Shown here: one piece after another, positions 1 to 64,000 of the stretch | Layout: each line of letters opens with the position of its first letter | Numbering within the stretch: position 1 is the first letter of the stretch | Assembly: GCA_014874265.1 (NCBI GenBank) | Contig: JACWAM010000018.1 | Span: 5,955-69,954, forward strand | From: Thermoleophilia bacterium | GTDB lineage: Bacteria; Actinomycetota; Thermoleophilia; BMS3ABIN01 | DNA: 64,000 nt | Reading direction: 5' to 3' | Made by a program: the position numbers and the translations under genes | The notes under the pieces: generated by a model | Seen by the model: only the letters and a program-made list of their open reading frames with translations | Databases searched by the model: none | What the model was told of the DNA's origin: nothing

Positions 1-336
1 CAGCACCGTCTTGCCACTCACATCCGGAGGGGCTTCCTTGCCGCGGTATTTCTGATAGCGGCGCTTGATCTCTTCGGTCTGCGTCTCTACTTCCTCCCGG
101 ATGTAACGGTCACTTACTTCATACAATTTGGCGGTGTTTTCATCAAGCAACAGATTGCCATCCGAGTCAATGGAACCAATCGCGAGCTCCGGGTTGAGCG
201 GCGCGCCGATCTTCCGTGTTACCCAGACATCGAGCGGCAGCTCCAGCGCCCCCGCGATCTCGGCGGCGACAACGACGCCACCGCGCGGCAAGCCGAGAAC
301 GATGGCGTCGGCGGCGCCGCGGTACTGCTCCACCAT
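1..336 (-). CDS. phosphoribosyltransferase-family protein, 3'-partial view (gene continues beyond window start)
   Basis: Minus-strand frame from ATG at 336..334 reads MVEQYRGAADAIVLGLPRGGVVVAAEIAGALELPLDVWVTRKIGAPLNPELAIGSID..., a PRTase-type fold. The track ORF 128..385 (+) is the antisense frame. Confidence 0.5.
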   Translation of the reverse strand, partial: MVEQYRGAADAIVLGLPRGGVVVAAEIAGALELPLDVWVTRKIGAPLNPELAIGSIDSDGNLLLDENTAKLYEVSDRYIREEVETQTEEIKRRYQKYRGKEAPPDVSGKTVL

Positions 337-518
337 GGAGACCAGCCGCTCACCGGCGTCCTTTCGGTCTTTAAAGAACAATTAAACCTCTCATAGAATC
401 ATGATTGACCTGGCAGTAGTTTACAATGCCGCCGGCCGTATTCCCACTGTACAATAATTGTAACGGATTTGATGGCGGGTACGGCCCCAACCCGACCGGC
501 GCCGCCGATAAAATGGGC

Positions 519-1520
519 TTAAGGCGCAAATGCGCCGCTGGCTCTGGCTCCAATGGTCAGGTAACCGGGATAACCGATCGCCGGCCGGAACCTGGCGGCG
601 CTGGCGATCATGGCGGCATTGTCGGTACATAGCTGCGGCGGCGGAATTCTCAACCGCAAATCTCGCCGGTCACATTCCTGCTTGAGCCGCCGTCTCAGTT
701 CACTGTTGGCGCTGACGCCTCCCGCCAGGCAAATCCGGCGGCAGTCAAGCTGGACGGCAGCGCTGATCGTCTTTTTAATAAGCGCGGACACGACTGCTTT
801 CTGATAAGAAGCAGCGATGTCGGCCTTCCGGCTGCATGCCTGCTGCTCGCCCGCCTTGCGCAAGTAATAATAGAGGGCGGTCTTTACGCCGCTAAAACTG
901 AAGTCGAGGTTGCCGGGACGATCGAGCCCAATCGGAAAGGCGGTAAAATCGGGATCGCCGCCAGCGGCCAGCGAGTCAAGCTCCGCGCCTCCGGGATAAC
1001 CGAGGCCGAGCAGCCTGGCTCCTTTATCCAGCGCTTCACCCGCCGCGTCGTCGAGTGTCCGGCCGGCAATCTCCAATGAGCCGCGCTCCGGAACGTGAAC
1101 GATTGACGTATGTCCCCCGGAAGCAATTAGACAGATCATCGGCGGCTCCAGCGGCTCCGGTGGAAGGTAATTGGCGGCGATATGTCCTTCCAGATGATCG
1201 ACGGGAACAAAATCAGCTTCGAAAGCGTAAGCTACCGCCTTGGCGGTAGCGACGCCGACCATGAGAGCGCCGATGAGACCCGGGCCCGTGGTTGCGGCGA
1301 CCTTGCCGATCTGACCGGGACGGACGCCTGCCTCGGACAGCGCCGCTTCGATTACGGGGTTAATTAGCTCCAGATGACGGCGAGAAGCCACTTCCGGCAC
1401 GATGCCGCCGTAACGGGCATGAAACTCGTCCTGGGATGAGACAACGCTGGCAAGCAGTTTGCCGTTATCCAGAACGGCGGCGCAGGTATCATCGCATGAG
1501 GTCTCGATGGCGAGGATCAA
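519..1520 (-). CDS. tsaD: tRNA N6-adenosine threonylcarbamoyltransferase TsaD
   Basis: 333 aa, MILAIETSCDDT...GHIAANY...SGGV, Kae1/TsaD family. Part of the tsaE-tsaB-rimI-tsaD operon order. Confidence 0.9.
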   Translation of the reverse strand: MILAIETSCDDTCAAVLDNGKLLASVVSSQDEFHARYGGIVPEVASRRHLELINPVIEAALSEAGVRPGQIGKVAATTGPGLIGALMVGVATAKAVAYAFEADFVPVDHLEGHIAANYLPPEPLEPPMICLIASGGHTSIVHVPERGSLEIAGRTLDDAAGEALDKGARLLGLGYPGGAELDSLAAGGDPDFTAFPIGLDRPGNLDFSFSGVKTALYYYLRKAGEQQACSRKADIAASYQKAVVSALIKKTISAAVQLDCRRICLAGGVSANSELRRRLKQECDRRDLRLRIPPPQLCTDNAAMIASAARFRPAIGYPGYLTIGARASGAFAP

Positions 1521-1969
1521 GCCAGCATGTCCTCAGAGTCCTTCCACATGATCAACGCATCCTCGCCGTTGTCGCTGTAGTACCCTTTGCGAAGACCGGT
1601 GCAGATGAACCCGAAACTTTCATACATCTTGATGGCGCCCCGGTTTGATTTTCTTACCTCCAGCGTGTAGCCGCGATGTTGCTCACGACCGCACAGCTCG
1701 AACAGGTATTCGAGGAGCTCGGTGGCGATATACTGGCGTCGGTGATCTTCGTGTACCGCGAGATCAAGCAGATGCCAGACCTCCACGTACTGCGTGGCGA
1801 TCGTATAACCAACAACCTGCTGGTCTGCTTCGGCCACGAGGCAGACGCTTGCGTCCTTGGCCAGCTGCGTGATGAAGGCGTTATGCGACCACGGCCGGGG
1901 AAACGAATCCTTTTCGATTTTAACCACGTCATTCAGGTCGGCCAGTCGCATCGGCCTGATCAGAGCCAT
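1517..1969 (-). CDS. rimI: ribosomal-protein-alanine N-acetyltransferase RimI (GNAT)
   Basis: 150 aa GNAT fold between tsaB and tsaD, with 4-nt overlaps typical of this operon. Confidence 0.8.
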   Translation of the reverse strand: MALIRPMRLADLNDVVKIEKDSFPRPWSHNAFITQLAKDASVCLVAEADQQVVGYTIATQYVEVWHLLDLAVHEDHRRQYIATELLEYLFELCGREQHRGYTLEVRKSNRGAIKMYESFGFICTGLRKGYYSDNGEDALIMWKDSEDMLA

Positions 1970-2685
1970 ATTCCCTTCTTTCGGAGCAGAACCGTCTTGT
2001 CGGCATCGGGCTCCCTGATGTAGGCGGGGAGCACATCAAGCAGATCGCGAGAATCATACTTCATCTTTAATCCCGGAGCGGGCAGATAATAAACCGCCCG
2101 CACCTTGTGGCGGCGGTCCGCCGCAGGAAGCGGCTGGACCGGCTTTTGGTCAAACAATGCGAAATAGGACAGGATACCGTTGCCGGCTGCCCGGACGGGC
2201 CTGTCTGTCAGCGCTGCAATTTTTCGGATCAGATCCTGAGGCGCTTCACAAAATACGCCGGAGGCGGCCATGACTGATGCCGCATCTGTTCGGTAAAGCT
2301 GGGCAAAAACCTGCCCCCGGCGCGCGTCGATGACGGGAAGTAGCAGCTCTTCCATGTTGCCGAACGCAAAATCCGCCATCCCTTCGGCCAGCGCCGCCAG
2401 CGAACTTTGACCCTGAAGGGGAGTCTCAAGCGATTGACTCAGGGCGCGCGCCGTCGCCACACCGACACGGAGGCCGCTGAAAGTGCCGGGGCCGGTGCCC
2501 ACACAGATGAGGTCCAGGCCCGCCGCGGTCATCCCGGCATTGCCAAGAAGATCGTTTATCGCCGGCAGAAGCAACTCCAGGTGCGATCTCCCGGCTTTAA
2601 TGTTGATTTCACCGAGCAGCTCCTGGCGGTTTCCCAGCGCGATGCTGAGGTCTTCTGTTGCCGTGTCAAAAGCGAGAGCCCGCAA
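1960..2685 (-). CDS. tsaB: tRNA threonylcarbamoyladenosine biosynthesis protein TsaB
   Basis: 241 aa, MRALAFDTATEDLSIAL... Inactive Kae1 paralog placed between tsaE and rimI. Confidence 0.85.
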   Translation of the reverse strand: MRALAFDTATEDLSIALGNRQELLGEINIKAGRSHLELLLPAINDLLGNAGMTAAGLDLICVGTGPGTFSGLRVGVATARALSQSLETPLQGQSSLAALAEGMADFAFGNMEELLLPVIDARRGQVFAQLYRTDAASVMAASGVFCEAPQDLIRKIAALTDRPVRAAGNGILSYFALFDQKPVQPLPAADRRHKVRAVYYLPAPGLKMKYDSRDLLDVLPAYIREPDADKTVLLRKKGIWL

Positions 2686-3133
2686 TCAGCTCCTCCACCT
2701 TTTTTTTCAAGTCATCACGAACCCGGTAGAAAGATATCAGCCGGCTGGTCTCATCAATATGCTCAAGTTGAATGATCATGGCCGGCTCGGCCAGCCCGTC
2801 AGCGCCCCGCTGGGGCCACTCGACAAACGTGATCGCGTCAGCCTCAAAAAACGGCTCCAGCTCGGCAGCGTCCGCCCCGGTCACTTCAGGCAGGCGGAAA
2901 AGGTCGAGATGGTGTACTTTGACCTTGCCTGGATAAGTCTGCCCGATAGTAAAGCTGGGGCTGGTCACCGGCGCGTTGACCCCCAGCTCCCTTGCCGCGG
3001 CCCGAATAAATAAAGTCTTGCCAGCGCCGAGCTCGCCGGATAAAAAAATGACATCGCCGGGATTTAGCAGCCGGGCGGTGATGGCGGCCAGCTTCCCGGT
3101 GTCTGCATCCGAGATCGACAGATACTCCAGCAC
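2666..3133 (-). CDS. tsaE: tRNA threonylcarbamoyladenosine biosynthesis ATPase TsaE
   Basis: 155 aa with Walker A LSGELGAGKT, YjeE/TsaE family. Confidence 0.85.
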   Translation of the reverse strand: MLEYLSISDADTGKLAAITARLLNPGDVIFLSGELGAGKTLFIRAAARELGVNAPVTSPSFTIGQTYPGKVKVHHLDLFRLPEVTGADAAELEPFFEADAITFVEWPQRGADGLAEPAMIIQLEHIDETSRLISFYRVRDDLKKKVEELIAGSRF

Positions 3134-3141
3134 TTGAATTC

Positions 3142-3846
3142 CTAAAAAAGGCCCAGCTGAATGTCGCCGTCTACCTGCTTCGCCGGGGGCGGATCGGGTT
3201 CATCCCTCTTACGGGAAGTCTTGCCAGGGGCCGCCGCTGATGCCGCCGCGCCGGAAGTGGGCAGCGTGCCCGCCGCCCCCGCCTGTTTGAGTAACTCGGC
3301 AAGCTGGTCAAAATCTTTCTCAAGAGCCTGCAGATTTGACGGAGTGTATAGAGCCGCCGCCGGATGATAAACGGGGAAAATTGTTACCTCGCGGTCCGCC
3401 ATGGTTGAACGGACAGGTTTACCGTGTACCCGGGAGATGCCATCATCTTTGCCTGATAAAAGTTTTGTGGCGAAGTTTCCTAGCGTGCAGATGACGCTCG
3501 GCTCGATCAGGGACACCTGCCGTTCCAGATATCCTCGGCACTGCTCGATCTCGCCGGCCTGGGGGTCGCGGTTCCCGGGCGGACGGCACTTAAGCACATT
3601 GGCGATGAAAACGGCGCCGCGGCTTAAGCCGATTCTGTCGAGCAGTCTGTCCAGCAGCTTGCCAGCCTGGCCGACGAACGGCTGGCCGAGCCTGTCTTCA
3701 TGGTAACCCGGAGCTTCGCCGACGAACATGAGTCTGGCGCCAGGGTCACCGGAGCCAAAAACGGATTTGTTCCTGGTTTGATAAAGAGGGCACAAGCGGC
3801 AGGAATCAACCTGCCTGGCGAGTTCTTCAAGGCTGGAAAGGTCCAC
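3142..3846 (-). CDS. uracil-DNA glycosylase, family 4 (4Fe-4S)
   Basis: Motifs CRLCPL, GEAPG, VLKCRPPGNR and HPAA. Track ORF 3142..4032 has a long unlikely N-terminus that overlaps the FmdB gene. GTG at 3846..3844 gives a family-4-like N-terminus immediately after the FmdB stop. Confidence 0.7.
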   Translation of the reverse strand: MDLSSLEELARQVDSCRLCPLYQTRNKSVFGSGDPGARLMFVGEAPGYHEDRLGQPFVGQAGKLLDRLLDRIGLSRGAVFIANVLKCRPPGNRDPQAGEIEQCRGYLERQVSLIEPSVICTLGNFATKLLSGKDDGISRVHGKPVRSTMADREVTIFPVYHPAAALYTPSNLQALEKDFDQLAELLKQAGAAGTLPTSGAAASAAAPGKTSRKRDEPDPPPAKQVDGDIQLGLF

Positions 3847-3848
3847 GA

Positions 3849-4118
3849 TCAGCGGCAGCCGGCGCAGGATGATTTGTTGCAGGGGGCGCAGTTCTTCGCG
3901 GAACCGGCGCTGCCGGATGAGGAGAACGAGAAAGCTGAAAGCAGCCGGTTCACATCCACCGACGCACAAGCAGGACAGCAGACAGCGGTGGCATCCTGTG
4001 ACCGGACCAGTTCCTCGAACCGGACGCCGCATGAGTGACAGCTAAATTCATATATCGGCATGACAGCACCGTCATTATCTTGCAAATTGCAGGCTAAAAT
4101 TGAACGAAAAAGCGGCAT
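3849..4118 (-). CDS. FmdB-family zinc-ribbon protein
   Basis: MPIYEFSCHSCGVRFEEL...CPACAS with a Ser/Gly-rich tail. Classic FmdB CxxC...CxxC ribbon. Confidence 0.75.
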   Translation of the reverse strand: MPLFRSILACNLQDNDGAVMPIYEFSCHSCGVRFEELVRSQDATAVCCPACASVDVNRLLSAFSFSSSGSAGSAKNCAPCNKSSCAGCR

Positions 4119-4207
4119 TTGCCACCAATTAAAACTCTAATTTATATAGGTGCTCTTTGCAAGAATTGGCCGCCGGCTGTTATGCTTTTTCTTTAAAGCC
4201 AAAGCGT

Positions 4208-4243
4208 GGACCCACAAGCGCCGCCAGGCGCTTGGGTGGGTCC
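4208..4243 (+). other. GC-rich hairpin (7+7 bp stem with a 2-nt bulge) in the panC/fmdB divergent intergenic region
   Basis: ggacccacaagcgc-cgccag-gcgcttgggtgggtcc. No T-run follows it. Confidence 0.4.
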
Positions 4244-4301
4244 GGCAAGCCGGCCAATGTCTGGTATCTCGTTTTCGAGAACTGGAACGGAGGAATGACT
4301 G

Positions 4302-5219
4302 ATGAGCATTAAAGAGAACGCCGAAATCCGGCCCAACCTTCGATCTCGGTTGCTTGTTTCTACCGTCGGCGAATTGCGCCGCCGCGTCGACCGGGCGCGT
4401 TCGCAGCCCGGGGCCGTTATCGGACTGGTTCCCACCATGGGTTTCTTCCATGAAGGCCACTTGAGCCTGATGCGGGCGGCGCGGGCGGAATGCTCTTATG
4501 TTATAGTCAGCGCTTTCGTCAACCCGATTCAGTTTGGAGCCACGGAAGATTTCAATACATATCCGCGCGATCTTGACCGCGACCTGGCCGTGGCCGCCGG
4601 CGAAGGTGTCGATCTCATGTTCGTCCCGCCGGAGCATGAGGTTTATCAACAGGGTTTTGACACGATGGTTGTTCCCGGCAAGGTATCGGAAGGGCTTTGC
4701 GGCGCCAGCCGGCCGGGTCACTTTCGCGGCGTTGCCACTATCGTGGCAAAACTATTTAACATAGTCAAACCGGACGTTTCATATTTGGGCCAGAAGGACG
4801 CTCAGCAGGTCGCCGTCATCCGCCGCATGGCCACCGATCTAAATTTCGATGTCGCCATCAGGGTCTGCCCGATTGTCAGGGAACCCGGCGGACTGGCGAT
4901 GAGTTCCAGGAACACTTATCTGTCCGATGAGGAGCGGGAGCAGGCATCTGTTCTTTTCCGCGCCCTTTCTGCGGCGAAGGAGGCTGCCGCTTCCGGAGAG
5001 ACAAGCGTATCCAGGATCAGGAGAAAGATAAAAAAAATGATCGGCGGCGAGTATCTGGTTGATCTCGAGTATGTCAAGATCGTCAATCCAGTTGACCTGG
5101 AGCCTGTCGAAGAAGTAAAAACGGAGGCGCTGGCTGCAGTAGCCGCCAGGGTGGGCCGCACCAGGCTGATCGACAATATGATTCTTACGCCGGGAGGCCC
5201 AAATGCGGCTGATGCTTAA
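4302..5219 (+). CDS. panC: pantoate--beta-alanine ligase
   Basis: 305 aa with motifs VPTMGFFHEGHLSLM and GHFRGVATIV. Confidence 0.9.
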   Translation: MSIKENAEIRPNLRSRLLVSTVGELRRRVDRARSQPGAVIGLVPTMGFFHEGHLSLMRAARAECSYVIVSAFVNPIQFGATEDFNTYPRDLDRDLAVAAGEGVDLMFVPPEHEVYQQGFDTMVVPGKVSEGLCGASRPGHFRGVATIVAKLFNIVKPDVSYLGQKDAQQVAVIRRMATDLNFDVAIRVCPIVREPGGLAMSSRNTYLSDEEREQASVLFRALSAAKEAAASGETSVSRIRRKIKKMIGGEYLVDLEYVKIVNPVDLEPVEEVKTEALAAVAARVGRTRLIDNMILTPGGPNAADA

Positions 5220-5562
5220 GAGCAAAATTCACCGGGCCACGGTCACAGGAGCGAGCATTGATTACGAAGGCAGCATCAGCATCGACAGCAGACTGATGGC
5301 GGCGGCCGACATCCGCGAGTACGAGCAGGTGCAAGTTCTTGACCTCGACAATGGCGCCCGGCTAACAACTTACGCCATCGCCGGAGCCGCGGACGAGATA
5401 TGCATAAACGGCGCTGCCGCCAGGCTGGTGACGGTCGGAGACCGCGTCATTATCCTGACTTACCACTGGCTGGATGAGGCGGAGTGCGGTTCGCTGCCGG
5501 TCATAATCCATGTTGACGAGAAGAATACTCCGGTAGCCAGGACGGGGACGGCAGCGGTTTAA
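5203..5562 (+). CDS. panD: aspartate 1-decarboxylase
   Basis: 119 aa, MLKSKIHRATVTGASIDYEGSISID, pyruvoyl-dependent PanD. Overlaps the panC stop. Confidence 0.9.
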   Translation: MRLMLKSKIHRATVTGASIDYEGSISIDSRLMAAADIREYEQVQVLDLDNGARLTTYAIAGAADEICINGAAARLVTVGDRVIILTYHWLDEAECGSLPVIIHVDEKNTPVARTGTAAV

Positions 5563-5601
5563 CACGGAAGCGGTCATAGCGAAAAAGGGGAGACTTCAAA
5601 C

Positions 5602-6066
5602 ATGCAGGCAAAGAAAAGAACTGTTCCGGACGCTGCGGGCGGGAAAGCGGCGGTGTTTACTAGGCAGCTCGAATACCGGACTGAGGAAGAGCTTGATCTG
5701 GTCAACGTCACTGAGGACGTGGTCCGCGCTGTCGCGGAGAGCGGCCTCGCCCAAGGGACCGCCACGGTGTTCGTGCCCGGCGCCACCGGCGCCGTCACCT
5801 GTCTTGAGTACGAGCCGGGAGTCATAGCAGATTTCAAGGCGGCGCTGGAAAGGATCGCCCCCCGCGGCCTCCCCTATGACCATAATGTTTACCAAGCGGA
5901 TGGCAACGGCCATTCACACGTGCGCGCCGGCCTGCTCGGCCCTTCCCTGACGGTGCCGGTAATTGACGGCGAACTGAATCTGGGAGTATGGCAAAGCATA
6001 GTTTTGGTTAATTTTGACAACCGCCGCCGCAACCGCCGCCTGACCATCCAACTGGTCGGATTTTAA
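5602..6066 (+). CDS. YjbQ/UPF0047 family protein (secondary thiamine-phosphate synthase-like)
   Basis: 154 aa with GNGHSHVRAGLLGPSLTVPV and LNLGVWQSIVLVNFD. Confidence 0.7.
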   Translation: MQAKKRTVPDAAGGKAAVFTRQLEYRTEEELDLVNVTEDVVRAVAESGLAQGTATVFVPGATGAVTCLEYEPGVIADFKAALERIAPRGLPYDHNVYQADGNGHSHVRAGLLGPSLTVPVIDGELNLGVWQSIVLVNFDNRRRNRRLTIQLVGF

Positions 6067-6079
6067 GCGGGTTCTTGCC

Positions 6080-7369
6080 GTGACTCCCATCATTCAGATC
6101 GCCCTGGATTTTGTGGATCTCCCCCGCGCCCTCGTGGTTGCCGCCGAGGCCGTCCAGGGGGGCGCCGACTGGCTTGAGGCGGGCACGCCGCTGATCAAGA
6201 GTGAAGGGCTTGAGGCGGTGCGCGAGCTGAAACGGCGCTTTCCGGATCATCCGATCGTCGCTGATCTCAAGACGATGGACGCTGGCCGGTACGAGATGGA
6301 AGCGGCGGCCAAGGCCGGCGCCGCCGTCGCCGGCGTCCTGGGGACGGCCTCGGACTCTACCATCGTCGAGTGCATTGAGGCGGGCTCAAATTACGGTCTC
6401 AGGATAATCGTCGACATGATCGAGGTCGCCGATCCGGTGAGACGCGCCCGGGAGGCGGAAAAGATGGGCGCCCATTATATCGGCATCCACACCGCTATCG
6501 ACCGGCAGATGCGCGGCGAGACGCCGTTTGAAATCCTGAGGCGTGTCAGGGAGGCGGTCAGCATCCCGGTTGCGGTGGCCGGGGGGATCAACTCGGAGAC
6601 GGCCGCGGAAGCAGCCCGCTCCGGCGCCGGCATCATCATAATCGGCGGCGCCGTCACCAAGGCGGCCGACGCTGTTGTCGCGGTACGCCAGATCAGGCAG
6701 GCGGCTGATACCGGCCAGGCGATTGGCACCACTCTTTACAAGCGGGCCGCCGGCGAGGATATCCGCGACATCCTGGCGCAGGTTTCCACCGCTAATATCT
6801 CCGATGCCCTGCACAGGGGCGGCGCCGTTGCCGGCCTCCGTCCTGTGTTTACGCCTGTCAAGATGGCCGGGCCGGCGGTGACGGTCAGAACTTACCCGGG
6901 GGACTGGGCAAAACCAGTAGAAGCGATCGATCGCGCCGCGCCGGGCGACATAATCGTTATCGACGCCGGTGGCGTCGGTCCGGCCGTCTGGGGCGAACTC
7001 GCCACCGAGAGTGCTCGCGAACGCGGCTTGGCCGGGGCGGTAATCTTTGGCGCCGCGCGCGACACCCCCGAGATCCGCCGGCTCGAATTCCCTGTCTTTG
7101 CCAGCCTGGTGATGCCGGCGGCGGGTGAACCGAAGGGATTTGGTGAGATCGACGTTCCCGTGACGATCGGCGGCGTTAAGTTAAACCCCGGGGACTGGAT
7201 CGCCGGAGACGAGGACGGCATTGTCGTCCTCCCCCGGGCGAGAGCGGCGGAGACCGCCAACCGGGCGATGGACGTGCTCGAGAGGGAGAACCGGCTCCGG
7301 CGGGAGATTCAGGAGGGCAGCACGCTCAGCAAGGCGGCGCACCTGCTTAAATGGGAGAAGACGAGGTAA
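6080..7369 (+). CDS. fusion protein: 3-hexulose-6-phosphate synthase-like (OMP-decarboxylase fold) N-domain + RraA-like (class II aldolase/DMK-methyltransferase-like) C-domain
   Basis: N-terminal IIQIALDFVDL...DLKTMDAG...GIHTAIDRQ (HPS/KGPDC family). C-terminal ISDALHRGG...VIDAGG...GELATESARERGLAGAVIFGAARD...DWIAGDEDGIVV (RraA family). Confidence 0.65.
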   Translation: MTPIIQIALDFVDLPRALVVAAEAVQGGADWLEAGTPLIKSEGLEAVRELKRRFPDHPIVADLKTMDAGRYEMEAAAKAGAAVAGVLGTASDSTIVECIEAGSNYGLRIIVDMIEVADPVRRAREAEKMGAHYIGIHTAIDRQMRGETPFEILRRVREAVSIPVAVAGGINSETAAEAARSGAGIIIIGGAVTKAADAVVAVRQIRQAADTGQAIGTTLYKRAAGEDIRDILAQVSTANISDALHRGGAVAGLRPVFTPVKMAGPAVTVRTYPGDWAKPVEAIDRAAPGDIIVIDAGGVGPAVWGELATESARERGLAGAVIFGAARDTPEIRRLEFPVFASLVMPAAGEPKGFGEIDVPVTIGGVKLNPGDWIAGDEDGIVVLPRARAAETANRAMDVLERENRLRREIQEGSTLSKAAHLLKWEKTR

Positions 7370-7394
7370 CGCTGTGAACAGGCGGCAGGACCGT

Positions 7395-7616
7395 TTACCT
7401 GAGATTGATGATCCGGTGCAGTCTTAGCCTGACGTCATCGGGTATCTTCTGGCTGGGAATCGAGTGGTAAAGCTCAATAGTCTGACGCAGCGTGTCAACC
7501 ACCACCCGGCAATTCTTGCAGGTCTTAAGATGCAGCTCCAGCTCCCGGCACTTGATCTGCGCCAGATCCTCATCGAGATAATCGGAGAGGTTTTCAAATA
7601 TTTCCTGGCAGTTCAT
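7395..7616 (-). CDS. zinc-binding (ZAS-type) anti-sigma factor, soluble
   Basis: 73 aa with the H-x3-C-x2-C motif HLKTCKNC plus upstream Cys residues and no TM segment. Sits immediately downstream of the ECF sigma gene. Confidence 0.65.
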   Translation of the reverse strand: MNCQEIFENLSDYLDEDLAQIKCRELELHLKTCKNCRVVVDTLRQTIELYHSIPSQKIPDDVRLRLHRIINLR

Positions 7617-7622
7617 ATTATT

Positions 7623-8225
7623 TCACTCTTCCTCTGCGAAGTAACTTGAAAGCCGGTTTCTCAGGTAAAGCCGGGCCCTGTGCAGCCGCGATTTAACCGC
7701 TGCCACCGACAGCCCCAGAACCTCGGCTACATCCGCCGCGGGCAATCCCTGCACGTCACGCAGGACAAAAACCGCCTTGTAAATCTCGGGCAGCTCGCCG
7801 ATTGCTTTTTGCAGCTCTTTTCTGGCTTCTTCGTCCAGCAGGCTTGTGGCGGGATTCGTCGACCAATCTGTCAGAACAACGCCGGAATGGGCGGCTTGCC
7901 GCACCGAATACACGTCATCGAGAAACTCGCTTTCGCTTTTTTCCCTCCTGCTTCTTTTTCGAATCTTGGTCAGCGCCGCGTTCGCGGCGACCCGGTAAAG
8001 CCAGGTAGAAAAGCTTGATTTCCCCTTGAAGCTGTCCAGCCCCCGGACCGCGTTCAGAAAGGTATCCTGGAGGACGTCCTCTGCGTCTTCCTTGTTGCCC
8101 AGCATCCGATATGCCAGGTTATAGACTCTGTCCTCATAACGGGAAACAAGTTCTTCCAGAGCTTCAGAATCGTCCCCCCTGATCAGCGCGATTAATTCAT
8201 CATCAGTGTGAACATTTTTATTCAT
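7623..8225 (-). CDS. ECF-type RNA polymerase sigma factor (sigma-70 family)
   Basis: 200 aa with region 2 (LQDTFLNAVRGL, FSTWLYRVAANA) and region 4 (AADVAEVLGLSVAAVKSRLHRAR). Confidence 0.85.
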   Translation of the reverse strand: MNKNVHTDDELIALIRGDDSEALEELVSRYEDRVYNLAYRMLGNKEDAEDVLQDTFLNAVRGLDSFKGKSSFSTWLYRVAANAALTKIRKRSRREKSESEFLDDVYSVRQAAHSGVVLTDWSTNPATSLLDEEARKELQKAIGELPEIYKAVFVLRDVQGLPAADVAEVLGLSVAAVKSRLHRARLYLRNRLSSYFAEEE

Positions 8226-8227
8226 CT

Positions 8228-8280
8228 GTTAGACTATTTGTTGATGTAAAGGATTCTCTGCATGTCAGCGATAGTCTAAC
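8228..8280. repeat. 10-bp inverted repeat (gttagactat / atagtctaac, 33-nt spacer) abutting the sigma-factor start codon
   Basis: Arms at 8228..8237 and 8271..8280. The start codon is at 8225..8223, so on the mRNA the proximal arm covers the -12..-3 region. Confidence 0.5.
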
Positions 8281-8424
8281 ACGTGAGGGCCTTCCCCGGT
8301 GGAAATGAATCCTTCCCCGGGGATCATCATCAAATAAATAGCAAATTCGGAGCAAGTTCGGACTTCCATGCAAGCAGGCTGAACCGGCGGAAAAACCAGC
8401 AGGTTAAAACGGAAGGTGATTCAG

Positions 8425-8636
8425 TGGCAATCTATGATTTGAAGTGCAATGAATGCGGGAACGAATTTGAAAAGTTCGTTACGGGCTTCTTGAAAGATTC
8501 TGACAAGGAGTGCCCCGACTGCAATAGCCGGGAAGTTATCCAGGTTTTTACCTCCTTTGGTATCGGCTCCTCCGGGAGCGGAGGCGGCGGCAGTTATGGC
8601 GGGGGCTGCGGCCCCGTCGGGAGCCCGTTTGGCTGA
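8425..8636 (+). CDS. FmdB-family zinc-ribbon protein
   Basis: GTG start, (M)AIYDLKCNECGNEFEKF...CPDCNS with a Gly-rich tail. The track ORF 8283..8636 has an implausible N-extension. Confidence 0.7.
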
Positions 8637-8701
8637 GGCTAGAGTCCCGGGTCCGTGCGGCCCGCGAACAGGAGCCTAAATAAGGAATTCTGAAGGAAAA
8701 G

Positions 8702-8896
8702 ATGCAGCAGGCAACGGTAAACAGCAATTTGTGTACGGCGCATGAGCGGTGCCCGGCGAGGGAGGCCTGTCCGACGAAAGCGCTGTTTCAGATGGATCCC
8801 GGAGAGGTGGCGACGGTAAACAGCGCCCTTTGCCGAGGCTGCGGCACCTGCGTTTCCGCTTGTCCCGCGATGGCAATCAAGATTCGCCATTTATAA
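8702..8896 (+). CDS. small 4Fe-4S ferredoxin
   Basis: 64 aa with CRGCGTCVSACP and a second Cys cluster CTAHERCPAREACP. Confidence 0.7.
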   Translation: MQQATVNSNLCTAHERCPAREACPTKALFQMDPGEVATVNSALCRGCGTCVSACPAMAIKIRHL

Positions 8897-8985
8897 ATAG
8901 GGTATTATCACATAAAATAATCAGGGGTATGGCGGAACGGCGGCTTTAAGAGAGCGCTGCCGGTTAATAAACGAAAGGAGAAAAA

Positions 8986-9312
8986 GTGGCAACGGATAGT
9001 GTGATGGAAGTAAGCGACGCCAATTTTCAGGCTGAGGTTCTTAATGCAGAACTGCCTGTGATCGTTGACTTTTGGGCGGCCTGGTGCGGTCCTTGCCGGA
9101 TGGTCAGTCCTCTAATTGAAGAGATCGCCAAGGATTACGAGGGAAAGGTCAAGGTCACCAAGCTGAACGTTGATGAGAACAGGGAAACGGCGGGCAAGTA
9201 CGGGATCATGAGTATCCCGACAATATTGCTATTCAAGGACGGCTCCGTGTCAAAGCAGGTGGTGGGCGCCATGCCAAAGACGGCGCTCGTAGCCGAGCTG
9301 GGCTTGTCTTAA
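8986..9312 (+). CDS. trxA: thioredoxin
   Basis: 108 aa with the WCGPC active site (FWAAWCGPCRM). Confidence 0.95.
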   Translation: MATDSVMEVSDANFQAEVLNAELPVIVDFWAAWCGPCRMVSPLIEEIAKDYEGKVKVTKLNVDENRETAGKYGIMSIPTILLFKDGSVSKQVVGAMPKTALVAELGLS

Positions 9313-9338
9313 AAAGCCTTTCAGCAAGAAGTTAATTA

Positions 9339-9369
9339 AAGCGGGAAGCTCGTCTTCCCGCTTTTTTTG
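9339..9369 (+). terminator. rho-independent terminator after trxA
   Basis: aagcgggaag-ctcgt-cttcccgctt followed by TTTTTT. Confidence 0.85.
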
Positions 9370-9453
9370 TGGCGCGCTCTCGGATTGTTGATGTGTTAAG
9401 CGACAGATAAGGCGAGGTAAAGAAGCCGATCCGGCGGCAATCTGTGTAGCGCT

Positions 9454-10944
9454 CTAGTAATGAATGCGCACGACCGTCCCGATCGGCGTCCAGTCCCACA
9501 GCCAGTGGGCGTCCGGCACCGGCAGCCCCACGCAACCGTGGCTGGTCGGGACGCCGAACCGGGTGGCCCAGTAGTTGCCATGGATGGTATAGTCGCCGTT
9601 AAACATCAGCACCCAGGGGACGTTGGGCGCGTTGTAACCGGGACCGGACATGTTGACCTTGTCCGCCTTGGCGTAGACGGTATAGGTTCCCGTGAGGCTC
9701 GGCGTTGCCTGGGAGCCGCTGGAGCAGATGAGTGTCCGGACGAGCTGGTTATTGTCATAAGCGCGAACCCTTTGCTCAGTCAAGTTGACATCGATCATCT
9801 TTGAAGGCTGGACGGTAAAGGTGCTCTGGACATCCTCCCGGAGAAAACTGCCACTGACTCCCCTGAGCGCGTCCTGCCCACCCTTCAGTTTAATGGTTAC
9901 TTTGCTGCCTTCGGTCCAATCCTGGTCGGGTTTAAACTCAAGCCTGTTTGGTTTGACCCAGGCCCATGATCCAGGTGTGGCGGGATCGATTGACACCAGG
10001 TCTTTGACGGCATCCTGATTCTTAATGTCCTCGGAGAAAGTCAGCGTCGGCCGCTCGCCGGTGGCGACAGCGGCCTCTCCATCTCCCGGGACAAACTCAA
10101 CTTTGAGCGGTTCGGTGGTTGAGACTTTTTGAGTGTAACTATGCGGCATCTGGACACCGTTCTTGCCGGTCGCTGCCGTTATCGTCAGGTTGAATTTCTC
10201 GCCTTGCTGATAAGGGGTATTGAGATCAATGTACGCTCGGGTCGGGTTTTTGCTATCGATGCGTGAAGAGCTCTTTATATCTGGTGACAGCTGATAGGAA
10301 AAAGACTTGATTGGTGTATTGAAGTCAACTGTAATTGGCTGCCCCATCGGGACTACCTGGACATTCTGGGAAAATATTGGCGCCGGCGTTGTGATTGTCG
10401 TAAACGAAAAATGGTCCGTGACTTGATTATGATGGGGACCGGTAAATGTGAGGCTGGTAAGCTCGGCGCTGACAGTAACGTCATAGCGGCAGTTGGAATG
10501 CAGTTGCATCGGCCCCCCCGAGGTGAGAAAGACGCCGTCCTGGAGATGACCGTCGATGTTTTTTTCTCCCGTGGAAGAGCCGGCGGGATCCAGCGAAGTC
10601 TCCTTCACCGTCACGCTCTTGATGCTGCCGCGCAGCCAGCTCGTCGATATTTTCAGCTGTTGATCGAGCGGTACCTCTTTGCTGCCATCTGCCGGTGAGA
10701 TTTTTACCGACGCGGGAAAAACTGACCCCAATGTGATGTAAAGGAGGATGATGACCGCCAGGAGGGAGATTCCCGCAAGGGCAATTGTCCTGCGCCGGCG
10801 GGAGTTCAGCGGAATACTGTTATGCCTCTGTATGGATGTAACCCTACTCATGAGCCGCGCCCGTAACCACCTCGAAGCTGTGGGCATATAACTATTATAT
10901 CGCGGCTGGTCCCTAAGAAAAAACCGGCAGGAGCGGTACGACAA
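9454..10944 (-). CDS. L,D-transpeptidase (YkuD domain) with N-terminal TM anchor and Ig-like repeats
   Basis: 496 aa with C-terminal HGNYWATRFGVPTSHGCVGLPVPDAHWLW, the catalytic His/Cys of the YkuD fold. Confidence 0.8.
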   Translation of the reverse strand: MSYRSCRFFLRDQPRYNSYMPTASRWLRARLMSRVTSIQRHNSIPLNSRRRRTIALAGISLLAVIILLYITLGSVFPASVKISPADGSKEVPLDQQLKISTSWLRGSIKSVTVKETSLDPAGSSTGEKNIDGHLQDGVFLTSGGPMQLHSNCRYDVTVSAELTSLTFTGPHHNQVTDHFSFTTITTPAPIFSQNVQVVPMGQPITVDFNTPIKSFSYQLSPDIKSSSRIDSKNPTRAYIDLNTPYQQGEKFNLTITAATGKNGVQMPHSYTQKVSTTEPLKVEFVPGDGEAAVATGERPTLTFSEDIKNQDAVKDLVSIDPATPGSWAWVKPNRLEFKPDQDWTEGSKVTIKLKGGQDALRGVSGSFLREDVQSTFTVQPSKMIDVNLTEQRVRAYDNNQLVRTLICSSGSQATPSLTGTYTVYAKADKVNMSGPGYNAPNVPWVLMFNGDYTIHGNYWATRFGVPTSHGCVGLPVPDAHWLWDWTPIGTVVRIHY

Positions 10945-10984
10945 CTCTAATCGAAAGATTTGCCAAGCCGATATTTATAATACG

Positions 10985-11070
10985 AGAACGAAAAAGGCAA
11001 ACCCATCGCGAGGTGGGGGCGCAAAGCTAGGGGTCTCCGAGAGAGACAGCCCGGCCGCCGAAGCTTGATA
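10985..11070 (+). promoter_or_regulatory. c-di-GMP-I (GEMM) riboswitch aptamer
   Basis: aaGGCAAACC-CAUCGCGAGGUGGG-GGCGCAAAGC-uaGGGGUCUCcgagaGAGACaGCCC. The GGCAAACC ... (GNRA hairpin) ... ACGCAAAGC hallmark is present, with P2 capped by the GCGA tetraloop. Confidence 0.7.
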
Positions 11071-11108
11071 AGCTGCTCTGGTTTGAGTGGCAAAGATGCT
11101 CGCACCGC

Positions 11109-11149
11109 AGCTCATCTCCTCTGACCCGTCGGGCAGGATGAGCTTTTTT
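11109..11149 (+). terminator. intrinsic terminator (riboswitch expression platform)
   Basis: agctcatctcctctgacccgtcgggcaggatgagct followed by TTTTT. Long GC stem with a T-run. Confidence 0.75.
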
Positions 11150-11218
11150 ACGCTCCCATCGGGAAGCCAAGCGCAAGCAAAGCAGCGACGCGGTTTGTCC
11201 ATTGAGCTGGCAGGAACA

Positions 11219-11650
11219 ATGGACAACGCAGGCAAAACAGGCACAAGAACAGGTAGCAACGGCAGATATCAGGCTTTGGTGCCAATGCTCATCTTGCTCG
11301 CTTGCGTTTGGCTTGTTCCGGCAGGGGGCGCCCTGGCGGTGTCTTCTCCCTCTCAAAGCGGCTCTACCAGTGTTTCCGTTACCGTCAGGGATGCTGTTTT
11401 TGTCAATGCTGCCAATCCCCTGCTCAGCGCTCCGCATGGATCACAAAAGCTTCAGATCACCACAACAATCGTCACCCGGACGGCATCCGGCTGTCACGAG
11501 ACTCAGTTGAAATCAGCAGGAGAGGCAGGACTCCCAATCGGGCAAGAGGCAGTCTCGGCCGCCGGAGCCGTCCGGGGCGGCTGCGCCCACCCAATGGCCG
11601 GATCGGCGTCCGGACCAACCGAGGTTTTTGTTACGGTGACGATGCTCTAA
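11219..11650 (+). CDS. small secreted protein of unknown function (Sec signal peptide; Ser/Thr/Val-rich beta-type mature region, two Cys)
   Basis: MDNAGKTGTRTGSNGRYQALVPMLILLACVWLVPAGGALA|VSSP... The track ORF 11087..11650 starts inside the riboswitch. ATG 11219 has AGGA 4 nt upstream; ATG 11285 is an alternative start. Confidence 0.45.
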   Translation: MDNAGKTGTRTGSNGRYQALVPMLILLACVWLVPAGGALAVSSPSQSGSTSVSVTVRDAVFVNAANPLLSAPHGSQKLQITTTIVTRTASGCHETQLKSAGEAGLPIGQEAVSAAGAVRGGCAHPMAGSASGPTEVFVTVTML

Positions 11651-11651
11651 G

Positions 11652-11703
11652 GGCTATCTCAAAGTCACATACCTGCCCTCCCTGGAACGATTTTGAGATA
11701 GCC
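11652..11703 (+). other. 12-bp perfect inverted repeat (ggctatctcaaa / tttgagatagcc) with 28-nt loop just after the secreted-protein stop
   Basis: Seen directly; no T-run follows it. Confidence 0.4.
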
Positions 11704-11954
11704 TTTACCGGTCTCAATCGCCTCTTTCGTTAAGTACCTCTTTCTGAGCCGCTAATTTCCTGTCGGAACAGGCTCCGCAGCCCGAAAAAACTTGCATTCC
11801 ATAGATTTAAAGGAAAAAGAAATCGGGTAGTAGAAATACTTCCTGCGGCCGCATACCAGTTGGCGCCGCGCTCCTCGAAAGGCCCTGCGTGCCCAAGAAA
11901 AATGAGCATCTGGTTTTTTGGCTTTGACTTTGCGCTCCCGGGTCCCAAGGAACA

Positions 11955-12455
11955 GTGAAAGCGATGAGTGATGACAGGAGGCAGATGGACATTCAAGAGA
12001 TGGTTGATCGAAGGATCGCCGAAATAACATCCCGGGCGGAACCAGAAAACCGCACAAGAGGAAATGAGAGTGAGCGTGAGCCCGGAGCCGCCCCTGTCAG
12101 CCAACTTGACAGGTTGGCTGAATTTGGAGAAATCATGGATGCAGCCCTGACCCAGGTAGCAGCCGAGGTTCTCGATGTAACCGAGCGCCTTGCGGGAGAC
12201 TATACGCGGCTGGAAAAGAACATTCTGAAATCAAAGCTGGAGGCGCTTAACGCTGTCGAGTCCGTTCTGGATACGGCTCTGTTTTTGAGGCGCGAGGCCA
12301 GGGAACGCCTGAGCCAGATTGAGAAAGGATTGCGCCGTGAAGTGGAAATCCCCGCTTCGAGGCGGGAAAGCGTTAGGGAACCGGTCACTCCGGAAGGAAG
12401 CCAGCGCGCCAGCATGCACGAAGGCGTTGCCGCACTGTTTAGAAGAACGCTTTGA
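11955..12455 (+). CDS. hypothetical charged/coiled-coil protein
   Basis: 166 aa, Glu/Arg/Leu-rich heptad-like sequence, no recognisable domain. Precedes the GGDEF gene. Confidence 0.35.
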   Translation: MKAMSDDRRQMDIQEMVDRRIAEITSRAEPENRTRGNESEREPGAAPVSQLDRLAEFGEIMDAALTQVAAEVLDVTERLAGDYTRLEKNILKSKLEALNAVESVLDTALFLRREARERLSQIEKGLRREVEIPASRRESVREPVTPEGSQRASMHEGVAALFRRTL

Positions 12456-12521
12456 CGTCCGAAAGATTCCGTACCATTGTCGCGCCGATAAGGGCGGTGC
12501 GGCGCGAGAGCATTTGATTGC

Positions 12522-13538
12522 ATGGAACAATCTTTCACATCGGGAGGCAGTCCGGGCGCTAACGCGGCGGAAGTGGTGGCGCGCAAAGCCGGCGAGTCAC
12601 TCAAGAGCAATGAAACCTGGATCGTCAGGGAGTGGATCAAGGGGATCATTGACGATCTTGGTCTGCTTTCACTGAAAGAATTTCCCAGCGGCGAGCTGGC
12701 AGGCAGTCTTCCGGGGATGATCCAGGCAATAGCCAGAGCCGTTTCTGACCCCGGTGAGGACCTCGCGGGAAACGCTGATTTGCAGGACGTGGCGGCGCGC
12801 CTGGCGGCGCTCAGGCGGGAAGAGCCAGCGGTCGCCAAGCTGATTGACGACCTGTCACTGCTTAAGAAGGTAATTCTGGCAGCGGCCGCCACGGATCTCA
12901 GGCGCTCGGACCTCGCCGTCCTTGACGTTGTTCAAAATCTTGACGACGGTTTTCGCCACCTGTTTAAGACAGGCATCGAAGCCTACTTCGAGCGCCACTC
13001 GGAAGAGCTGCAGCGGCAGGCCGACACCGACGCGCTCACCGGCCTCTACAACGTCCGCTTTTTTAGGCACCAGCTCCACCGGAATCTGGAAATGTACAAG
13101 CGCTACCGCATCCCTTTTTCGCTTCTGATGGTCGACTTGGATAAACTCAAGCAGCTAAACGATGTCCGCGGTCATGTCGCGGGAGACCTCGCCCTTAAGC
13201 ACCTGGCCAATATCATGACCGGCGAGAAACGGGAGACCGATGTTGCCGTCCGTTACGGCGGTGATGAGTTTTTCCTGCTGGCTCCCGGAACAACGGCCGA
13301 GGATGCCGAGCGCCTGGCGCGCCGGATAATCGACCGGGTAAAAGCGCTCAACCTGAGCACCTCCGGACGCGAGATGACCGGCGCCTCCATTGGCGTCGTC
13401 TGGTGCCCTGGAGACGGCACAGATGTTGGCACTCTGCGGGCAAAGGCGGACCGCGCCCTCTACCTGGCCAAATCGATTGGCGGCGCCGCGGTGGCGCATT
13501 ATGTCGAGTTCAGCGTGCAGCCGCAGATTGTGTTTTAA
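12522..13538 (+). CDS. diguanylate cyclase (GGDEF) with N-terminal sensor domain
   Basis: Motifs RYGGDEFFLL, HVAGDLALK and DALTGLYNVRFF. Confidence 0.85.
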   Translation: MEQSFTSGGSPGANAAEVVARKAGESLKSNETWIVREWIKGIIDDLGLLSLKEFPSGELAGSLPGMIQAIARAVSDPGEDLAGNADLQDVAARLAALRREEPAVAKLIDDLSLLKKVILAAAATDLRRSDLAVLDVVQNLDDGFRHLFKTGIEAYFERHSEELQRQADTDALTGLYNVRFFRHQLHRNLEMYKRYRIPFSLLMVDLDKLKQLNDVRGHVAGDLALKHLANIMTGEKRETDVAVRYGGDEFFLLAPGTTAEDAERLARRIIDRVKALNLSTSGREMTGASIGVVWCPGDGTDVGTLRAKADRALYLAKSIGGAAVAHYVEFSVQPQIVF

Positions 13539-14371
13539 CCCGGCGTCACCTTTTGACATGCCGGACAAAAATATGTTCCTCTCCCCCCCACCCTGATTTT
13601 CTCGACGCTACCCCCGCAACCGGGACAGGGCTCGCCCTGGCGGCGGTGGACGCGGAAGGTCTCCTGAAACCTGCCGCGCCTCCCCAGGGCGCTCCGGTAA
13701 TTGCTAATCGAGCTGCCCTCCAGCTTAATGGCGTCCCTGAGCGTGGATTTAATGGCGCCGCTTAGCCGCTTTACCTCGGCCTCGTTGAGGCTGCCGGCCT
13801 CGCGAAGCGGATGGATCCAGGCGCGAAACAGCGCCTCATCAGCATAAATGTTGCCGATGCCCGCAATAACCCCCTGGTCAAGCAGGAGCGATTTTACGGG
13901 CCGTTTTCTGTTTCGGACCAGGCGGGCCAGCTGAACCGCGCCAAACGACCGCGTAAGGGGTTCCGGCCCCAGACGGTCAAACAGGGAGGCTGCCTCCGGC
14001 GCCGTCAGAAGCGCCGCCGTGCCGAATCGTCGCTGATCCTGAAAAACGAGACTGTCGCCGTCGGTAAATTCGAGGATTAAGCTAAGGTGCGGCCAGTTGC
14101 TCTGGCTGGCGCCCTTTTCCACGAAAGTGAGCACACCCGTCATCCGCAAATGGATAATCATCATGTCGCCGTCATCCAGCTCCAGGCAAAGATATTTTCC
14201 CCGCCGTGTGACGCCGCTGATCTTTTTTCCCGGCAGCTTCTTCGCCAGTGCCTGCGGGTTCGCCGGTCTGGTCATCCTGGCGTCGATTACGCGCACGTGC
14301 ATGATCTCCTTGCCGGTAAGCACCGGCTTAAGCTGGCGCCGGATCGTCTCAACTTCGGGAAGTTCTGGCAG
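13535..14371 (-). CDS. fpg: formamidopyrimidine-DNA glycosylase (Fpg/MutM)
   Basis: Upstream in-frame codons read L-PELPEVETIRRQL-, so the true start is a non-ATG codon (CTG 14371..14369) before catalytic Pro2. The track ORF begins at an internal Met. C-terminal CPGCGG...YFCPACQ zinc finger. Confidence 0.8.
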   Translation of the reverse strand: MPELPEVETIRRQLKPVLTGKEIMHVRVIDARMTRPANPQALAKKLPGKKISGVTRRGKYLCLELDDGDMMIIHLRMTGVLTFVEKGASQSNWPHLSLILEFTDGDSLVFQDQRRFGTAALLTAPEAASLFDRLGPEPLTRSFGAVQLARLVRNRKRPVKSLLLDQGVIAGIGNIYADEALFRAWIHPLREAGSLNEAEVKRLSGAIKSTLRDAIKLEGSSISNYRSALGRRGRFQETFRVHRRQGEPCPGCGGSVEKIRVGGRGTYFCPACQKVTPG

Positions 14372-14386
14372 TGATTGCTCCTTTTG

Positions 14387-15592
14387 CTAAAGAGGTTTTA
14401 CGGGCGCCCTCAAGAGCGCTCCGCTCGCTAGCACCAGCAAGACACTAGCAAAAAATATGACTGCATCAAACGCCATTGGCGCCTCCGTGCTGATGGCGTG
14501 CCACAACAGCGGCGCCGCCACGGCGCTGCCGATGATGCTTCCCCACTCTCCGAAGGAGCCGATAAAGCCGGTTACCGCTCCGCGCTCAAATGGCCGGGTA
14601 ACGTCGCCAATCAATGAGAGGAACGAATTAAAGTAAGCGGGCGCGCCCAGGCCGCCCACCGCGAAAGCGGCTATCGTCAGAGCAGTACCGGGATGAAACA
14701 GCACCGCAAGGCTTTCCAGCCCCATGATGATGAGGCCGGCCATCATGACGCCGATCCGTCCCTGGCGATCGGAGAGCTGGCCCAGCGTCGGGCTGGAGAT
14801 GGCGGAAACGGCGCCGCTGACGGCCAGCGCCACCGCCACCAGGCCGACGCCCCAGCCCAGTTTTTCCGCCGTGATAATTGGCGCCATCGTCAGGAAAATG
14901 GTGATTCCCATCCACTGGAGAAAGTGAATCATCGATAACGCAAAGGAGCGCCGCGAAATCACCGGGGCCAGCAGCTCTTTCAGGAAATAGCGATCCGGCC
15001 GGGAAGGCCTGTCGGGAGCATGCGAGTAGGACACTTCCGGAATTCGCAGACTTAGCAACAGGCAAATTGCGGCCAGGGCGCCGCCGATCCAGAAAGGAGT
15101 CCCGATTGAATACGTCTGTGACAGAAAACCGGCGAGCAGGGGGCCGACGATTACGCCAATGTTGATGGCGCTGCTGTTGATGCCGTTCGCCAGGCCCCTT
15201 AGCTCCATCGGTGTACAATCGTTGATGTATGCCTGGGAGCCAACAACAAAGGCGGAAGCGGCCACACCCTGCAGCAGCCTTAAAAACATCATCAGCTCGG
15301 GGGTTGTCGTGAGCGCGTAGGCCGCGGTCGCGACCGCGGACAGGGATAGCGCCGCCCACATTACCAGCCGGCGGCCGATGTAATCTGACACGATGCCCAC
15401 CGGGAATTCAAACAGTACACGGCCGGCGAAAAAGGAGGCTACCAGGATTCCGATCTGAAAATCATTAAACGACAGCTGGCTGATGTAGCGGGGAAGCAGC
15501 GGCAGTAGCATCATGAAGCCGGTCATGACGGCCCCGTTAGCTAAAGCCAGCACCATGATGCTCCAGTGGAGTTGACGGACGGATCTAAACAA
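14387..15592 (-). CDS. MFS transporter
   Basis: 401 aa, 12 predicted TM helices, DYIGRR-type loop motif. Confidence 0.75.
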   Translation of the reverse strand: MFRSVRQLHWSIMVLALANGAVMTGFMMLLPLLPRYISQLSFNDFQIGILVASFFAGRVLFEFPVGIVSDYIGRRLVMWAALSLSAVATAAYALTTTPELMMFLRLLQGVAASAFVVGSQAYINDCTPMELRGLANGINSSAINIGVIVGPLLAGFLSQTYSIGTPFWIGGALAAICLLLSLRIPEVSYSHAPDRPSRPDRYFLKELLAPVISRRSFALSMIHFLQWMGITIFLTMAPIITAEKLGWGVGLVAVALAVSGAVSAISSPTLGQLSDRQGRIGVMMAGLIIMGLESLAVLFHPGTALTIAAFAVGGLGAPAYFNSFLSLIGDVTRPFERGAVTGFIGSFGEWGSIIGSAVAAPLLWHAISTEAPMAFDAVIFFASVLLVLASGALLRAPVKPL

Positions 15593-15617
15593 CGTATCGG
15601 CTATCGGCCGGAGCCGC

Positions 15618-17333
15618 TCACATCCGCTCTGGAGCCGAGACCCCGACCAGATCGAGTGAGCGCGCGATGACGTTACGGGTCAGCCGACAGAGTTCGAGGC
15701 GGAAAGCAGCCTGAGCCGGTTCGGCTTTTAGCACCGGACAGTTATGGTAAAAGACATGAAAGGAGGCCGCCAGTTCTCGCACGTAGGCGGTTAGTCGCTG
15801 CGGGCTATGGGTTGTCGACGCCGCCGCCGTGGTGGCCGGAAACCATAAGATATGAAGGATGAGCTCGCGCTCCTGGCGTTCCAGGCTGTCGCCGTGTGGC
15901 TTGCTGGCCGGGATATTCTCTGCTATCGCCCTCCTGAGGATGCTCGAGATACGCGCGTGTGCATACTGAACATAGTAGACCGGATTTTCCTCAGTTTTTT
16001 GTTTTGCTTTTTCCAGATCAAGGTCGAGAGTGCTGTCATGGCTGCGGTCGACCAGAAAGAAGCGGGCGGCGTCAACGCCGATGCTGCCGAGCAGCTCCTC
16101 CAGCGTGACCATCGTACCCGCCCGCTTTGACATCTGTTTCCTTTCTCCCTGCTCGACTAGATTCACCAGTTGACCGATGACGATCTCGAGTTTATCCGGA
16201 TCATGGGAAAGCGCCGCAAAAGCGGCCTGCATCCGGCGAACGTAGCCGTGGTGATCAGCACCCCAGATATTGATCAGGCGGTCAAAGCCGCGCGCGAGCT
16301 TCTGGCTGTGATAGGCGATGTCAGAAGCAAAATAAGTCGGCTCACCGCCGCTCCGGATGAGCACCCTGTCCTTATCGTCGCCGCGGGCCTTCGTTTTTAA
16401 CCACAACGCTTCCTCTTTATCAAATGTCTGTTTTCGCGTCTTGAGCTCGTCGATGGCGGCGGCGGCCTGCCCCGATTCATACAGGCTGGCTTCGGAAAAC
16501 CAGCTGTCGAATCTGACCCGGAACTGCTGCAGCAGGTTCCGCATTTCCGTGAGAACAATCTCGCAGCCTCTTTGCTTGAAAAAATCAACCGCTGACGGTG
16601 ACGCTGACGGTGATACCTGACCGGCCAGCTCGTCTCCGATTTCCTCTTTGATTAAAGCTGCCAGGTGCCGGGGATAGTCGCCGCGGTAGCCATCCTCGGG
16701 AAACTTGGCCGGCATGCCCAGCGCCTCGGCGTATCTGGCCGCCAGGGTCCGGCCGAAGATATTCATCTGGGAACCGTAATCGTTGATGTAAAACTCCGCC
16801 GTGACGTCGGCCGCCTCCAGCGGTCCCTCCCTGCAAAAACGATACCCGGCGAATTCAATGATTCTTTTCAAGGAGTCACCATAGGCAGCGTAACGGGCGT
16901 GTCCCACGTGCAGCTGCCCGGTGGGATTGGCGCTGACATACTCCAGCAGTATCTTCCTGCTCCTGGCGGCCGGCGTCACCGACCCGAACCCAGCGCCCAG
17001 CGCCAGGGAATCGTGCACCGCCTCCATCAGCGCGCCGTCATTAAGGAAAAAGTTGATAAAACCCGGTCCCGTCACTTCATAGCGAGCCAGGTTGCTCAAT
17101 TCATTGTTGGCGCGCATAACCGAGATTAACTTCTCCGCCAGCTCCCGCGGCGGCCGCTTCAGACGGGACGCCGCCACCAGGGCAATACCGGTCGCGAGGT
17201 CACCATGGCCGCGTTTTGACGCCGGCTCGAGCGTGTAGTTTTCCGCCAGATCGCCCGCCCCCCAGGAATTCAGCACCGGCTTCATGGTTTCAGCCACTAC
17301 TTTAAAAAAGTGATTTATAAAATCGTCCGTCAT
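15618..17333 (-). CDS. argS: arginine--tRNA ligase
   Basis: 571 aa with HVGH and QMSKR class-I motifs and an ArgRS anticodon-binding C-terminus. Confidence 0.9.
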   Translation of the reverse strand: MTDDFINHFFKVVAETMKPVLNSWGAGDLAENYTLEPASKRGHGDLATGIALVAASRLKRPPRELAEKLISVMRANNELSNLARYEVTGPGFINFFLNDGALMEAVHDSLALGAGFGSVTPAARSRKILLEYVSANPTGQLHVGHARYAAYGDSLKRIIEFAGYRFCREGPLEAADVTAEFYINDYGSQMNIFGRTLAARYAEALGMPAKFPEDGYRGDYPRHLAALIKEEIGDELAGQVSPSASPSAVDFFKQRGCEIVLTEMRNLLQQFRVRFDSWFSEASLYESGQAAAAIDELKTRKQTFDKEEALWLKTKARGDDKDRVLIRSGGEPTYFASDIAYHSQKLARGFDRLINIWGADHHGYVRRMQAAFAALSHDPDKLEIVIGQLVNLVEQGERKQMSKRAGTMVTLEELLGSIGVDAARFFLVDRSHDSTLDLDLEKAKQKTEENPVYYVQYAHARISSILRRAIAENIPASKPHGDSLERQERELILHILWFPATTAAASTTHSPQRLTAYVRELAASFHVFYHNCPVLKAEPAQAAFRLELCRLTRNVIARSLDLVGVSAPERM

Positions 17334-17561
17334 TTAGCCTTCGCTTCCATTGAGATGTTTTTTTAGCCTGGTTATCTCGCTTGCCGACATGCGTTTTTTG
17401 TTCTCGTCGATCCTGATATCAAGCGAAAGAAAATCACCGGGAGACGCTTCTTCCGGCAGGAGCTTGCGGGGAAGGTTGATCTGCGTTTGATCAATCAGGA
17501 GGACCGCAAAATTACCTTCAAACCGGTCAAGATAAAGATTCAGCAGCTTTGTCAACTTCAC
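17334..17561 (-). CDS. DUF3006-like small protein
   Basis: 75 aa, LDRFEGNFAVLLIDQTQINLPRKLLPEEASPGDFL. Confidence 0.5.
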   Translation of the reverse strand: MKLTKLLNLYLDRFEGNFAVLLIDQTQINLPRKLLPEEASPGDFLSLDIRIDENKKRMSASEITRLKKHLNGSEG

Positions 17562-18571
17562 GAGAAGGGACTGCTTGATGGCGAGAAGAGATTTTCCAGG
17601 GACCGGATCTCATCCGGAGTTCCAACAGTGATCAAAACGTCGTTTTCCTCTAGGACCGCATCCGGGTCTGGGTTTGTGTCAAAAGCGCCACCCGGCTTGC
17701 GCACGGCCAGGATGATGGCGCCGGTTTCTCGTCGCACCTGAAGCTCTTTAATGCTCTTGCCGATGACGCTGTTGTCCGGCTTTAGGATGAATTGCTCAAC
17801 CCGGAGCTGCAGCTCTCCTCCCCCGGTCATGAAATCGAGATAATCACTGACCATCGGCTTTAGCATCAGCGTTGCCATTTCCCGGCCCCCGATGCCGTAG
17901 GGTGAAATGACCTTATTAGCGCCTGCCTTTTCCAGCTTTCCGATTGACTCCTCGACATTTGCGCGCGCAACGATCCAGACGTCCGGCGCCATCACCCGGG
18001 CAGACAGCGTGACGAATACATTGTCAGAATCCGAGTCAACGCAAGCGACCAGGCCTTTGGCCCGGTTAAGACCCGCCGCCGCCAGAATCTCGTCCTCGGT
18101 AGCGTTTCCCTCGAGACACAATCGCCCGTGCTCCTTGCAACGGGCAATGGTGTCATTGCTGGAATCGACGACAACAAATGTCGCGCCGGCCTTGTCAAAC
18201 TCCCGGGCGACCTGTTCCCCAACTCTGCCGTAACCGCAAATGATGTAATGCTCGCTCAGGCCGGAAATTTTTTTCTTCATGCTGCGCTCCCCGAGCAGCT
18301 CGCCCAGATATCCCTCAACCAGAAATCTGATGATGCTGCCGAAAAAATAAATGAGTGTGCCTACGCCGACGACGATCAGCGCCACAGCAAGCAGCTTGCC
18401 GGCCGCCGTTGCCGGGGCCGCCCCCATCCCCACGGTGGAGATCAGCACCACCGTGGTATAAAAAGCGCCAAGGACGCCATAGCCTTCAAACAGGGAAAAC
18501 CCGGCGGTGCCTGCCGCGGCGATCACGATCAGGACCGCCATTAACACGAGTATGCGTTTAAAGGAGATCAT
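17558..18571 (-). CDS. potassium channel protein with RCK/TrkA-N and TrkA-C domains
   Basis: Two TM helices with the pore signature STVGMG, then a GYGRVG Rossmann motif. Confidence 0.75.
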   Translation of the reverse strand: MISFKRILVLMAVLIVIAAAGTAGFSLFEGYGVLGAFYTTVVLISTVGMGAAPATAAGKLLAVALIVVGVGTLIYFFGSIIRFLVEGYLGELLGERSMKKKISGLSEHYIICGYGRVGEQVAREFDKAGATFVVVDSSNDTIARCKEHGRLCLEGNATEDEILAAAGLNRAKGLVACVDSDSDNVFVTLSARVMAPDVWIVARANVEESIGKLEKAGANKVISPYGIGGREMATLMLKPMVSDYLDFMTGGGELQLRVEQFILKPDNSVIGKSIKELQVRRETGAIILAVRKPGGAFDTNPDPDAVLEENDVLITVGTPDEIRSLENLFSPSSSPFS

Positions 18572-18712
18572 GAAACGTCAAGCCGTCTTGGGGGCAATCA
18601 AAGTCTACTAAAGTGAGCATTGGGTTTTCAACGAAAGCGGAAGGTAAAGCGCGTCGCCGGGGCAGCCGCCATGTCAGTCCCTGGCGCGGAAATGCGCAGA
18701 CGCTCGCGGCTG

Positions 18713-19411
18713 TTACAGGAATGGAATGTCGTGCATGTGGTCGACCACGTCGACAGTCCGCAATTTATCGGGAGAAAAAATTGCTTCCCTCACGATGACC
18801 GGCATGTTTCGCCAGAGGCAGATTCCATCCTTGAGATATTTATCTTTCTGGCTATCATCGCAGTTGGCTGAGCAACTCGCGCAAAGCTCGTTTCCCGGCG
18901 GCCCAACTTTGTTTTTTGACGGTCGCTGTCCTTCATCGAGGCGCCGGCTGGTTTCCAGCAACAGATGCTGCACGTTAATTCGCGGCGAAAAAGGAAACAC
19001 GACCGGATGGCGCGGCACGACAAACTTAAACGTTCCGTTCACCCAGTTAGACAGCTCAAGGGTATTTTCGTAGGCTTGTTCAGTGATCGTCTGCGCAATG
19101 ATCTCCCGGTCAACCATGCCGCTTTTCATCAGGGTCAGTCCCAGAAACTCGCGCTTGTTATCCCTGAGCACCGAGGTAAGGATTATTTTTCTTAGATCGG
19201 ATTGGGAAAGATGACCGGCTTTCACCAGCTTGGCGCCCAGAAGATGATCGGAACGCGGCACAGAAACCGCTTCAACAAGGCCGTTGTTCAGATAAATAGT
19301 TGATCTTTCTTCATTGTCTTCAATCTCCAGCAGCCCGGATTTGTTGTAGCTTGCCAGGAGCTGGAGCACCATGAAGACAGAAAAATGACTTATCTTACCC
19401 CAGAGGATCAT
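18713..19411 (-). CDS. DUF4388 (PATAN-like) domain protein with GspE-N-like repeats
   Basis: LQLLASYNKSGLLEI...IYLNNGLVEA, then LGAKLVKAGHLSQSDLRKIL-type repeats. Confidence 0.5.
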   Translation of the reverse strand: MILWGKISHFSVFMVLQLLASYNKSGLLEIEDNEERSTIYLNNGLVEAVSVPRSDHLLGAKLVKAGHLSQSDLRKIILTSVLRDNKREFLGLTLMKSGMVDREIIAQTITEQAYENTLELSNWVNGTFKFVVPRHPVVFPFSPRINVQHLLLETSRRLDEGQRPSKNKVGPPGNELCASCSANCDDSQKDKYLKDGICLWRNMPVIVREAIFSPDKLRTVDVVDHMHDIPFL

Positions 19412-19538
19412 TGTTGCATGCGAGGAAATTTGATCCCGCTATAGTAATGATATCGGCAGGGCTGTCACACCCTGAAGCCGGGGAATGAAACCAGCCACCA
19501 GCCGCGTTTGAAACCGGCGGCGTTCCTCCCTCTTGCTC

Positions 19539-20474
19539 TTAGATATCGCACACCTCATCCATCGGGACGTGGTGAGGCCTTTCCTTGCATAAGTCTACTT
19601 CGCCGGCATAAACCTGGTTTTTGCCGAACTTCTTCGCTTTATACATACGGGCGTCGGCTATCTGCACCAGCCGGTCGGCCAGATCGGCATCGCGGCCGAA
19701 AGTGGCAATTCCAATCGAAACAGTGATGCTGCGCTTGATATTGGGATCGGCAAAGGTCGAGCACCGTTCCTCAATGCTGGCGCGGAGGCGCTCGGCTACC
19801 CGGAATGCGGTCTCAAATTTGCAGCCCAGGATCAGGGTAAACTCCTCGCCGCCGTAGCGGGAGGCGATGTCTTCGCCACGCGCCTCGAGCTGGATTGTCC
19901 GGGCTACTTTCTGGAGCACGTAATCGCCTTCCTGGTGGCCGAACTGGTCGTTGTATTCTTTGAAATCATCAATGTCGAGAAAGAGCACCGTCAGCCGCGT
20001 GCCGTCGGTTTTCAGATTGCTCACTTTATTGACCAGGTAAGTCTGAAAAAAGCCATGTGTGTAGAGATTTGTCAAATCATCGGTAGTGGATTGCCGTCTC
20101 AGTTTGAGGGCTTCCACGTGTTCCGTAGTGAACATATAGTAAAAGCCGGTAACGAAAAGTATCACGAAGACGGCCTCGATGGATTCGTATAACCCTTCGA
20201 TTTCAAGGCCGCCAAGTTCCCGGAGGGCGCCGATGACCTCGGCGATGCCGAAGGTCATGGCCGCCAGGCTGAGAAATAGCCATGATCTTTTTCTGATGTC
20301 GAGGGAGATGCCGGGAAGCACTCTAATGGCGAAATAAAAGGCAACCAGCGCCCCCGTCATGTTAAACACCTCAATCATTGCCGGAAAAAGCTCTTCCTGC
20401 CTTCCGGCCGCTTCGGCAACGTCGCGTCCGCCAAAACCCGCAAGCAGTGCATTTATGTGAAATAAAATACTCAT
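19539..20474 (-). CDS. membrane-anchored diguanylate cyclase (GGDEF)
   Basis: Motifs RYGGEEFTLIL and QEGDYVLQKVA after an N-terminal multi-TM region. Confidence 0.85.
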   Translation of the reverse strand: MSILFHINALLAGFGGRDVAEAAGRQEELFPAMIEVFNMTGALVAFYFAIRVLPGISLDIRKRSWLFLSLAAMTFGIAEVIGALRELGGLEIEGLYESIEAVFVILFVTGFYYMFTTEHVEALKLRRQSTTDDLTNLYTHGFFQTYLVNKVSNLKTDGTRLTVLFLDIDDFKEYNDQFGHQEGDYVLQKVARTIQLEARGEDIASRYGGEEFTLILGCKFETAFRVAERLRASIEERCSTFADPNIKRSITVSIGIATFGRDADLADRLVQIADARMYKAKKFGKNQVYAGEVDLCKERPHHVPMDEVCDI

Positions 20475-20537
20475 TTATTGGCGTTTTTCGTGGCTATGGC
20501 CTGTTTATCGGCTCGCCGGCCTTGTTTGTTAGTTTTT

Positions 20538-23009
20538 TTAAGCGCCCATCCTCATCGCTTCATCGTTTTGACCCTTTTCGCCGGCTGTAATCACGTTAAT
20601 GAAGGCATCGACAACCTTTGGATCAAACTGAGCGCCCTTATTGTTCACCAGCTCGCTCAAGGCTCGCTGGACAGACAGCGCTTTGCGGTAGGGCCGATCG
20701 GACGTCATGGCCTCGTAGGCATCGGCGACAAAAAGGATCCTTGCCCCCAGCGGAATCTCTTCCGCCACCAGGCCGTCGGGATAGCCGCGCCCGTCGTATC
20801 GCTCGTGATGATGACGGACAATGGGCTGTATCGGGAAGGGGATTCCCACCGGCTTGAGGATGCGCTCGCTCAGAACCGGATGTTTCTTAATGATGTGAAA
20901 TTCCTCCAGGCTCAGTTTTCCGGGTTTCCTGAGGATTTCGTCAGGTATGCCGATCTTGCCGACGTCATGCAGATAACCGGCGTAGCGAATCGTGACTACC
21001 TCTTCGCTGCTTAAACCAAGTGACCTGGCGATCGCTTCGCCGTAGAGCGACACTTTCTCGGAGTGACCTCTCGTATAAGTGTCTTTGGCGTCGATTGTCT
21101 CGGCGAGAGACCGGATCGTTCCCACGAATGCTTCCTGAAGGTCATTAAAGATGCGGGAATTCTCGATCGCGATGGCGGCTTCATTTGCGGCGGTGGTCAG
21201 CAGTTCGATCTCATCGGAATTCAGGAGGCGCGGCTCGGCAAAATAGATGCAGATGACTCCGATACTCTCGTCTTTCGCCATCAGTGGCAGAGCTACCAGG
21301 GATGAATAACCCTGGACGGAAGCCATGTGCTTCCACGGCTCATAACCCGGATCGGAGAGAACGTTTTCCACGAAAACCGGTCTTTGCTGCGAGAAGGCAT
21401 CGCCGATCGGACCCTTGTTTAACGGTATTCGCTGCTTCTTGTTGACAGCCCAGATGTACTCGGCCGACAGGTTAAAGCTGGCGACGATACTGAGAAACCG
21501 CCCGCCGGCATCGGGAAGCAGCACGGATGCAAACTGGGCTTCGATCAGGCTGCCGACGCGCATTGCCACCACCCTGATAACGTCCTGATAATTGAGTGTT
21601 GATGTGAAAGCCTGGCTCATATTGTGCAAGGCCGACAGTTCCTGGACGTGCCATTCCGTTTTTTCGTACAGGCGGGCGTTATCGATTGTCACCGCTGCCT
21701 GATCCAGCAGCGTCTGATACAGCTCGATCTTCTTTTCCGAGAGCGGTGTGCGCTCACAACTCTCGACTTCGCCCAGGATAACTACGCCAACGATTTCCTG
21801 CTTCGACTTAAGCGGCAGCAGCACTGCCGCGCGCGTGTCCTGGGTCAAGGCCCATTCTTTTTCATCGGCACTGGGAATAGAAGAAGGGGTATACTTTCTC
21901 AGTATCACGGGTTTTCCAGTTTCCAGCACGGAGCAATGATGTGGGGCTTCCTGCAGGCCGATTTTCTCGCCCAGGCCATAGTTCCATTTGATTTTCCTCG
22001 TGGGCGAAGCGGCTTTTACCGTCAGTGAGCATCCGTGTTGATCAAGCATAGCTATACGGCAATAAGAGACTCTTTGCGAACTGGCAATTTTGTCACATAG
22101 AGTTTGTAAAATCCTGTCAACCTTAAGCGTTGAAGAAACTGCTGCGGCTGTCTCGAACAAAAGGCCGACTTCTTCATCTCTGGTTTTAAGAGATAAGGCC
22201 AGTTTGCGGAATTCTTGCGCCAGATCGCCGAGCTCATCCCGGCGTTTTAACACTGGAGTATGTTCGTAGTCCTCTTCACTCATTTGACTGGTGGCTTTTG
22301 TCAATTGCTTGACCGGCTTGATCAGCATTCTGTTGAGGGCAAAGTATAGCATTATCACCAATGCCAGGAGCGACAGGTTGATGATTATGGCAAACTGTAT
22401 CTGTTGTGATCTAATCAGGTGGTCGCGTTCTGCCGTGTTTAAATAAATCCCGACAGAAGCGATAATCCTGCCGGAATGATCGTGAAGAGACGTGATTGAT
22501 TCTTCACCGAATTGTGTCAGTTTACCCGTGGTGAAATTTGCCGGCTGTATGGTTGCGCCGGTCATTTTTGCGGCAACGGCGCCGGTGGCTGCGGCTGTTG
22601 AAGGCGCCTGGCTGTTGCCGCTGAGAAGAGGGACGGATTCGGCGGCCAGGGCGGGTAAGCCCACATCTGCATGATCGCTGCTGGCAATATTGATAATCCC
22701 GTTTTTCCCGGGGGCGTAAACGGAGATGCGATCAATTTCATGGGCTTTTACCATGACCGAGTCAATCTCGCCCTGCATGTGCTGGGCCAGGGTCATCCCG
22801 TGCATGTAGACAAGGCTGGCTTCCAGGAAGCTGGAGATTGTCTGGGCGCTGTCCTGGTATCTTTTGTTGATACCATCACTTAAAAACCGGGAAGAATAGA
22901 ATGTCAGAACGGAGCCGATTACCAGCACCGCCGCGCAGATTAATATGGACAGCTTGCCCCGCAAGCCGATTTGGGAATTAAAGTTCAAACCTGCCCGCCC
23001 GGATTCCAC
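20538..23009 (-). CDS. HD-GYP phosphodiesterase with periplasmic sensor, HAMP and tandem GAF domains
   Basis: 823 aa with HDVGKIGIPDEIL...HHERYDGRGYPDGL at the C-terminus. Confidence 0.85.
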   Translation of the reverse strand: MESGRAGLNFNSQIGLRGKLSILICAAVLVIGSVLTFYSSRFLSDGINKRYQDSAQTISSFLEASLVYMHGMTLAQHMQGEIDSVMVKAHEIDRISVYAPGKNGIINIASSDHADVGLPALAAESVPLLSGNSQAPSTAAATGAVAAKMTGATIQPANFTTGKLTQFGEESITSLHDHSGRIIASVGIYLNTAERDHLIRSQQIQFAIIINLSLLALVIMLYFALNRMLIKPVKQLTKATSQMSEEDYEHTPVLKRRDELGDLAQEFRKLALSLKTRDEEVGLLFETAAAVSSTLKVDRILQTLCDKIASSQRVSYCRIAMLDQHGCSLTVKAASPTRKIKWNYGLGEKIGLQEAPHHCSVLETGKPVILRKYTPSSIPSADEKEWALTQDTRAAVLLPLKSKQEIVGVVILGEVESCERTPLSEKKIELYQTLLDQAAVTIDNARLYEKTEWHVQELSALHNMSQAFTSTLNYQDVIRVVAMRVGSLIEAQFASVLLPDAGGRFLSIVASFNLSAEYIWAVNKKQRIPLNKGPIGDAFSQQRPVFVENVLSDPGYEPWKHMASVQGYSSLVALPLMAKDESIGVICIYFAEPRLLNSDEIELLTTAANEAAIAIENSRIFNDLQEAFVGTIRSLAETIDAKDTYTRGHSEKVSLYGEAIARSLGLSSEEVVTIRYAGYLHDVGKIGIPDEILRKPGKLSLEEFHIIKKHPVLSERILKPVGIPFPIQPIVRHHHERYDGRGYPDGLVAEEIPLGARILFVADAYEAMTSDRPYRKALSVQRALSELVNNKGAQFDPKVVDAFINVITAGEKGQNDEAMRMGA

Positions 23010-23145
23010 CCGATTTCACCCTAAAATAGTTCCGGCAAGCGCCGTATGTTAGATAATCGGTAGCTGGCGGAAAGGCTTTAGCGCCAAACTTGGATTGGGC
23101 GCTCGCGCCGGATCCGTCCAGGGCTGGCGCCGGCGGGCAGGTGTT

Positions 23146-23535
23146 TTAGACTGTTTCTTTTTTTGCGTGACGGGCGCGGTAATCCTCGATTGCTTTTTGG
23201 AGTCCGTCTGAAGCCAGATTAGAGCAATGCATCTTTTGCGGCGGCAGCCCCCCCAGGGCTTCGGCAACTACCTTTCTGGAGATTTCCTGGGCTTCATCCA
23301 GCGTCTTGCCTTTGGCGAGCTCAGTGACCATGCTGCTGGTAGCAATCGCTGCCCCGCAGCCAAGGGTCTTGAACTTGACGTCGTCGATCCGGTCTTGCTC
23401 CTCGTCCACCTTGATGGTAATGCGCATAACGTCTCCGCATTGCGGATTTCCCACTTCCCCGACTCCATCGGGATTTTCGACCTCGCCCATATTGCGCGGA
23501 TTCTGGAAATGATCCATTACCTTTTCGGTATACAT
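23146..23535 (-). CDS. iscU: Fe-S cluster assembly scaffold IscU/NifU-like
   Basis: MYTEKVMDHFQNPRNMGEV...GNPQCGD...LGCGAAIATSS...HCS. Start chosen at the second Met of the track ORF. Confidence 0.85.
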   Translation of the reverse strand: MYTEKVMDHFQNPRNMGEVENPDGVGEVGNPQCGDVMRITIKVDEEQDRIDDVKFKTLGCGAAIATSSMVTELAKGKTLDEAQEISRKVVAEALGGLPPQKMHCSNLASDGLQKAIEDYRARHAKKETV

Positions 23536-23588
23536 ATTCCATCTCTCCTTTATCAAATGCTAATAAATGAACAATTGGCAATCATGAG

Positions 23589-24830
23589 TCAGCTCGCGGC
23601 TTCGCAGTCACATCCCTGAGAGGAGTTCCCCGCCGAGCACTTCTTATTGCCGCGCTTGTAGACGGGCGACATGCTCCTGAGCCGCTCGGCGACGGCCGCG
23701 ATAGTCTCCAGGGCATAATCCACATCTTCCTGAGTATCTGCCTTGGCCATCGTAATCCTCACCGAGCCATGCGCGAGCTCTGCCGGCAGGCCCAGCGCCA
23801 GCAGGATGTGCGATGGCTCCAGACTCCCTGACACGCAGGCGGAGCCGGTAGAGACATAGACGGGCCTGGCGTCACCGGCCGTCGGGTATGACAGCGACAG
23901 CATGATCGACTCGCCTTCTATCCCCTCGATGGAGAAGTTGACATTGCCCGGCAGTCGCTCGGTCCGGTGCCCGTTGATGCGGATGTCATCAATGTTACCC
24001 TCAACCCAGTCAAAGATGTGGTTCCTGAGTCCGGCAAGCCGCGTCGCCTCCGCTTCGAGAGAGTGGCGGGCAATCTCTGACGCCTTACCCATGCCGACAA
24101 TCCCGGGGACGTTATGCGTGCCGGCGCGACGCTTCTTTTCCTGAGTGCCGCCGTGCAGGAGAGGCGTTATCCTGACGCCGTGTCTGATGTACATGGCTCC
24201 GACACCCTTAGGACCATAGAACTTATGCGCCGATGATGAAAGCAGGTCAACCCCAAGATGATTGACATCGACAGGGATGTGTCCAACGGTCTGGGCGGCG
24301 TTTACGTGAAAGATCACGCCCTTTTCCGAGGTTATTTTGCCGATCGCGGTGATTGGCTGGATGGTGCCGATCTCGTGGTTGGCGTGAACGATGGAAACAA
24401 GCACGGTGTCATCCCGGATAGCGGCGGCAACCGCTTCGGGATTGACCACGCCGTCGCTGTCAGTAGGAAGGTAGGTTACTTCCCAGCCTTTTTTCTCGAG
24501 GTAACGCAGAGGCATCAGGATTGAATGATGCTCCGCCACATCGGTGATGATGTGCCGGCCCTTGGATTCCAGCGCGTCTGCAACTCCCTTGATCGCCCAG
24601 TTGTTGCTTTCAGTGGCGCCGCTGGTAAAAAAAATGTCCTTTTGATCGGCGCCGATCAGGTCCGCAAAACTCTGCCTTGCCGCATCGATTGCCTGTTTTG
24701 CCTGGGAGCCCATCGAGTAGAGAGTGGCCGGACTGCCAAATTTCTCTGAAAGCCAGGGCTCCATCGCGTCGATTACTTCTGGGTCCGCCCGGGTAGTGGC
24801 GGCGTTGTCTAAGAATATGGCGTTTTTCAT
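23589..24830 (-). CDS. iscS: cysteine desulfurase (IscS/NifS)
   Basis: 413 aa with the PLP lysine region SSSAHKFYGPKGVG and the SGSACVS active-site Cys loop. Confidence 0.9.
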   Translation of the reverse strand: MKNAIFLDNAATTRADPEVIDAMEPWLSEKFGSPATLYSMGSQAKQAIDAARQSFADLIGADQKDIFFTSGATESNNWAIKGVADALESKGRHIITDVAEHHSILMPLRYLEKKGWEVTYLPTDSDGVVNPEAVAAAIRDDTVLVSIVHANHEIGTIQPITAIGKITSEKGVIFHVNAAQTVGHIPVDVNHLGVDLLSSSAHKFYGPKGVGAMYIRHGVRITPLLHGGTQEKKRRAGTHNVPGIVGMGKASEIARHSLEAEATRLAGLRNHIFDWVEGNIDDIRINGHRTERLPGNVNFSIEGIEGESIMLSLSYPTAGDARPVYVSTGSACVSGSLEPSHILLALGLPAELAHGSVRITMAKADTQEDVDYALETIAAVAERLRSMSPVYKRGNKKCSAGNSSQGCDCEAAS

Positions 24831-24890
24831 TTGGCGTTTCTCCCGGTTTCACTCGGACCGGCCCCGGGGCCGGCAGAGCGTTTGTTTATC

Positions 24891-25565
24891 TCATACCCTT
24901 TTTCTGATCATGAATTTCATCTGGCCGCCGAATTCTTCCCGGCAGATAAACTCGTTTCCAGTCCCAGTGCACCATGCCGGTATATCAGCTTTGGAACCTT
25001 CATCGTCGGCCCACACTTCCAGGATCTCCCGGTGCCGCAAATTCCTCATCTCCTCCGCAATCCTGACAATCGGCAGCGGGCAGGAGTACCCAATACAGTC
25101 GAGCTTTCGGCTCGGGGTTTCGCCGGCCGCCGGGCCTGTTTTCAATCCCGGGCCGAGCCGGCCGGAGATTACATCTTTCAGGCTGGTTTTGCCCAGCACA
25201 TCTTCGCTCACGCTTTGCAGCCTTGACCAGACCCCGGCCAGAGTGCAGCCATCATGGAAATCGCAGCCATCAACTGCTCCTCCGGCGCCGCAACTTGTAG
25301 GAACAACCGGGCCTTGCAAAACATTGACGACCTTGAGCAGGCTGATTTGCTCGGGAGCCTTTCCCAGCAAATAACCTCCCGCTGGTCCCCGTGTGCTTTT
25401 CAGCAGGCCGCCACCCACCAAAGCCCTGAGAACCTGTGTCAGAAACGGCAAAGGTATCCGCTGCCGCTCAGCAATGCCGGTTCGACCAACCGGCTCGCTG
25501 CCTTCGCGAGTAGCAATATCTATCAGGGCCCGCAGGCCGTATTCGCTTTTTGATGAAATCAGCAC
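24891..25565 (-). CDS. Rrf2-family (IscR-like) transcriptional regulator fused to a C-terminal TusA-like sulfur-carrier domain
   Basis: Rrf2 N-terminus (V)LISSKSEYGLRALIDIA with Cys ligands SCGAGGAVDGCDFHDGC. C-terminus LDCIGYSCPLPIVRIAEEM...ILEVWADDEGSKADIPAWC...FMIRK aligns with E. coli TusA (CPxP motif). Start uncertain: GTG 25565 or ATG 25604. Confidence 0.65.
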   Translation of the reverse strand: MLISSKSEYGLRALIDIATREGSEPVGRTGIAERQRIPLPFLTQVLRALVGGGLLKSTRGPAGGYLLGKAPEQISLLKVVNVLQGPVVPTSCGAGGAVDGCDFHDGCTLAGVWSRLQSVSEDVLGKTSLKDVISGRLGPGLKTGPAAGETPSRKLDCIGYSCPLPIVRIAEEMRNLRHREILEVWADDEGSKADIPAWCTGTGNEFICREEFGGQMKFMIRKRV

Positions 25566-25869
25566 GGGATAAAGTTTAATAATGTAGACCGTGTGAGTCA
25601 ACATTAATCAGGCCATTTATACCCGGTGGCTTCATTGGTCAAACAGTTTACTGTCTGATAAGACAGCTAAATATAAGGGATCCTTATGTTGGAATAATGT
25701 GTTTTTTTTGCGGGTGATTTATCAATCGGCATGGCTGGGGGCTGATTTTGGCCCGGGGAAAACTCCCGGATTATCCAGTTCTTTGCCAAGGCCTGACGCG
25801 ATATTCCCAAAGCCGGGCCAGCCCGGAGTCTGTCCAGCAGTTATCCCGCTGTGGCAGGCAGAACTTTTG

Positions 25870-26652
25870 TTAATGGATGATCTTGAAAGCGCGGTCGAAA
25901 TTGGCGCTGATATACGCGGCCAGTTCGTCGATTGGTTCATCGCGGAGACGGGAAACCTCCTCGATCACCTGCCTGACCAGGGCAGGACGGTTAGGTTTTC
26001 CCCGGAAAGGCGTTGGAGCAAGGTACGGGGAATCAGTCTCAGTCAGCAGCAGTTCCGGCGGGATAAGCCGGACTGCCGCTTTTAACGCAGTTGCATTTTT
26101 AAAAGTGACATTTCCCGCCACTGACATGAAATAGCCGCGCCGGATGCATTCCTCTATCTGGACGACAAGCGAAAAGCAGTGAAGCACCACGGTGATGCCT
26201 TCGGCACGGTCTTTTAGAATCTCGAGGGTTTTGGCGCCCGCCTCACGAGTGTGCACCATTAACGTCAGGCCCGTTTCCCGGGCCAGCTCAATCTGACGAT
26301 GGAATGCATCTTTCTGGACAGACGGCGGGGAAAGGTTGCGATAAAAATCCAGTCCGGTCTCGCCAATAGCGACCGTACGGGGCAAACCGGCAAGCTCTCT
26401 TAATTCCTCAAACGCAGTGCTATCTAGCTTTTCGGCATAGTGAGGATGAACGCCAACGGACGCCCAAACCTTTTCATGACGTGCAGCGAGATCGGCCGCC
26501 GCCCGGCTGCTGGCCATATCGATACCCACCGCCAGCATTTTTTCGAGGCCGGCGGAAATGGATTCCTCGACTCCGGCGTCAAGGTCTGGCAGCAGGTCGA
26601 AATGTGCGTGCGCGTCGACTAATGCCGGCCGGCTGTCTGATCTACCGCTCAA
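25870..26652 (-). CDS. tatD: TatD-family metal-dependent hydrolase
   Basis: 260 aa, LVDAHAHFD...HCF...TDSPYL. Confidence 0.85.
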   Translation of the reverse strand: MSGRSDSRPALVDAHAHFDLLPDLDAGVEESISAGLEKMLAVGIDMASSRAAADLAARHEKVWASVGVHPHYAEKLDSTAFEELRELAGLPRTVAIGETGLDFYRNLSPPSVQKDAFHRQIELARETGLTLMVHTREAGAKTLEILKDRAEGITVVLHCFSLVVQIEECIRRGYFMSVAGNVTFKNATALKAAVRLIPPELLLTETDSPYLAPTPFRGKPNRPALVRQVIEEVSRLRDEPIDELAAYISANFDRAFKIIH

Positions 26653-26673
26653 CGCTTCTACCTATAAAAGCCT

Positions 26674-28197
26674 TTAACTTCGCTCGATCTTAGGGAATAG
26701 CGGTTCTCCGGCGATAACCCTGCCGCCGGTTTTAAGTCCGCCCCACAATATCCTCTGCTGCAATCCGCCTGTTTCCGTGGCTTGACCCAGGCGGCTGAGA
26801 ATCTCAGTCGATGTTTCCGGCATGAAGGATTGCAGTAGCAGGGCGCAGATCCTTAAGCCTTCGGCCAGGTTATAAAGAACCAGCTCCAGCCTGCTTGCGG
26901 CAGTTTCATCCTTCGCCAGCTTCCATGGCGCTTCATCCTCAATATATTTGTTGAGTCTTCGTACCAGGACCCAGATCTTTTCCAGGGCGCCGGTAAGATC
27001 TACGCGGCTCATCGCGGCGGTTACGTCAGATGTGACGGATCCGGCCAGCGAGGCAATATCCGACTTGGAACTCTCGGTTGCCGCCGGCACCAGTCCGCCG
27101 CCGAATTTTTCGATCATTGTGGTTGTCCGGCTGACCAGGTTCCCCAGATCATTGGCAAGTTCGGAATTATAACGGGCTTCGAGGCCTTCTATCGACACGA
27201 CGCCATCCTGGCCAAAGGTGACCTCCCGAAAGCAGTAGAACCGGAAGGCGTCCGTTCCGTAACGGTTGATGATGTCGAACGGATCAAGAACATTTCCGCG
27301 TGTCTTGCTCATCTTCTGCCCGCCCATGAGAAGGTAACCATGGATAAACAAGTGCTCAGGCAGTTTATTGCCGGCAGCCATCAGCAGCGCCGGCCAGATG
27401 ACCGCGTGAAATTTGAGGATATCTTTTGCCATCATGTGGTAACTTGCGGGCCAGAATTCAGGTGTAAGATCATGATCGCCGGCATACTCAAGCGCGCTTA
27501 GATAGTTCAGAAGGGCATCGACCCAGACATAAACAACCTGGCTTTCATCCCAGGGGATCGGTATCCCCCATTTCAAAGTGGCGCGGCTGATGCTGATATC
27601 TTCCAGCCCGCCAGTGATGAAGCTTCTGGCCTCGTTAAAACGGCTCTGCGGCTTGACAAACTCTGGATGTTTATCAAAATGTTCAATCAGCCTTGATTGA
27701 TAGGCCGAGAGGCGGAAGAAGTAATTTTCTTCCTCAACCTCATCGCAGACGGTGCCGTGGTCGGGGCACTTCCCCGCGAGCAGGTCCTTGGGCGCATAAA
27801 ATGCCTCGCAGGCGGGGCAATAAAGCCCTTTGTACGATTTCAAATAAATATCGCCGCGGTCATATAGTTTGCTAAGAAAATTTTGCACGGATTGCTCATG
27901 TTCGGAATCCGTCGTCCGGATAAAGAAATCGTTACTGGCGTTGACTCGCTGAGCCAGCTCCTGGAACCGTTTCACCATCTCGTTTACATGCTCCAGCGGC
28001 GACAGGCCACGGCGCTCTGCCGCCCGCGCCGCCGGATTGCCGTGTTCGTCGGTGCCAGTAAGGAAAAAAACATCATCACCCAACTGCCGGTGATAGCGCG
28101 CCAGAATATCGGCGGCAATCGTCGTATAGGCGTTGCCGATATGCGGCACATCGTTGACATAGTAGATGGGAGTTGTAATGTAAAAATGATTTGTCAT
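26674..28197 (-). CDS. metG: methionine--tRNA ligase (short form, no C-terminal tRNA-binding domain)
   Basis: FYITTPIYYVNDVPHIGNAYTT and KMSKTRGN motifs with a CPxC Zn knuckle. Start trimmed to MTNHFYITT. Confidence 0.9.
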   Translation of the reverse strand: MTNHFYITTPIYYVNDVPHIGNAYTTIAADILARYHRQLGDDVFFLTGTDEHGNPAARAAERRGLSPLEHVNEMVKRFQELAQRVNASNDFFIRTTDSEHEQSVQNFLSKLYDRGDIYLKSYKGLYCPACEAFYAPKDLLAGKCPDHGTVCDEVEEENYFFRLSAYQSRLIEHFDKHPEFVKPQSRFNEARSFITGGLEDISISRATLKWGIPIPWDESQVVYVWVDALLNYLSALEYAGDHDLTPEFWPASYHMMAKDILKFHAVIWPALLMAAGNKLPEHLFIHGYLLMGGQKMSKTRGNVLDPFDIINRYGTDAFRFYCFREVTFGQDGVVSIEGLEARYNSELANDLGNLVSRTTTMIEKFGGGLVPAATESSKSDIASLAGSVTSDVTAAMSRVDLTGALEKIWVLVRRLNKYIEDEAPWKLAKDETAASRLELVLYNLAEGLRICALLLQSFMPETSTEILSRLGQATETGGLQQRILWGGLKTGGRVIAGEPLFPKIERS

Positions 28198-28341
28198 GAC
28201 GCGGATCAACCCACGCTTTCTTGCTTGCCTTCTGAACCGGCACCACTATGAAAATACAAGCAGAGCCAAGCAATGGGCGGCACGAACGCTTTGCGCTATT
28301 ATTCACTCGTAGCGGATATATTAGCAGCTGCCGGTAATGAG

Positions 28342-29391
28342 TCAAATGGGCAACGCCGGCGCAGCCTCTTTGACGGTCAAGACGCCGGTAGCGATTCCAG
28401 CGGTTGCCATCAGCAGTGCGGCTCCTATTGAAGCGGCCAGGCGGATCGGCCAGCCCCGGCTGGAAGCTCCAGATTCAGTGGCAGCTTTTATGGCTTGCGG
28501 CTCTTTAATGGAAGAAGAGGCGAAGGCTGGTGGGAAAACCACGGTACCGGAATCAGGTTCGATTTCCGGTGGCGTGGTTGAAACTACCGATTTTACCGAC
28601 AAGGCTGCTTCCCGGCTGGCGGAATCCGCCGCCTCTGATACGGCGCGAGAATGTGACGGCTCCGCCATCGCCGGTATCTTGTGCGCCGCACTGCTTACGC
28701 CGGTGGCGCGCGCAGTTACTCCCGCGCCGGAATTTGCCGTTGTGCCTGAAAGGTGGTTGACGCCCGCCGGTGGCGTCGGCGGCGAGCCTGCATTCGGAAC
28801 CGGCGCCGGTTCCGGGACTGCACCCGGGGCCTGACCCGTCGGGGACGAGTTTGTTTGGTGATCGGCGGGAATATCTTTCAGATACAAGAGAGGATTATAG
28901 TAATGGTCAAATGCGTCACCGGCGCTCCCGGTCTTAATGCCGAAGTGTATCGCCGGCCCGATGCTGGAAGCAATCGTTTCTCCCTGGGAGACCTTCTGGC
29001 TGGGCGCCACCCGAACTCCCGTCAGATGCAGATAAGTACTGATCAGGCCGCCGGGATGCGCGATTGAAACAGTGGCGCCGCCCCCTTCGGCGGGAGTGTA
29101 TCCGGTAAACAAAACGGTGCCCGCGGCAGCCGCCTTGACTTCGCTGCCTCGGGGAGCGGCAATGTCAACACCGCGGTGTCCCTTGCCCGTTAAGCAATTG
29201 AGACTCCAGGTATTTGTGATATTTGCCTCGACGGGCCAGATAACGCCATCGGGCGGAAGCGGCGGACTGGATCCACAAAATGTCACAGCCATAGCGGCTT
29301 CGGGCAGGCAATACAAAAAACCAGTAAAAAATAACAGCATCCACGTCCGCTTCCACATGTTCGCCTCCGCTTCATCAGCAACCGTTGTCAT
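28342..29391 (-). CDS. M23/LytM-family peptidase, secreted
   Basis: HRGVDIAAPRGSEVKAAAAGTV...IAHPGGLISTYLHL with an N-terminal TM/signal segment and a Pro/Ala/Ser-rich linker. Confidence 0.8.
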   Translation of the reverse strand: MTTVADEAEANMWKRTWMLLFFTGFLYCLPEAAMAVTFCGSSPPLPPDGVIWPVEANITNTWSLNCLTGKGHRGVDIAAPRGSEVKAAAAGTVLFTGYTPAEGGGATVSIAHPGGLISTYLHLTGVRVAPSQKVSQGETIASSIGPAIHFGIKTGSAGDAFDHYYNPLLYLKDIPADHQTNSSPTGQAPGAVPEPAPVPNAGSPPTPPAGVNHLSGTTANSGAGVTARATGVSSAAHKIPAMAEPSHSRAVSEAADSASREAALSVKSVVSTTPPEIEPDSGTVVFPPAFASSSIKEPQAIKAATESGASSRGWPIRLAASIGAALLMATAGIATGVLTVKEAAPALPI

Positions 29392-29497
29392 AATAGACGA
29401 CGAATGAAACCTATCAAAGATATGCTGTAATTACAATAGGGATTAACGGGCTAACGCAAAGCAAATGTGCAAATAGCGGTATATTTTAGCGGTCCAT

Positions 29498-30973
29498 TTA
29501 GCCAAGAATCTCTTTAACGACCGCGCTGTCGCTGAACGGAACCGGTCCAGCCGCCAGCATTTGTTTTGTTTCATGGCCCTTTCCGGCAATGAGAACCAGG
29601 TCGCCGTCCCCGGCCGACTTAAGCGCAGTTTCGATGGCAAGGCGCCTGTCTTCGACCCGCAGGTAATTTCCACCGGACTCTGCCAGACCCGGCTCGGTCT
29701 CATCCATAATCTGCCCAGCAGGCTCCTGGTAGCAATCGTCAGTAGTTAATATGGCTAGGTCAGCCATCATGCCGGCAATCCGGCCCATGCCGGGGCGTTT
29801 GTCACGGTCGCGTTCACCCGGGCAACCAAAGACGAGGATCAGATTCCGCTCCGTCATCCGCCGCGCCGCCGCCAGAGCCCGCTCCAGCCCGTCTTCGTTG
29901 TGGGCGTAATCAACAACAACCGTGAACGGGGCACCTGCGTCGATAAAGTCGAATCTACCGGGGACGCGGGACAGCTGCCCGATGCCGGCCGTTATTGATT
30001 GCAAGGGAACGCCGAGCTGACAGGCCGCTGCCGCGGCGGCCATCGCGTTGTCCAGATTGTGGCGCCCCGGCAGCTGAAGCCGCGCCGGCGCCGATCCGTC
30101 AGGAGTCACCAGCTCAAACGTGTAGCCGCGACCAATTTCCCGGATGTCTACGGCAGTCACGCTGGCGTCGTTAACCCAGCCAAATCCAAGCGCTTCTCCT
30201 TCTTTTAGCTCCCGGTACAGCCGCCGGCCATACTCGCCGTCGAGGCATATGGCGGCCTGCGGCCTCCTGATTTCTTGACCGGGGCAGGTTTGACCCTCTT
30301 CCGGGATAAACAGTTTCCTCTTGGTCAGAAAGTAGGTTTCCATATCCTGGTGCAGGTCCAGGTGGTCCCGGGTCAGATTAGTGAAAACAGCCACGTCGAA
30401 AGCAACGCAGGCAGAGCGTTTGAGATCGATCCCGTGTGATGATACCTCCAGCGTCGCAAAGCCGGCGCCTGCCGCGACCATTTCCGCCAGCGCCCGTTGC
30501 AGATCAGGCGACTCGGGAGTGGTCCGCGCGGCCGGAGCAACCTTGCTGGCGATCCGGCACTCAACGCCGCCGATGAGCCCAGTCAGGTTTCCGGCAGCCC
30601 GCAGAATGCTGTCCAGCAGAAACGTGGTAGTCGTTTTTCCATTGGTCCCGGTAACGCCGGTGACCGTCAGCCGGCGGGACGGCCGGCCATAAAAATTAGC
30701 AGACGCGGCCGCCATGGCCAGGCGGGTATCGCGAACCTGGACCTGCGGCAGGCCGAGCCCCTCCACCCAGCGTTCGGTAACGATGGCGCCGGTGCCGCGC
30801 GCCCGGGCGTCGGCAACATAAGAATGGCCGTCAGTCTTGAATCCGGGCAGGGCAAAAAAAAGTGCGCCCGGTTCGACCTGGCGCGAATCATAGGTAATGG
30901 CTGAGATTTCCGGCTCGGGGTCCACTGTCTGGCGGACAATGAGACTGACGGGAAGAATTTTCGAGAGCTTCAT
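29498..30973 (-). CDS. murE: UDP-N-acetylmuramoyl-L-alanyl-D-glutamate--2,6-diaminopimelate ligase
   Basis: 491 aa Mur ligase with GTNGKTTT P-loop and MurE-type N-terminus. Confidence 0.85.
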   Translation of the reverse strand: MKLSKILPVSLIVRQTVDPEPEISAITYDSRQVEPGALFFALPGFKTDGHSYVADARARGTGAIVTERWVEGLGLPQVQVRDTRLAMAAASANFYGRPSRRLTVTGVTGTNGKTTTTFLLDSILRAAGNLTGLIGGVECRIASKVAPAARTTPESPDLQRALAEMVAAGAGFATLEVSSHGIDLKRSACVAFDVAVFTNLTRDHLDLHQDMETYFLTKRKLFIPEEGQTCPGQEIRRPQAAICLDGEYGRRLYRELKEGEALGFGWVNDASVTAVDIREIGRGYTFELVTPDGSAPARLQLPGRHNLDNAMAAAAAACQLGVPLQSITAGIGQLSRVPGRFDFIDAGAPFTVVVDYAHNEDGLERALAAARRMTERNLILVFGCPGERDRDKRPGMGRIAGMMADLAILTTDDCYQEPAGQIMDETEPGLAESGGNYLRVEDRRLAIETALKSAGDGDLVLIAGKGHETKQMLAAGPVPFSDSAVVKEILG

Positions 30974-30999
30974 CGGATCCTGCGGACTATTATCATAAG

Positions 31000-32163
31000 T
31001 TACGCCGATTCGCCTTCCTCAACGACATTGCCATCCAGAAAGTTCTGAGGCTGCTCGGCCGCAACTATTTCTTCTGAATCAACGATTTTCTTCTCCAGAA
31101 TGGGCCTGTCCCATTTCTCGAGGATAAATTCCTCCTTCACAAACTTGACGACAGCGTTGATGACCGCTACGGTCGGCACTGCCAGCAGCGCTCCCAGGAA
31201 GCCACCAAAGGTAGCTCCGCTGAGGACGGCAAACATGACCCACAGCGGATGGACGCCGACGCTCTTGCCCATAATCTTGGGCACCAGAATCTGGCCTTCC
31301 AGTTGCTGGGCTACCAGAAACATGCCAATGACGATGAGCGCATGAATCCCGCCGCCGGCCAGCCAGGCCAGGATGACCGCCGGGGTCATGCCCAGAAAAG
31401 GGCCCACGAAGGGAATCACCTCCGTCAGGAATACCCAAACGCCAACGATGGCAGCGTAACCGCCGCCCCCATATAACGCGATGGAACCCCCGATGACACC
31501 CATGCAGGAAGAGATGATGAATTGTCCGCGGAGGTAGCTGCCCAGCGCATGCTGCAACTGGCTGAAAAGGCAGACGGCGTCCGGACGGAATTTCTCCGGA
31601 AGTGCATTCTTGACAGCCCGCTTGATCCGGCGCGCGTCGACCAGCATATAAATTGATATGACCAGGATGATCAGGGAGTTAAAGCCAATCCTGCCGATAG
31701 TCGTGGCGACTCCGAGCGAGGCGGTGGCGGCGGATTCTGCCAGCGATTCCAGGCGCGTGGCAACATCCTGCGCCGTGATGTTTGGCTTGAAAGGAAAATT
31801 AACCTGTCGGAACCAGTGCTGGATGCTCTCGACCAGGTTCTGGACCCTGCCGGCATATGAAGGCAGGTTGCCGATCAGGTTGTTTAGTTCATTAATTACC
31901 ATCGGGATGATCAAGGCCAGCAAACCGCCGACGATGGCGAGAATGACCAGCCAGACGGCCAGCGCCGCCAGCAGTCTTGGCAGCTTCAGCCTGTCTTGTA
32001 AAAAACTTACCGGCACGTCGAGAACAAACGCCAGCACGGCGGCCAAAATGAACAGTATGACGATGTCCCGGAGAGCGCTGATAAACCAGAGTCCCAGGAT
32101 CGCCGCGGCGGGCAACAAAAAATACTGCACATATTTGGGAACAAGTATTTTTTCTCTGGTCAA
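31000..32163 (-). CDS. AI-2E family transporter (UPF0118)
   Basis: 387 aa multi-TM protein with typical AI-2E organisation. Confidence 0.7.
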   Translation of the reverse strand: MTREKILVPKYVQYFLLPAAAILGLWFISALRDIVILFILAAVLAFVLDVPVSFLQDRLKLPRLLAALAVWLVILAIVGGLLALIIPMVINELNNLIGNLPSYAGRVQNLVESIQHWFRQVNFPFKPNITAQDVATRLESLAESAATASLGVATTIGRIGFNSLIILVISIYMLVDARRIKRAVKNALPEKFRPDAVCLFSQLQHALGSYLRGQFIISSCMGVIGGSIALYGGGGYAAIVGVWVFLTEVIPFVGPFLGMTPAVILAWLAGGGIHALIVIGMFLVAQQLEGQILVPKIMGKSVGVHPLWVMFAVLSGATFGGFLGALLAVPTVAVINAVVKFVKEEFILEKWDRPILEKKIVDSEEIVAAEQPQNFLDGNVVEEGESA

Positions 32164-32216
32164 CGGCCTTACCTCAGCCGATCAGTAGCATATTTACTTA
32201 TGCCGGATACCGGTGT

Positions 32217-33329
32217 TTATTGCTCGCCGGTTGTCTCTTCGAGCGGCGGCAGGCTGTCTTCATGCCATTTTTCCAGTGAGACCCTGCTCCGGAAGAAAGA
32301 GATTATCTCGCGCCCCAGCGCCACCAAGGGGAGCGCCAGAATGATGCCGCTAAACCCCCGCAGCTCAGCGCCGGCCAGCATCGCAAAGATAACGACAAGT
32401 GGGTGAACGCCGACCGCAGAGCCCATGATATTGGGCACCAGAATATGGGCCTCGACCTCTTGGATAAAAATAAACACGCCCACGACTGCCAGAGCGGCCC
32501 AGGGAGAGGCAAACAGGGCCGTAATCACGGGCGGCACGGCTCCCAGGATCGGTCCCAGATAGGGAATAAACTCGGTGAGACCGGCCCAGGCTCCAAAAAA
32601 GACACTGTATTTAGCGCCCTCGGGCCAGATGCCGATCAGCCCCAGGAACCAGATGCCGATGCCGACGCTCAGTCCTATCAGAAAGCTTAGCAGGGCCTGC
32701 GCCTGAATCCAATGAGTCACCGCCCGTTGCGTCCGGGAGACAAATTCATCTGCGTCCGCCTGCAGCCCCTGCGGGAAGAGGCTTCTGACGAATCTTCCGA
32801 TCCGTTTGGCATCTAGCAGCATATAGATGGAAATAACGATGATGATTAAAAACTGTGACAGGTCGCCGACTACATTGATCGAGTAGGCAAGAATGGATGG
32901 CCCCAGATCTAGCAAGGCTCCAGAGATGCGGTCCGCGAGCCGGTTGATTTCCTGACCAACATCGAAGGGAAGATTAAGCCGCACAAGCGCCGTTTTCCAG
33001 CTCTCAATCTGATGGCGGACCGTCTCGGCGTAGCTGGGGAAGTTGTTGATAAGCTGCTGCAATTGATTAATGGTCGGTGGAATGACCACAATGAAGAAGA
33101 CGACGATCGCCGCCAGGAGCGCCAGGTAAACGATGAAGACGCCGAGATAACGGGGGATGTGCACGTCCTCAAGTCTTCGCACCAGCGGGTTGAGCATCAA
33201 CGAGATGATGCCGGCGCTCAGGAAAATAAATAGCGCCGTGGTAATCATGGACGCTGTAAACCAGACCAGGATGATGAGCACCGGCAGGCCCACCATTTGC
33301 ATCCATCTGGGTATACGGATCTTCAACAA
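32217..33329 (-). CDS. AI-2E family transporter (UPF0118), paralog
   Basis: 370 aa, similar TM pattern; tandem paralog of the preceding gene. Confidence 0.7.
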   Translation of the reverse strand: MLKIRIPRWMQMVGLPVLIILVWFTASMITTALFIFLSAGIISLMLNPLVRRLEDVHIPRYLGVFIVYLALLAAIVVFFIVVIPPTINQLQQLINNFPSYAETVRHQIESWKTALVRLNLPFDVGQEINRLADRISGALLDLGPSILAYSINVVGDLSQFLIIIVISIYMLLDAKRIGRFVRSLFPQGLQADADEFVSRTQRAVTHWIQAQALLSFLIGLSVGIGIWFLGLIGIWPEGAKYSVFFGAWAGLTEFIPYLGPILGAVPPVITALFASPWAALAVVGVFIFIQEVEAHILVPNIMGSAVGVHPLVVIFAMLAGAELRGFSGIILALPLVALGREIISFFRSRVSLEKWHEDSLPPLEETTGEQ

Positions 33330-33627
33330 ATGCTCCCTGATCGCGTTGCAGGCAGATCGCGGATCAGCCCGAACGGCTGGACGGCTCCATTAGCTTTCCG
33401 GGTCCGCCTTCCCGGCCTAGCCAGCTGCTTGACGCTAAAGGCCAACTGCGAATCACCGCACCATGATTTTATCAATATATCAGCATTGTTCACGATTTTT
33501 CTGTCTTCGGTAATTACGCTCGGCTCAGTAAGGATGACCTTTAACCCCAGATTCCAAGCAACACAACTTTGTATCATTTGACACAAAGGGGGTTGAAAAA
33601 AAATATAGAGATGGTTTAATTACCACA

Positions 33628-34389
33628 ATGGCTTCACGGCCCCAAACTTACAAGCCGCGGTTTGCCGGCAGATACCGGTATAAATGGCACTCCGCGGCTT
33701 TTCTTGCGGCTATGTTTGTCATTGCGGTGCTGGCGCTTGGCGTCACTCTCGTATCTTCGAGGGCGTCGTCAAGTCCCCTGCTTGATAACGAAACCATGTC
33801 CGCCGCAAGAGAGATGGCATCCATGATGTCGCCGAAGCAGATTCCACTGGCCCAGGCCGGGAACCTGCAATTAATGCTGCCAATTTACGAGAAAGCCGTC
33901 ACGGTCATTGGTTTCCAGCCCGTTAACGACGCAAATGTTGTCGCTCTTACACCCATGGGGCGTCAGGTGGACGGTCCGTCCGGCCTTCAGGCTCTGGGCA
34001 AAATTTCGCCGCAGGATGGTCCTCAATACGTGGTGCTTGACGGAGGCGATGAGTCGGGATCACAGATCGGGGAAATGGATGTCGGGGCTCCGGCTGGCAG
34101 CTCTGTATTTGCCCCGGTCGATGGGGTTGTCGTGGGCATTTCGGATTACAGTATCGATGGGCAATGTCCAGATATCATGGTACAGATTCAGCCACAGGCA
34201 CAAACGCAGGTGCTGGTAGTACTGAGTCATGTTGATCAGCCGGTGATCAGTCTGGGACAACCGGTCAGGTCCGGCGTCACCAGGATCGGCACTGTCCGGG
34301 GTCTGGACGGATGCCTCGATCAGCCCCTCAAACAATACACCTCCGATAACGGCAACCACCTGCAATTGCAGGTGGAAGCAGTCAATTAA
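33628..34389 (+). CDS. membrane-anchored hypothetical protein with degenerate LytM/lipoyl-like C-domain
   Basis: N-terminal TM helix. C-terminal GAPAGSSVFAPVDGVVVGI...VLSHVDQPVISLGQPVRSGVTRIGTV resembles the M23 barrel but lacks the metal-binding His residues. Confidence 0.4.
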   Translation: MASRPQTYKPRFAGRYRYKWHSAAFLAAMFVIAVLALGVTLVSSRASSSPLLDNETMSAAREMASMMSPKQIPLAQAGNLQLMLPIYEKAVTVIGFQPVNDANVVALTPMGRQVDGPSGLQALGKISPQDGPQYVVLDGGDESGSQIGEMDVGAPAGSSVFAPVDGVVVGISDYSIDGQCPDIMVQIQPQAQTQVLVVLSHVDQPVISLGQPVRSGVTRIGTVRGLDGCLDQPLKQYTSDNGNHLQLQVEAVN

Positions 34390-34413
34390 AGCAACGTGCG
34401 GGTCTTCTAAGCG

Positions 34414-35235
34414 ATGGTTTTACCGGAGATTCCCGAGGCCACCTGGGCGGTAATTGGCGGCTCCGGCATTCAAGCTTCTGAATTTCCCGAAGATGCCGGA
34501 AGCAGCGCCAAGGTACTGGACCAGGATCTCATCTTTACTACACCCTACGGCGATTCGCCGCCTTTTAAATTATTTGCGACGGCCGCCGGCCGGCGCTGCC
34601 TCACGGTGCGGCTGCATGGATGGCGTCATGGCGCCAGCCGGGGGCAAGCTTCCCGGAAGGTATTCTGGGTGCTGGCCCAGGCAGGGGTAAAACGCATCTT
34701 TTCCGAGGCGGGAGCCGGCAGTCTGAACCCGTTGCTGGACCCTCGCGACATCGTCATACCCGACGATTTTATTGATCTGACCAAAGACAGAGGCTCGGAA
34801 ACAGTCGTTGGTGGACGCCTGCTAATCATGCGCGATCCGGTGTGCGCCGTGCTTGGTGGCGCCCTTGCCAAAGCCGCCGACCGGCACGCCCGCGGCCGCG
34901 TCTTCGGCCGCGGCACCTGTGTCGTTACTGAAGGCCCCCGGTTTGAAAGCCGGGCCGAGATCCGGATGATGCAACCGTACGGGGATATTATCGGTCAAAG
35001 TATGTGCCCGGAAGTCTGGCTGGCGCGGGATATCGGCGCTTGTTACGCCTCGCTTTATCTCGTCGTCAACTACGCCGAAGGCGTCGTGCGCAACTGGGAG
35101 CATTCGCTTCTGAAGGAAATCTTTCAGGAAGATGCTGTCAATCAATCACGGATTCTTCTGGAAGCGCTGGACGCCGTGGACGAGGCCCGCTCCTGCTCCT
35201 GCTCCGGGCTTGGAAAACCAACGCTGCTGGGCTGA
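34414..35235 (+). CDS. S-methyl-5'-thioadenosine/purine nucleoside phosphorylase family protein
   Basis: 273 aa with AVIGGSG and SMCPEVWLARDIGACYASLYLVVNYAEG (PNP/MTAP family). Confidence 0.7.
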   Translation: MVLPEIPEATWAVIGGSGIQASEFPEDAGSSAKVLDQDLIFTTPYGDSPPFKLFATAAGRRCLTVRLHGWRHGASRGQASRKVFWVLAQAGVKRIFSEAGAGSLNPLLDPRDIVIPDDFIDLTKDRGSETVVGGRLLIMRDPVCAVLGGALAKAADRHARGRVFGRGTCVVTEGPRFESRAEIRMMQPYGDIIGQSMCPEVWLARDIGACYASLYLVVNYAEGVVRNWEHSLLKEIFQEDAVNQSRILLEALDAVDEARSCSCSGLGKPTLLG

Positions 35236-35337
35236 CGCTTTTCGCGGCTTCAGCTTGAATTTCTCCGGTCTTGAGGAAGTGAAAAATTGCTTGGCGCCTG
35301 GCGCCCGACAGCGAAAAATTGAATGCCTTTCTTGACT

Positions 35338-36771
35338 TTACCCTTTGATTACTCCCAGTGGCCGCAGTTTCGCTACCCTGAGCGATAACCCCGCATGATG
35401 GCAGATGTCAACTACTTTGTTAACGTCTTTATAAGCCTCTGGAGCTTCTTCCGCTAGCGCTCTGGTGCTGCCGGCCCTGACGGTGATCCCCTGCGCCTCC
35501 AGGCGCTGCTTTAATTCATGGCCATCGATCATTCGTTTGGCTGCCCGCCTGCCCATAACCCGGCCGGCGCCATGGCAGGTGGAGCCGAAGCTGGCGGTCA
35601 TCGCCGCGGGCGCGCCCTTTAGCAAATAGGAAGCGGTTCCCATGTCGCCGGGAACGATGACCGGCTGGCCCACCGACCGGTAGCGGACGGGAGTGTCCGG
35701 GTGGCCTGCGGGGAAGGAGCGGGTGGCTCCTTTCCGGTGAACGCAGAGTTTCATCCTCTCCCCTCCCACTTCGTGCTCCTCGAATTTGGCCACATTATGT
35801 GACAAATCATAAATAAGGTCAAGTCCCAGTCTTTCTGACGGCGATTTAAAGATGTTCTGAAAGGATTCGCGCACAAGGTGCGTCATCACCTGGCGGTTGC
35901 ACCGGGCGAAATTGACCGCGCAGGCCATTGCCGCGTAGTAATTGTGGCCCTCGGGGCTTTCAATCGGGGCGCATGCCAGCTGCCGGTCCGGCAGATCGAT
36001 GCCGGCGCGGGCCGCCGCGCCGCCCATTGTTTTCACAAACTCGGTGCAGATCTGGTGTCCGAGTCCGCGGGAACCGGTGTGGATCATCACGCACAGCTGA
36101 TCTTTGAAAACGCCAAAGGCGTCGGCCGCCTCATTGTCAAAAACCTCTTCAACGATCTGCACCTCGGCGAAGTGGTTACCGGCGCCCAGGGTACCCGGCT
36201 GGTCCAGTCCCCGCTGGCGCGCGCGGGCGCTGACAAGATCCGGATTGGCGCCCTCCAGACAGCCGCCGTCCTCGATCGATTCTAAATCTTCCGAGCGGCC
36301 AAATCCCCGCTTGATCGCCCAGGATACGCCGCCGGTCATCAGATCGTCCAACTCTTTCTGTTTCAGCCGGATATTCCCGCCGCGGCCGACCCCCGCTGGA
36401 ATCATCCGGGAAAGCTCATGCACCAGGGCCGGCAGCTGGTCTTTTATTTCGGGAACGGGCAGATTGGTTTTCAGCAGGCGGACGCCACAGGCTATGTCGT
36501 AACCGACACCGCCGGGAGAGATGACGCCGCCGTCCATCCGGAAGGCGGCAACCCCACCGATGGCAAAGCCGTAGCCCCAATGAATGTCAGGCATCGCCAG
36601 AGAGGCCTTGACAATACCGGGAAGACAGGCGACGTTCATGACCTGGTCCATTGCCTTTTCTTCCCGAGCTTTTTCCATCAGCTGGCGGTCGGCGAAGATC
36701 CGGCCCGGGACGAGCATGTTGCCGGTGCGGGGAATCTCCCAGAGATATGGATTTAGCTCAACCAGTTCCAT
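35338..36771 (-). CDS. rtcB: RNA-splicing ligase RtcB
   Basis: 477 aa with PDIHWGYGFAIGGVAAF and GAGNHF, C-terminal HxAGR. Confidence 0.9.
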   Translation of the reverse strand: MELVELNPYLWEIPRTGNMLVPGRIFADRQLMEKAREEKAMDQVMNVACLPGIVKASLAMPDIHWGYGFAIGGVAAFRMDGGVISPGGVGYDIACGVRLLKTNLPVPEIKDQLPALVHELSRMIPAGVGRGGNIRLKQKELDDLMTGGVSWAIKRGFGRSEDLESIEDGGCLEGANPDLVSARARQRGLDQPGTLGAGNHFAEVQIVEEVFDNEAADAFGVFKDQLCVMIHTGSRGLGHQICTEFVKTMGGAAARAGIDLPDRQLACAPIESPEGHNYYAAMACAVNFARCNRQVMTHLVRESFQNIFKSPSERLGLDLIYDLSHNVAKFEEHEVGGERMKLCVHRKGATRSFPAGHPDTPVRYRSVGQPVIVPGDMGTASYLLKGAPAAMTASFGSTCHGAGRVMGRRAAKRMIDGHELKQRLEAQGITVRAGSTRALAEEAPEAYKDVNKVVDICHHAGLSLRVAKLRPLGVIKG

Positions 36772-36810
36772 GTTTTCCCCACTTGCAGATTAAGAATCTC
36801 CGCAGGAGGC

Positions 36811-37233
36811 CTAAACGTCAAAAATTACTTCAGTCACCCATCTGTCCTCAGATTGCTCCACCCTCAGCTGGTAATAGGTGGCGGCCTTGATATCTGTCTT
36901 GATCTCGACCGGGCTTTCCGATATTGGAGCGCCATAAGCAACTCCCTTGAGCCTGGTTACGCCCAACTCATCGATGTGAAAACGTTTTAAAATGACGCCG
37001 TTGCTTTCATACGTGTACAGAAGTTCGTTGAGCCATTCAACCAGGAGTGTCTCGTGTTCTTCCTCTTCTGCTTCCACTTCCACCGGAAATTCCAGCCTGG
37101 CCCCCACTTTCTCAAGATCAGCAATCAGGCAGAACATGCCGTAGGCGGCATTTTCAAAGGCTTCGACTTCGGTAGAACCAAAGGCTCGAATGCCAATGTC
37201 GGCAGTGTGCTCGATTGTCTCAAATGATTTCAT
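36811..37233 (-). CDS. archease (RtcB activator)
   Basis: 140 aa, MKSFETIEHTADIGIRAFGST. Located directly upstream of rtcB. Confidence 0.85.
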   Translation of the reverse strand: MKSFETIEHTADIGIRAFGSTEVEAFENAAYGMFCLIADLEKVGARLEFPVEVEAEEEEHETLLVEWLNELLYTYESNGVILKRFHIDELGVTRLKGVAYGAPISESPVEIKTDIKAATYYQLRVEQSEDRWVTEVIFDV

Positions 37234-37310
37234 ATGCGGGTATATTTATGCCAAGTCTCAGTAATTGGAGTTAAATTCACCGGTATTGATTTATATCGCT
37301 AAATTAATAC

Positions 37311-37339
37311 TTGACAAAAGCTCTAGGCCACGATATAAT
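37311..37339 (+). promoter_or_regulatory. sigma-A-type promoter TTGACA-17-TATAAT upstream of the Rrf2 regulator/cysK operon
   Basis: ttgacaaaagctctaggccacgatataat inside an AT-rich island. GGAG RBS precedes ATG 37390. Confidence 0.6.
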
Positions 37340-37389
37340 TCACGAAAGATTAAAGCTGATAATACCTATCAAATTTATGGAGTTATCGT

Positions 37390-37830
37390 ATGAACATTTC
37401 AGCTAAGAGCAAGTATGCGGTACGAGCCCTGGTTGAACTGGCGCAGCACAATGGCGGAGCCCCGGTGCCGATTGGTGACATTGCGTCCAGGCGTGACATC
37501 CCCCTTCAGTTCTTGGAACAGCTTTTTTCTAGTCTCCGTAAAGCCGGAATCTTAAACAGCCATCGTGGCGTCCGTGGCGGTTTCAGTTTTAAAAAGCTTC
37601 CGGAAGACGTCAGCGTGCTCGATGTGGTGGAAATTCTTGACGGGAATATTGCTCCCGCTGCCTGCACAATCGGCGGCGAATGCGACAAGCTGAGCCGTTG
37701 CGCGGTTCGCGACGTCTGGGTTGACGCCAAAAAAAGCCTAGAACAGGCGCTTGGCGCCTCCAGCATCGCCGAGCTTGCCGACCGGGAGCAGGCGATGCAG
37801 GAGAATGTCCGGGAGATGTATTACATCTAA
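37390..37830 (+). CDS. Rrf2-family transcriptional regulator (CymR/IscR-like, 3 Cys)
   Basis: MNISAKSKYAVRALVELA... with Cys ligands CTIGGECDKLSRC. Confidence 0.8.
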   Translation: MNISAKSKYAVRALVELAQHNGGAPVPIGDIASRRDIPLQFLEQLFSSLRKAGILNSHRGVRGGFSFKKLPEDVSVLDVVEILDGNIAPAACTIGGECDKLSRCAVRDVWVDAKKSLEQALGASSIAELADREQAMQENVREMYYI

Positions 37831-37867
37831 AGTCGCGGCAAGGTTTTACTGTTAAGGAGGTTGGGTT

Positions 37868-38824
37868 ATGAGAACTGTCGAAACCGGGGCAAAAACCATA
37901 GTTGATGATGTAACTGAACTGATAGGCAACACGCCGATGATCAGGTTACGGCGGCTTGGCGGGGATCAGGCCGGCATGGTCGTGGCGAAGCTTGAGAGTT
38001 TTAATCCGGGTGGCAGCGTCAAGGACCGGATCGGGATTGCCATGATCGAAGCGGCCGAGCACGACGGCAAGATCGTGCCCGGCCAGACCGTCATAATCGA
38101 ACCCACTAGCGGCAACACCGGCATCGCGCTGGCGTTCGTCTGCGCCGCCAAAGGTTACCGTTTAATCCTGACCATGCCCGAAACTATGAGTATTGAGCGG
38201 CGGTCCCTTCTGAAGGCGTTCGGCGCCGAGCTGATTCTAACCCCGGGCCCGGGGGGCATGCGTGGAGCAGTGGAAAAAGCCGAGGAGTTAATCGGCCTTT
38301 ATGATGACGCATTCGTGCCGCAGCAGTTCAATAATCCCGCCAATCCAGAGGTGCATCGGCAATCGACCGCAGAGGAAATCTGGCGTGACACGCAGGGCGC
38401 CGTCGACATCTTTGTGTCGGCCGTCGGTACCGGCGGCACCATTACGGGTGTTGGCGAAGTGATCAAGGAAAGAAAACCCTCCGCGAGGGTAATCGCCGTG
38501 GAGCCCAAGGCGTCGCCGGTGCTTTCCGGCGGCGAAGCCGGACCGCACCGGATTCAGGGCATCGGCGCGGGCTTTGTTCCGGATGTGCTCAATACCGGAA
38601 TTTATGATGAGGTTGTCCAGGTGAGTAATGAAGAGGCCGAGCAGATGGCCCGGCGGCTGGCGCTCGAGGAAGGACTGCTCTGCGGTATCTCCTCAGGGGC
38701 GGCTGCTTTTGGAGCGCTCACGGTTGCGCGCCGGCCCGAAAATAAGGATAAAATGACGGTAGTCCTTCTTCCGGACACGGGAGAACGATATCTGACCACG
38801 CAATTGTTTGGCGATGCCAGATAG
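37868..38824 (+). CDS. cysK: cysteine synthase (CysK/CysM-type PLP enzyme)
   Basis: 318 aa with PLP lysine GGSVKDR and SGNTG. CysK vs CysM cannot be assigned. Confidence 0.85.
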
Positions 38825-38877
38825 GAACGGCGCCCGGGCAGGCGGTTTCTTCAAGGCAATTCCTGCGGGAGGTAGAT

Positions 38878-39117
38878 TTGAATATCAAGGAGGATTTCCT
38901 GCTGGACGCACGCGGTCTCAAGTGCCCCATGCCTTCGGTAAAGACCGCCCTCGCGCTTGAGCAGCTGGGCGGGGGCGGGATTGTCAAGGTGATGATTGAC
39001 GATCCGGTAAGTAAAAAGGATCTGCCGGCGTGGGTGCGCGGAAACGGCCACCAGGTGTTAGGCATTGACGACCGGGATGGTTTTGTTGAGGTATACGTTA
39101 AAAAATCCGGAGGTTAG
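38878..39117 (+). CDS. tusA: TusA-like sulfurtransferase
   Basis: 79 aa, LDARGLKCPMPSVKTALALEQL, CPxP motif. Confidence 0.8.
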   Translation: MNIKEDFLLDARGLKCPMPSVKTALALEQLGGGGIVKVMIDDPVSKKDLPAWVRGNGHQVLGIDDRDGFVEVYVKKSGG

Positions 39118-39118
39118 C

Positions 39119-39448
39119 ATGAATCAACACCACCCCGGTTCAAAAAAGGAAGACAAGCTGTTAGAATTAGAAGACAGGCCGCCGTTGGCGGCTTCTGCTC
39201 TTCATCTGGTCGTGCAAGGGCGGGAGAAGGTTTATCTTGGTCCCCGGGATATGCGGTCTTTGCTGGAAGCTCTGGGCGAGAACCTGTCATACGCCAATGT
39301 GCGTCTCAACGGCACGGTCCTAAACAGGCGGGATTTTGAAAATATCCCTTTGCAAGACGGGGACAGAGTAGATTTCCTTTATTTTATGGGAGGGGGAAGT
39401 TGTTCGATCTCTCCGAAGCTGAAATCGAGCGTTACTCCAGGCATATAA
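39119..39448 (+). CDS. ThiS/MoaD/CysO-like sulfur-carrier protein with an encoded C-terminal tail beyond Gly-Gly
   Basis: ...VRLNGTVLNRRDFENIPLQDGDRVDFLYFMGGG-SCSISPKLKSSVTPGI*. The beta-grasp core ends GGG and the frame runs 18 codons further, overlapping the moeB start. GGAGG RBS precedes ATG 39119. Confidence 0.6.
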   Translation: MNQHHPGSKKEDKLLELEDRPPLAASALHLVVQGREKVYLGPRDMRSLLEALGENLSYANVRLNGTVLNRRDFENIPLQDGDRVDFLYFMGGGSCSISPKLKSSVTPGI

Positions 39449-40230
39449 TCCTGCCCGAGCTGGGTGGCGCGGGGCAGCAGAAACTGAAACAGGCGAGCGT
39501 CCTTGTGGTTGGCGCCGGCGGGCTTGGATCTCCGGCGCTGCTTTACCTTACCGCGGCGGGAGTGGGCCGGATTGGCGTCATCGAGGACGACGTTGTCGAT
39601 TTGACCAATCTTCAGCGCCAGGTTCTACATGGCACCTCTGACGTGGGACGGCCGAAGGTGGTCAGCGCCAGCGAGACGATGAAACAGCTCAACCCGCATG
39701 TCCAGATCGATGTTTACAATCAACGCCTCACCAAGGAAAACATTTTTGACATCATTGAAAAATATGATGTTATTGTCGACGGCGTTGATAACTTTCCGAC
39801 GCGTTACCTTTTAAACGACGCCTGCGTCATGAAGCAGAAAACGCTGGTGGAGGGCGGCATACTCCGCTTTATGGGACTGATCATGAGTATTCGCGGTGGC
39901 GAGACCGCCTGCTACCGCTGCGTTTTTGAGGATCCACCTCCGCCCGGAGCTGTGCCCAGTTGCGCTGAAGCTGGAGTCCTGGGCGCGGTCGCCGGCGTGG
40001 TCGGGACCATGCAGGCCACCGAAGTGCTCAAAATTCTGACTGGATTCGGGCAGCCGCTTTATGATCGGCTACTCCAATTCGACGCCGAGGAGCTCCGTTT
40101 CCACGAGGTTAAGGCAAGGCGCAATCCAAAATGCCCGGTTTGCGGCGAAGATCCCAGTATTACCGAGCTCATCGAGTATGAATACACCTGTGAAACCCAG
40201 ACTCCGCTAGCTGATGCCGGGGGGGATTAA
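39400..40230 (+). CDS. ThiF/MoeB-type E1-like adenylyltransferase (no rhodanese domain)
   Basis: TTG start after RBS ggaggggga. (M)FDLSEAEIERYSRHIILPELGGAGQQKL...VGAGGLGSP with C-terminal CxxC...CPVC Zn site. Confidence 0.8.
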   Translation: MFDLSEAEIERYSRHIILPELGGAGQQKLKQASVLVVGAGGLGSPALLYLTAAGVGRIGVIEDDVVDLTNLQRQVLHGTSDVGRPKVVSASETMKQLNPHVQIDVYNQRLTKENIFDIIEKYDVIVDGVDNFPTRYLLNDACVMKQKTLVEGGILRFMGLIMSIRGGETACYRCVFEDPPPPGAVPSCAEAGVLGAVAGVVGTMQATEVLKILTGFGQPLYDRLLQFDAEELRFHEVKARRNPKCPVCGEDPSITELIEYEYTCETQTPLADAGGD

Positions 40231-40651
40231 TCTTACCCGCTCCCAGCTCGAGGCTGTTTTTGAGCACGCGAAGCGGCAGCAGCCTGAAGAAGCATGCGGT
40301 ATTCTCGCGGGCGATCCGGACGGAAGCGTGCGCCGCGTCTTTTTGATGGAGAACGCCGAGCACAGCTCGATCCTGTATATGATGGACTCGACCGAGCAGT
40401 TCGAGGTTTTTGATCAGATGGAAAAGGATGGCCTTGAACTGGTCGCCATCTTTCATTCTCACCCCCACTCTCCCGCCTTTCCCTCTGCCCGCGACTTGGA
40501 ACTGGCTTTCTATCCGGAATCGCTATACCTGATCGTGTCTCTCATGGATGACGAGCCTCAGTATCATGCCTTCAGGCTCGCCAGAGGCCAGGTTGCTGAA
40601 GCCCCGCTGGTTATTCTGGATGATATAAAAGAGAGCCTTGATGAAGCCTGA
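40214..40651 (+). CDS. JAMM/MPN+ metalloprotease (Mec+/CysO-processing type)
   Basis: EACGIL...HSHPHSPAFPSARD, the JAMM motif. Confidence 0.75.
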   Translation: MPGGINLTRSQLEAVFEHAKRQQPEEACGILAGDPDGSVRRVFLMENAEHSSILYMMDSTEQFEVFDQMEKDGLELVAIFHSHPHSPAFPSARDLELAFYPESLYLIVSLMDDEPQYHAFRLARGQVAEAPLVILDDIKESLDEA

Positions 40652-41477
40652 AACCGGGCCGGCTGGCGCTGCAAATGATTTAAACCGGCTCATTCTTGCC
40701 ATCAAGCCGCTGGATAGCCTGGCGGTGGGATTCTCCGGCGGAGTCGATTCATCGGTAGTGGTAGCCGCTGCGGTTGAAGCGTTGGGAGCGGGAAATGTGG
40801 TGGCCGTTACCTCAGCCTCGGAGACCTTGCCGGCCCGGGAGATGAAAGCAGCCCGCCATCTGGCCCGGAAAATCGGATGCCGCCACGAAATCATCCGGAC
40901 CGGCGAGCTTGAGATGAATGAGTTTGCCGCCAACCCTCCCGACCGCTGTTACTATTGCAAAACGGAGCTGTGGAAACAGGTTAGGAAAATCGCTTCGGAA
41001 TTGGGGCTAAAGAATATTGCTGACGGCGTCAACGCCTCCGATTTGGGAGACTTCCGTCCCGGGATCAGGGCCAGCGACGAATGCGGCGTCGCGCACCCGC
41101 TCGCGGCGATCGGCGCCGGCAAGGAGCAGGTCCGTGGCATCGCCCGGGAGCTGGGCCTTCCCAACTGGGGCAAGCCCGCCGAGGCATGCCTTTCATCCCG
41201 CTTTCCTTACGGTAACACCATTACGGCCGCCGGCCTCAAGCGCGTGGAGCGGGCCGAGGAACTGCTCAAGGAGAACGGGTTTAGGCAGCTGCGCGTTAGA
41301 GACCACGGGGACATCGCCCGCATTGAGGTGCCGCCAGAGGTGTTTCATAAACTGACGAATGGCAGCAGATCAGAAATTGTAAAAGGACTCAAGGAACTTG
41401 GTTATAGCTACGTTACCGTTGACCTGGAAGGGTTCCGGAGTGGCAGCATGAACGAAACGCTAAAAAACAGTTCATAG
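40638..41477 (+). CDS. LarE-like PP-loop ATP pyrophosphatase (TIGR00268 family)
   Basis: SGGVDSS PP-loop, then DRCYYCK...ACLSSRFPYG. Confidence 0.65.
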   Translation: MMKPETGPAGAANDLNRLILAIKPLDSLAVGFSGGVDSSVVVAAAVEALGAGNVVAVTSASETLPAREMKAARHLARKIGCRHEIIRTGELEMNEFAANPPDRCYYCKTELWKQVRKIASELGLKNIADGVNASDLGDFRPGIRASDECGVAHPLAAIGAGKEQVRGIARELGLPNWGKPAEACLSSRFPYGNTITAAGLKRVERAEELLKENGFRQLRVRDHGDIARIEVPPEVFHKLTNGSRSEIVKGLKELGYSYVTVDLEGFRSGSMNETLKNSS

Positions 41478-41482
41478 TCGCC

Positions 41483-41536
41483 AGTTTCTGGTTTTTGAAA
41501 AAAACAATTAAAAAGTGCAGCCCAAAACCAGAAACT
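41483..41536. repeat. 13-bp inverted repeat (agtttctggtttt / aaaaccagaaact) with 28-nt A-rich loop between convergent genes
   Basis: Seen directly; probable bidirectional terminator-like structure. Confidence 0.4.
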
Positions 41537-41553
41537 AAAAACTCGAAGCTGAC

Positions 41554-41811
41554 TTATTCGATGAACGAATCCAGAAACTCGACCTCAATGCCCAGATCCT
41601 GTAAATAGTTGATTGCTCTGTCAAGCTCATTGTCCTCGCCGCTTAATTCCAGGACCATCCAGCCGAATTTCTCGTCGACGTTGGCGCGCCTGATGTTGGG
41701 GATGACATCGAATTCCTTGGCGAGATTGTATGTGACGGGTTTCTGAATCAGACGTTCCGGAAAGGTAAGTTCGAGCCGCTTTGTTCTCATTTTTTCCTCC
41801 TGACAATTCAC
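41554..41811 (-). CDS. small NIL/ACT-like domain protein
   Basis: 85 aa, RLELTFPERLIQKPVTYNLAKEFDVIPNIRRANVDE...GWMVLELSGEDNELDRAINYL. Likely start at MRTKRL (41790). Confidence 0.45.
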   Translation of the reverse strand: MNCQEEKMRTKRLELTFPERLIQKPVTYNLAKEFDVIPNIRRANVDEKFGWMVLELSGEDNELDRAINYLQDLGIEVEFLDSFIE

Positions 41812-41922
41812 CGCTCCGGTGTGGGTATTTTGTTAATATAAAAGATAGATGAACACATTGCCACAGGTCATAAAATTAACAGATTGTTCTCAAATCCGGC
41901 ATGGTTGTTATCGTAGTGGAAT

Positions 41923-42771
41923 TTGCCGTTATTTAGTTTTGTGAAGCGAGATATGAAATTTTTTCGAAAAACAGCTTCACTGATGGCCGCCACCGGCGCC
42001 GCTAGCTATTTCTGGTTTAACCGCGGCGGCGATCTGAGCCGCGCCATGACAGCAATCAGGAGCGACATTGAAGCTATTCGGGAGCGCGACCCGGCGGCCG
42101 CAAGTCTGATTGAGACGCTAACATGCTATTCCGGACTACACGCCATCTTCCTGCACCGCCTGGCAAATTTTCTCTATCAGGAGAAGATCCCCCTGGCTCC
42201 CAGGCTGGTTTCGCAGATGAACCGTTTCATCACAGGGATCGAGATCCACCCGGCGGCGCGGATCGGCGAAGGTTTTTTTATCGATCACGGTGCCGGCGTT
42301 GTGATCGGAGAGACTGCCGAAGTTGGTGACAATGTAACACTTTATCAGGGCGTTACTCTCGGAGGCACTGGCAAGGAGTGCGGCAAGAGGCATCCGACTC
42401 TGCTCGATGGCGTCACCGTCGGAGCGGGAGCGAAAGTTCTGGGAGCGGTGACGATTGGCAAGAATGCCAAAATCGGCGCGGGCAGCATAGTCATCCACGA
42501 TGCGCCGGCGGATTCGACCGTGGTGGGCAACCCCGGCCGGCCGGTTAGAGAGCGGGGACGCAAGGTGGGGGCCGCCGATATCGACTGGACGCACCTGCCG
42601 GACCCGGTTGCCGACGCGATGCAATCGCTGGTCCGCCGTGTCGTCGAGCTGGAGAACGAGTTCAAGGAAGCTTTCCCGGAGAAGCGCGAGGAGATTGAGA
42701 AGGCGCAAGAGCAGGGCGAACGCGAGATTGAAAAAGTTTTTGATTATTATCACAGAAGCGGCAACAAATAG
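41923..42771 (+). CDS. cysE: serine O-acetyltransferase
   Basis: 282 aa with hexapeptide-repeat core GIEIHPAARIGEGFFIDHGAGVVIGETAEVGDNVTLYQGVTLGG and an unusual charged C-terminal extension. Confidence 0.85.
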   Translation: MPLFSFVKRDMKFFRKTASLMAATGAASYFWFNRGGDLSRAMTAIRSDIEAIRERDPAAASLIETLTCYSGLHAIFLHRLANFLYQEKIPLAPRLVSQMNRFITGIEIHPAARIGEGFFIDHGAGVVIGETAEVGDNVTLYQGVTLGGTGKECGKRHPTLLDGVTVGAGAKVLGAVTIGKNAKIGAGSIVIHDAPADSTVVGNPGRPVRERGRKVGAADIDWTHLPDPVADAMQSLVRRVVELENEFKEAFPEKREEIEKAQEQGEREIEKVFDYYHRSGNK

Positions 42772-42953
42772 TTTTGCGGGCATTCGCGCCGGAAACGGTG
42801 AATGCTGACGTGAAGCGGGCTGTCTGATATTATTGTTTATATGGCAAGTCCGCAAACATGACTAGCACAGCAGGTAATTGCGGCAGGGCCGTAGCCGGAT
42901 ATATCCTGCCGGGATAGGTCTCAAATCAATTAATTACGGAGAGTGAATTACAA

Positions 42954-43262
42954 TTGAGCAAAGTACGGAGGTTAGTACTTGACGTTCTTAAACCGCACCA
43001 GCCGACCATACTTGACCTGGCGGTCAAACTGGGCGACCTGGAAGGTATCGAGGGAACCGACGTCGTTCTGAACGAGATTGACAACAAGGTGGAAAATATC
43101 AAGATCACGCTGGAAGGATCGCATATAAACTTTGATGAAGTGGCGGCAGTAGTCCAGGAGAGTGGCGGCAGTATCCACAGCATCGACAAGGTGTCCACCG
43201 GCCGCGAGCTGATCGAGGAAGCAAATACGCCCCAGGATATCACTGCCCGCTGGATGAGATAA
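42954..43262 (+). CDS. DUF211-family protein
   Basis: 102 aa, VRRLVLDVLKPHQP. Confidence 0.5.
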   Translation: MSKVRRLVLDVLKPHQPTILDLAVKLGDLEGIEGTDVVLNEIDNKVENIKITLEGSHINFDEVAAVVQESGGSIHSIDKVSTGRELIEEANTPQDITARWMR

Positions 43263-43328
43263 GGGGGCCGACGGCTCCTGAAAATTCCATCTATTCGCAC
43301 CCTTCGTGAATATCATCGCATCGCCCGT

Positions 43329-43868
43329 GTGGGCGAGATCGTCCGGCGCTACTTCGCACTCAATGCGTTTGACGGAGCGCTCACTATTCTCGGAGTTCTG
43401 GTGGGTGGTTATTTCGGCCAGATCAGGAGCGCGGGCTCGGTCATCACGCTGGTATTAACTGCCGCGTTTGCCATCGGTATTTCCGGTTTTTACGGGGCAT
43501 ATATGATCGAGCGGGCGGAGCGGCGCCGTTCGCTGGCTGAACTGGAGCGGTCAACCTTAAGCAACCTGGAGCATACCGAGATCGGCCGGGCCTCGGTTTA
43601 CGCCACCGTCGTCGTATCGCTGGTTGATGGTCTCTCTCCTTTTGGAGCGTCGCTGATCGCCGTCTCGCCGTTTTTTTTGGGGAGGTCGCTCGGTATAGAA
43701 ACGGAATATTACGCCGCCTTTGCGCTGGCGTTCGCCGAACTGTTTGGCTTGGGCATCTTCCTCGGGTTGATTTCCCGGGAGCATGTGGTTTTTTCCGGGT
43801 TCAAGATGGTGGTCGCAGGGCTTCTCTGCCTGTTGGTGGGATACCTGCTTAAGGGAGCGGCGCTTTAA
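43329..43868 (+). CDS. VIT1/CCC1-like membrane protein
   Basis: 179 aa, FALNAFDGALTILGVLVGG with 4-5 TM helices. Confidence 0.4.
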   Translation: MGEIVRRYFALNAFDGALTILGVLVGGYFGQIRSAGSVITLVLTAAFAIGISGFYGAYMIERAERRRSLAELERSTLSNLEHTEIGRASVYATVVVSLVDGLSPFGASLIAVSPFFLGRSLGIETEYYAAFALAFAELFGLGIFLGLISREHVVFSGFKMVVAGLLCLLVGYLLKGAAL

Positions 43869-43946
43869 AAAAGTTTCCGGTTTCAGGTTTCTAGTTTAAG
43901 AATCGGTATTTTGTTGCCAGTGTGATAAAAGCGACAAGACCTAAGA

Positions 43947-46154
43947 TTGATTATTAAGTCATTGGCAAACATGTCAATAAATCAAACAAATATCGCGTCC
44001 CTTGTCGAGGGGCTGAACCAGCCCCAGCGCCTGGCCGTGGAGCAAGCCGGAGGCCCGCTGCTGGTCCTGGCCGGGGCCGGCAGCGGCAAGACGCGGGTGT
44101 TGACCCACCGGGTGGCCTATCTGATCGCCGCTGGCGCCGCCAGACCGCACGAGATTCTGGCGATTACTTTTACCAATAAGGCAGCAAATGAGATGAAGGA
44201 GCGGATCGAAGCCCTGATCGGACCAATAGCGCGCACCATGTGGATCAGCACGTTTCATGCGGCTTGCGCCCGTATTCTTCGCCGGGATGCGCAACTGCTG
44301 GGCTATCAGAGAAACTTCACTATCTACGACGCGGCAGATCAGGTGCGCCTGGTTAAGCGCTGCCTGTCAGATTTAGGATATGATGTAAAGCGTTTCCCGC
44401 CCAAGGGTGTGCACGCCAATATTTCTGCCGCTAAAAACAAGCTGATCGATGCAAACGAATTTGCCGAAATGGTGGATGGCTTTTTCGACGATACCGTTTC
44501 CAAGGCATACGAGCTTTATCAGAAAAAACTGTTCGCCAACAACGCAATGGACTTTGATGATCTACTGCTCAGGACCGTCGATCTTTTCCGCCGGTTTCCG
44601 GAGCGGCTGGAGCATTATCAAAACAGTTTCCGGCACATTCTCGTGGATGAATACCAGGATACGAATCACGCCCAGTACACGCTGGTAAACATGCTGGGGC
44701 AACTGCACCGGAATGTGTGCGTCGTCGGAGACGACGACCAGAGCATCTACTCATGGCGCGGCGCTGACATCCGGAACATCCTCGATTTCGAGCAGGATTA
44801 TCCCGAGGCGGTTACAGTCAAACTGGAACAGAACTACCGATCGACGCAAACGATTCTGAGCGCCGCCAATTGTATTATCGCAAATAACCGCGACCGCAAA
44901 AACAAGGAATTGTGGACGGCGCTTGGCCAGGGAGAAACGATCCAGATAATGGAAGCGGAGGACGAGCACTCAGAGGCGCGTTTTGTCGCCGGCGAGATTT
45001 CGAGGATGAAGCATGAGGAGGGATTCTCTTATGGAGACGTTGCCGTTTTTTACCGCGTGAACGCCCAATCGCGGGTGCTGGAGGATATTCTCGTCCGCTA
45101 CGGTATCCCCTACCGCGTTGTTGGCGGGACAAAGTTTTACGAGCGGGCCGAGATCAAGGATGCGCTTGCTTATCTGCAACTGCTGGAGAATCCCGCTGAT
45201 TCCGTCGCCTTTGCCAGGATTGTCAATTCGCCCAAGCGCGGGATTGGCATTGCCAGCGTGGCAACGCTGACAAGATACGCCGACGCTGAGGGGTTGTCCA
45301 TGATGGAGGCAGCCGGACAAGCGGCCGGGATCGCTGATCTCAGGCCGGCGTCGGCCCGGGCGCTGGAAGATTTCAGCCACCGAATGTCTGAGTTGGCGGA
45401 AGCGGCCGCGGGTACGCCCGTGGCGGAGATCATGGATGAGATGTTAAACGCGACCGGTTACGTCGAGGCCCTGCAGGCCGAGCGGACTATCGAAGCCGAG
45501 GGACGCCTGGAAAACCTGATGGAGATTGTCGGTGTGGCGGGGGAATACGACCGCCGGGCGCCCGGCGGCTCTCTCGGCGATTTCCTCCAGGAGATTTCAC
45601 TCTATACAGATATCGATCAGCTGGCCGAGGAAAAAGAAGTGGTGACGCTGATGACGCTTCACAACGCCAAGGGGCTGGAGTTTCCGGTTGTACTTATTAT
45701 CGGCGCCGAGGAGGGCGTTTTCCCCCACTCCCGCTCTCTGGAGGAACAAAATCTGGAAGAAGAGCGCCGCCTCTGCTATGTCGGCATGACACGCGCGATG
45801 AGCAGACTTTATTTCTCATTTGCGGTTACCCGCAACCTGTACGGCTCGCGCAGCTATAACATGGCCTCTCGCTTTATCGCCGAGATGCCGGAAGATCTGG
45901 TTGAGGTGCGGACGGCCCGGGCGGGGCGCGATTTTCGTCCGGCGCATGACGCCGCTGGAGCGTCTCCGGCTGCTTTCATCGGTGAAAAGGATCCAGACGC
46001 ATTTTTCCGCGTTGGCGATAATGTGATTCACGCGGCGTTTGGCAAAGGAAAAGTTACCGGGGTCGAACCGGGTGGAACCGTGGCGGTTAAATTCGACCTG
46101 GACGGTAGCGAGCGCAAGCTAATGATAGACTACGCTCCCATACGGAAAGCGTAA
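43947..46154 (+). CDS. pcrA: ATP-dependent DNA helicase UvrD/PcrA
   Basis: 735 aa with AGAGSGKT (motif I), DEYQDTN (motif II) and a C-terminal UvrD-C/Tudor-like region. Start could be Met at 43971. Confidence 0.9.
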   Translation: MIIKSLANMSINQTNIASLVEGLNQPQRLAVEQAGGPLLVLAGAGSGKTRVLTHRVAYLIAAGAARPHEILAITFTNKAANEMKERIEALIGPIARTMWISTFHAACARILRRDAQLLGYQRNFTIYDAADQVRLVKRCLSDLGYDVKRFPPKGVHANISAAKNKLIDANEFAEMVDGFFDDTVSKAYELYQKKLFANNAMDFDDLLLRTVDLFRRFPERLEHYQNSFRHILVDEYQDTNHAQYTLVNMLGQLHRNVCVVGDDDQSIYSWRGADIRNILDFEQDYPEAVTVKLEQNYRSTQTILSAANCIIANNRDRKNKELWTALGQGETIQIMEAEDEHSEARFVAGEISRMKHEEGFSYGDVAVFYRVNAQSRVLEDILVRYGIPYRVVGGTKFYERAEIKDALAYLQLLENPADSVAFARIVNSPKRGIGIASVATLTRYADAEGLSMMEAAGQAAGIADLRPASARALEDFSHRMSELAEAAAGTPVAEIMDEMLNATGYVEALQAERTIEAEGRLENLMEIVGVAGEYDRRAPGGSLGDFLQEISLYTDIDQLAEEKEVVTLMTLHNAKGLEFPVVLIIGAEEGVFPHSRSLEEQNLEEERRLCYVGMTRAMSRLYFSFAVTRNLYGSRSYNMASRFIAEMPEDLVEVRTARAGRDFRPAHDAAGASPAAFIGEKDPDAFFRVGDNVIHAAFGKGKVTGVEPGGTVAVKFDLDGSERKLMIDYAPIRKA

Positions 46155-46224
46155 AAAAGACATCACCCGATTACACTTCTCTCCACTTCTCTCCCATTCA
46201 GCGGTAACCGGTACGGCTATTTGA

Positions 46225-46662
46225 TCAGCGGCAATCCCAAGATTCCTGCTCCAGCTTCTCTCTTAGAGCCGCCTTTGCTTCGCTGCCCTGCCTGAGCAGC
46301 TTCACTTCCGCTTCCAGGTTGGAAGGTTTCATCCGCAAGATCCAGCCGGCTCCGTAGGGATCCTCATTGATGAGGCCTGCCTTGGTCCGCAGATTCTCGT
46401 TTATCTCGATGATCTTGCCGGAGAGCGGCGCGTGAACCGGACCGACATACTTCCCGCTTTCGATGATGGCGACGCGCTTGCCCATTGAAACATCGTCGCC
46501 GATTTCGCGTGGCCGGAGAAAAAGAATGTTGCCGGCAATATGCTGGCCGACATCGGTCAGCCCGGCGGTGACGTTGCCGTCGTCATCAAACCGGACCCAC
46601 ATCTGATCCTCGACGTCGTAAAGGATTCCGTCTTCGGGAAAAACGCAGCCCTCTATTTCCAC
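46225..46662 (-). CDS. glycine-cleavage H-protein-like (lipoyl-carrier, LbpA-like) protein
   Basis: 145 aa, GTG start, AIIESGKYVGPVHAPLSGKII (GcvH lipoyl-Lys region). Stand-alone with no gcvT/gcvP nearby. Confidence 0.65.
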   Translation of the reverse strand: MEIEGCVFPEDGILYDVEDQMWVRFDDDGNVTAGLTDVGQHIAGNILFLRPREIGDDVSMGKRVAIIESGKYVGPVHAPLSGKIIEINENLRTKAGLINEDPYGAGWILRMKPSNLEAEVKLLRQGSEAKAALREKLEQESWDCR

Positions 46663-46726
46663 CTTGCTCCCCCTTGCTGTAACCCGGCAAAGCCTTGCGA
46701 ATCAAAAAATCCAGACAAACGAAAAA

Positions 46727-46755
46727 ATTCTATTCCTGGAGCGGGTTCTTGTCAA
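46727..46755 (-). promoter_or_regulatory. sigma-A-type promoter TTGACA-17-TAGAAT for the gcvH-like gene
   Basis: Minus strand ttgacaagaacccgctccaggaatagaat. Confidence 0.5.
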
Positions 46756-46842
46756 TTGACGTGTTGTTACCCGTATCGACCGAGATTGGCGCCCGGCTCG
46801 CCCGTCCGGTAGGTCAGGGCCCCTCCTTCCCGGGTTTTTGGA

Positions 46843-47184
46843 TCACATGCCGGGCCGGGCTCCAAGCGAGGCGCGGCGGCGTTTATCCGCCCGTATTTGT
46901 GGATCGTCGTCAAGCCACCCGATAAGCAGGGCCAGGACTGCGGGGGCATACCGGTTCTGCTTGCTGCTGCTTAAGACGTACCATACCCTGCGTCCGTCCC
47001 GCCTGCGGGTGACCAGCCCGGCGCTACTCAAGACCGCCAGGTGACTTGAGACAGTTGACTGGCGGGCCCTGATAACGGCCACCATCTGGTCAACCGTGAG
47101 CTCGCCGCCTTCCAGCAGCTTTAAAATCCTGACCCTCGTGGGATCGCCTGCGGCTTTCATAACCTGTTCAAATTGCCGGATCAA
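46843..47184 (-). CDS. ArsR/SmtB-family transcriptional regulator (no cysteines)
   Basis: 113 aa, TTG start, GDPTRVRILKLL...LTVDQMVAVIRARQSTVSSHLAVL. Confidence 0.8.
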   Translation of the reverse strand: MIRQFEQVMKAAGDPTRVRILKLLEGGELTVDQMVAVIRARQSTVSSHLAVLSSAGLVTRRRDGRRVWYVLSSSKQNRYAPAVLALLIGWLDDDPQIRADKRRRASLGARPGM

Positions 47185-47283
47185 GGTTGCTCCGGTCTGG
47201 AATTGCCATTATTCCAGGCAGCATCATAATATAAAATGCTATTATATCGATTTTTATCGATGCTTAAAATCATGCTTAATGAA

Positions 47284-47307
47284 ATACATCGTTGTAAAAC
47301 GATGTAT
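47284..47307. promoter_or_regulatory. perfect 10-4-10 palindrome ATACATCGTT-gtaa-AACGATGTAT in AT-rich ArsR upstream region (candidate operator)
   Basis: Seen directly. Lies between the tandem repeat and a TATAAT-like box upstream of the ArsR gene. Confidence 0.5.
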
Positions 47308-47355
47308 TATTTCAGAGAGAATAACTGCTCGCTCAGCATAGCCAACAACATATCA

Positions 47356-47395
47356 AGTGCGGGGATTGACGAGATAGTGCGGGGATTGACGAGAT
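47356..47395. repeat. perfect tandem duplication 2 x 20 bp (agtgcggggattgacgagat)
   Basis: Seen directly. Lies between the dsrE-like stop and the arsR promoter. Confidence 0.8.
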
Positions 47396-47443
47396 ACGGC
47401 CGAGCGAGGACGAAGCGCAGCAAGAGGACGTTCGGGAGATCAG

Positions 47444-47827
47444 TTAAAAATACATTACCTTGTCGGCTTCCATAACGGCTTCGATGATCGCGGCAGCCCC
47501 CCGCATTTCGCAACCATCGATGAGATCATCCATGGTTAGATCTTCCGCCTCCATGGCTTGGGCGCATACCATGAATTTCACGCTGTCCCGCCGGGCGCGG
47601 TCCAGCCAGGTCCTTAAATTGACACCGCTATCAGGGACAAGCTCAATTTTTTCTGCCGTCTCCCTTCTCAGAATTGTTACCCCTTCCATCATGAACCAAA
47701 TGGAAGCCTCGATGTCCATCGCTACCGCTGTAATGGCAAGATAAAGAGGAGCATAGGTTCTTTTTGGCTCCCTGATGCCACTGGTTTGAATTATCAGGAT
47801 AGACTGCTTCTCTATGGATGCTTCCAC
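47444..47827 (-). CDS. DsrE/DsrF-like family protein
   Basis: 127 aa, SILIIQTSGIREPKRTYAPLYLAITAVAMD...FMVCAQA with a conserved Cys. Confidence 0.7.
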   Translation of the reverse strand: MEASIEKQSILIIQTSGIREPKRTYAPLYLAITAVAMDIEASIWFMMEGVTILRRETAEKIELVPDSGVNLRTWLDRARRDSVKFMVCAQAMEAEDLTMDDLIDGCEMRGAAAIIEAVMEADKVMYF

Positions 47828-48154
47828 CGGACATCCTCTGCAGTTGCGGACCGGTTTTTATGGTTTTTATCGCTGCCCAGATGTTCGCAGTTTTGTTGCG
47901 GCCCAAACTGAATTTAGCACCCTCCGGCAATCAATGTCAACCAGACAGGACAATGGGGCGACTATTTGGCCAGACCGGAAAATGATCGACCGGAACGTGG
48001 CATTAAATGAGCTGATGGGATGATTTTGACGGTTGTTTCGCTCAATGAGCGTCACCACCGTTGATCACGCTACCCGGTTTGACTGTGACGGGATCGCCTG
48101 ATATCTTTTTTCCTGGAAATTGACGGGGCCGGGTGCCTTTTTCTTCTATCTCGG

Positions 48155-48335
48155 CAGGTAAACCTGCTTGGATGGAGTTCTAAGGAGAATAGGGAAGCCG
48201 GTGCAAATCCGGCGCGGGCCCGCCGCTGTAACCGGGAATCATCCCCTTAGTTACGTCACTGGACGCAAGTCTGGGAAGGCGGGGATTGTCGAAACCCGGG
48301 AGCCAGAAGACCTGCCCGGCAAACTGTAAATGCCG
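48155..48335 (+). promoter_or_regulatory. cobalamin (AdoCbl-type) riboswitch aptamer
   Basis: aatAGGGAAGCCGGTGCAAATCCGGCGCGGGCCCGCCGCTGTAACCGGG ... GTCACTGG ... GGGAAGGCGG ... GAGCCAGAAGACCTGCCCGG. B12-box and flanking conserved blocks are present; this does not match the TPP consensus. Confidence 0.75.
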
Positions 48336-48377
48336 CTCTTCGTGGACGGAGAGGACCGGCTGGCCGGTCTGACTGAT

Positions 48378-48405
48378 AACCCCATGCCTGCGGCGTGGGG
48401 TTTTT
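48378..48405 (+). terminator. intrinsic terminator of the riboswitch expression platform
   Basis: aacccca-tgcctgcggcg-tggggtt followed by TTT. RBS GAGGAGG then ATG 48445 follows. Confidence 0.6.
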
Positions 48406-48444
48406 CGTTCCGAGAGGGCGGCGCTGAACGAGGAGGAAGAAGAT

Positions 48445-49719
48445 ATGGCTACACAATTGGAACGGGCCCGGGCGGGCATTATTACAACAGAAATGGAGAA
48501 GGTGGCAGCTGAGGAGGACCTGTCGCCGGAGCAGATCCGGCAAGGCATGGTTGATGGTTCAATCGTGATTATCAGCGGGAACGGCCGCGCTGAAACCGCC
48601 ACCGGGATTGGGAGAGGCTTAAGAACGAAGGTCAATGCCAGTATTGGCACCTCATCCGACCTGATCGACATTGAGATGGAGCTGGAAAAGGCGGCTGTCG
48701 CGGCGGATACGGGCGCCGATACGCTCATGGAGCTAAGCACCGCCGGCGATCTTGATGATGTTCGCCGGCGCGTCCTGGCCGCAGTTTCCGTGCCGGTGGG
48801 AAATGTCCCTCTGTACCAGGCCAGCGCCGAAGCTGCGGCCAGTCTGGGCTCGAATCTGAAGATGACGGAAGATCTTCTGTTTGAGTTGGTGGAAAGGCAG
48901 TCAGCCGATGGTATCGGTTTCATGGCGATCCACTGTGGTATTAACCGGCTGACGCTAAGCGTCCTCAAGTCGCAAGGAGGGCGCAGCGGCGGTCTGGTAA
49001 GCCGTGGCGGGGCGTTTATGTCGGCATGGATGCAGGCGACTGATTCAGATAACCCGCTTTACGAACAATTTGACCGTCTGATTGAAATTCTGCATCAATA
49101 TGACGTCGTGCTGAGCCTGGGCAACGGCATGCGCGCCGGCGCCGTTAGCGACGCTACCGACAAGGCACAGATCCAGGAGTTAATCATCAACTGTGAACTG
49201 GCGGACCGGGCTCGGGACGCCGGGGTACAAGCGATGCTGGAAGGTCCCGGTCATATCCCCATCGACGAGATCAAGGCCAATGTCATCCTGGAGAAGAAGA
49301 TGAGCGGCGGCAAACCGTTTTATATGCTGGGGCCGATCACGACTGATGTCGCTCCTGGATATGACCATATTACGGCGGCTATCGGGTCTGCCTGGGCAGC
49401 CGCCTACGGTACGGATTTCATCTGTTACGTGACGCCAGCCGAGCACCTGGGCCTCCCCTACCCTGACGATGTGCGCCAGGGGGTCATGTCGTCCCGGATT
49501 GCCGCTCACGTGGGCGATATGATCAAGCTGGGCCGCCGCCAGGCGGATTACGAAATGGGCAAGGCCCGGCGGGATCTGGATTGGGAGAAGCAGTTTGCGC
49601 TGGCGCTTGATCCGGAGCAGGCCCGTTCGGTTCGCGATGCGCGCCCCGGCTCCGGCAGCGAGGGCTGCAGTATGTGCGGCGATCAGTGCGCTTTAAAGGT
49701 CGGAGAAGCCGCCTGCTAG
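48445..49719 (+). CDS. ThiC-family radical-SAM enzyme; candidate 5-hydroxybenzimidazole synthase (BzaF-like) rather than thiamin ThiC
   Basis: 424 aa ThiC fold with C-terminal CSMCGDQC Cys cluster. Preceded by a cobalamin riboswitch. Confidence 0.6.
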   Translation: MATQLERARAGIITTEMEKVAAEEDLSPEQIRQGMVDGSIVIISGNGRAETATGIGRGLRTKVNASIGTSSDLIDIEMELEKAAVAADTGADTLMELSTAGDLDDVRRRVLAAVSVPVGNVPLYQASAEAAASLGSNLKMTEDLLFELVERQSADGIGFMAIHCGINRLTLSVLKSQGGRSGGLVSRGGAFMSAWMQATDSDNPLYEQFDRLIEILHQYDVVLSLGNGMRAGAVSDATDKAQIQELIINCELADRARDAGVQAMLEGPGHIPIDEIKANVILEKKMSGGKPFYMLGPITTDVAPGYDHITAAIGSAWAAAYGTDFICYVTPAEHLGLPYPDDVRQGVMSSRIAAHVGDMIKLGRRQADYEMGKARRDLDWEKQFALALDPEQARSVRDARPGSGSEGCSMCGDQCALKVGEAAC

Positions 49720-49752
49720 GCCTGCCAGGAAGAAGCCAAAGCCAGAAAGCCA

Positions 49753-49785
49753 GAAAGGGCGGATATTCAATCCGCCCTTTCTTAA
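49753..49785. terminator. hairpin gaaagggcgga-tattcaa-tccgccctttc between the convergent ThiC-paralog and dsrE-like genes
   Basis: 10-bp stem followed by a TTTCTT tract; usable on both strands. Confidence 0.6.
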
Positions 49786-49819
49786 TACCTACCTACGCCT
49801 TCTTTGCCGGTGAGTCACG

Positions 49820-50287
49820 TCAGATAAACAGGCTCATGTCGGCATCGACGGCGTAATCAAGGAACGCGCCGGCGCCACAGGTCGGCTCTACTTCATCAAT
49901 CAGATCTTCGGGATTAATGCCCATGATGTCGAGCGTCAGCTGACAGGGCCACATTTTGACACCGGTTTCATGACATATCTCGATAAATTCAGGGATAGAC
50001 GGCGTGTTTGACTTCTTGATCATATCCTTCATCATCTTGGTTGCCATCGCCGTCATGCCAGGAAGCATACCAACAATGTTCGGCACGGACACTGGCATCG
50101 CTGGATTGGCGATTGGCGACACCTTTAGGTTGGCATATTTCTTTTTGTTGACAATATCCAGCCCGTAAAAAGTGAAAAAGATGCCGCATTCCATGTCCAG
50201 CGCCGCGGCGGTGCTAGCCAGGATAAATACCGGGTACGCCATATCCAGCGTTCCCTTGGACGCGATAATCGCTAAACGCTTAGCCAT
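49820..50287 (-). CDS. DsrE/DsrF-like family protein (COG2044-type)
   Basis: 155 aa, MAKRLAIIASKGTLDMAYPVFILASTAAALDMECGIFFTFYGL. Confidence 0.65.
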   Translation of the reverse strand: MAKRLAIIASKGTLDMAYPVFILASTAAALDMECGIFFTFYGLDIVNKKKYANLKVSPIANPAMPVSVPNIVGMLPGMTAMATKMMKDMIKKSNTPSIPEFIEICHETGVKMWPCQLTLDIMGINPEDLIDEVEPTCGAGAFLDYAVDADMSLFI

Positions 50288-50295
50288 CTAGTAGC

Positions 50296-50550
50296 TCACT
50301 TCCCTTTCCGAACAAAGAAGTGAAATACTTCACCGCCTTCTTCTTCAGTGAAGCCCAGAAACTCGTTACCCGACCTTTTTGCCCACGCCGGCATATCCCC
50401 CTTCGAACCGGCATCAGTACCGATTACCTCGAGCACCTGGCCGGGTTCAAGAGCGTCCATCGCCTTTTTTGCCTTCACTACCGGCATCGGGCAACACAGC
50501 CCCTTTACGTCAAGAACAGAATCCGGCTTTACATCGATTGTCTCTGCCAT
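50296..50550 (-). CDS. tusA: TusA-like sulfurtransferase
   Basis: MAETIDVKPDSVLDVKGLCCPMPVVKAKKAM, CPxP motif. Start chosen at MAETID, the internal Met of track ORF 50296..50580. Confidence 0.8.
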   Translation of the reverse strand: MAETIDVKPDSVLDVKGLCCPMPVVKAKKAMDALEPGQVLEVIGTDAGSKGDMPAWAKRSGNEFLGFTEEEGGEVFHFFVRKGK

Positions 50551-50918
50551 TATTCCTCCCAGGTGGTTGAAATTAAACATCTATTGGACGCCAGAAAACT
50601 GAAAAGGGTCCAATAATGACCGGCCGTTTATCATAAAATATTTTTGGCCCTAATTACCACCTCCTCCAGGCCGGTTTTTTTACTGATAGTTAAGAAACAC
50701 TGAACATTTCCTGTTATCGTTCGATTCGGGCACAGCGACTGGCAGTTGGATAGATGGATTATTTTTTATTATATCATAGCCATTTGCAGGCAAATTGTCG
50801 CAAGAGCTTACTCAGGGAGTCGGGAAATTTAACTAAAGTTAATTTATCATATCTGGCAATTTTGAAGCTTTGGGCTATAATTCATATGCACGGGGTTAAT
50901 TTGAGTGAGGGGATAGGA

Positions 50919-51965
50919 ATGGTCAAGAAGTTTTTTTCCATCACAATCATCGCCGCGATTGTTTTCGCGGTTGCCTTCTTTGCCACAGGATGCTCGAGCC
51001 TGCCCGATAATGCTGCGGCGTCCGTCAACGGGGTAATCATCACCAAGGCTGCCGTCAGGGACAGGCTGCGTCAAATTGTTGGCATGTCGCCGGGGATGAT
51101 CTCGCCTGATCCCAGTAGTCAGCAGTACAGGGACAGCTTGCGGGATATCACCTCTCAAATGGTAAATGAGGAAATTGAGCGGCAGGAAGCGGCGAAAAGA
51201 AACATAACCGTCTCCGATAATGAGGTTACCAAGGAGCTGGATCAGGTCATCGAAGATAACTTTTACGGCGACGCCTCCAAACTGCAGGATTTTCTCAGTA
51301 AACGCAACGTCACGGTAAACGACGTGCGGGCTGACTTGAAGCGCCGCATTATGCACCAGAAGGTGTTGGATTCAGTCAAGGCCGGGGTAAAGGTCACCGA
51401 CGCCGATGTCCAGGCGGTGTATCAGCAAAACATTAGCAATTATGTTCATCCGGAACGGCGGCAGGTACGCGAGATCGTATTGGCTGATCAGGCCACCGCA
51501 CAGCAGATCGAAAGCCGCCTCGCCGGCGGCGAGGATTTCTCCACCCTTGCCGGCCAGAATTCGATAGATCCAAAGACAAAGAATAACGGTGGCTTTGTAG
51601 GCATAGTCAGCAAGGATTCCCTGCCTCCGGCCGTGGGCGACGCCGCGTTTTCGCTGAAAGTGAACCAGGTGTCGGCGCCGGTGCAGACAGATCAGGGGTG
51701 GTACATCGTTAAGGTGGAGCTGATCCAGCCGCCGTTGAACCAGTCTTATGACAGTGTCAAGAAACAGCTGACTGATTCAATCACCAATCAGAAATTCTCG
51801 CAGGCGTGGGCGGATTATGAAAAACAGATTCATGACCGCTACACCGTGCAGTTTGCCGACGGTTACTCGCCCCGGACCACAGCGGAAACGGGAACGTCCT
51901 CGACGGGGTCTTCCCTTGGTAGCGGCCAGGCCGGCCAGACACAAACCACTCCCCAGGCTCCGTAA
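50919..51965 (+). CDS. PrsA/SurA-like peptidyl-prolyl isomerase lipoprotein (parvulin domain)
   Basis: MVKKFFSITIIAAIVFAVAFFATGCSS lipobox, parvulin GGFVGIVSKDSLPPAVGDAAFSLKVNQVSAPVQTDQGWYIVKVE. RBS GAGGGGA before ATG 50919. The track ORF starts further upstream. Confidence 0.75.
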   Translation: MVKKFFSITIIAAIVFAVAFFATGCSSLPDNAAASVNGVIITKAAVRDRLRQIVGMSPGMISPDPSSQQYRDSLRDITSQMVNEEIERQEAAKRNITVSDNEVTKELDQVIEDNFYGDASKLQDFLSKRNVTVNDVRADLKRRIMHQKVLDSVKAGVKVTDADVQAVYQQNISNYVHPERRQVREIVLADQATAQQIESRLAGGEDFSTLAGQNSIDPKTKNNGGFVGIVSKDSLPPAVGDAAFSLKVNQVSAPVQTDQGWYIVKVELIQPPLNQSYDSVKKQLTDSITNQKFSQAWADYEKQIHDRYTVQFADGYSPRTTAETGTSSTGSSLGSGQAGQTQTTPQAP

Positions 51966-52235
51966 GAACCGTCACGTCAGGCAGCGAAAATCCCTGTCCC
52001 GACGGTTAATTCCATCCGTAAACAAGGCCGGGCAGATTTACGCTGCCCGGGCCGCGGTCCCTCTTGCCGCCGCCGCCGGCCAATGATAAAATCTGGAACT
52101 CTTTAGCGATTCAGCTGTTGCCGTCTCCTGGCATTAATCAAGATATTATCAAATGAGGCCGCTTCCGGGCGGTAACCTGAGTTTTATTGCAGCTATGCAC
52201 GGTTAGCGTCAACGCTGAAGATCGGAAACGTTATT

Positions 52236-53177
52236 TTGGGGGGCATCATCAACGCCGCAGTCATCGAAACCAAGGATCTTTCCAAGATTTACGGTTATGG
52301 CGATAGCGAAATAGCAGCTGTTGACAAATTGAGTTTGAGCGTTGGTAAAGGAGAGATTGTTGGTATTCTCGGTCCGAATGGCTCCGGCAAGACGACGGCG
52401 ATGCGGATGCTGGCAGGAATCGTCTTCCCCACTTCCGGCACCGTCAGTTTATTGGGAAGGCAGCCGAATGACCTTTGGGTAAAGCACCGTATCGGTTACC
52501 TTCCCGAGACGCTCCAGTTCAGATCGTCGATCCGGGCGGATGAATTTCTTGACTTTCATGCCCAATTATATGGGATCGGCAAGGACGCGAGAAGTCGCCG
52601 GATTGATGAAGTTCTCCAAGCGGTGGGCTTGATAGAGAACGCGCAATCGCGTGTCAGGACTTTTTCCAAGGGGATGCTGCAAAGAATTGCTCTGGCTCAA
52701 GCCATCCTTCATGAGCCGCAGCTCTTGTTTCTGGATGAGCCTGCGTCGGCCCTTGATCCCGCCGGCCGCCGCCATTTGCGGGAGCTGCTCTTGAGCATGC
52801 AAGAGAGAGGAGCAACAATTTTCATCAACTCGCATCAGCTGTCCGAGGTGGAGTTGATCTGCTCGCGCGTCGGCATTATGCGGCGGGGCAGATTAATCAA
52901 AATTGACGATCTCGAATCAATGTTAAAACCGGTTCATCAGGTGGATGTCAAGGTTACAGGTTTGCCGGAATCATCCCTGGCACTAATAAAAAAGCTGGCG
53001 GTCAAGGTTGTTGACAAAGGCGGCGGAGTTTTAACTGTCAGCCTTAGGCGCGAGGAAAATGTCTCCGAGCTGGCCGAAATCATCGTGCATAGCGGCGCCG
53101 ACTTGCAAGAATTTACGCCGCGCAGGCAGGATCTGGAGTCGGCATTCCTGGAGGAGATTGAGGGAGTGGAGAGATGA
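52236..53177 (+). CDS. ABC transporter ATP-binding protein
   Basis: GPNGSGKTT Walker A, LSKGMLQRIALAQAIL signature, LLFLDEP Walker B. Confidence 0.85.
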   Translation: MGGIINAAVIETKDLSKIYGYGDSEIAAVDKLSLSVGKGEIVGILGPNGSGKTTAMRMLAGIVFPTSGTVSLLGRQPNDLWVKHRIGYLPETLQFRSSIRADEFLDFHAQLYGIGKDARSRRIDEVLQAVGLIENAQSRVRTFSKGMLQRIALAQAILHEPQLLFLDEPASALDPAGRRHLRELLLSMQERGATIFINSHQLSEVELICSRVGIMRRGRLIKIDDLESMLKPVHQVDVKVTGLPESSLALIKKLAVKVVDKGGGVLTVSLRREENVSELAEIIVHSGADLQEFTPRRQDLESAFLEEIEGVER

Positions 53178-53986
53178 AGGCATGGCCGTTGGCTCTTTAT
53201 ACCCTCAAGGTAACGCTGAAATCCAAAGCCACAATCGCGGGCCTGTTTGTCAGCCTCATTTACCTGACGATCATTCCTGCTATCAGCTCAGCCGGGGAAG
53301 GCACCGCTGTTTCCGGAAACGTGGGAGCCGGCGCCGCGGGACTGGATTTTCTCAGGTTTGCTCTTGGAGGCCTCGATTTTATTGGCATGATAATGGCGGT
53401 TTTTATTTCATTGGGCTCGATCCATAACGAGATTGAGAGCGGGATGATGGGAGTCATCGCCACCAAACCAATCCGCCGCTGGCAGATAATTGCCGGCAAA
53501 TGGACGGGACACGCCCTCTTGATGACAATTTATGTTTTTGCTATTGGATTCATTCTCTGGCTGCCGCTAACACTGAGCACGGGCATACACGCATGGAGTT
53601 TTGCTCCAGCCACCGCCCTGGTTGGCTTGAACCTGATGGCGATGATCGCGCTGACGCTGGCCCTGTCAATATACATGCCGGCCGTCTCCAATGGCCTTGT
53701 TGTTTTTATAATATTTGCCCTCACATCGAGTCTGCGCGTTGTAAACGCCATCAGTGGCTTCTCCAGCGGCATTCCAGGCGCTGTCAGCGCCGATCTGTTC
53801 CGTATGTTGCTGCCGGTGGGGCCGGTCGCAGCCGAAGCGGCCAACCTGATGGGAGGCAAAGTTGACCCAGACGCCCAGACCGCCTTTTTCCTGACGGGAA
53901 CCTGGTCATTTGTATATGAGATCATTTATATCGGCGCTCTGATTTTGATTGCCTCGCTGGCTTTTCAGAAATTGGATCTTGACTGA
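53174..53986 (+). CDS. ABC-2-type transporter permease
   Basis: 270 aa with 6 TM helices, translationally coupled to the ATPase. Confidence 0.65.
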   Translation: MKAWPLALYTLKVTLKSKATIAGLFVSLIYLTIIPAISSAGEGTAVSGNVGAGAAGLDFLRFALGGLDFIGMIMAVFISLGSIHNEIESGMMGVIATKPIRRWQIIAGKWTGHALLMTIYVFAIGFILWLPLTLSTGIHAWSFAPATALVGLNLMAMIALTLALSIYMPAVSNGLVVFIIFALTSSLRVVNAISGFSSGIPGAVSADLFRMLLPVGPVAAEAANLMGGKVDPDAQTAFFLTGTWSFVYEIIYIGALILIASLAFQKLDLD

Positions 53987-54196
53987 GTTACCTTTTGGAT
54001 ATCGTTTCAAATTTCGGGTTTTGCTCCATGTTGCTGTTTTGTTTAACGTTTGAGGTTAAAGGTTAGGCGTCTGACCAGAAATTTGCTAAAACATTAAACG
54101 TTAAACGTTCAGCTGAAGGTATATCTTGTTTCGACTGCGCCACGAATCAGCTATCCGGGAATCAAGGCCTTCAATACTATGTTCATTTAGGCTAGA

Positions 54197-54700
54197 ATGT
54201 TGCTCATGTTTGGCAGGAGCCTCAAACTGATTATACTGACGGTGATGGCGCCGGTTTTCCTGATGCTTGCTTCGGGGTGCGGGGGTAACGCTGGCGTCAG
54301 GACGAGCACCTCCAAGGTTGTGGCAAATAAACCGAGCCCCACCGCGCCTGCCGCAAATAATTGCGCGTCAGCTCCCGGAATCATTCCCAAAACCGCACCC
54401 GGCGTGCCGATGATCGTCGAGTTTTACCGGGACACGTGACTTACCTGCCAGCAGGAGAAGCCCATCGTGGATGAGCTGGAAAAAGACTATCAGGGAGAAA
54501 TAACCTTTGTCAGGCTGGATGAAGAAAGCCCGTCATCCGGCCAGGCGGTGGTATGCCAGGCAAGCAAGTTCGGCCTTGCAAGCACTCCCGGCTTTGTTTT
54601 TTATGACGCCACGGGTAACAAGACAGGTGCGGTCGATTCCTTCCAGACGCGAGCGCAGCTGCAACAGCAAATAACCGACCTGCTGCAAGGAAACGCATAA
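54197..54700 (+). CDS. thioredoxin-fold lipoprotein with in-frame TGA at 54437..54439 (candidate selenoprotein, U-L-T-C redox motif)
   Basis: Track ORFs 54197..54439 and 54467..54700 share one frame, separated only by TGA. The joined protein ...PMIVEFYRDT-[TGA]-LTCQQEKPIVDELEKDYQGEITFVRLDEES... aligns with this genome's TrxA ([40 protein letters not shown]), and TGA falls exactly on the first Cys of CxxC. N-terminal lipobox LASGCGG. Confidence 0.6.
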
Positions 54701-54721
54701 ATCCTGGATTCTTCTTTAAGG

Positions 54722-55138
54722 TTAAATTATCCGGTCGGCGGCCGCCAGTTCTTGAAAGTTAACGCTTCTTAGCCTTTCTTCCAGGTCAGCTGTCATCTTG
54801 TGCCAGAACTGATGCAGACGGCAGGCCTGGCCTTCATTAAAGCACTCACCGGGACGGATCAAACAGCGGTTTAACAGGATCTGCCCTTCGACCGCTTCAA
54901 CCACCTCGAGCAGATTGATCTGGCTTGGCAGGCGCGAAAGCGAGACGCCACCCTGGCTTCCCCTCATGGTCCTGATCAGGCCCGCCCGGGCCAGCGCCCG
55001 GATGATTGACGGCAGATAGTTCTCGGGAATATTTTGGCCCCGGGCTATATCCTCCGTGTGGAAATATCTTCCCGGCGACGCTTTGGCCAGCTCAACCATG
55101 GTTCTGACGGCGTAATCAGCCTGACGGCTTAACTCCAT
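54722..55138 (-). CDS. Rrf2-family transcriptional regulator (3 Cys)
   Basis: MELSRQADYAVRTMVELA... with Cys ligands CLIRPGECFNEGQAC. Confidence 0.8.
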   Translation of the reverse strand: MELSRQADYAVRTMVELAKASPGRYFHTEDIARGQNIPENYLPSIIRALARAGLIRTMRGSQGGVSLSRLPSQINLLEVVEAVEGQILLNRCLIRPGECFNEGQACRLHQFWHKMTADLEERLRSVNFQELAAADRII

Positions 55139-55305
55139 TCTTCCTCCCCCGGGGTCAATGACACTAATAAAAATAATAAAATTAGATTGGTAGACTTTAG
55201 ATCAGAAATGGAATCGTGTCAAATCAAAGTGAGCAGCCGGGAGAATTGTGATATCCGTTAAGTCGAGTTGAAGCGCTGCGCAGGCGAAGGGCGGAGGCGG
55301 TTTTC

Positions 55306-55785
55306 CTAGAACTCGGATACGAGGAATTTATACGTTTCTTCGAGAGCTTGCGGGACGACGCGGATGTCGTCCAGCACCGGCATAAAATTATTGTCTCCCT
55401 GCCAGCGGGGAACAACGTGCATATGCAGGTGTTCCTTTATGCTGGATCCCGCGACCTCCCCCAGGTTCAGGCCGACGTTTAAGGCTTGCGCCGCCATCTT
55501 CTTCTTGAGCACGGCGGCACATTTTTGCGTCAACTCCATGACTTCGGCGGCGGTAGGCGTGTCCAGGTTTTCCAGTTCCGAAATGTGCGGGTACGGAGCT
55601 ACCATCAGATGGCCGGGATTGTATGGATAGAGATTCATAATGACAAAAGCAAGCCGGCCGCGATAAAGAACCAGATTTGCCTCATCGTTATCCTCTTCGA
55701 TCACGCGGCAAAAAAGACAGGTTTCTTCCTTCTCACCCAGGATGTATGATATGCGCCACGGCGCCCAGATCGGCCTGTCAGTCAT
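55306..55785 (-). CDS. HIT-family (histidine triad) protein
   Basis: CLFCRV...HLHMHVVPR. Confidence 0.8.
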
Positions 55786-55841
55786 TCCCTAACCCCAGTT
55801 ACAAGTTAAAAGTTAACGGTTTCCAGTTATTGTGTTTACGT

Positions 55842-55865
55842 AAAACGCTTCAGGTTAAGCGTTTA
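55842..55865 (-). terminator. hairpin aaacgctt-caggtt-aagcgttt followed by a U-rich tract downstream of tRNA-Arg(CCG)
   Basis: 8-bp stem. On the minus strand it is followed by UUUACG. Confidence 0.4.
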
Positions 55866-55887
55866 TCGTTTTCAACCATCTGCTCTT

Positions 55888-55964
<77 letters not shown>

Positions 55965-56040
55965 ATTGAGACAGTTTATTGATGGTGAACTTTGGACGGT
56001 CGTATCTGCCATCTATCATCCACAATCTGCCATCCGTTTT

Positions 56041-56134
56041 TGGCGGAGAGGGAGGGATTCGAACCCTCGAGACGAGTCAACCCCGCCTACACGATTTCCA
56101 GTCGTGCTCCTTCGGCCAACTCGGACACCTCTCC
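56041..56134 (-). tRNA. tRNA-Ser (anticodon GGA)
   Basis: 94 nt, long variable arm, anticodon loop CUGGAAA, GGAGAGG acceptor stem, CCA encoded. Confidence 0.9.
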
Positions 56135-56198
56135 CTGAAGCGGATGCTGGATGCTGGAAAAACCGGATCCTGGTCCCAGTGTCTTCTGTCCGCTTTTT

Positions 56199-56292
<94 letters not shown>

Positions 56293-56375
56293 ATCTTAAA
56301 AATGTGTCACGTTTCGCTTTAACGATCTTAGCATTAAACGTTGAACTTGCTTAACGATCTAGTTTAGCGGAAAGG

Positions 56376-57647
56376 ATGGGCAGGGGAAAAGTAGAACTAA
56401 TATCCACTGCCATGGCGATAACCAGCATTGAGAAATATGAATCCTTGATCGGGGTAGAAGCCACCGAGCGCATCCTCCGCAAAGCGGCGCCGCTAATGGG
56501 GGCTCGGGTGGCATGCGTCAATTCGACCTATTACGGAGGCGGGGTTAGCGAGATTCTCGATCCATTGACGTTGCTTTTTGATAGTGTTGGTATCTCGGTG
56601 GAATGGCGTGTAATCATGGGGTCGCCCGACTTCTTCAGCATTACCAAGAAGATGCACAACGCCCTGCAGGGCGACCGTATCAACCTCTCCCTCCGGAAAA
56701 AGCGCATATATGAACGGACCACGTTTGAAAACGCGGTTCGCAACCAGCTTGACCACGATTATGTCATAGTACATGATCCGCAGCCGCTGGCTTTAATCGA
56801 GCACTATTCCCGGAAGGGTCCCTGGATCTGGCATTGCCATCCTGATATGTCGCAGCCAAATCCGGAGATCTGGAGCTACCTGCGCCCCTTTGTTGATCAA
56901 TATCAGGCCGCCATCTTTAGCATTCCGGCGTACCGCCAGGAACTGGACATCCCGCAGCTGTTTATTCAGCCGGCAATTGATCCCTTTTCCATAAAAAACA
57001 GAAAGCTCGACCGCAAGGTCATCGCGGACCGGCTCCGGCGTTACGGGATTCCAACCGATCTGCCGCTGGTGGCGCAAGTTTCCCGCTTTGACCGCTGGAA
57101 GGATCCCGAAGGGGTTATCGAGTCTTTCCGGCTGGCGCGAAAGCAGGTAGACTGCACCCTGGTGCTGCTGGGAGATGTCGCCACCGATGACCCTGAAGGC
57201 GAGGAGGTCTACCGTTCGCTGCTTGGCTCCCGTGAAGAGCGCATCATTATCCTCAGCCGTCAGGATTCAGCTCTGGTAAATGCGTTGCAGCAAAGCGCTA
57301 CGGTTATTTTGCAGAAATCCATCAAGGAAGGGTTCGGCATCACCGTTTCGGAAGCGTTGTGGAAAGGAACCCCGGTGATTGGTGGCAACGTGGGCGGCAT
57401 TCCATATCAGATCAAGGATGGCATCAATGGTTTTCTGGTTTCTACGATCGAAGAAGCGGCGGATAGAATAGTCCGGTTGCTGCATGACAGCGAGCTTCGC
57501 CGGCAGATGGGACATGGCGGCCGGAGGAGGGTCAAGGAGCAGTTTCTGATGAGCCGGCTGCTGGAAGATTATCTGGACCTGCTGGGATCTTTCGAGACCG
57601 TTTACCGGATGAAACAGGAGCCGCCGGCGGGATCGGAAGGCGGCTGA
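56376..57647 (+). CDS. glycosyltransferase family 4 (GT-B, retaining) protein
   Basis: 423 aa, N-terminal NSTYYGGGVSEIL and C-terminal EGFGITVSEALWKGTPVIGGNVGG, the EX7E-like motif region. Confidence 0.7.
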   Translation: MGRGKVELISTAMAITSIEKYESLIGVEATERILRKAAPLMGARVACVNSTYYGGGVSEILDPLTLLFDSVGISVEWRVIMGSPDFFSITKKMHNALQGDRINLSLRKKRIYERTTFENAVRNQLDHDYVIVHDPQPLALIEHYSRKGPWIWHCHPDMSQPNPEIWSYLRPFVDQYQAAIFSIPAYRQELDIPQLFIQPAIDPFSIKNRKLDRKVIADRLRRYGIPTDLPLVAQVSRFDRWKDPEGVIESFRLARKQVDCTLVLLGDVATDDPEGEEVYRSLLGSREERIIILSRQDSALVNALQQSATVILQKSIKEGFGITVSEALWKGTPVIGGNVGGIPYQIKDGINGFLVSTIEEAADRIVRLLHDSELRRQMGHGGRRRVKEQFLMSRLLEDYLDLLGSFETVYRMKQEPPAGSEGG

Positions 57648-58138
57648 TGGGAGGCTAAGCGCCGGGTCAGGAAGAACTCCCGAAGCAGAGACGCCGATTC
57701 CCCGGCCAATATTCCCCCGGTGACTGTCACTCTGTGATTCAGGCGCGGGTCGCCAACGATATCCATCAGGGTGCCGGCTGCGCCCGCCTTGGCATCCGGG
57801 GCTCCATAAAAGATGTTGTCAATGCGGGCCTGATAGATAGCGCCGGCGCACATTGGGCATGGCTCGATGGTAACATAAATATTACACCCGGTTAATCTCC
57901 AGCCACCCAACTGCTTCGCGGCCCGCCTGATTGCCAGGATCTCCGCGTGCGCGGTCGGGTCCCGGCGCTGCTCCCGCTCGTTTCCAGCGGCGGCAAGCAC
58001 CTCTCCCCTCCTCTCGATTACGGCTCCGACCGGCACATCTCCATTGACACCGGCCTGACGAGCCTCCTCCAGAGCCAGAAACATAAATTGCCCGGAGGCT
58101 GGAGGCTGGAGGCTGGAGGCTGGATAGAAAGAACTCAT
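57602..58138 (-). CDS. tadA: tRNA-specific adenosine-34 deaminase
   Basis: HAEILAIRRAA...VTIEPCPMCAGAI CDA zinc motif. Probable true start MFLALEEARQAG (58084); the 5' extension is encoded by a heptamer repeat. Confidence 0.85.
   Translation of the reverse strand: MSSFYPASSLQPPASGQFMFLALEEARQAGVNGDVPVGAVIERRGEVLAAAGNEREQRRDPTAHAEILAIRRAAKQLGGWRLTGCNIYVTIEPCPMCAGAIYQARIDNIFYGAPDAKAGAAGTLMDIVGDPRLNHRVTVTGGILAGESASLLREFFLTRRLASHQPPSDPAGGSCFIR
58094..58123. repeat. tandem heptamer (GAGGCTG) x4 at the 5' end/upstream of tadA
   Basis: Seen directly. Confidence 0.8.
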
Positions 58139-58232
58139 TCAGAGGATTTTGAAGACGTGGTGGGCTCCATTAGCACTTGGTTTAGATTTTGGTTTGATCT
58201 AAATTCAAAAATCGGTGTCGGCACCTGCTTTT

Positions 58233-58309
58233 TGGCGCGCCCGACAGGATTCGAACCTGTGGCCTTTGGATTCGTAGTCCAACGCTCTATCCAGCTGAGC
58301 TACGGGCGC
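58233..58309 (-). tRNA. tRNA-Arg (anticodon ACG)
   Basis: 77 nt, anticodon loop CUACGAA. Nearly identical backbone to the Arg(CCG) tRNA. Confidence 0.9.
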
Positions 58310-58405
58310 TTAAAAGCGGGACTTTAAACACCAGATGCTGGACATTTGGATGAACCTGGAAGCAATAATTGCAATGTCCGAAGTCTAACATCCAATATCC
58401 GCTTT

Positions 58406-58501
58406 TGGCGGAGAGGGAGGGATTCGAACCCTCGAAGGAGGCTCAAAACCCCCTTAATCGCTTAGCAGGCGATCGCCTTCAGCCGGCTCGGCCACCTCTC
58501 C
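58406..58501 (-). tRNA. tRNA-Ser (anticodon GCU)
   Basis: 96 nt, long D-loop and variable arm, anticodon loop CUGCUAA. Confidence 0.85.
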
Positions 58502-58526
58502 AGTCTTGAGCCTTCCAAAGTACATC

Positions 58527-59411
58527 CTACTGGCTCCTGCCCTCTCTAATCCGTGCTTCACGGGCAGCTCTCTCTGCCACCTCGCGCGCCCGCTTCTCAT
58601 CAACGGCGCGGCGCTGTTCCTCGGCCAACTGAGGCTTCAGCCTGAGCTGCTGCGATATGCCTAACATATACTTGATGTAATCGAAAGCAAAGTGCATTAG
58701 CTCAATCTCGTCATTTTTAATTTTTTCCAACCGCTCGGGTTCGACATCGAATATCTCCAGGAAGCGGCTTTCTAGCACGTAACGTCTAAAAGCATCGATA
58801 TCATAACTTGCCAGGTAGAACATTTTCTGCCGGCGCTCCCGGTCTTCATCTTCACGCGGAAGGTTTTGCTTCATCATGATATTCTTCCATTCAAGATTAA
58901 GCTCGTCTGCGCGGGCAGCCTCCTGATCTTCTCGCCATTTCCCAATCGTCCATTGCCGGTCTTCGTCAAAGCCGCGGCAGTGATCCTCCTTGATGATCAC
59001 ATAAAACTCCTGATGGACCGGATCTTCATCCTCTTTTTCACTGGCTGTCCGATGTGTCGCCTGCCCAACCGGGTAGTAACGGCAGGCGGCCGGCCGGTCC
59101 GTATAGATGCGGCAGCCCTCTTTCTCCGCGACAAAGGGACAAAGTTTTTGATCATCTTCGTTCATTTTAATGAAGACGAGCGGATGGGTGGTTTTTTCGT
59201 CTTCCCGATAGCGGGTGTACCGGGCCAGAAACTCAGTGCTGCTCAGTCCCAACCGGTTTTTCATTCGGATGACATCATGTGGCGTCAGCAGCAACTCAAT
59301 ATTGCGGCAGCAGCGGGTAAAGCATGAGATGCCCGGATAGCACCGGAAATTGAACTCCGATTCCAATTCGAATTTAGCCGGTATGACTGATTTGTTGTTT
59401 AGGGAAACCAT
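58527..59411 (-). CDS. YkgJ-like Cys-cluster (putative Fe-S/Zn) protein with charged C-terminal coiled-coil
   Basis: FNFRCYPGISCFTRCC...CPFVAEKEGCRIYTDRPAACRYYP, then an Arg/Glu-rich C-terminus. Confidence 0.5.
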   Translation of the reverse strand: MVSLNNKSVIPAKFELESEFNFRCYPGISCFTRCCRNIELLLTPHDVIRMKNRLGLSSTEFLARYTRYREDEKTTHPLVFIKMNEDDQKLCPFVAEKEGCRIYTDRPAACRYYPVGQATHRTASEKEDEDPVHQEFYVIIKEDHCRGFDEDRQWTIGKWREDQEAARADELNLEWKNIMMKQNLPREDEDRERRQKMFYLASYDIDAFRRYVLESRFLEIFDVEPERLEKIKNDEIELMHFAFDYIKYMLGISQQLRLKPQLAEEQRRAVDEKRAREVAERAAREARIREGRSQ

Positions 59412-59513
59412 AACTTGTCTTACCTATTGTAAAGCATTTTGCCGCAAAAAAACGCGGGCGGCCGCATCTTAGGCAGGACCCGCCCGCAGTCAGATCTTCT
59501 AAAAAAGAAGAGC

Positions 59514-60863
59514 CTACATAGGCGTGTCGCGCCCGGCTGTGCGGGCAAAAGCCATTGCTGTTGCCCTATAAACCATGTGTGACATTTTTGAGAAAGGAGC
59601 ATAAATGAACAGGAACATCACCAGAGAGAGGTGTATGAAGTAAGTGGGATAAGCCAGCACACCGATATCCCCCAGGCGGAAGGCGGCCGAACCGATCCCG
59701 GTGATCATCAGGAGGGCGATGACAATGATGAGCAGCCAGTCAAAATAACTGCCGAGACCCACCTTAACCTGATGTTTAAAGCGGTTGATCATGATTAAGC
59801 CGATGCCGATGATGCCGGCGATGGCGCCAGAGTAGCCAAACAGCTTTACCACACTGATGGTTGGATAGGGCGAGACAGAGCCGGTTCCACCCCAAAGCAG
59901 GGGAAAATCGGTAAAGACAGTAGAGGCGATCGTGGCCAGGAAGAGCAGTACGAAAGCATAAAGGATGAACAGATGCGATATCTTGCGGTCCTTGGTCTCA
60001 TCGCATTTGCCGAAGCGCTTGTGCACGGCGATCTCGCTGATCACGGGCCCCACCTGCGCCGCGCCACTGCCAGTAACGGGGCTCCCCTCTTCAGTGGCGT
60101 GCCGCTTCATCATCACCCAGTAATTGCGGATTCCCATGGCAAAGACGATGATCGAGATGACAAAGAATGTGCTAAAGACACCAACTATCGACCAGTGTCC
60201 GAGCAGCTGGCCGTAAACTATTTGCCCGGCATGCTCAAGCTTGCCGTCGACAATCTCTCCCCGCGGAGGATTGAAATGTCCCAGCAGGCCGACTGCCAAA
60301 CCGACGATGATCAGCGGGATGGCGGCCATGATGGCGATCATAGACGGGTTGCCAACGCCCTTGGCCAGAAAACCCGGCTTTGATAAAGAAGGAATCGACA
60401 TCTTGGCGACCGCCTGCATCACTCTGCCAGGCTTCGCGTCGCGCGGACACTGCGCGGTGCAATCATTGCACTGATGGCATAACCAGATATCAGGATCGGC
60501 AACCAGTTTATCTTTCAGGCCCCATTGCGCCCAGATCATCTCTTTCCGGGGGAAGGGATGATCATCGGGTGTGATGTTACAGACGACGGAGCAGGTCGCG
60601 CACTGGAAACATTTCTTCAGATCGGTGCCACCGGCGCCGATGACCTCGCGCACGAACTGGATGTCGGGTTCAATGCTCCTGGCCGGAGCCGCTACCGGTG
60701 CAGCGGCAGCCTCTGCCGTGGCCTCATCGCCCGAGGTTTCAGCCTCAGCCGAAGCAGCGCTTTCGTCTGTCGCCACCGCAGTCGTGCCCTCAGCCTCAGC
60801 GCTTGCCTTGGGCGCTTCAGCGCCGGTCGATTCTTCGTTGTTTTCTACTGACTCGTCCGCCAT
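59514..60863 (-). CDS. qmoC: QmoC-like membrane subunit (HdrC-like ferredoxin domain + heme-b-type HdrE/NarI-like TM domain)
   Basis: Acidic Ala/Glu/Thr-rich N-terminus, then CFQCATCSVVC...CHQCNDCTAQCP (2x[4Fe-4S]), then 5-6 TM helices with conserved His. Confidence 0.65.
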   Translation of the reverse strand: MADESVENNEESTGAEAPKASAEAEGTTAVATDESAASAEAETSGDEATAEAAAAPVAAPARSIEPDIQFVREVIGAGGTDLKKCFQCATCSVVCNITPDDHPFPRKEMIWAQWGLKDKLVADPDIWLCHQCNDCTAQCPRDAKPGRVMQAVAKMSIPSLSKPGFLAKGVGNPSMIAIMAAIPLIIVGLAVGLLGHFNPPRGEIVDGKLEHAGQIVYGQLLGHWSIVGVFSTFFVISIIVFAMGIRNYWVMMKRHATEEGSPVTGSGAAQVGPVISEIAVHKRFGKCDETKDRKISHLFILYAFVLLFLATIASTVFTDFPLLWGGTGSVSPYPTISVVKLFGYSGAIAGIIGIGLIMINRFKHQVKVGLGSYFDWLLIIVIALLMITGIGSAAFRLGDIGVLAYPTYFIHLSLVMFLFIYAPFSKMSHMVYRATAMAFARTAGRDTPM

Positions 60864-60873
60864 CTCATCCCTC

Positions 60874-63264
60874 CTAAAATCCCTTGAACGGATTGGGCCC
60901 GAATTCCTTCAGTTTTTCGGCAAAGTCCTCCATGATCCGCGGCAACTGGTCCCATTCATTGAGAGCCAACTGGATCTGCGAGACACGCTCCGATTCCAGC
61001 ATGAGCCGCCCCAGCGTTTCCTGGACCTTGCCCAGGCGTTCATTGGCCGCCTTGCTCCCCTTGACAAAATGACACTGATAATCGTCATCGTAGCGGCAGC
61101 CGATCAGGAGGAACCCTTCGATTCCCGCCGAAAGCGCGTCGGCGATCCAGACCAGGTTTGTGCCACCCAGGCATCTCATCGTAATAAACCTGTAAAACGG
61201 GCTAATATTCAGACGGTTGAGCCCGGCTATATCGATAGCCGGATAGGCGTCATTTTCACAGATAAGGGCGATGATTCGCGGCTTGCTGTCTTCTTCCGGA
61301 ACCTTGACGGCTTTCATCTGCGAAGCGATCATCTCGACGCTGTAGTTTTTAAAGGAAATGATCCTTTGCGGGCACGCGCCCATACAGGTGCCGCAGCGGC
61401 GGCAGCGGTAGGTATTTGTCTTTGGCGTACCGTTCTCTTCCTCATCCAGGACGCCGAACGGGCATTCAACCGTGCAACGTCGGCACTGGGTGCAGTTGGT
61501 GTAGTTGATCTCCGGGAATGACTGGTCGCCAGCGCGGGGATGTACCCCCATGCCCTGGGAAGCCAGCTCCAGCACCTGGATGGCCTTGAGAGCAGCTCCT
61601 TTGCCATCGTTGACGGACTGCATCGCGGTCATCGGATGTCGTACGGCGCCGGCGGCGTAGATGCCGGTGCGGCGCGTTTCGTATGGAAAGCAGACAAAGT
61701 GAGAATCGGGATAGCCATATTTCAGGTACGGCATCTCCGGCCCCTGGCGGTACTCGAGGTTAAGCACCACCGGATCGGCGACGACTTCTTTGATGACGCC
61801 GTCAACCGTCTTGGTTTCCCGCCACTGACCGACATACTCAGGCGTCAGGTCATTCACGCCCTCAATATGCGCCGGCAGCGAGTTGGTCATCATGCCGGTG
61901 GCCAGCACCAGCATATCAGCCACAATCATCACCTTCTCACCCAGGATCGTGTTGTCGATTTCGAGGATGATATTGCCCGATTCGTCCTCGGTGATACTGG
62001 TCACCTCACCCTTGGTGAGCATGACTCCCGGGTTGTTTTGAGCTGATTTATAAAACTCCTCGTAGAGTCCAGGCGTCCGCATATCCTTGTAAATGATAAA
62101 CGCCGCTGCATCGGGATTGCCTTCAGTCACATAAAGGGCCTGTTTCAGTGAGGTCAGGCAGCAGACCGAAGAGCAATACGGCAGATGCTCGGGGTCGCGC
62201 TGGCCGGCACATTGAAGAAACGCCACCCGGGTGGCCTTCTGGCCGTCCGAGGGGCGCGCGATGACGCCGTCGCCGTCAAGGGCGATTTGCTCCACCTCCA
62301 CATTCGTGACAACGTTCTTGAATTTGCCGTAGCCGAGGTTTTCCAGCCGGTTGGCGTTATAAGGCTTCCAGCCGATCGCCAGCACAATGCTGCCGATATT
62401 GATGGTTTCCGAACTGCCGTTGCTGTTTACGGTAACCTCATATTTCCCCGGTTCACCGGCGGTCTTCTCAATGGCAGCTCCGGTAATCACGCGAATCTTG
62501 TCGCTGGCCTCAACAGCGTTGATCTTGTTCTCAATATCCGGTTTGCGGGTTTCGGCAAAAGGCATCTTGTCCGGCATGATCTTGTACATCTTTTTAGCCC
62601 AGCCACCCAGTTCGGCCTCTTTTTCGATCAGGATCACGTCGTAGCCTGCATTTGCCGATTCTAGGGCGCTGGACAGGCCGGTGGGCCCGCCGCCGACGAC
62701 AAGGATGGTTTTGTTAATGTCTTCGATGTGCGGCTCCGGCGGCTCGCTCGCCCTCGCCCTGACAATTCCCATCCGGAGATGGTCTTCGGCCATCTCCTGC
62801 GTATTCTCGTTAATTGCCGGCGCTGCCGCTTCAGTCTCAGCTTCTTCTGATGCGTCAGTTCCTGCGCCTTCTGCGTTTTCCGGGGCTGTTTCCGCGGCCG
62901 CTTCTGCTTCGGCGGGAGTTTCCTCACCGGCAGCGGGCTCTACTTCCTTTTGTGCGGGCGGATTTTGCGTCCAGATGATGTGGTCTCTCAGGTTAACCCG
63001 CTCGGTGACGTACTTGAGCGGATCAAAATCAAAAATATCAGTGTTGTGGCGCATAGAACACGCGCCTATCACTATGGTATTGACGCCCTCATTGTTTATG
63101 TCATCCTTGATCATTTGCGCCCCTTCCTGATTGCAGAGGAAGGGAGTGCTTTTGACGACATCCGCCTTGTACTCATTGGTGGCGATGTTCTTTAATGCCT
63201 CGATATCAAGCGCTTCGCCGAGGCCGCAATCGGAACAGATGTAGACGCCGATCTTCTTTTCCAT
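60874..63264 (-). CDS. qmoB: QmoB-like subunit (HdrA-like FAD/Fe-S protein with MvhD-like domains)
   Basis: 796 aa with FAD motif VVGGGPTGLSSAL, CSSVCC, two ferredoxin motifs CTQCRRCTVECP/CRRCGTCMGACP, and MvhD-like domains at both ends. GGGAGG RBS. Start codon overlaps the qmoA stop (TAATG). Confidence 0.7.
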   Translation of the reverse strand: MEKKIGVYICSDCGLGEALDIEALKNIATNEYKADVVKSTPFLCNQEGAQMIKDDINNEGVNTIVIGACSMRHNTDIFDFDPLKYVTERVNLRDHIIWTQNPPAQKEVEPAAGEETPAEAEAAAETAPENAEGAGTDASEEAETEAAAPAINENTQEMAEDHLRMGIVRARASEPPEPHIEDINKTILVVGGGPTGLSSALESANAGYDVILIEKEAELGGWAKKMYKIMPDKMPFAETRKPDIENKINAVEASDKIRVITGAAIEKTAGEPGKYEVTVNSNGSSETINIGSIVLAIGWKPYNANRLENLGYGKFKNVVTNVEVEQIALDGDGVIARPSDGQKATRVAFLQCAGQRDPEHLPYCSSVCCLTSLKQALYVTEGNPDAAAFIIYKDMRTPGLYEEFYKSAQNNPGVMLTKGEVTSITEDESGNIILEIDNTILGEKVMIVADMLVLATGMMTNSLPAHIEGVNDLTPEYVGQWRETKTVDGVIKEVVADPVVLNLEYRQGPEMPYLKYGYPDSHFVCFPYETRRTGIYAAGAVRHPMTAMQSVNDGKGAALKAIQVLELASQGMGVHPRAGDQSFPEINYTNCTQCRRCTVECPFGVLDEEENGTPKTNTYRCRRCGTCMGACPQRIISFKNYSVEMIASQMKAVKVPEEDSKPRIIALICENDAYPAIDIAGLNRLNISPFYRFITMRCLGGTNLVWIADALSAGIEGFLLIGCRYDDDYQCHFVKGSKAANERLGKVQETLGRLMLESERVSQIQLALNEWDQLPRIMEDFAEKLKEFGPNPFKGF

Positions 63265-64000
63265 TACAGATTACCTCCCGCCGTTGCGGCCGTTTTGGCG
63301 CTGGTCTGCAAAGTTGCGAGCGCCGCGCCGGTCGCGTCCTGAACCGACGTTGTTACATCATCAGGCCGGCAGGCAACGCCGCACGCATAGATGCCGTCAG
63401 CCAGCCTGTCCGGATCGATAAAGCCATGCTCCTCGAACGGAATGTCCAGAGGGATGTTCGCTCCCGGTCCCGCTGGCTCCATACCGGAAGCCAGGACAAC
63501 AAGGTCGAACTGCTTCTTGATCTTGCCGCCGCCAAGAATGTCCTCAACGGTGACGACCGGATCTCCTGTGCTCTGATCCATCTCGATTTTTGCCACTTTT
63601 CCTTTGGTCAGAGTGACATTTTCGTCGTCCTGCAACCGGCGGAGAAAGTCTTCGTACTTTCCGGGCGCCCGCAAATCAATGTAAAAGATTTCCGCCGTTG
63701 ATTCAGGGTCCCGATCACGCAAGTAAGTCGCTTGTTTCAGCGATGCCATGCAGCAGATCGCCGAACAGTAGGCAAGGTTATTCTCGTCCCGGCTGCCAGC
63801 GCACTGGGCAAAAGCGATCTTCTTGACTTCCTTGCCATCGGAGGGTCGGATGATCCGACCCTTGGAGGGACCATTCGGCGCCGCCAGCCGCTCCATCATC
63901 ACGTTAGTGACAACGTTGGGGATGGCGCCAAAATTGAGATTTTCAATCTTTGATGCATCATAAGGATTCCACCCGGTGGCCAGCACAATGCTGGATGCAG
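63264..64000 (-). CDS. qmoA: QmoA-like subunit (HdrA-like flavoprotein), C-terminal part; gene continues past window end
   Basis: ...FAQCAGSRDENNLAYCSAICCMASLKQATYL... The reading frame is open to position 64000. Confidence 0.65.
   Translation of the reverse strand, partial: ASSIVLATGWNPYDASKIENLNFGAIPNVVTNVMMERLAAPNGPSKGRIIRPSDGKEVKKIAFAQCAGSRDENNLAYCSAICCMASLKQATYLRDRDPESTAEIFYIDLRAPGKYEDFLRRLQDDENVTLTKGKVAKIEMDQSTGDPVVTVEDILGGGKIKKQFDLVVLASGMEPAGPGANIPLDIPFEEHGFIDPDRLADGIYACGVACRPDDVTTSVQDATGAALATLQTSAKTAATAGGNL

Follow-up and report, generated by a model that had tools for sequence, protein, structure and literature searches.

The open reading frame at 39119..39448 of the window (the whole stretch of 64,000 nucleotides that was analysed) very probably encodes a ThiS-type sulfur carrier in an obligate pro-form, of the kind of HcyS and QbsE. 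The carrier belongs to the widespread family whose members read '...FLYFMGGG' followed by a tail and lie in sulfur-assimilation operons with ThiS, a rhodanese-less E1, JAMM and SirA, with the length of its tail as a passenger trait. Within the known class of JAMM-processed sulfur carriers, it is nothing out of the ordinary. Its tail length of 16 residues is best read as a by-product of the overlap with the next gene and of the loss of an early stop codon, not as a designed feature; such long tails are not rare in the family, and a function of theirs is not evident.

The carrier gene

The gene lies on the forward strand, starts with ATG directly after the stop codon of a TusA-like gene, has a GGAGG Shine-Dalgarno sequence 6 nt upstream of the start, and encodes a product of 109 amino acids followed by a stop codon. 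The product was assigned to the ThiS family by Pfam PF02597 (E=1.2e-8) and by TIGR01683 (40.8 bits, cut-off 37.45 bits); the terminal GG of the latter profile aligns to G92-G93. The C-terminal part contains ...DFLYFMGGG, with MGGG as residues 90-93, and the junction reads ...DRVDFLYFMGGG (Gly 91-93), then SCSISPKLKSSVTPGI, then TAA. The nearest solved structure is 2K5P/3CWI, which carries ...FLYFMGGGK (2K5P, E=1.3e-9). AF2, run on the family alignment, yielded a confident beta-grasp core (block-mean pLDDT 89-96 over residues 31-90), while residues 1-21 are predicted to be disordered (pLDDT <50) and the tail has no secondary structure (pLDDT ~55). The parts of the gene are as follows.

39119..39199, forward strand: clade-specific N-terminal extension of some 27 residues, disordered according to the AF2 prediction; a ..SEK...LS.. 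pattern is kept in the alignment
39200..39397, forward strand: residues 28-93, the beta-grasp core, with the invariant FLYFMGGG at its end (AF2 pLDDT ~90 or more across 28-90; end of the HMM at 93; match to 2K5P)
39389..39397, forward strand: three glycine codons GGA GGG GGA, which are also the Shine-Dalgarno sequence of moeB (GGAGGNGGA conserved in relatives)
39398..39445, forward strand: tail of 16 residues, SCSISPKLKSSVTPGI, that is, moeB codons 1-16 read out of frame (substitution pattern), unstructured in AF2; predicted to be removed by JAMM
39400..39448, forward strand: overlap of carrier gene and moeB, 49 nt, read from the sequence

Members of the ThiS family are recognized by an encoded protein that ends at Gly-Gly and by a cognate E1-like adenylyltransferase gene close by. 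The carrier gene shares its 3' end with a ThiF-domain gene; the encoded carrier does not end at Gly-Gly and continues for 16 residues after GGG. A carrier with residues after GGG is a precursor in need of processing, and G93 is the predicted C-terminus of the mature protein. The initial annotation had described a ThiS-like sulfur carrier made as a pro-form, which is borne out by PF02597, TIGR01683 and the residues past GGG. It had counted 18 residues in the tail: the tail itself stands, the count does not, as 16 residues follow GGG (17 follow the first possible GG), and the tail string listed there comprises 16 letters. The label 'CysO-like', also given there, is weak, since the adjacent synthase is of the CysK1 type, the E1 has no rhodanese domain and TusA is separate.

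An assignment as the ThiS of thiamin biosynthesis was rejected: thiG, thiH and thiC are absent from the neighbourhood, and the context is that of cysteine and methionine metabolism. Neither thiamin nor molybdopterin genes were found near the carrier among the neighbourhood annotations.

Gene neighbourhood

The genes around the carrier follow in the order promoter, Rrf2, CysK, TusA, ThiS, MoeB, JAMM, LarE-like, NIL (minus strand), CysE, DUF211.

37311..37339, forward strand: promoter-like site TTGACA-17-TATAAT (12/12, sigma-70-like), 5' of the Rrf2 gene; probable operon promoter, seen by consensus scan only
37390..37830, forward strand: CymR/IscR-like regulator of the Rrf2 family, at the head of the cluster (PF02082, E=1.7e-34; TIGR00738)
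37868..38824, forward strand: cysteine synthase of the CysK type, O-acetylserine sulfhydrylase (TIGR01139 cysK, 452.6 bits, cut-off 350.95)
38878..39117, forward strand: TusA/SirA-like sulfurtransferase (PF01206, E=6.2e-23)
39400..40230, forward strand: MoeB/ThiF-type E1 adenylyltransferase, 276 aa (PF00899, E=7.5e-85; NF004281, 294.9 bits, cut-off 266)
40214..40651, forward strand: JAMM/MPN+ metalloprotease, the predicted tail-trimming and product-releasing enzyme (PF14464, E=3e-24)
40638..41477, forward strand: LarE-like ATPase of the PP-loop type, with SGGVDS and CxxC...C; it overlaps the stop codon of the JAMM gene (TIGR00268, 321 bits)
41554..41811, reverse strand: stand-alone NIL-domain protein (PF09383, E=6.5e-21), kept in L001-L004, L081, L084 and L086
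41923..42771, forward strand: serine O-acetyltransferase CysE, which supplies O-acetylserine (TIGR01172, 238.3 bits, cut-off 210.65)

The Rrf2 gene keeps its position in the same seven relatives as the NIL gene (L001-L004, L081, L084, L086). The best solved relative of the cysteine synthase is CysK1 of M. tuberculosis (2Q3B, E=2.6e-132), and the enzyme scores below the cysM cut-off (303.6 vs 394.2 bits). MoeB carries the motif GAGGLG, two CxxC pairs and the conserved cysteine in VPSCAEAG. Its only Pfam match is ThiF (residues 12-247), leaving it without a rhodanese domain, and with 333.7 bits it remains below the cut-off of the MoeZ model NF005902 (647). TusA probably acts as a sulfur relay in place of the rhodanese domain.

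An E1 gene and a JAMM gene had been noticed alongside the carrier, and both do belong to its operon, with an intact JAMM gene right after moeB. The JAMM motif, read from the sequence, is complete (E26...H81-x-H83-x7-S91-x2-D94), and relatives of known structure are 2KKS (E=4.8e-24) and PfJAMM1 (5LDA, E=2.4e-11). The triad ThiS-MoeB-JAMM is present in 78 of the 80 best loci of relatives, the remaining two being cut by contig ends. The LarE-like gene after JAMM is kept in the clade and is fused to JAMM in a member of the Selenomonadaceae (L063).

Overlap with moeB

The TTG at 39400 is the sole start codon in the moeB frame after the stop codon at 39337-39339, and a start at this position keeps the conserved N-terminus of MoeB, MFDLSEAEIERYSRH. 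The overlap of about 49 nt with this start that had been reported earlier was confirmed at 39400..39448. The TAA stop of the carrier (39446-39448) is built from the His-Ile-Ile codons CAT ATA ATC of moeB. In the junction DNA of syntenic relatives the tail is likewise the 5' end of moeB read in the -1 frame, and the junction alignment reveals three 'stop stations' at which conserved moeB codons end it.

Stop station 1: TGA from Leu4-Thr5 (CTG-ACN), tail of 4 aa, in L002 and L003
Stop station 2: TAA from His-Ile-Ile (CAY-ATA-ATC), tail of 16 aa, in the window, L081, L087 and L089
Stop station 3: TGA from Lys-Leu-Lys (AAR-CTG-AAR), tail of 29-30 aa, in L086 and L084

The moeB gene of the window has CTC-TCC (Leu-Ser) where the relatives have CTG-ACN; because the TGA of station 1 is thereby lost, the tail runs on to station 2. 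It starts with SCSI, like several of the 4-aa tails in the clade (e.g. P0010).

Three pairwise comparisons of the 48-nt overlap were made. All changed codons in the tail frame were non-synonymous (4/4, 10/10 and 9/9), while most changes in the moeB frame were synonymous (4/4, 8/11 and 7/10). As the wobble position of moeB is the second codon position of the tail, silent drift in moeB always alters a tail residue. The combination of mostly silent changes in moeB with exclusively non-synonymous changes in the tail implies that selection acts on moeB and that the tail is a passenger. The tails of the window and L089 agree at 6 of 16 positions, against 64% identity of the full-length proteins in the family alignment. 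The locus is a clear case of an overlapping gene that dictates both the sequence and the length of a disposable pro-peptide, by way of three fixed stop stations in moeB.

These data bear on the idea, raised in the initial annotation, that the long tail reflects a regulatory design. The tail would then be a selected pro-peptide that gates activation of the carrier or sets the ThiS:MoeB ratio through ribosomes overrunning the moeB start. A tail of at least one residue is near-universal, which makes the pro-form in itself look selected; the length of 16 aa is common to five distinct relatives; and the glycine codons double as the moeB Shine-Dalgarno sequence, which physically entangles the translation of both genes. 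However, tail lengths in syntenic relatives jump between 4, 5, 16, 29 and 30 aa, the substitutions and the low tail identity described above are those of a passenger of the moeB frame, and the junction RNA folds no better than shuffled sequence (z = 0.43). The shared length of 16 aa follows from a stop made of the conserved His-Ile-Ile codons. A regulatory role of the long tail is therefore considered very unlikely.

A programmed -1 frameshift in GGA-GGG-GGA-A would join carrier and MoeB in a polyprotein (junction ...MGGGKLFDLSEAEIER...), to be cleaved later by JAMM. Relative to the carrier, moeB is read in the -1 frame, which is open from 39340 through the junction, and in L011 ThiS and MoeB are naturally fused in frame. 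Such an event is nevertheless extremely improbable: A_GGG_GGA does not conform to the canonical slippery heptamer X_XXY_YYZ, the RNA downstream gave no sign of structure (the fold z-score given above), and moeB is equipped with a Shine-Dalgarno sequence and a TTG start of its own. The frame relation also varies among relatives, with an offset of +1 in L001 and non-overlapping genes in L004, where a 55-nt spacer contains stop codons.

Integrity of the reading frame

A homopolymer of five G residues is located exactly at the junction, and a sequencing frameshift had been named as one explanation of the tail. The suggestion that a sequencing or assembly error in the G-rich run 39389-39397 conceals a gene ending at or near GG is almost certainly wrong, as six independent assemblies have the identical frame and tail length. 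In ERZ27233565, GCA_021789835.1 and ERZ27236914, the nearest homologue, P0001 (91% identical), shows the 16-aa tail and the 49-nt overlap, and 16-aa tails are found for P0004 (69% identical) and P0007 (64% identical) in SRR31229529, ERZ28573575 and ERZ27314304. L089 and L003 have GGAGGCGGA and no G5 run, with the frame relation unchanged; the agreeing assemblies thus include a relative without the run. Moreover, no single-base change in the run would end the frame right behind GGG: as read from the sequence, the loss of one G leads to another tail of about 8-9 aa, and the gain of one G to a carrier-MoeB fusion. Annotators should not 'repair' the carrier gene or label it as a frameshift.

Tails in the FLYFMGGG family

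Among database homologues, mostly from metagenome-assembled genomes of Thermoleophilia and other Actinomycetota, all 49 keep MGGG without variation and extend 2-30 residues beyond it. When one genome per species was scanned, 573 relatives came up; the search pattern ended at GGG, so that tails were not selected for. The best 80 loci among them come from Actinomycetota, Geobacterales, Bacillota, Bacteroidota, Planctomycetota and other groups; their carriers end in ...FLYFMGGG plus 1-18 residues and none stops at GGG; L011, with its in-frame ThiS-MoeB fusion, is one of these loci. Homologues and loci were pooled into 127 distinct '...FLYFMGGG' sequences, all of which are tailed (1-30 aa) or fused. 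Zero-length tails do not occur among them, the median is 3 residues, and 12 have at least 16.

When 1.84 billion cluster representatives were searched exhaustively with a profile, 1235 hits were obtained, and 138 of the best 148 have xMGGG. A tail is present in 137 of these 138, with only P0172 ending at GGG; the median tail is 3 residues, 19 (14%) have at least 16 residues, and the longest has 43. A length of 16, as in the window, is thus nothing special and ranks near the 86th percentile among family members. By comparison, the canonical ThiS proteins 1F0Z and 2CU3 stop exactly at GG, as do five of seven relatives with xxF[AILV]GGG.

In total, 264 of 265 sampled sequences of the FLYFMGGG family have at least one residue after GGG, the counted sequences not being phylogenetically independent. 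That zero-length tails are almost missing suggests selection for having some tail. The initial annotation had proposed aligning orthologues as a check on tail conservation; a tail is present in 127/127 and 137/138 sequences, and an immediate stop after GG is not the rule. The further remark that a tail this long is unusual did not hold: 14% of the representatives reach 16 aa or more, members of the same clade with the same synteny have 29-30 aa, and a fusion exists.

The raw cysteine content in tails was 7.1% vs 1.6%; this figure ignores kinship as well as codon constraints near the stop and start, and was not used as evidence.

Proposed function

The proposed sequence of events is built on homology and gene context. 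JAMM (40214..40651) would cut after G93 and remove the unstructured tail, and MoeB would then adenylate the exposed glycine of the carrier. Sulfur relayed by TusA would convert the carrier adenylate into a thiocarboxylate, which in turn could serve as sulfide donor for the synthesis of cysteine by CysK together with CysE. JAMM may also free the amino acid from the carrier adduct, as Mec+ and HcyD do. The exact cut site is inferred to lie after G92 or G93.

CysK1-like enzymes normally use free sulfide. The adjacent synthase is CysK1-like and not of the CysO-dependent CysM type, an observation that stands against the role of CysK in this scheme.

Both marks of a JAMM-processed pro-carrier are present in the window, namely residues after Gly-Gly and a JAMM gene with intact motif in the same cluster. 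A different division of labour was weighed, in which JAMM is only a Mec+-like hydrolase that frees cysteine from the adduct, and some other protease takes off the tail, or else the tailed form is inactive or not a carrier at all. Mec+ of M. tuberculosis reportedly acts on a tail-less carrier (Burns et al. 2005). This alternative is given little probability: tail and JAMM occur together in 78 of the 80 loci, and the invariant GGG with the adjacent E1 argues for an active carrier. Exactly the trimming of tailed carriers is assigned to QbsD and CxnF (PMC5925218), and JAMM proteins cut any linear extension after the glycine of a ubiquitin-like (Ubl) domain (PMC8832034). Since they cleave linear fusions up to a whole MoaE domain, a tail of 16 residues is well within known JAMM capacity. 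JAMM cleavage before adenylation, as proposed at the outset, is the best-supported mechanism in view of the family-wide co-occurrence and of these two precedents (PMC5925218, PMC8832034).

A more far-reaching combination is conceivable, though unlikely. The pro-form would be obligatory throughout the family even where free intergenic space is available, the often cysteine-containing tail would be a safety catch, and JAMM would be the committed activation switch for thiocarboxylate-dependent cysteine and methionine synthesis, with the LarE-like protein as the missing sulfur-inserting enzyme. The near-universal tail and the recurring link between JAMM and the LarE-like protein are leads on thiocarboxylate-dependent synthesis of cysteine and methionine in uncultured Actinomycetota and many anaerobes.

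Comparison with known systems

HvJAMM1, PfJAMM1 and DRJAMM (the last on MoaD-MoaE) cut linear fusions after the terminal glycine whatever comes next (PMC8832034). They resemble the proposed system in that long C-terminal extensions are tolerated, and the JAMM of the window is homologous to PfJAMM1 (E=2.4e-11). Their substrates, in contrast, are MoaD and SAMP proteins of Moco biosynthesis and protein conjugation, not a carrier from a sulfur amino-acid operon.

In thioquinolobactin and chuangxinmycin biosynthesis, the carriers QbsE (GG-CF) and CxnE (GG followed by SEAARAEESR) are described as pro-carriers processed by the JAMM proteins QbsD and CxnF, respectively, to which the exposure of GG before adenylation is assigned (PMC5925218). 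Residues encoded past GG and a cluster-encoded JAMM are shared with the window. These carriers belong, however, to secondary-metabolite clusters with a rhodanese-bearing E1 of the MoeZ type, their tails are not the next gene read out of frame, and they represent another carrier subfamily (CxnE is MoaD-like).

The cysteine pathway of M. tuberculosis, reported by Burns et al. in 2005 (work cited in PMC6225789), consists of CysO, CysM, Mec+ and MoeZ. As in the window, one cluster holds the thiocarboxylate carrier together with a cysteine synthase and a JAMM hydrolase, and the pathway makes cysteine. CysO ends at GG without a tail, whereas the carrier of the window is tailed; CysM is specific for O-phosphoserine, whereas the synthase of the window is CysK1-like; and MoeZ has a rhodanese domain, which the E1 of the window lacks, TusA being separate. 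An assignment to the CysO/CysM system was rejected on account of the CysK1-like synthase and the E1 without rhodanese.

One residue after the glycine run is also reported for HcyS-Ala in the methionine pathway of Wolinella succinogenes (HcyS/HcyF/HcyD; Krishnamoorthy and Begley 2011), which is counted among the 'type 4e' operons. A relative from the Helicobacteraceae (L061) ends in GGG-A. Operons of 'type 4e' as defined by Iyer, Burroughs and Aravind in 2006 comprise ThiS/MoaD, JAB, a rhodanese-less E1, SirA and sulfur assimilation genes; SirA is always present, and they were found in Geobacter metallireducens, Wolinella succinogenes, Desulfitobacterium and others (PMC1779556). The window deviates from this type in several respects. 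Its sulfhydrylase is CysK with CysE, as opposed to MetY; the cluster has no sulfite reductase, CysDN or sulfate-activation genes; Rrf2, the LarE-like PP-loop protein, NIL and DUF211 are additional; and the carrier begins with some 27 extra residues that are predicted to be disordered and ends in a 16-aa tail overlapping moeB. Relatives with the same carrier motif have MetY between ThiS and MoeB, sulfite reductase (in some cases fused to TusA), CysD/N and CysA. Those marks of type 4e that can be read from sequence are present in the window, with an E1 that has no C-terminal rhodanese domain and SirA/TusA nearby, except for a direct link to sulfate-reduction genes, in whose place this clade has CysK and CysE. 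A ThiS-like carrier, the separate TusA, JAMM and a linked PLP-dependent sulfhydrylase are likewise shared, and the carrier itself has residues after the glycine run and the same FLYFMGGG as the Geobacter-type protein 2K5P.

Gene neighborhood

Three entries were recorded as LarE-like PP-loop ATPases, the second and third at loci of related genomes that encode the carrier:

Window 40638-41477, LarE-like PP-loop ATPase
L063:5846-7138, LarE-like PP-loop ATPase fused to JAMM
L034:3588-4286, LarE-like PP-loop ATPase

The protein from the window contains the motifs SGGVDS and CxxC...C and matches TIGR00268 with 321 bits. A LarE-like gene lies directly 3' of the JAMM metalloprotease gene in all syntenic Thermoleophilia-like loci, and in Selenomonadaceae the two form a single ORF (JAMM, residues 41-164; LarE-like, residues 180-428). 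Neighbouring larA, larB or larC genes were not seen. The LarE-like ATPase may be the sulfur-inserting enzyme of the carrier system.

Further downstream, CysE is flanked by two genes that are conserved alongside the operon in every syntenic relative:

Window 41554-41811, minus strand, stand-alone NIL-domain protein
Window 42954-43262, plus strand, DUF211 protein

The NIL domain is associated with the metabolism of methionine and sulfur. A perfect sigma-70 consensus (TTGACA-17-TATAAT) is located at window 37311-37339, 50 nt 5' of the Rrf2 gene; the match is unusually exact, and the surrounding region has a high G+C content.

Fusion proteins

At L061:3834-6086 a sulfite reductase with a TusA domain fused to its C-terminus adjoins the ThiS-MoeB-JAMM triad. 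Similar large ORFs were observed at L030, L037, L043, L052, L056, L062 and L069. This arrangement suggests that reduced sulfur is passed directly to the carrier system.

In the uncultured bacterium Loclat_bin-05825 (L011:4908-6092) the ThiS-like carrier and MoeB are encoded in one frame, ...FLYFMGGG-S-MNLTESQIERYSRH..., with a JAMM gene immediately downstream. Such a protein would be a carrier-E1 polyprotein that needs cleavage for function, or the fusion could be an error of the metagenome-assembled genome in which the stop codon was lost. A further protein, P0055 (2,747 residues), recovered in an exhaustive profile search of cluster representatives, has seven stretches matching the carrier profile (best, residues 1537-1587), which may be tandem ThiS-like domains.

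Termini of the carrier

About 27 residues extend the carrier at its N-terminus (window 39119-39199, MNQHHPGSKKEDKLLELEDRPPLAASA) and are predicted to be disordered. Their ..SEK...LS.. pattern is loosely conserved in the Thermoleophilia-like clade, and the extension is missing from relatives of other phyla.

At the other end, P0172 (68 residues) was the sole one of 265 sampled FLYFMGGG-type sequences to terminate exactly at GGG. In the short tails of L005-L080, which are among the best 80 loci of 573 relatives, cysteine accounts for 17 of 238 residues (7.1%, versus 1.6% in neighbouring proteins), a raw count that ignores kinship and codon constraints. Examples are C, AC and SC, some of them at loci where a spacer of 160-258 nt precedes moeB. 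The tail of QbsE, CF, likewise contains a cysteine.

Follow-up and report, generated by a model that had tools for sequence, protein, structure and literature searches.

A cobalamin riboswitch precedes a BzaF-type ThiC paralog, a predicted 5-hydroxybenzimidazole synthase, in an uncultured actinobacterial lineage

The locus described here lies on a 64-kb stretch of DNA, analysed as a whole and referred to below as the window. It is very probably a single-gene unit, in which a candidate promoter, a cobalamin riboswitch, an intrinsic terminator and a ribosome-binding site (RBS) precede a gene for a BzaF-type ThiC paralog, predicted to act as a 5-hydroxybenzimidazole synthase. Systems of this kind are known; the present one comes from an uncultured actinobacterial lineage and is an incremental addition, not a new mechanism.

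Riboswitch, expression platform and terminator

The region upstream of the gene contained the following features:

48079..48107, forward strand: sigma-70-like promoter candidate, TTGACT-17 nt-TATCTT with TG before the -10 element (consensus scan, pattern match only)
48139..48333, forward strand: full-length cobalamin riboswitch aptamer, RF00174 (covariance score; core invariant in 8 aligned homologous leaders)
48332..48370, forward strand: start of the expression platform (conserved segment and two hairpins in minimum-free-energy folds)
48378..48409, forward strand: intrinsic terminator with an 11-bp G+C-rich stem, a 3-nt loop and a T-rich tract (terminator scan, -18.7 kcal/mol)
48430..48436, forward strand: GAGGAGG ribosome-binding site, spaced 8 nt from the ATG (read from the sequence)

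A preliminary description of this DNA had placed a cobalamin riboswitch in the leader and proposed an Rfam scan as a check. According to the covariance scan of the 64-kb window, RF00174 (Cobalamin) matched at 48139-48333 on the forward strand with 112.7 bits (E = 1.9e-27), far above the gathering score of 31.5 bits, and the match covered the whole model (positions 1-189 of 189). The 3′ end of the aptamer lies 111 nt before the ATG, on the same strand as the regulated ORF, and some 30 nt separate the upstream promoter candidate from the aptamer. The aptamer begins 16 nt upstream of the point at which the preliminary description had started its interval.

The conserved blocks of the leader were GGGAAGCCGGTG (48192-48203), AATCCGG (48206-48212), GCCGCTGTAA (48222-48231), GGGAAGGCG (48273-48281) and AGCCAGAAGACCTGCC (48301-48316). 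All blocks reported earlier were therefore present; however, the label "B12 box" had been attached to GCCGCTGTAA, while we take the customary B12 box to be AGCCAGAAGACCTGCC. The reported lack of TPP-aptamer motifs was borne out: no TPP aptamer (RF00059) was detected in the 64-kb window at gathering scores, nor in the region 47800-48500 at E ≤ 10. Compared with RF00174 riboswitches in general, the leader has all conserved blocks, a terminator-type expression platform and an aptamer without unusual features. The leaders of the window's subclade differ in one respect, an invariant post-aptamer segment GCCGCUCUUCG that is able to pair beyond the terminator.

The expression platform opens with the segment GCCGCTCTTCG at 48332-48342, and GCCGCTCTTCG-GGA was invariant in 8 of 8 leaders. 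In minimum-free-energy folds, a CTCTTC/GGAGAG hairpin was formed at 48336-48353, followed by a second hairpin at approximately 48353-48370. The 5′ segment of the platform is also able to pair with CGAGAGGGCGGC at 48411-48422, beyond the terminator; this helix was conserved in 11 leaders, among which one compensatory change was seen.

The terminator hairpin noted earlier after the riboswitch was found to span 48378-48402 with 11 pairs, and TTTCGTT comes after it. A hairpin with a T tract was located between the aptamer and the RBS in all 12 leaders of the clade, and the stem sequences differed among them. More speculatively, the terminator arms might pair with the aptamer core at 48276-48290 (-13.7 kcal/mol) or 48215-48230 (-17.9 kcal/mol) and so act as an antiterminator. 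RBS-like purine runs occupied the equivalent place in related leaders.

Family assignment and active site of the encoded protein

The gene and the positions discussed in this section are as follows:

48445..49719, forward strand: ThiC-family radical SAM enzyme of the BzaF type, predicted 5-hydroxybenzimidazole synthase, 424 aa (PF01964, identity, clade and HMMs)
48640..48642, forward strand: codon of Ser66, equivalent to AtThiC Asn228 (Ser in 79/79 BzaF-type, Asn in 10/10 ThiC sequences)
48925..48927, forward strand: codon of Ala161, equivalent to AtThiC Thr320 (Ala in 79/79 BzaF-type, Thr in 10/10 ThiC sequences)
49120..49140, forward strand: GNGMRAG motif, residues 226-232, in which Asn227 corresponds to AtThiC Asp383 and Ala231 to Pro387
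49666..49689, forward strand: C-terminal [4Fe-4S] cluster motif CSMCGDQC, residues 408-415, with C408, C411 and C415 spaced C-x2-C-x3-C (sequence)

The 424-aa ORF matched PF01964 (ThiC_Rad_SAM) with 594 bits. Its best plasmid match was the RefSeq "BzaF" WP_012471694.1 from T. lovleyi pGLOV01 (59% identity), the gene of which adjoins cobT; the other 381 plasmid matches were at most 48% identical, and the annotated ones were named thiC. The pGLOV01 protein (ACD97376.1) was classed as bzaF by Shelton et al. 2019, its score of 648 bits exceeding the cutoff of 564. Overall, the window protein shared 59-61% identity with BzaF-type proteins and 42-51% with verified or context-supported ThiCs. In the phylogeny, which was a bootstrapped neighbour-joining tree only, it was placed outside bona fide ThiC, in a clade with the BzaF-type proteins of Geobacteraceae cob operons (the S/A/N/A clade, 99% bootstrap); the window subclade itself received 100%.

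Home-made subfamily HMMs gave the window protein 659.6 bits with the BzaF-type model and 554.7 bits with the short ThiC model, a difference of +105 bits. The former model, whose training set contained no sequences from the window's clade, serves as a surrogate for the BzaF HMM published by Shelton et al. 2019, which has a trusted cutoff of 564.1 bits. Since it is about 60% identical to the seed group of the published HMM, the window protein could score near the 564-bit cutoff. The cutoffs of the NCBIfam ThiC equivalog models were also passed (NF009895, 585 versus 410; TIGR00190, 565 versus 460), but this is uninformative, as similar scores (597 and 557, respectively) were obtained for a BzaF-type protein from a cob operon. 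NCBIfam was rejected as a classifier, as models for BzaF and BzaA are lacking from it and its ThiC models cannot tell BzaF from ThiC.

The active site of the window protein differs from that of ThiC at four positions, as derived from our own alignment and published work (PMC12661338, PMC4389238, PMC11117688). The S66/A161/N227/A231 pattern was common to all 79 sequences at least 56% identical to the window protein and occurred in none of the 10 ThiC sequences, which read N/T/D/P; the BzaF signature was present in 132 of 133 database relatives. In AtThiC, N228 and D383 are contacts of 5-aminoimidazole ribotide (AIR), with Asn228 hydrogen-bonded to its 3′-OH (PMC4389238, PMC11117688), and both residues are highly conserved among ThiC orthologs (PMC11117688). 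D383 hydrogen-bonds N3 of the AIR imidazole and is replaced by Asn in BzaF (PMC12661338). The same exchange is seen in the BzaF HMM published by Shelton et al. 2019, which in the portion spanning nodes 225-232 reads GNG[LM]RAG. According to the alignment, the catalytic residues for phosphate, SAM and metal binding were kept (Y124, H163, S186, R187, G188, R230, E266, H270, Y293, C327, E333 and H334). Together, the highly significant riboswitch score, the active-site signature, the 99% clade with cob-operon proteins and the 59% identity to RefSeq BzaF support the candidate BzaF-type ThiC paralog of the preliminary description. Two of the refuting conditions set there, a non-significant covariance score and clustering within bona fide ThiC, were checked, and both outcomes favoured the BzaF-type reading.

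That description had also drawn attention to the cysteine cluster. The motif CSMCGDQC and its C-x2-C-x3-C spacing were confirmed; however, the spacing was rejected as a BzaF marker, because it occurs in every short-form family member, ThiC and BzaF alike, including the reference BzaF and the true ThiCs of ThiD-ThiE-ThiC-ThiL clusters (CTMCGEFC in L072 and CSMCGDYC in L073). The window subclade is set apart by CSMCGD[QR]C, with Gln or Arg where others have an aromatic Phe or Tyr before the third Cys, and by one extra C-terminal Cys. A PDB search returned ThiC structures only, with no BzaF structure among them.

Gene context and alternative readings

A match to RF00174 was located approximately 100 nt upstream of the gene in 12 of 12 subclade members with upstream DNA (the window, L001-L007, L081, L084, L086 and L088), and the riboswitch-terminator-RBS-gene arrangement was alike in all of these leaders. 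The subclade members were 71-97% identical to the window protein and belonged to Actinomycetota/Thermoleophilia/Gaiellales MAGs. S/A/N/A-type genes of Geobacteraceae are found inside riboswitch-led CobU-CobT-X-PCC-CobS-CobC operons (L010), and those of Nitrospirota behind tandem cobalamin riboswitches; D-type (Asp) genes occur in ThiD-ThiE-ThiC-ThiL clusters (L072, L073). Genomic context thus separates the S/A/N/A and N/T/D/P signatures.

The closest known system is the BzaF/HBI synthase of Geobacter sulfurreducens (GSU3005), Desulfuromonas acetoxidans and Trichlorobacter lovleyi pGLOV01. Shared with it, besides the degree of identity and the common clade, are the PF01964 fold family, the short form (~425-436 aa), the S/A/N/A signature with GNG[LM]RAG, the C-x2-C-x3-C cluster and predicted control by a cobalamin riboswitch. 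In contrast to the window gene, which forms a monocistronic unit, is served by a riboswitch and terminator of its own and has no cob genes in 64 kb, the Geobacteraceae genes lie in cob operons (cobU-cobT-bzaF-cobS-cobC or cobT-bzaF-methyltransferase), with the riboswitch 1.8-2.3 kb upstream at the operon head. The Q/R before the third cluster Cys, in place of F/Y, also distinguishes the window subclade from Geobacteraceae BzaF. The host differs as well, being an uncultured member of Actinomycetota, a phylum absent from the bzaF matches listed in Shelton et al. 2019.

Consistent with the earlier statement that the window holds no cob/cbi genes, none were found by Pfam scans of 36 of its ORFs (47 kb covered directly), and tblastn revealed no CobU/T/S/C homologues in the 64 kb. 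For the large ORFs at ~37.8-43 kb and 50.7-57.6 kb, the cob-free status was deduced from synteny with L081. No cobT, cobS, cobU, cobC or cbi genes were present within 10 kb of any subclade locus examined; therefore, the Geobacter-type context that supports the function is missing here. Searches with tblastn for ThiD and ThiL homologues in the window were likewise negative. The only ThiE-like tblastn match, at 6443-6619, was rejected, as it belongs to an OMPdecase/RraA fusion protein.

The immediate neighbours were identified as follows:

47444..47827, reverse strand: DsrE gene (Pfam scan)
49753..49781, no strand assigned: 12-bp hairpin between the convergent BzaF-type and DsrE_2 genes (read from the sequence)
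49820..50287, reverse strand: DsrE_2 gene (Pfam scan)
50296..50580, reverse strand: TusA gene (Pfam scan)

The DsrE/TusA-type flanks had been recognised in the preliminary description. DsrE/TusA/GcvH-like synteny was kept in the window, L001-L004, L081, L084 and L086 and lost in L005-L007 and L088, where the riboswitch and the gene were retained. A functional link to these neighbours is unsupported, as the synteny is confined to one sublineage and the genes are encoded on the other strand; the presence of DsrE/TusA beside the gene is a matter of lineage synteny. The hairpin at 49753-49781 is possibly a bidirectional terminator with a weak T tract, which was too short for a call by the terminator scan.

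Another reading is that the protein belongs to the BzaF clade and its role has shifted in this actinobacterial lineage, towards a different product, towards bifunctionality (HMP-P and 5-hydroxybenzimidazole) as the sole ThiC-family gene, or towards lower-ligand supply for cobamide remodelling in a corrinoid salvager. We consider such a shift unlikely. Geobacter-type BzaF has the same residues at the four signature positions and at every catalytic position, and cobalamin control is already expected for plain BzaF. In 12 of 12 subclade loci the gene stands alone behind a riboswitch of its own and never adjoins cob genes, which points towards a shift, as do the subclade-specific CSMCGD[QR]C with its extra Cys and the HMP-P still made to some extent by D383N ThiC (PMC11117688); the stand-alone position, however, is weak evidence because only 64 kb of the genome was seen. 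It is quite improbable that the gene is the sole ThiC-family gene and also, or instead, serves thiamine pyrimidine synthesis, with cobalamin then controlling thiamine supply, or that it is a stand-alone lower-ligand module with which an organism that makes no corrinoids remodels salvaged ones.

That the protein is a genuine ThiC (HMP-P synthase) under coincidental cobalamin control is very improbable. The window protein shares with ThiC (structures 3EPM, 4S25-4S29) the family, the substrate-phosphate, SAM and metal ligands and the C-terminal cluster domain, but Asn228, Thr320, Asp383 and Pro387 are all replaced, two of them conserved substrate contacts (N228 to S, D383 to N). The residual HMP-P activity of AtThiC D383N speaks for this reading in so far as Asn at this site does not alone exclude ThiC chemistry (PMC11117688). 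Both short-form NCBIfam ThiC equivalog models were passed, and all close relatives that have a name carry the annotation "phosphomethylpyrimidine synthase ThiC"; against this, the models are equally passed by a protein encoded in a cobU-cobT-...-cobS-cobC operon, identity to ThiCs is only 42-51% compared to 59-61% for BzaF-type proteins, and the 99% bootstrap branch separates the window protein from ThiC. The locus also has a cobalamin instead of a TPP riboswitch and no thiamine genes nearby. We know of no rationale for B12 repression of thiamine synthesis, and this was counted against a genuine ThiC.

It is barely credible that the protein represents BzaA or BzaB, the two proteins that together form the 5-hydroxybenzimidazole synthase of Firmicutes-type bza operons (Eubacterium limosum-, Moorella-type), even though these too are ThiC paralogs behind cobalamin riboswitches, form 5-hydroxybenzimidazole from AIR and have a BzaB model (TIGR04386) that gives the window protein 542.7 bits, since this value is below the 700-bit cutoff and the protein falls in a different clade. 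As a positive control, the BzaB representative P0139 scored 733 on TIGR04386; it carries GDAIRPG and VNALIG and is just 46% identical to the window protein. For BzaA, the portion of the HMM covering nodes 222-231 reads ..AD.MRPG, with Asp and Pro kept, versus GNGMRAG in the window. BzaA and BzaB are an adjacent working pair retaining Asp383 and Pro387, with genes no more than 2 kb apart (Shelton et al., supplementary methods), whereas the window gene is solitary: tblastn revealed a single ThiC-family gene in the 64 kb, with no second paralog and no adjacent BzaA/BzaB-type partner.

Proposed function and its implications

For the BzaF-type synthase, homology suggests a non-canonical radical SAM enzyme in which Cys408, Cys411 and Cys415 would hold the [4Fe-4S] cluster and His270 and His334 would form a second metal site, with AIR bound via ThiC-like phosphate and ribose contacts. 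The changed contacts to the ribose 3′-OH (Ser66) and the imidazole N3 (Asn227) may steer the radical rearrangement to 5-hydroxybenzimidazole, the product predicted from homology in place of the thiamine pyrimidine. This compound would then be used as a cobamide lower ligand or its precursor.

The anatomy of the leader and the general behaviour of the riboswitch class suggest how the gene may be regulated. When cobamide is plentiful, the aptamer would be bound, the terminator would form and transcription would end short of the gene; under cobamide shortage, RNA polymerase would read through into it. In this way, the end product would exert feedback on the synthesis of the lower ligand.

Where this gene or its relatives have a name at all, the name is ThiC, and the NCBIfam ThiC equivalog models accept BzaF-type proteins. 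With BzaF-type genes named in this way, thiamine prototrophy and the type of cobamide lower ligand would therefore be wrongly predicted from the genomes of these organisms. Four residues, Ser/Ala/Asn/Ala versus Asn/Thr/Asp/Pro at AtThiC positions 228/320/383/387, provided a discriminator that was clean in this data set, and a short form of it is GNGxRAG (BzaF-type) versus GDGxRPG (ThiC).

A literature search for bzaF in Actinobacteria or Thermoleophilia returned nothing relevant. If the BzaF-type assignment is true, anaerobic benzimidazole synthesis reaches uncultured Actinomycetota (Thermoleophilia- and Gaiellales-like MAGs), a phylum from which the 2019 survey lists no bzaF carrier, and such organisms would make or tailor 5-hydroxybenzimidazole-type cobamides. 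The HdrA-MvhD-type genes in the window fit an anaerobic lifestyle.

Active-site signature and phylogeny of the window protein

The preliminary description had reported a ThiC paralog preceded by a cobalamin riboswitch and had proposed it as a candidate of BzaF type (BzaF, single-protein 5-hydroxybenzimidazole synthase). This finding is correct and fits the signature by which bza genes became known; it was borne out by the RF00174 match, the BzaF motif, the clade and the HMM scores. The locus comprised the following features:

47444-47827 (-): DsrE (Pfam)
48079-48107 (+): sigma-70-like hexamer pair (pattern match)
48139-48333 (+): cobalamin riboswitch, RF00174
48378-48402 (+): terminator hairpin, 11-bp G+C-rich stem with T-rich tail, -18.7 kcal/mol
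48430-48436 (+): GAGGAGG, upstream of the ATG at 48445
48445-49719 (+): ThiC-family ORF, 424 aa, PF01964 (ThiC_Rad_SAM), 594 bits
49820-50287 (-): DsrE_2 (Pfam)
50296-50580 (-): TusA (Pfam)

Proteins of 80 related loci (one genome per species) were aligned with Caulobacter and Arabidopsis ThiC from PDB alignments. At positions 228/320/383/387 of Arabidopsis ThiC (AtThiC), all 79 sequences at least 56% identical to the window protein carried Ser/Ala/Asn/Ala (S66, A161, N227 and A231 in the window protein), with the motif GNG[LM]RAG. The other sequences, 10 of 10, carried Asn/Thr/Asp/Pro and GDG[LM]RPG, a split without exception; this set of 10 was made up of both crystallised ThiCs and the sequences from Phosphitispora, an Actinomycetota MAG and Methanosarcina. 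In ThiC, Asn228 hydrogen-bonds the 3'-OH of the substrate AIR, and Asp383 its imidazole N3 (PMC4389238, PMC11117688); the AtThiC D383N variant keeps some HMP-P activity (PMC11117688). BzaF has Asn in place of this Asp (PMC12661338). The published BzaF HMM reads GNG[LM]RAG at nodes 225-232 in supplementary file 17 of Shelton et al. 2019 (PMC6461909); the BzaA HMM retains Asp and Pro. P0139, a BzaB representative that passes TIGR04386 (733 bits), carries GDAIRPG, and its residue at position 228 is Leu. Within the four paralog groups, the motif is therefore BzaF-specific. Every other substrate, SAM and metal ligand of the window protein is intact, so that it should be an active enzyme, as predicted from its residues.

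In the phylogeny proposed in the preliminary description (a distance-based neighbour-joining tree of 56 sequences, including representatives of 50%-identity clusters drawn from a library of 1.8 billion proteins), the Ser/Ala/Asn/Ala sequences, with the window protein among them, formed one clade with 99% bootstrap, to which neither the BzaB representative nor any Asp-type ThiC belonged. The window's own subclade received 100%. An HMM built from 56 bacterial BzaF-type sequences outside that subclade scored the window protein at 659.6 bits versus 554.7 for an HMM of 17 short-form ThiCs, a difference of +105; the same comparison gave -78 for the BzaB representative.

Curated models and database names would make the protein a ThiC. 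It passed the NCBIfam ThiC equivalogs NF009895 (585, cutoff 410) and TIGR00190 (565, cutoff 460) and remained under the cutoff of the BzaB model TIGR04386 (543 versus 700); NCBIfam is without a BzaF or BzaA model. A PDB search with the window protein returned ThiC structures only (best E = 1e-95). However, an Oryzomonas japonica protein encoded in a riboswitch-led cobU-cobT-X-cobS-cobC operon scored nearly the same (597/557/540 for NF009895/TIGR00190/TIGR04386), and the ThiC models thus accept BzaF-type proteins. Among 133 fetched close relatives, 132 had the BzaF signature, and each named one was called phosphomethylpyrimidine synthase ThiC. Such names carry no weight, and the case exposes systematic ThiC/BzaF misannotation. 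Both ThiC models were passed by the BzaF-type protein of locus L010 (3001-4308).

The Cys cluster CSMCGDQC was present as described, at residues 408-415. In the actinobacterial subclade (window 49666-49719 and C termini of loci L001-L007), Gln or Arg replaces the aromatic residue that precedes the third cluster Cys (CSMCGD[QR]C), and there is an additional Cys among the last few residues (..GEAAC). A separate ThiC-family clade (P0153, P0154), under the TIGR00190 cutoff, has GNTMRSG at the Asp383 motif, and its EGPGH is replaced by EG[VM]GGH and an insertion.

Genomic context of the two signatures

Asp-type genes lay in ThiD-ThiE-ThiC-ThiL clusters (L072, L073). Asn-type genes of Geobacteraceae and Desulfuromonadaceae lay in CobU-CobT-X-PCC-CobS-CobC operons with a cobalamin riboswitch 1.8-2.3 kb upstream (L010, L027, L033, L040, L044, L047). 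At L060 the Asn-type gene directly followed a single cobalamin riboswitch, and at four Nitrospirota loci tandem aptamers:

L014: 80-506
L021: 2446-2867
L024: 2347-2830
L067: 2324-2872

None of the 44 loci scanned had a TPP riboswitch. This context confirms that the two signatures represent two functions. At L021, from a Nitrospirota MAG, a group II intron (domains D1-D4, 4489-4778) lies directly 3' of the BzaF-type gene.

PMC7726332, citing Hazra et al. 2015, gives GSU3005 as the BzaF of G. sulfurreducens, in the same cluster as cobU (GSU3010), and a 5-hydroxybenzimidazolyl cobamide as the product of this organism. Across 72,556 plasmids, the best tblastn match was the '5-hydroxybenzimidazole synthase BzaF' WP_012471694.1 of Trichlorobacter lovleyi pGLOV01, which shares 59% identity with the window protein and is encoded next to cobT. 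The remaining 381 matches had at most 48% identity, and the annotated ones were called thiC. In their bzaF table, Shelton et al. (PMC6461909) list a ThiC-annotated G. lovleyi SZ plasmid protein, ACD97376.1 (648 bits, cutoff 564), presumably the same protein. Plasmid pGLOV01 also carries tandem cobalamin aptamers before a TonB-dependent receptor (L089 9443-9909).

Archaeal MAGs of Methanosarcinaceae, Methanolobus and Methanomicrobiales have a Ser/Ala/Asn/Ala paralog (L062, L063, L068, L069), and the Methanosarcina loci compared (L074-L078, L080) have Asp-type ThiC; the scan of these ten loci gave no riboswitch match. Methanogens use 5-hydroxybenzimidazolyl cobamide, with which the BzaF-like paralogs fit.

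Riboswitch and leader

The Rfam scan of the whole window, likewise proposed beforehand, gave one RF00174 match, full-length (model 1-189 of 189; 112.7 bits versus gathering score 31.5; E = 1.9e-27). A permissive rescan of 47800-48500 (E ≤ 10) yielded only RF00174 and three noise matches, with no TPP aptamer, as previously described. All quoted sequence blocks were found at 48192-48316; however, the label 'B12 box' had been put on GCCGCTGTAA, and we take it to be the usual name of AGCCAGAAGACCTGCC.

Directly 3' of the aptamer lies the invariant segment GCCGCUCUUCG, which is able to pair with a segment past the terminator (one compensatory change, n = 11 sequences). Judging by complementarity, the terminator arms may form an antiterminator pairing with aptamer core segments. 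In all 12 subclade members with upstream DNA, RF00174 (95-125 bits) ended ~100 nt before the start codon, and a hairpin and T tract lay between aptamer and RBS, with differing stem sequences. Since the RNA-gene pairing is kept across 71-97% identity and differing neighbourhoods, comparative analysis provides strong evidence that the riboswitch regulates the BzaF-type gene.

The aptamer family, the conserved terminator-type platform and the intact ThiC-family catalytic apparatus with BzaF signature are established. By the usual behaviour of the class at biosynthetic genes, cobamide binding would favour the terminator, making an OFF switch. The enzyme would convert AIR to 5-hydroxybenzimidazole, like those of Geobacter and Desulfuromonas. 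The locus is notable mainly for its phylum, its stand-alone arrangement and the ThiC/BzaF misannotation that it reveals.

Neighbouring genes and other window features

Subclade relatives (71-97% identity) belonged to MAGs whose labels read Actinomycetes, Thermoleophilia, Gaiellales or Actinomycetota. Pfam confirmed the DsrE/TusA-type flanks, with an ArsR-type regulator and a GcvH-like protein also nearby. The order UvrD - GcvH-like - ArsR - DsrE - [riboswitch + gene] - DsrE_2 - TusA was shared by the window, L001-L004, L081, L084 (74%) and L086 (71%, with a 1042-aa gene inserted); L005-L007 and L088 kept riboswitch and gene among unrelated neighbours. A functional link with the sulfur carriers was rejected as unsupported: their genes are on the opposite strand, outside the riboswitch-controlled unit, and the adjacency is read as inherited gene order.

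As stated earlier, cob/cbi genes were absent: Pfam scans found none among 36 window ORFs, and CobU/T/S/C had no tblastn match in the window; for ~37.8-43 kb and 50.7-57.6 kb, the lack of cob genes is read from synteny with the 97% relative L081. ThiS/ThiF was rejected as thiamine context, being part of a PALP-TusA-ThiS-ThiF-JAB-NAD_synthase cluster (placed at ~37868-41477 through its synteny with L081 1-3028), which is a CysO/CysM-like sulfur-carrier set.

The flanking genes of the window are GcvH-like/DsrE (46225-47827) and DsrE_2/TusA (49820-50580); in the 74% relative L084 (11362-16892), further genes of the island encode an LplA-B_cat/DUF116 ligase, two radical SAM proteins and an FAD protein. 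We take this island to resemble the gene set for lipoate assembly in sHdr/LbpA sulfur-oxidation systems. An Rrf2-type transcription regulator fused to a TusA sulfur-carrier domain is encoded at 24891-25604 (-).

A c-di-GMP-I-GGC variant riboswitch (RF03167, 10987-11063 (+), 69.8 bits versus gathering score 59) precedes a 187-aa ORF (11087-11650) with no Pfam match; nearby are GGDEF proteins (12522-13538, 19539-20474) and a HAMP-GAF-HD_5 protein (20538-23009). An Hdr-like module (58527-63264 (-)) comprises an HdrA-like flavoprotein with MvhD/FlpD fusion (60874-63264), a ferredoxin-type protein (59514-60863) and a CxxCxxCC protein (58527-59411); this gene content suggests an anaerobic lifestyle.

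Follow-up and report, generated by a model that had tools for sequence, protein, structure and literature searches.

The window analyzed in this study, a stretch of DNA of 64,000 nucleotides, contains genes for an ABC transporter ATPase, an ABC-2 permease, a thioredoxin-like protein predicted to contain selenocysteine (Sec) and, in convergent orientation, an Rrf2-family regulator, followed by a HIT gene and a tRNA cluster (Arg, Ser, Ser, Arg, Ser). In the ORF list, the thioredoxin-like gene appears as two pieces of 80 and 77 aa in one frame with a TGA codon between them, and translation identified this TGA as the single internal stop of the joined frame. Both results agree with an earlier reading made from the letters alone (the sequence-only reading), which had described two same-frame ORFs parted only by this codon and had proposed the joined gene as a candidate UxxC selenoprotein. 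The same reading had placed an ABC-2 transporter gene before the split gene and an Rrf2 regulator facing it, and this arrangement was confirmed (Table 1).

Table 1. Features of the split thioredoxin-like gene and its surroundings (positions in the window)
Feature	Position	Strand	Remarks
ABC transporter ATPase, first gene of conserved module	52236..53177	+	Syntenic in L091 and L194 (53-54% identity)
Permease of the ABC-2 family (PF12679), immediately preceding the selenoprotein gene	53174..53986	+	Syntenic in L003, L091, L194 and L197
Inverted repeat between the permease and selenoprotein genes	54041..54109	.	Within a gap of 210 nt
Lipid-anchored thioredoxin-like selenoprotein gene, complete	54197..54700	+	167 codons plus TAA; predicted Sec reading
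Signal peptide ending in lipobox L-A-S-G-C	54197..54280	+	Cys28 codon 54278-54280; read from sequence
Alternative start ATG	54206	+	Same selenoprotein gene
Cys56, first of extra Cys pair	54362..54364	+	Conserved in L091, L194, L201 and P0011; not in cytoplasmic TrxA
UGA codon 81, read as Sec (predicted)	54437..54439	+	First residue of U-L-T-C redox motif
Resolving Cys84 (TGC) of UxxC	54446..54448	+	Invariant alignment column
SECIS-like hairpin inside the ORF	54459..54477	+	AGC.CAUC-GUG-GAUG.GCU; synonymous-site conservation in TGA members only
Cys120, second of extra Cys pair	54554..54556	+	Partner of Cys56
cis-Pro codon P131, thioredoxin fold	54587..54589	+	Invariant column
Rrf2-family regulator, convergent	54722..55138	-	C-x6-C-x6-C motif; syntenic in L001-L003, L091, L194 and L201

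The joined protein, with Sec replaced by Cys, matched the Pfam model PF00085 (Thioredoxin) with an E-value of 1.6e-8 and a score of 34.9 bits, compared with a gathering cutoff of 23.5. A genuine, separate TrxA is encoded elsewhere in the window (8986-9312), and BLASTP comparison of the two proteins aligned the stop with the first Cys of WCGPC (E=2e-10, 28% over 69 aa), which bears out the earlier claim that the stop falls on the nucleophilic Cys of CxxC. A profile of the family matched solved classical thioredoxins over the whole fold (E=1e-25), and U81 joins C84 and P131 as an invariant column of the family alignment.

Lipoboxes follow the pattern [LVI][ASTVI][GAS]C or the PROSITE-type pattern, and by-eye pattern checking indicated that the N-terminus of the protein, MLLMFGRSLKLIILTVMAPVFLMLASG-C28, fits a signal peptide with such a lipobox. 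The lipobox Cys is also present in L003, L009, L091, L194, L197 and L201, which include the closest relatives, and in many metagenome members, so that the lipoprotein signal (LASGCGG) noticed in the sequence-only reading was upheld. All members of the family carry an N-terminal anchor, which in most Chloroflexota members consists of one or two transmembrane helices. The extra Cys pair C56/C120, specific to the subfamily of the window gene, is probably joined in a structural disulfide, as judged from sequence conservation, and a disulfide of this kind would fit an exported protein. An AlphaFold model of the Cys homolog P0011, predicted without an alignment, had a pLDDT of 58 and was too poor to judge the C56/C120 pair.

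A word-indexed protein search with the joined protein yielded no matches. When the 86 residues downstream of the TGA were used as the query of an exhaustive HMMER search, only 34 proteins were returned, several of which were full-length Cys proteins, while many were ORFs of 71-80 aa that begin just past the CxxC position. The DNA behind five of these short ORFs was inspected, and in all five a TGA was located exactly at the aligned codon, in the contexts YSDY*MAC, QSEY*MAC, GST*PAC, AEW*GSC and FRDT*PVC (the asterisk marks the TGA). The closest Cys-containing homolog of the subfamily to which the window gene belongs is P0011, with the motif CPSC.

One genome per bacterial and archaeal species was then scanned with the peptide pattern KPIV[DE][EGK][LIV][EA]K, and 69 loci were confirmed, mostly in Chloroflexota, with some in Actinomycetota and some in Acidobacteriota; the species of the window was not among the representatives. 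Locus finding relied on a 4-sequence alignment, as a 10-sequence alignment was too diverse. At the codon aligned with the TGA of the window, 59 of the 69 loci had TGA, ten had TGT or TGC, and none had TAA or TAG, although the ratio of TGA to Cys codons is biased because the KPIV peptide pattern is partly imposed by the RNA hairpin described below. When genomes and metagenomes were considered together, TGA occupied this codon in at least ~185 homologous loci, and TAA or TAG in none. Both the reading frame and the thioredoxin-fold residues that follow the TGA, including the cis-Pro, are conserved in the homologs. The distribution among the 69 loci excludes chance as the explanation for the placement of the TGA, which the sequence-only reading had already considered unlikely to be accidental. 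That reading had also suggested comparing orthologs for Cys, Sec or a stop at this codon; the comparison revealed Sec (TGA) and Cys forms, and the short homologs that might be taken for truncated proteins share the TGA at the same codon.

The TGA is followed by a SECIS-like hairpin, which in the window consists of a lower stem (AGC/GCU), a C.A mismatch, an upper stem of CAUC paired with GAUG (54463-54466 with 54470-54473), and a GUG loop (54467-54469). The loop starts 27 nt past the UGA, and the element lies within the codons for K-P-I-V-D-E-L. The family consensus, CCCAUC-GUN-GAUGGG, is near-invariant in the TGA homologs and absent from the Cys homologs. In codons 8-12 after the UGA, 62 distinct TGA homologs had CCC (60/62), ATC (59), GTN, GAT (59) and GGG (54), and the third base of the Val codon was the only variable synonymous site. 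The third-position entropy was 0.2-0.3 bits in the hairpin codons, compared with 1-1.9 bits in the flanking codons. Codon preference elsewhere in the same genes was far less strict, with CCC used for 30% of Pro, ATC for 51% of Ile, GAT for 46% of Asp and GGG for 24% of Gly, and at the invariant cis-Pro all four Pro codons are used across the family.

The ten Cys homologs have the same K-P-I-V-D/E peptide but encode it with mixed codons and form no hairpin, with a mean minimum free energy (MFE) of -1.1 kcal/mol versus -9.0 kcal/mol in the TGA members. In a metagenome scan for the hairpin, in which TGA, TGC or TGT were all permitted at the Sec position, TGA was found in 120 of 120 among the matches listed. 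The hairpin signature occurred once in the window, compared with 0.03 occurrences expected by chance, and had no match in the viral collection. The subfamily members L003, L091, L194 and L197 have the same version of the hairpin as the window. In two further loci (L007 and L008) the hairpin has a different sequence, with both partners of a base pair changed and the structure retained, the loop in L008 being GGUCG. Covariation in the helix is otherwise sparse because the helix is almost invariant; for an extension pair (24-40) the correlation was not significant (p=0.11), and RNAalifold predicted only the inner 4 bp.

Folding of the single sequence was less informative than comparison. The 64 nt after the UGA in the window had an MFE of -12.1 kcal/mol, which was no better than that of shuffled sequences (z=0.22), and the hairpin alone had -6.0 kcal/mol, whereas most family members fall between -8 and -13 kcal/mol. 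According to the published bSECIS model (PMC13188914), the apical loop has 3-9 nt and opens with G and then G or U, the upper stem comprises 4-16 bp, the element stands 16-37 nt away from the UGA, and the MFE does not exceed -7.5 kcal/mol. The hairpin in the window agrees with this model in its loop, its stem (4 bp upper, 3 bp lower), its G-U loop start and its spacing, but its energy lies above the cut when the hairpin is taken alone. The sequence-only reading had looked to the fold downstream of the UGA for a SECIS stem-loop, and this expectation was borne out by the hairpin conserved among homologs but not by the single-sequence fold. The particular pairing that it had offered, ccagc...gcugg, proved not to be conserved and is broken in L091, L194 and L197; the conserved element is CAUC-GUG-GAUG together with AGC/GCU.

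It is improbable, given these comparisons, that read-through or recoding of the UGA takes place without Sec, whether by near-cognate Trp or Cys or by Cys carried on tRNA(Sec) at low selenium, or that the two halves are made separately. The hairpin by itself would be compatible with a generic read-through stimulator. In addition, no selA, selB, selC or selD was found among the ~55 annotated ORFs of the window, neither the window nor any of 60 related loci yielded a tRNA-Sec, and the window had no second UxxC/CxxU candidate. However, the UGA occupies the position of the catalytic Cys and alternates with Cys codons only, and both the spacing of the hairpin and its G-U loop are those of bacterial SECIS elements. 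Furthermore, TGA is the ordinary stop codon of 16 of the 49 Pfam-confirmed genes in the window, which indicates that TGA is not reassigned genome-wide. Separate production of the halves would split the active site and destroy the thioredoxin fold.

Even less probable is a pseudogene, in which a nonsense mutation would have inactivated an ordinary CxxC thioredoxin-like lipoprotein gene, as might be supposed from the two ORFs made by gene callers and from the weak thermodynamics of the hairpin in the window. Three other assemblies have the identical TGA: two Logan contigs from different runs (L001 and L002), which carry the 77-aa ORF on DNA identical to that of the window, and an ENA contig from a diverged strain (L003), which is ~95% identical in DNA and encodes a 92%-identical version of the 77-aa ORF. 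Between the window and L003 there were 11 synonymous and 12 non-synonymous differences, and dN/dS was 0.28 both before and after the TGA, which indicates that both halves of the gene are equally constrained by purifying selection. This constraint, the recurrence of TGA and never TAA or TAG in so many independent loci, the retention of frame and fold residues downstream, and a hairpin conserved at the nucleotide level in TGA members only all argue against decay of the gene. A sequencing or assembly error at a TGT or TGC codon, which has nothing in its favor beyond being a prior possibility, can be dismissed, as the same TGA is found in these independent assemblies and in all relatives of the subfamily.

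The region is therefore very probably one functional gene that genuinely encodes a Sec-containing protein of the thioredoxin fold, as strongly supported by sequence comparison: the Sec/Cys pairing across homologs, the conserved frame, the equal dN/dS on both sides of the TGA, and the hairpin restricted to TGA members. In the predicted mechanism, SelB with Sec-tRNA(Sec) would bind the hairpin once the ribosome has reached the UGA, and Sec would be inserted at codon 81, a step that is drawn from established bacterial Sec decoding. The signal peptide would direct export of the product, and lipid modification at Cys28 would anchor it on the periplasmic side, where the selenol/thiol pair may act as a thiol-disulfide (selenenylsulfide) oxidoreductase while C56 and C120 would form the structural disulfide.

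Genes for QmoB, QmoC, DsrE2 and a DsrE-like protein are located in the window and indicate a host of the sulfate-reducer type. Sulfate reducers have the largest known bacterial selenoproteomes, which include thioredoxin, DsbA-like and thiol:disulfide interchange selenoproteins (PMC1794560), in agreement with the earlier statement that thiol-oxidoreductase selenoproteins are known from these organisms. The order of genes around the split gene is kept in L091 and in part in L194, L197 and L201. The neighboring genes in these four loci are 43-76% identical to those of the window, the range for the ABC ATPase, the permease and Rrf2 being 43-56%. The selenoprotein gene is preceded by a gap of 210 nt in the window, whereas in L091 and L194 this gap measures only about 50-65 nt. 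Some ten Chloroflexota loci have trxA and a trxB-like gene on either side of the family gene, and no universal neighbor, for example of the CcdA/DsbD type, was found across the family loci. The selenoprotein gene is a conserved neighbor of the ABC-2 exporter and of the Rrf2 regulator, which has a C-x6-C-x6-C motif, and this adjacency suggests a module with a redox or detoxification role in the envelope.

The protein was compared with several known systems. Thioredoxin selenoproteins of the UxxC type (PF00085) have been verified experimentally (PMC13188914, Table 1), and others have been predicted in Geobacter and Anaeromyxobacter (PMC1794560). The window protein resembles them in its thioredoxin fold, in having Sec in place of the N-terminal Cys of CxxC, in the existence of Cys homologs and in an in-ORF SECIS close to the UGA. 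It differs in its signal peptide and lipobox (transmembrane anchors in relatives), in its motif, T-U-L-T-C rather than W-C-G-P-C, in the extra Cys pair, and in adjoining an ABC-2 transporter gene. Identity with TrxA was rejected, as the score against the TIGR01068 equivalog model was 36.2 bits compared with a cutoff of 96.8.

Selenoproteins of the PF13098 (thiol:disulfide interchange protein), DsbA-like and DsbG-like groups have been predicted in Deltaproteobacteria (PMC1794560; PMC13188914, Table 1). As with these, the window protein is a predicted exported UxxC thiol-disulfide oxidoreductase from the same kind of anaerobic host, but its match to PF13098 is below threshold (20.3 bits versus 27 by model score), and the profile of its family is nearest to classical thioredoxins. 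SaoT (NF040730), the thioredoxin-like selenoprotein of the SAO ABC-transport locus (bioRxiv 10.1101/2022.07.06.499078), is likewise a UxxC protein encoded beside ABC transporter genes in anaerobes. In the window, however, the transporter is of the ABC-2 exporter type and no other SAO genes are present; SaoT was rejected, with no NF040730 match for the window protein at E<=1 and scores of 15-17 bits for its relatives compared with a cutoff of 65.

CcmG/DsbE, ResA, TlpA and StoA share with the window protein an N-terminally membrane-tethered thioredoxin domain that is likely to function in extracytoplasmic thiol-disulfide exchange, but their active site contains Cys rather than Sec. No cytochrome c maturation or CcdA/DsbD genes were found near the selenoprotein gene of the window. 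DsbE/CcmG was rejected (16.6 bits against the dsbE model versus 123.15), as were ResA and TlpA, for which the relatives scored far below the cutoff. At the RNA level, the hairpin is similar to SECIS elements of the E. coli fdhF type and to bSECIS elements, being located within the ORF, opening its small loop with G then U, and lying 27 nt from the UGA, within the 16-37 nt range. It differs from these in that the family element is very short, with a 6-bp stem and a 3-nt loop in most members, and is near-invariant across phyla; the stem in the window, of 4 bp, a mismatch and 3 bp, in addition does not reach -7.5 kcal/mol when taken alone.

The division of UxxC selenoprotein genes into two annotated pieces is a known problem, and this family is a further instance of it. 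In the databases searched it was recorded only as fragments named "hypothetical protein"; no NCBIfam model covers or names it, and a search for a full-length annotated Chloroflexota form found fragments of 97 aa only. The gene is an unannotated addition to the known thioredoxin-fold selenoproteins of the UxxC type, and what is known of Sec decoding is unchanged by it. A broader proposal can be made only tentatively, and we regard it as rather doubtful: that the window gene belongs to a large, uncatalogued family of Sec-thioredoxins with a membrane or lipid anchor, spread over Chloroflexota, Actinomycetota, Acidobacteriota and sulfate reducers, in which the almost invariant CCCAUC-GUN-GAUGGG element would dictate the peptide K-P-I-V-D-G and of which databases hold fragment pairs only, and that in the sulfate-reducer subfamily the protein might serve a dedicated ABC-2 exporter as its selenol partner in the periplasm, with the conserved convergent Rrf2 gene next to it.

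In conclusion, the family offers a clear case in which a SECIS RNA signal fixes both the codons and a peptide motif of the protein across phyla. A simple signature, TGA, N6, TGY, N9, then AAR CCC ATC GTN GAT GRG, would recover the split genes, and annotation would gain hundreds of relatives that databases now list as two hypothetical pieces each. To the envelope redox proteins of a sulfate reducer the gene adds a lipid-anchored, probably periplasmic, selenol-based thioredoxin, for which the conserved pairing with an ABC-2 exporter provides a testable lead to function.

The protein encoded by the selenoprotein gene, the Sec-thioredoxin lipoprotein gene whose in-frame TGA is almost certainly read as selenocysteine, carries an additional pair of cysteines, C56/C120, which is kept in Sec and Cys members of its subfamily alike, namely in the relatives at loci L091, L194 and L201 and in the closest Cys-containing homolog, P0011. 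Cytoplasmic TrxA is without this pair, which is possibly a structural disulfide, as judged from sequence.

Long-range synteny was observed between the locus of the distant relative L091 (1-6401) and the window (49820-58501), with genes for DsrE2, ABC ATPase, ABC-2 permease, Sec-thioredoxin, Rrf2 and HIT common to both, together with the same five tRNA genes (Arg-ccg, Ser-gga, Ser-cga, Arg-acg and Ser-gct). Within the 210-nt gap 5' of the selenoprotein gene lies an inverted repeat in which AAACGTT is abundant and whose arms (17-20 nt) are 80-88% complementary. Because the corresponding gap is only ~50-65 nt in L091 and L194, this repeat may have arisen by insertion or may have a regulatory role.

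Features of the window and positions in Chloroflexota loci
Feature	Position	Strand	Remark
c-di-GMP-I-GGC variant riboswitch	10987-11063	+	69.8 bits
187-aa ORF	11087-11650	+	3' of c-di-GMP-I-GGC variant riboswitch
GGDEF gene	12522-13538		
GGDEF gene	19539-20474		
HD-GYP-like HAMP-GAF-HD gene	20538-23009		
Class-V aminotransferase or cysteine desulfurase gene	23589-24830	-	adjoins Rrf2-TusA fusion
Rrf2 regulator fused to TusA sulfurtransferase domain	24891-25604	-	
ThiS-like ORF, ThiF/MoeB-family gene, JAB-domain gene	39065-40651	+	consecutive
Cobalamin riboswitch	48139-48333	+	112.7 bits
ThiC-family gene	48445-49719	+	directly 3' of cobalamin riboswitch
Inverted repeat	54041-54109		
C56/C120 codons	54362-54364, 54554-54556		subfamily-specific Cys pair
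Gene neighbourhoods at family loci (examples)	L055 3941-4279; L053 5308-6279		

Three Rrf2 genes (24891, 37390 and 54722) were found in the window. One of them adjoins, with a PLP-dependent (cysteine synthase-like) gene, the ThiS-like/ThiF/JAB row, which resembles a sulfur-carrier protein system. At 39337, 5' of the ThiF gene, there is a TGA inside the overlapping ThiS-like ORF, whose reading frame is a different one, and no Sec signature was seen at this TGA.

The ThiC-family gene scored 543 bits against the model of the B12 lower-ligand protein BzaB (cutoff 700) and 585 bits against ThiC; as a B12-regulated ThiC paralog, it points to benzimidazole lower-ligand synthesis, not thiamine synthesis. 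No Pfam match was obtained for the 187-aa ORF, and two GGDEF genes and the HD-GYP-like gene are also close to the c-di-GMP-I-GGC riboswitch.

Among the homologous family loci, L010-L078, the anchored Sec-thioredoxin gene has, in ~10-11 Chloroflexota genomes, an ordinary trxA (WCGPC) on one side and a trxB-like FAD reductase gene on the other. At 21-22 other loci it has a divergent EF-G-like GTPase gene to one side and, to the other, a small methyltransferase-like gene. Chloroflexota members, including those at L016, L020, L023 and L038, have one or two N-terminal transmembrane helices, with positive charges after TM1 (LLRNR) or between TM1 and TM2 (RRRPK). These charges suggest that the one-TM and two-TM forms could have their thioredoxin domains on opposite faces of the membrane.
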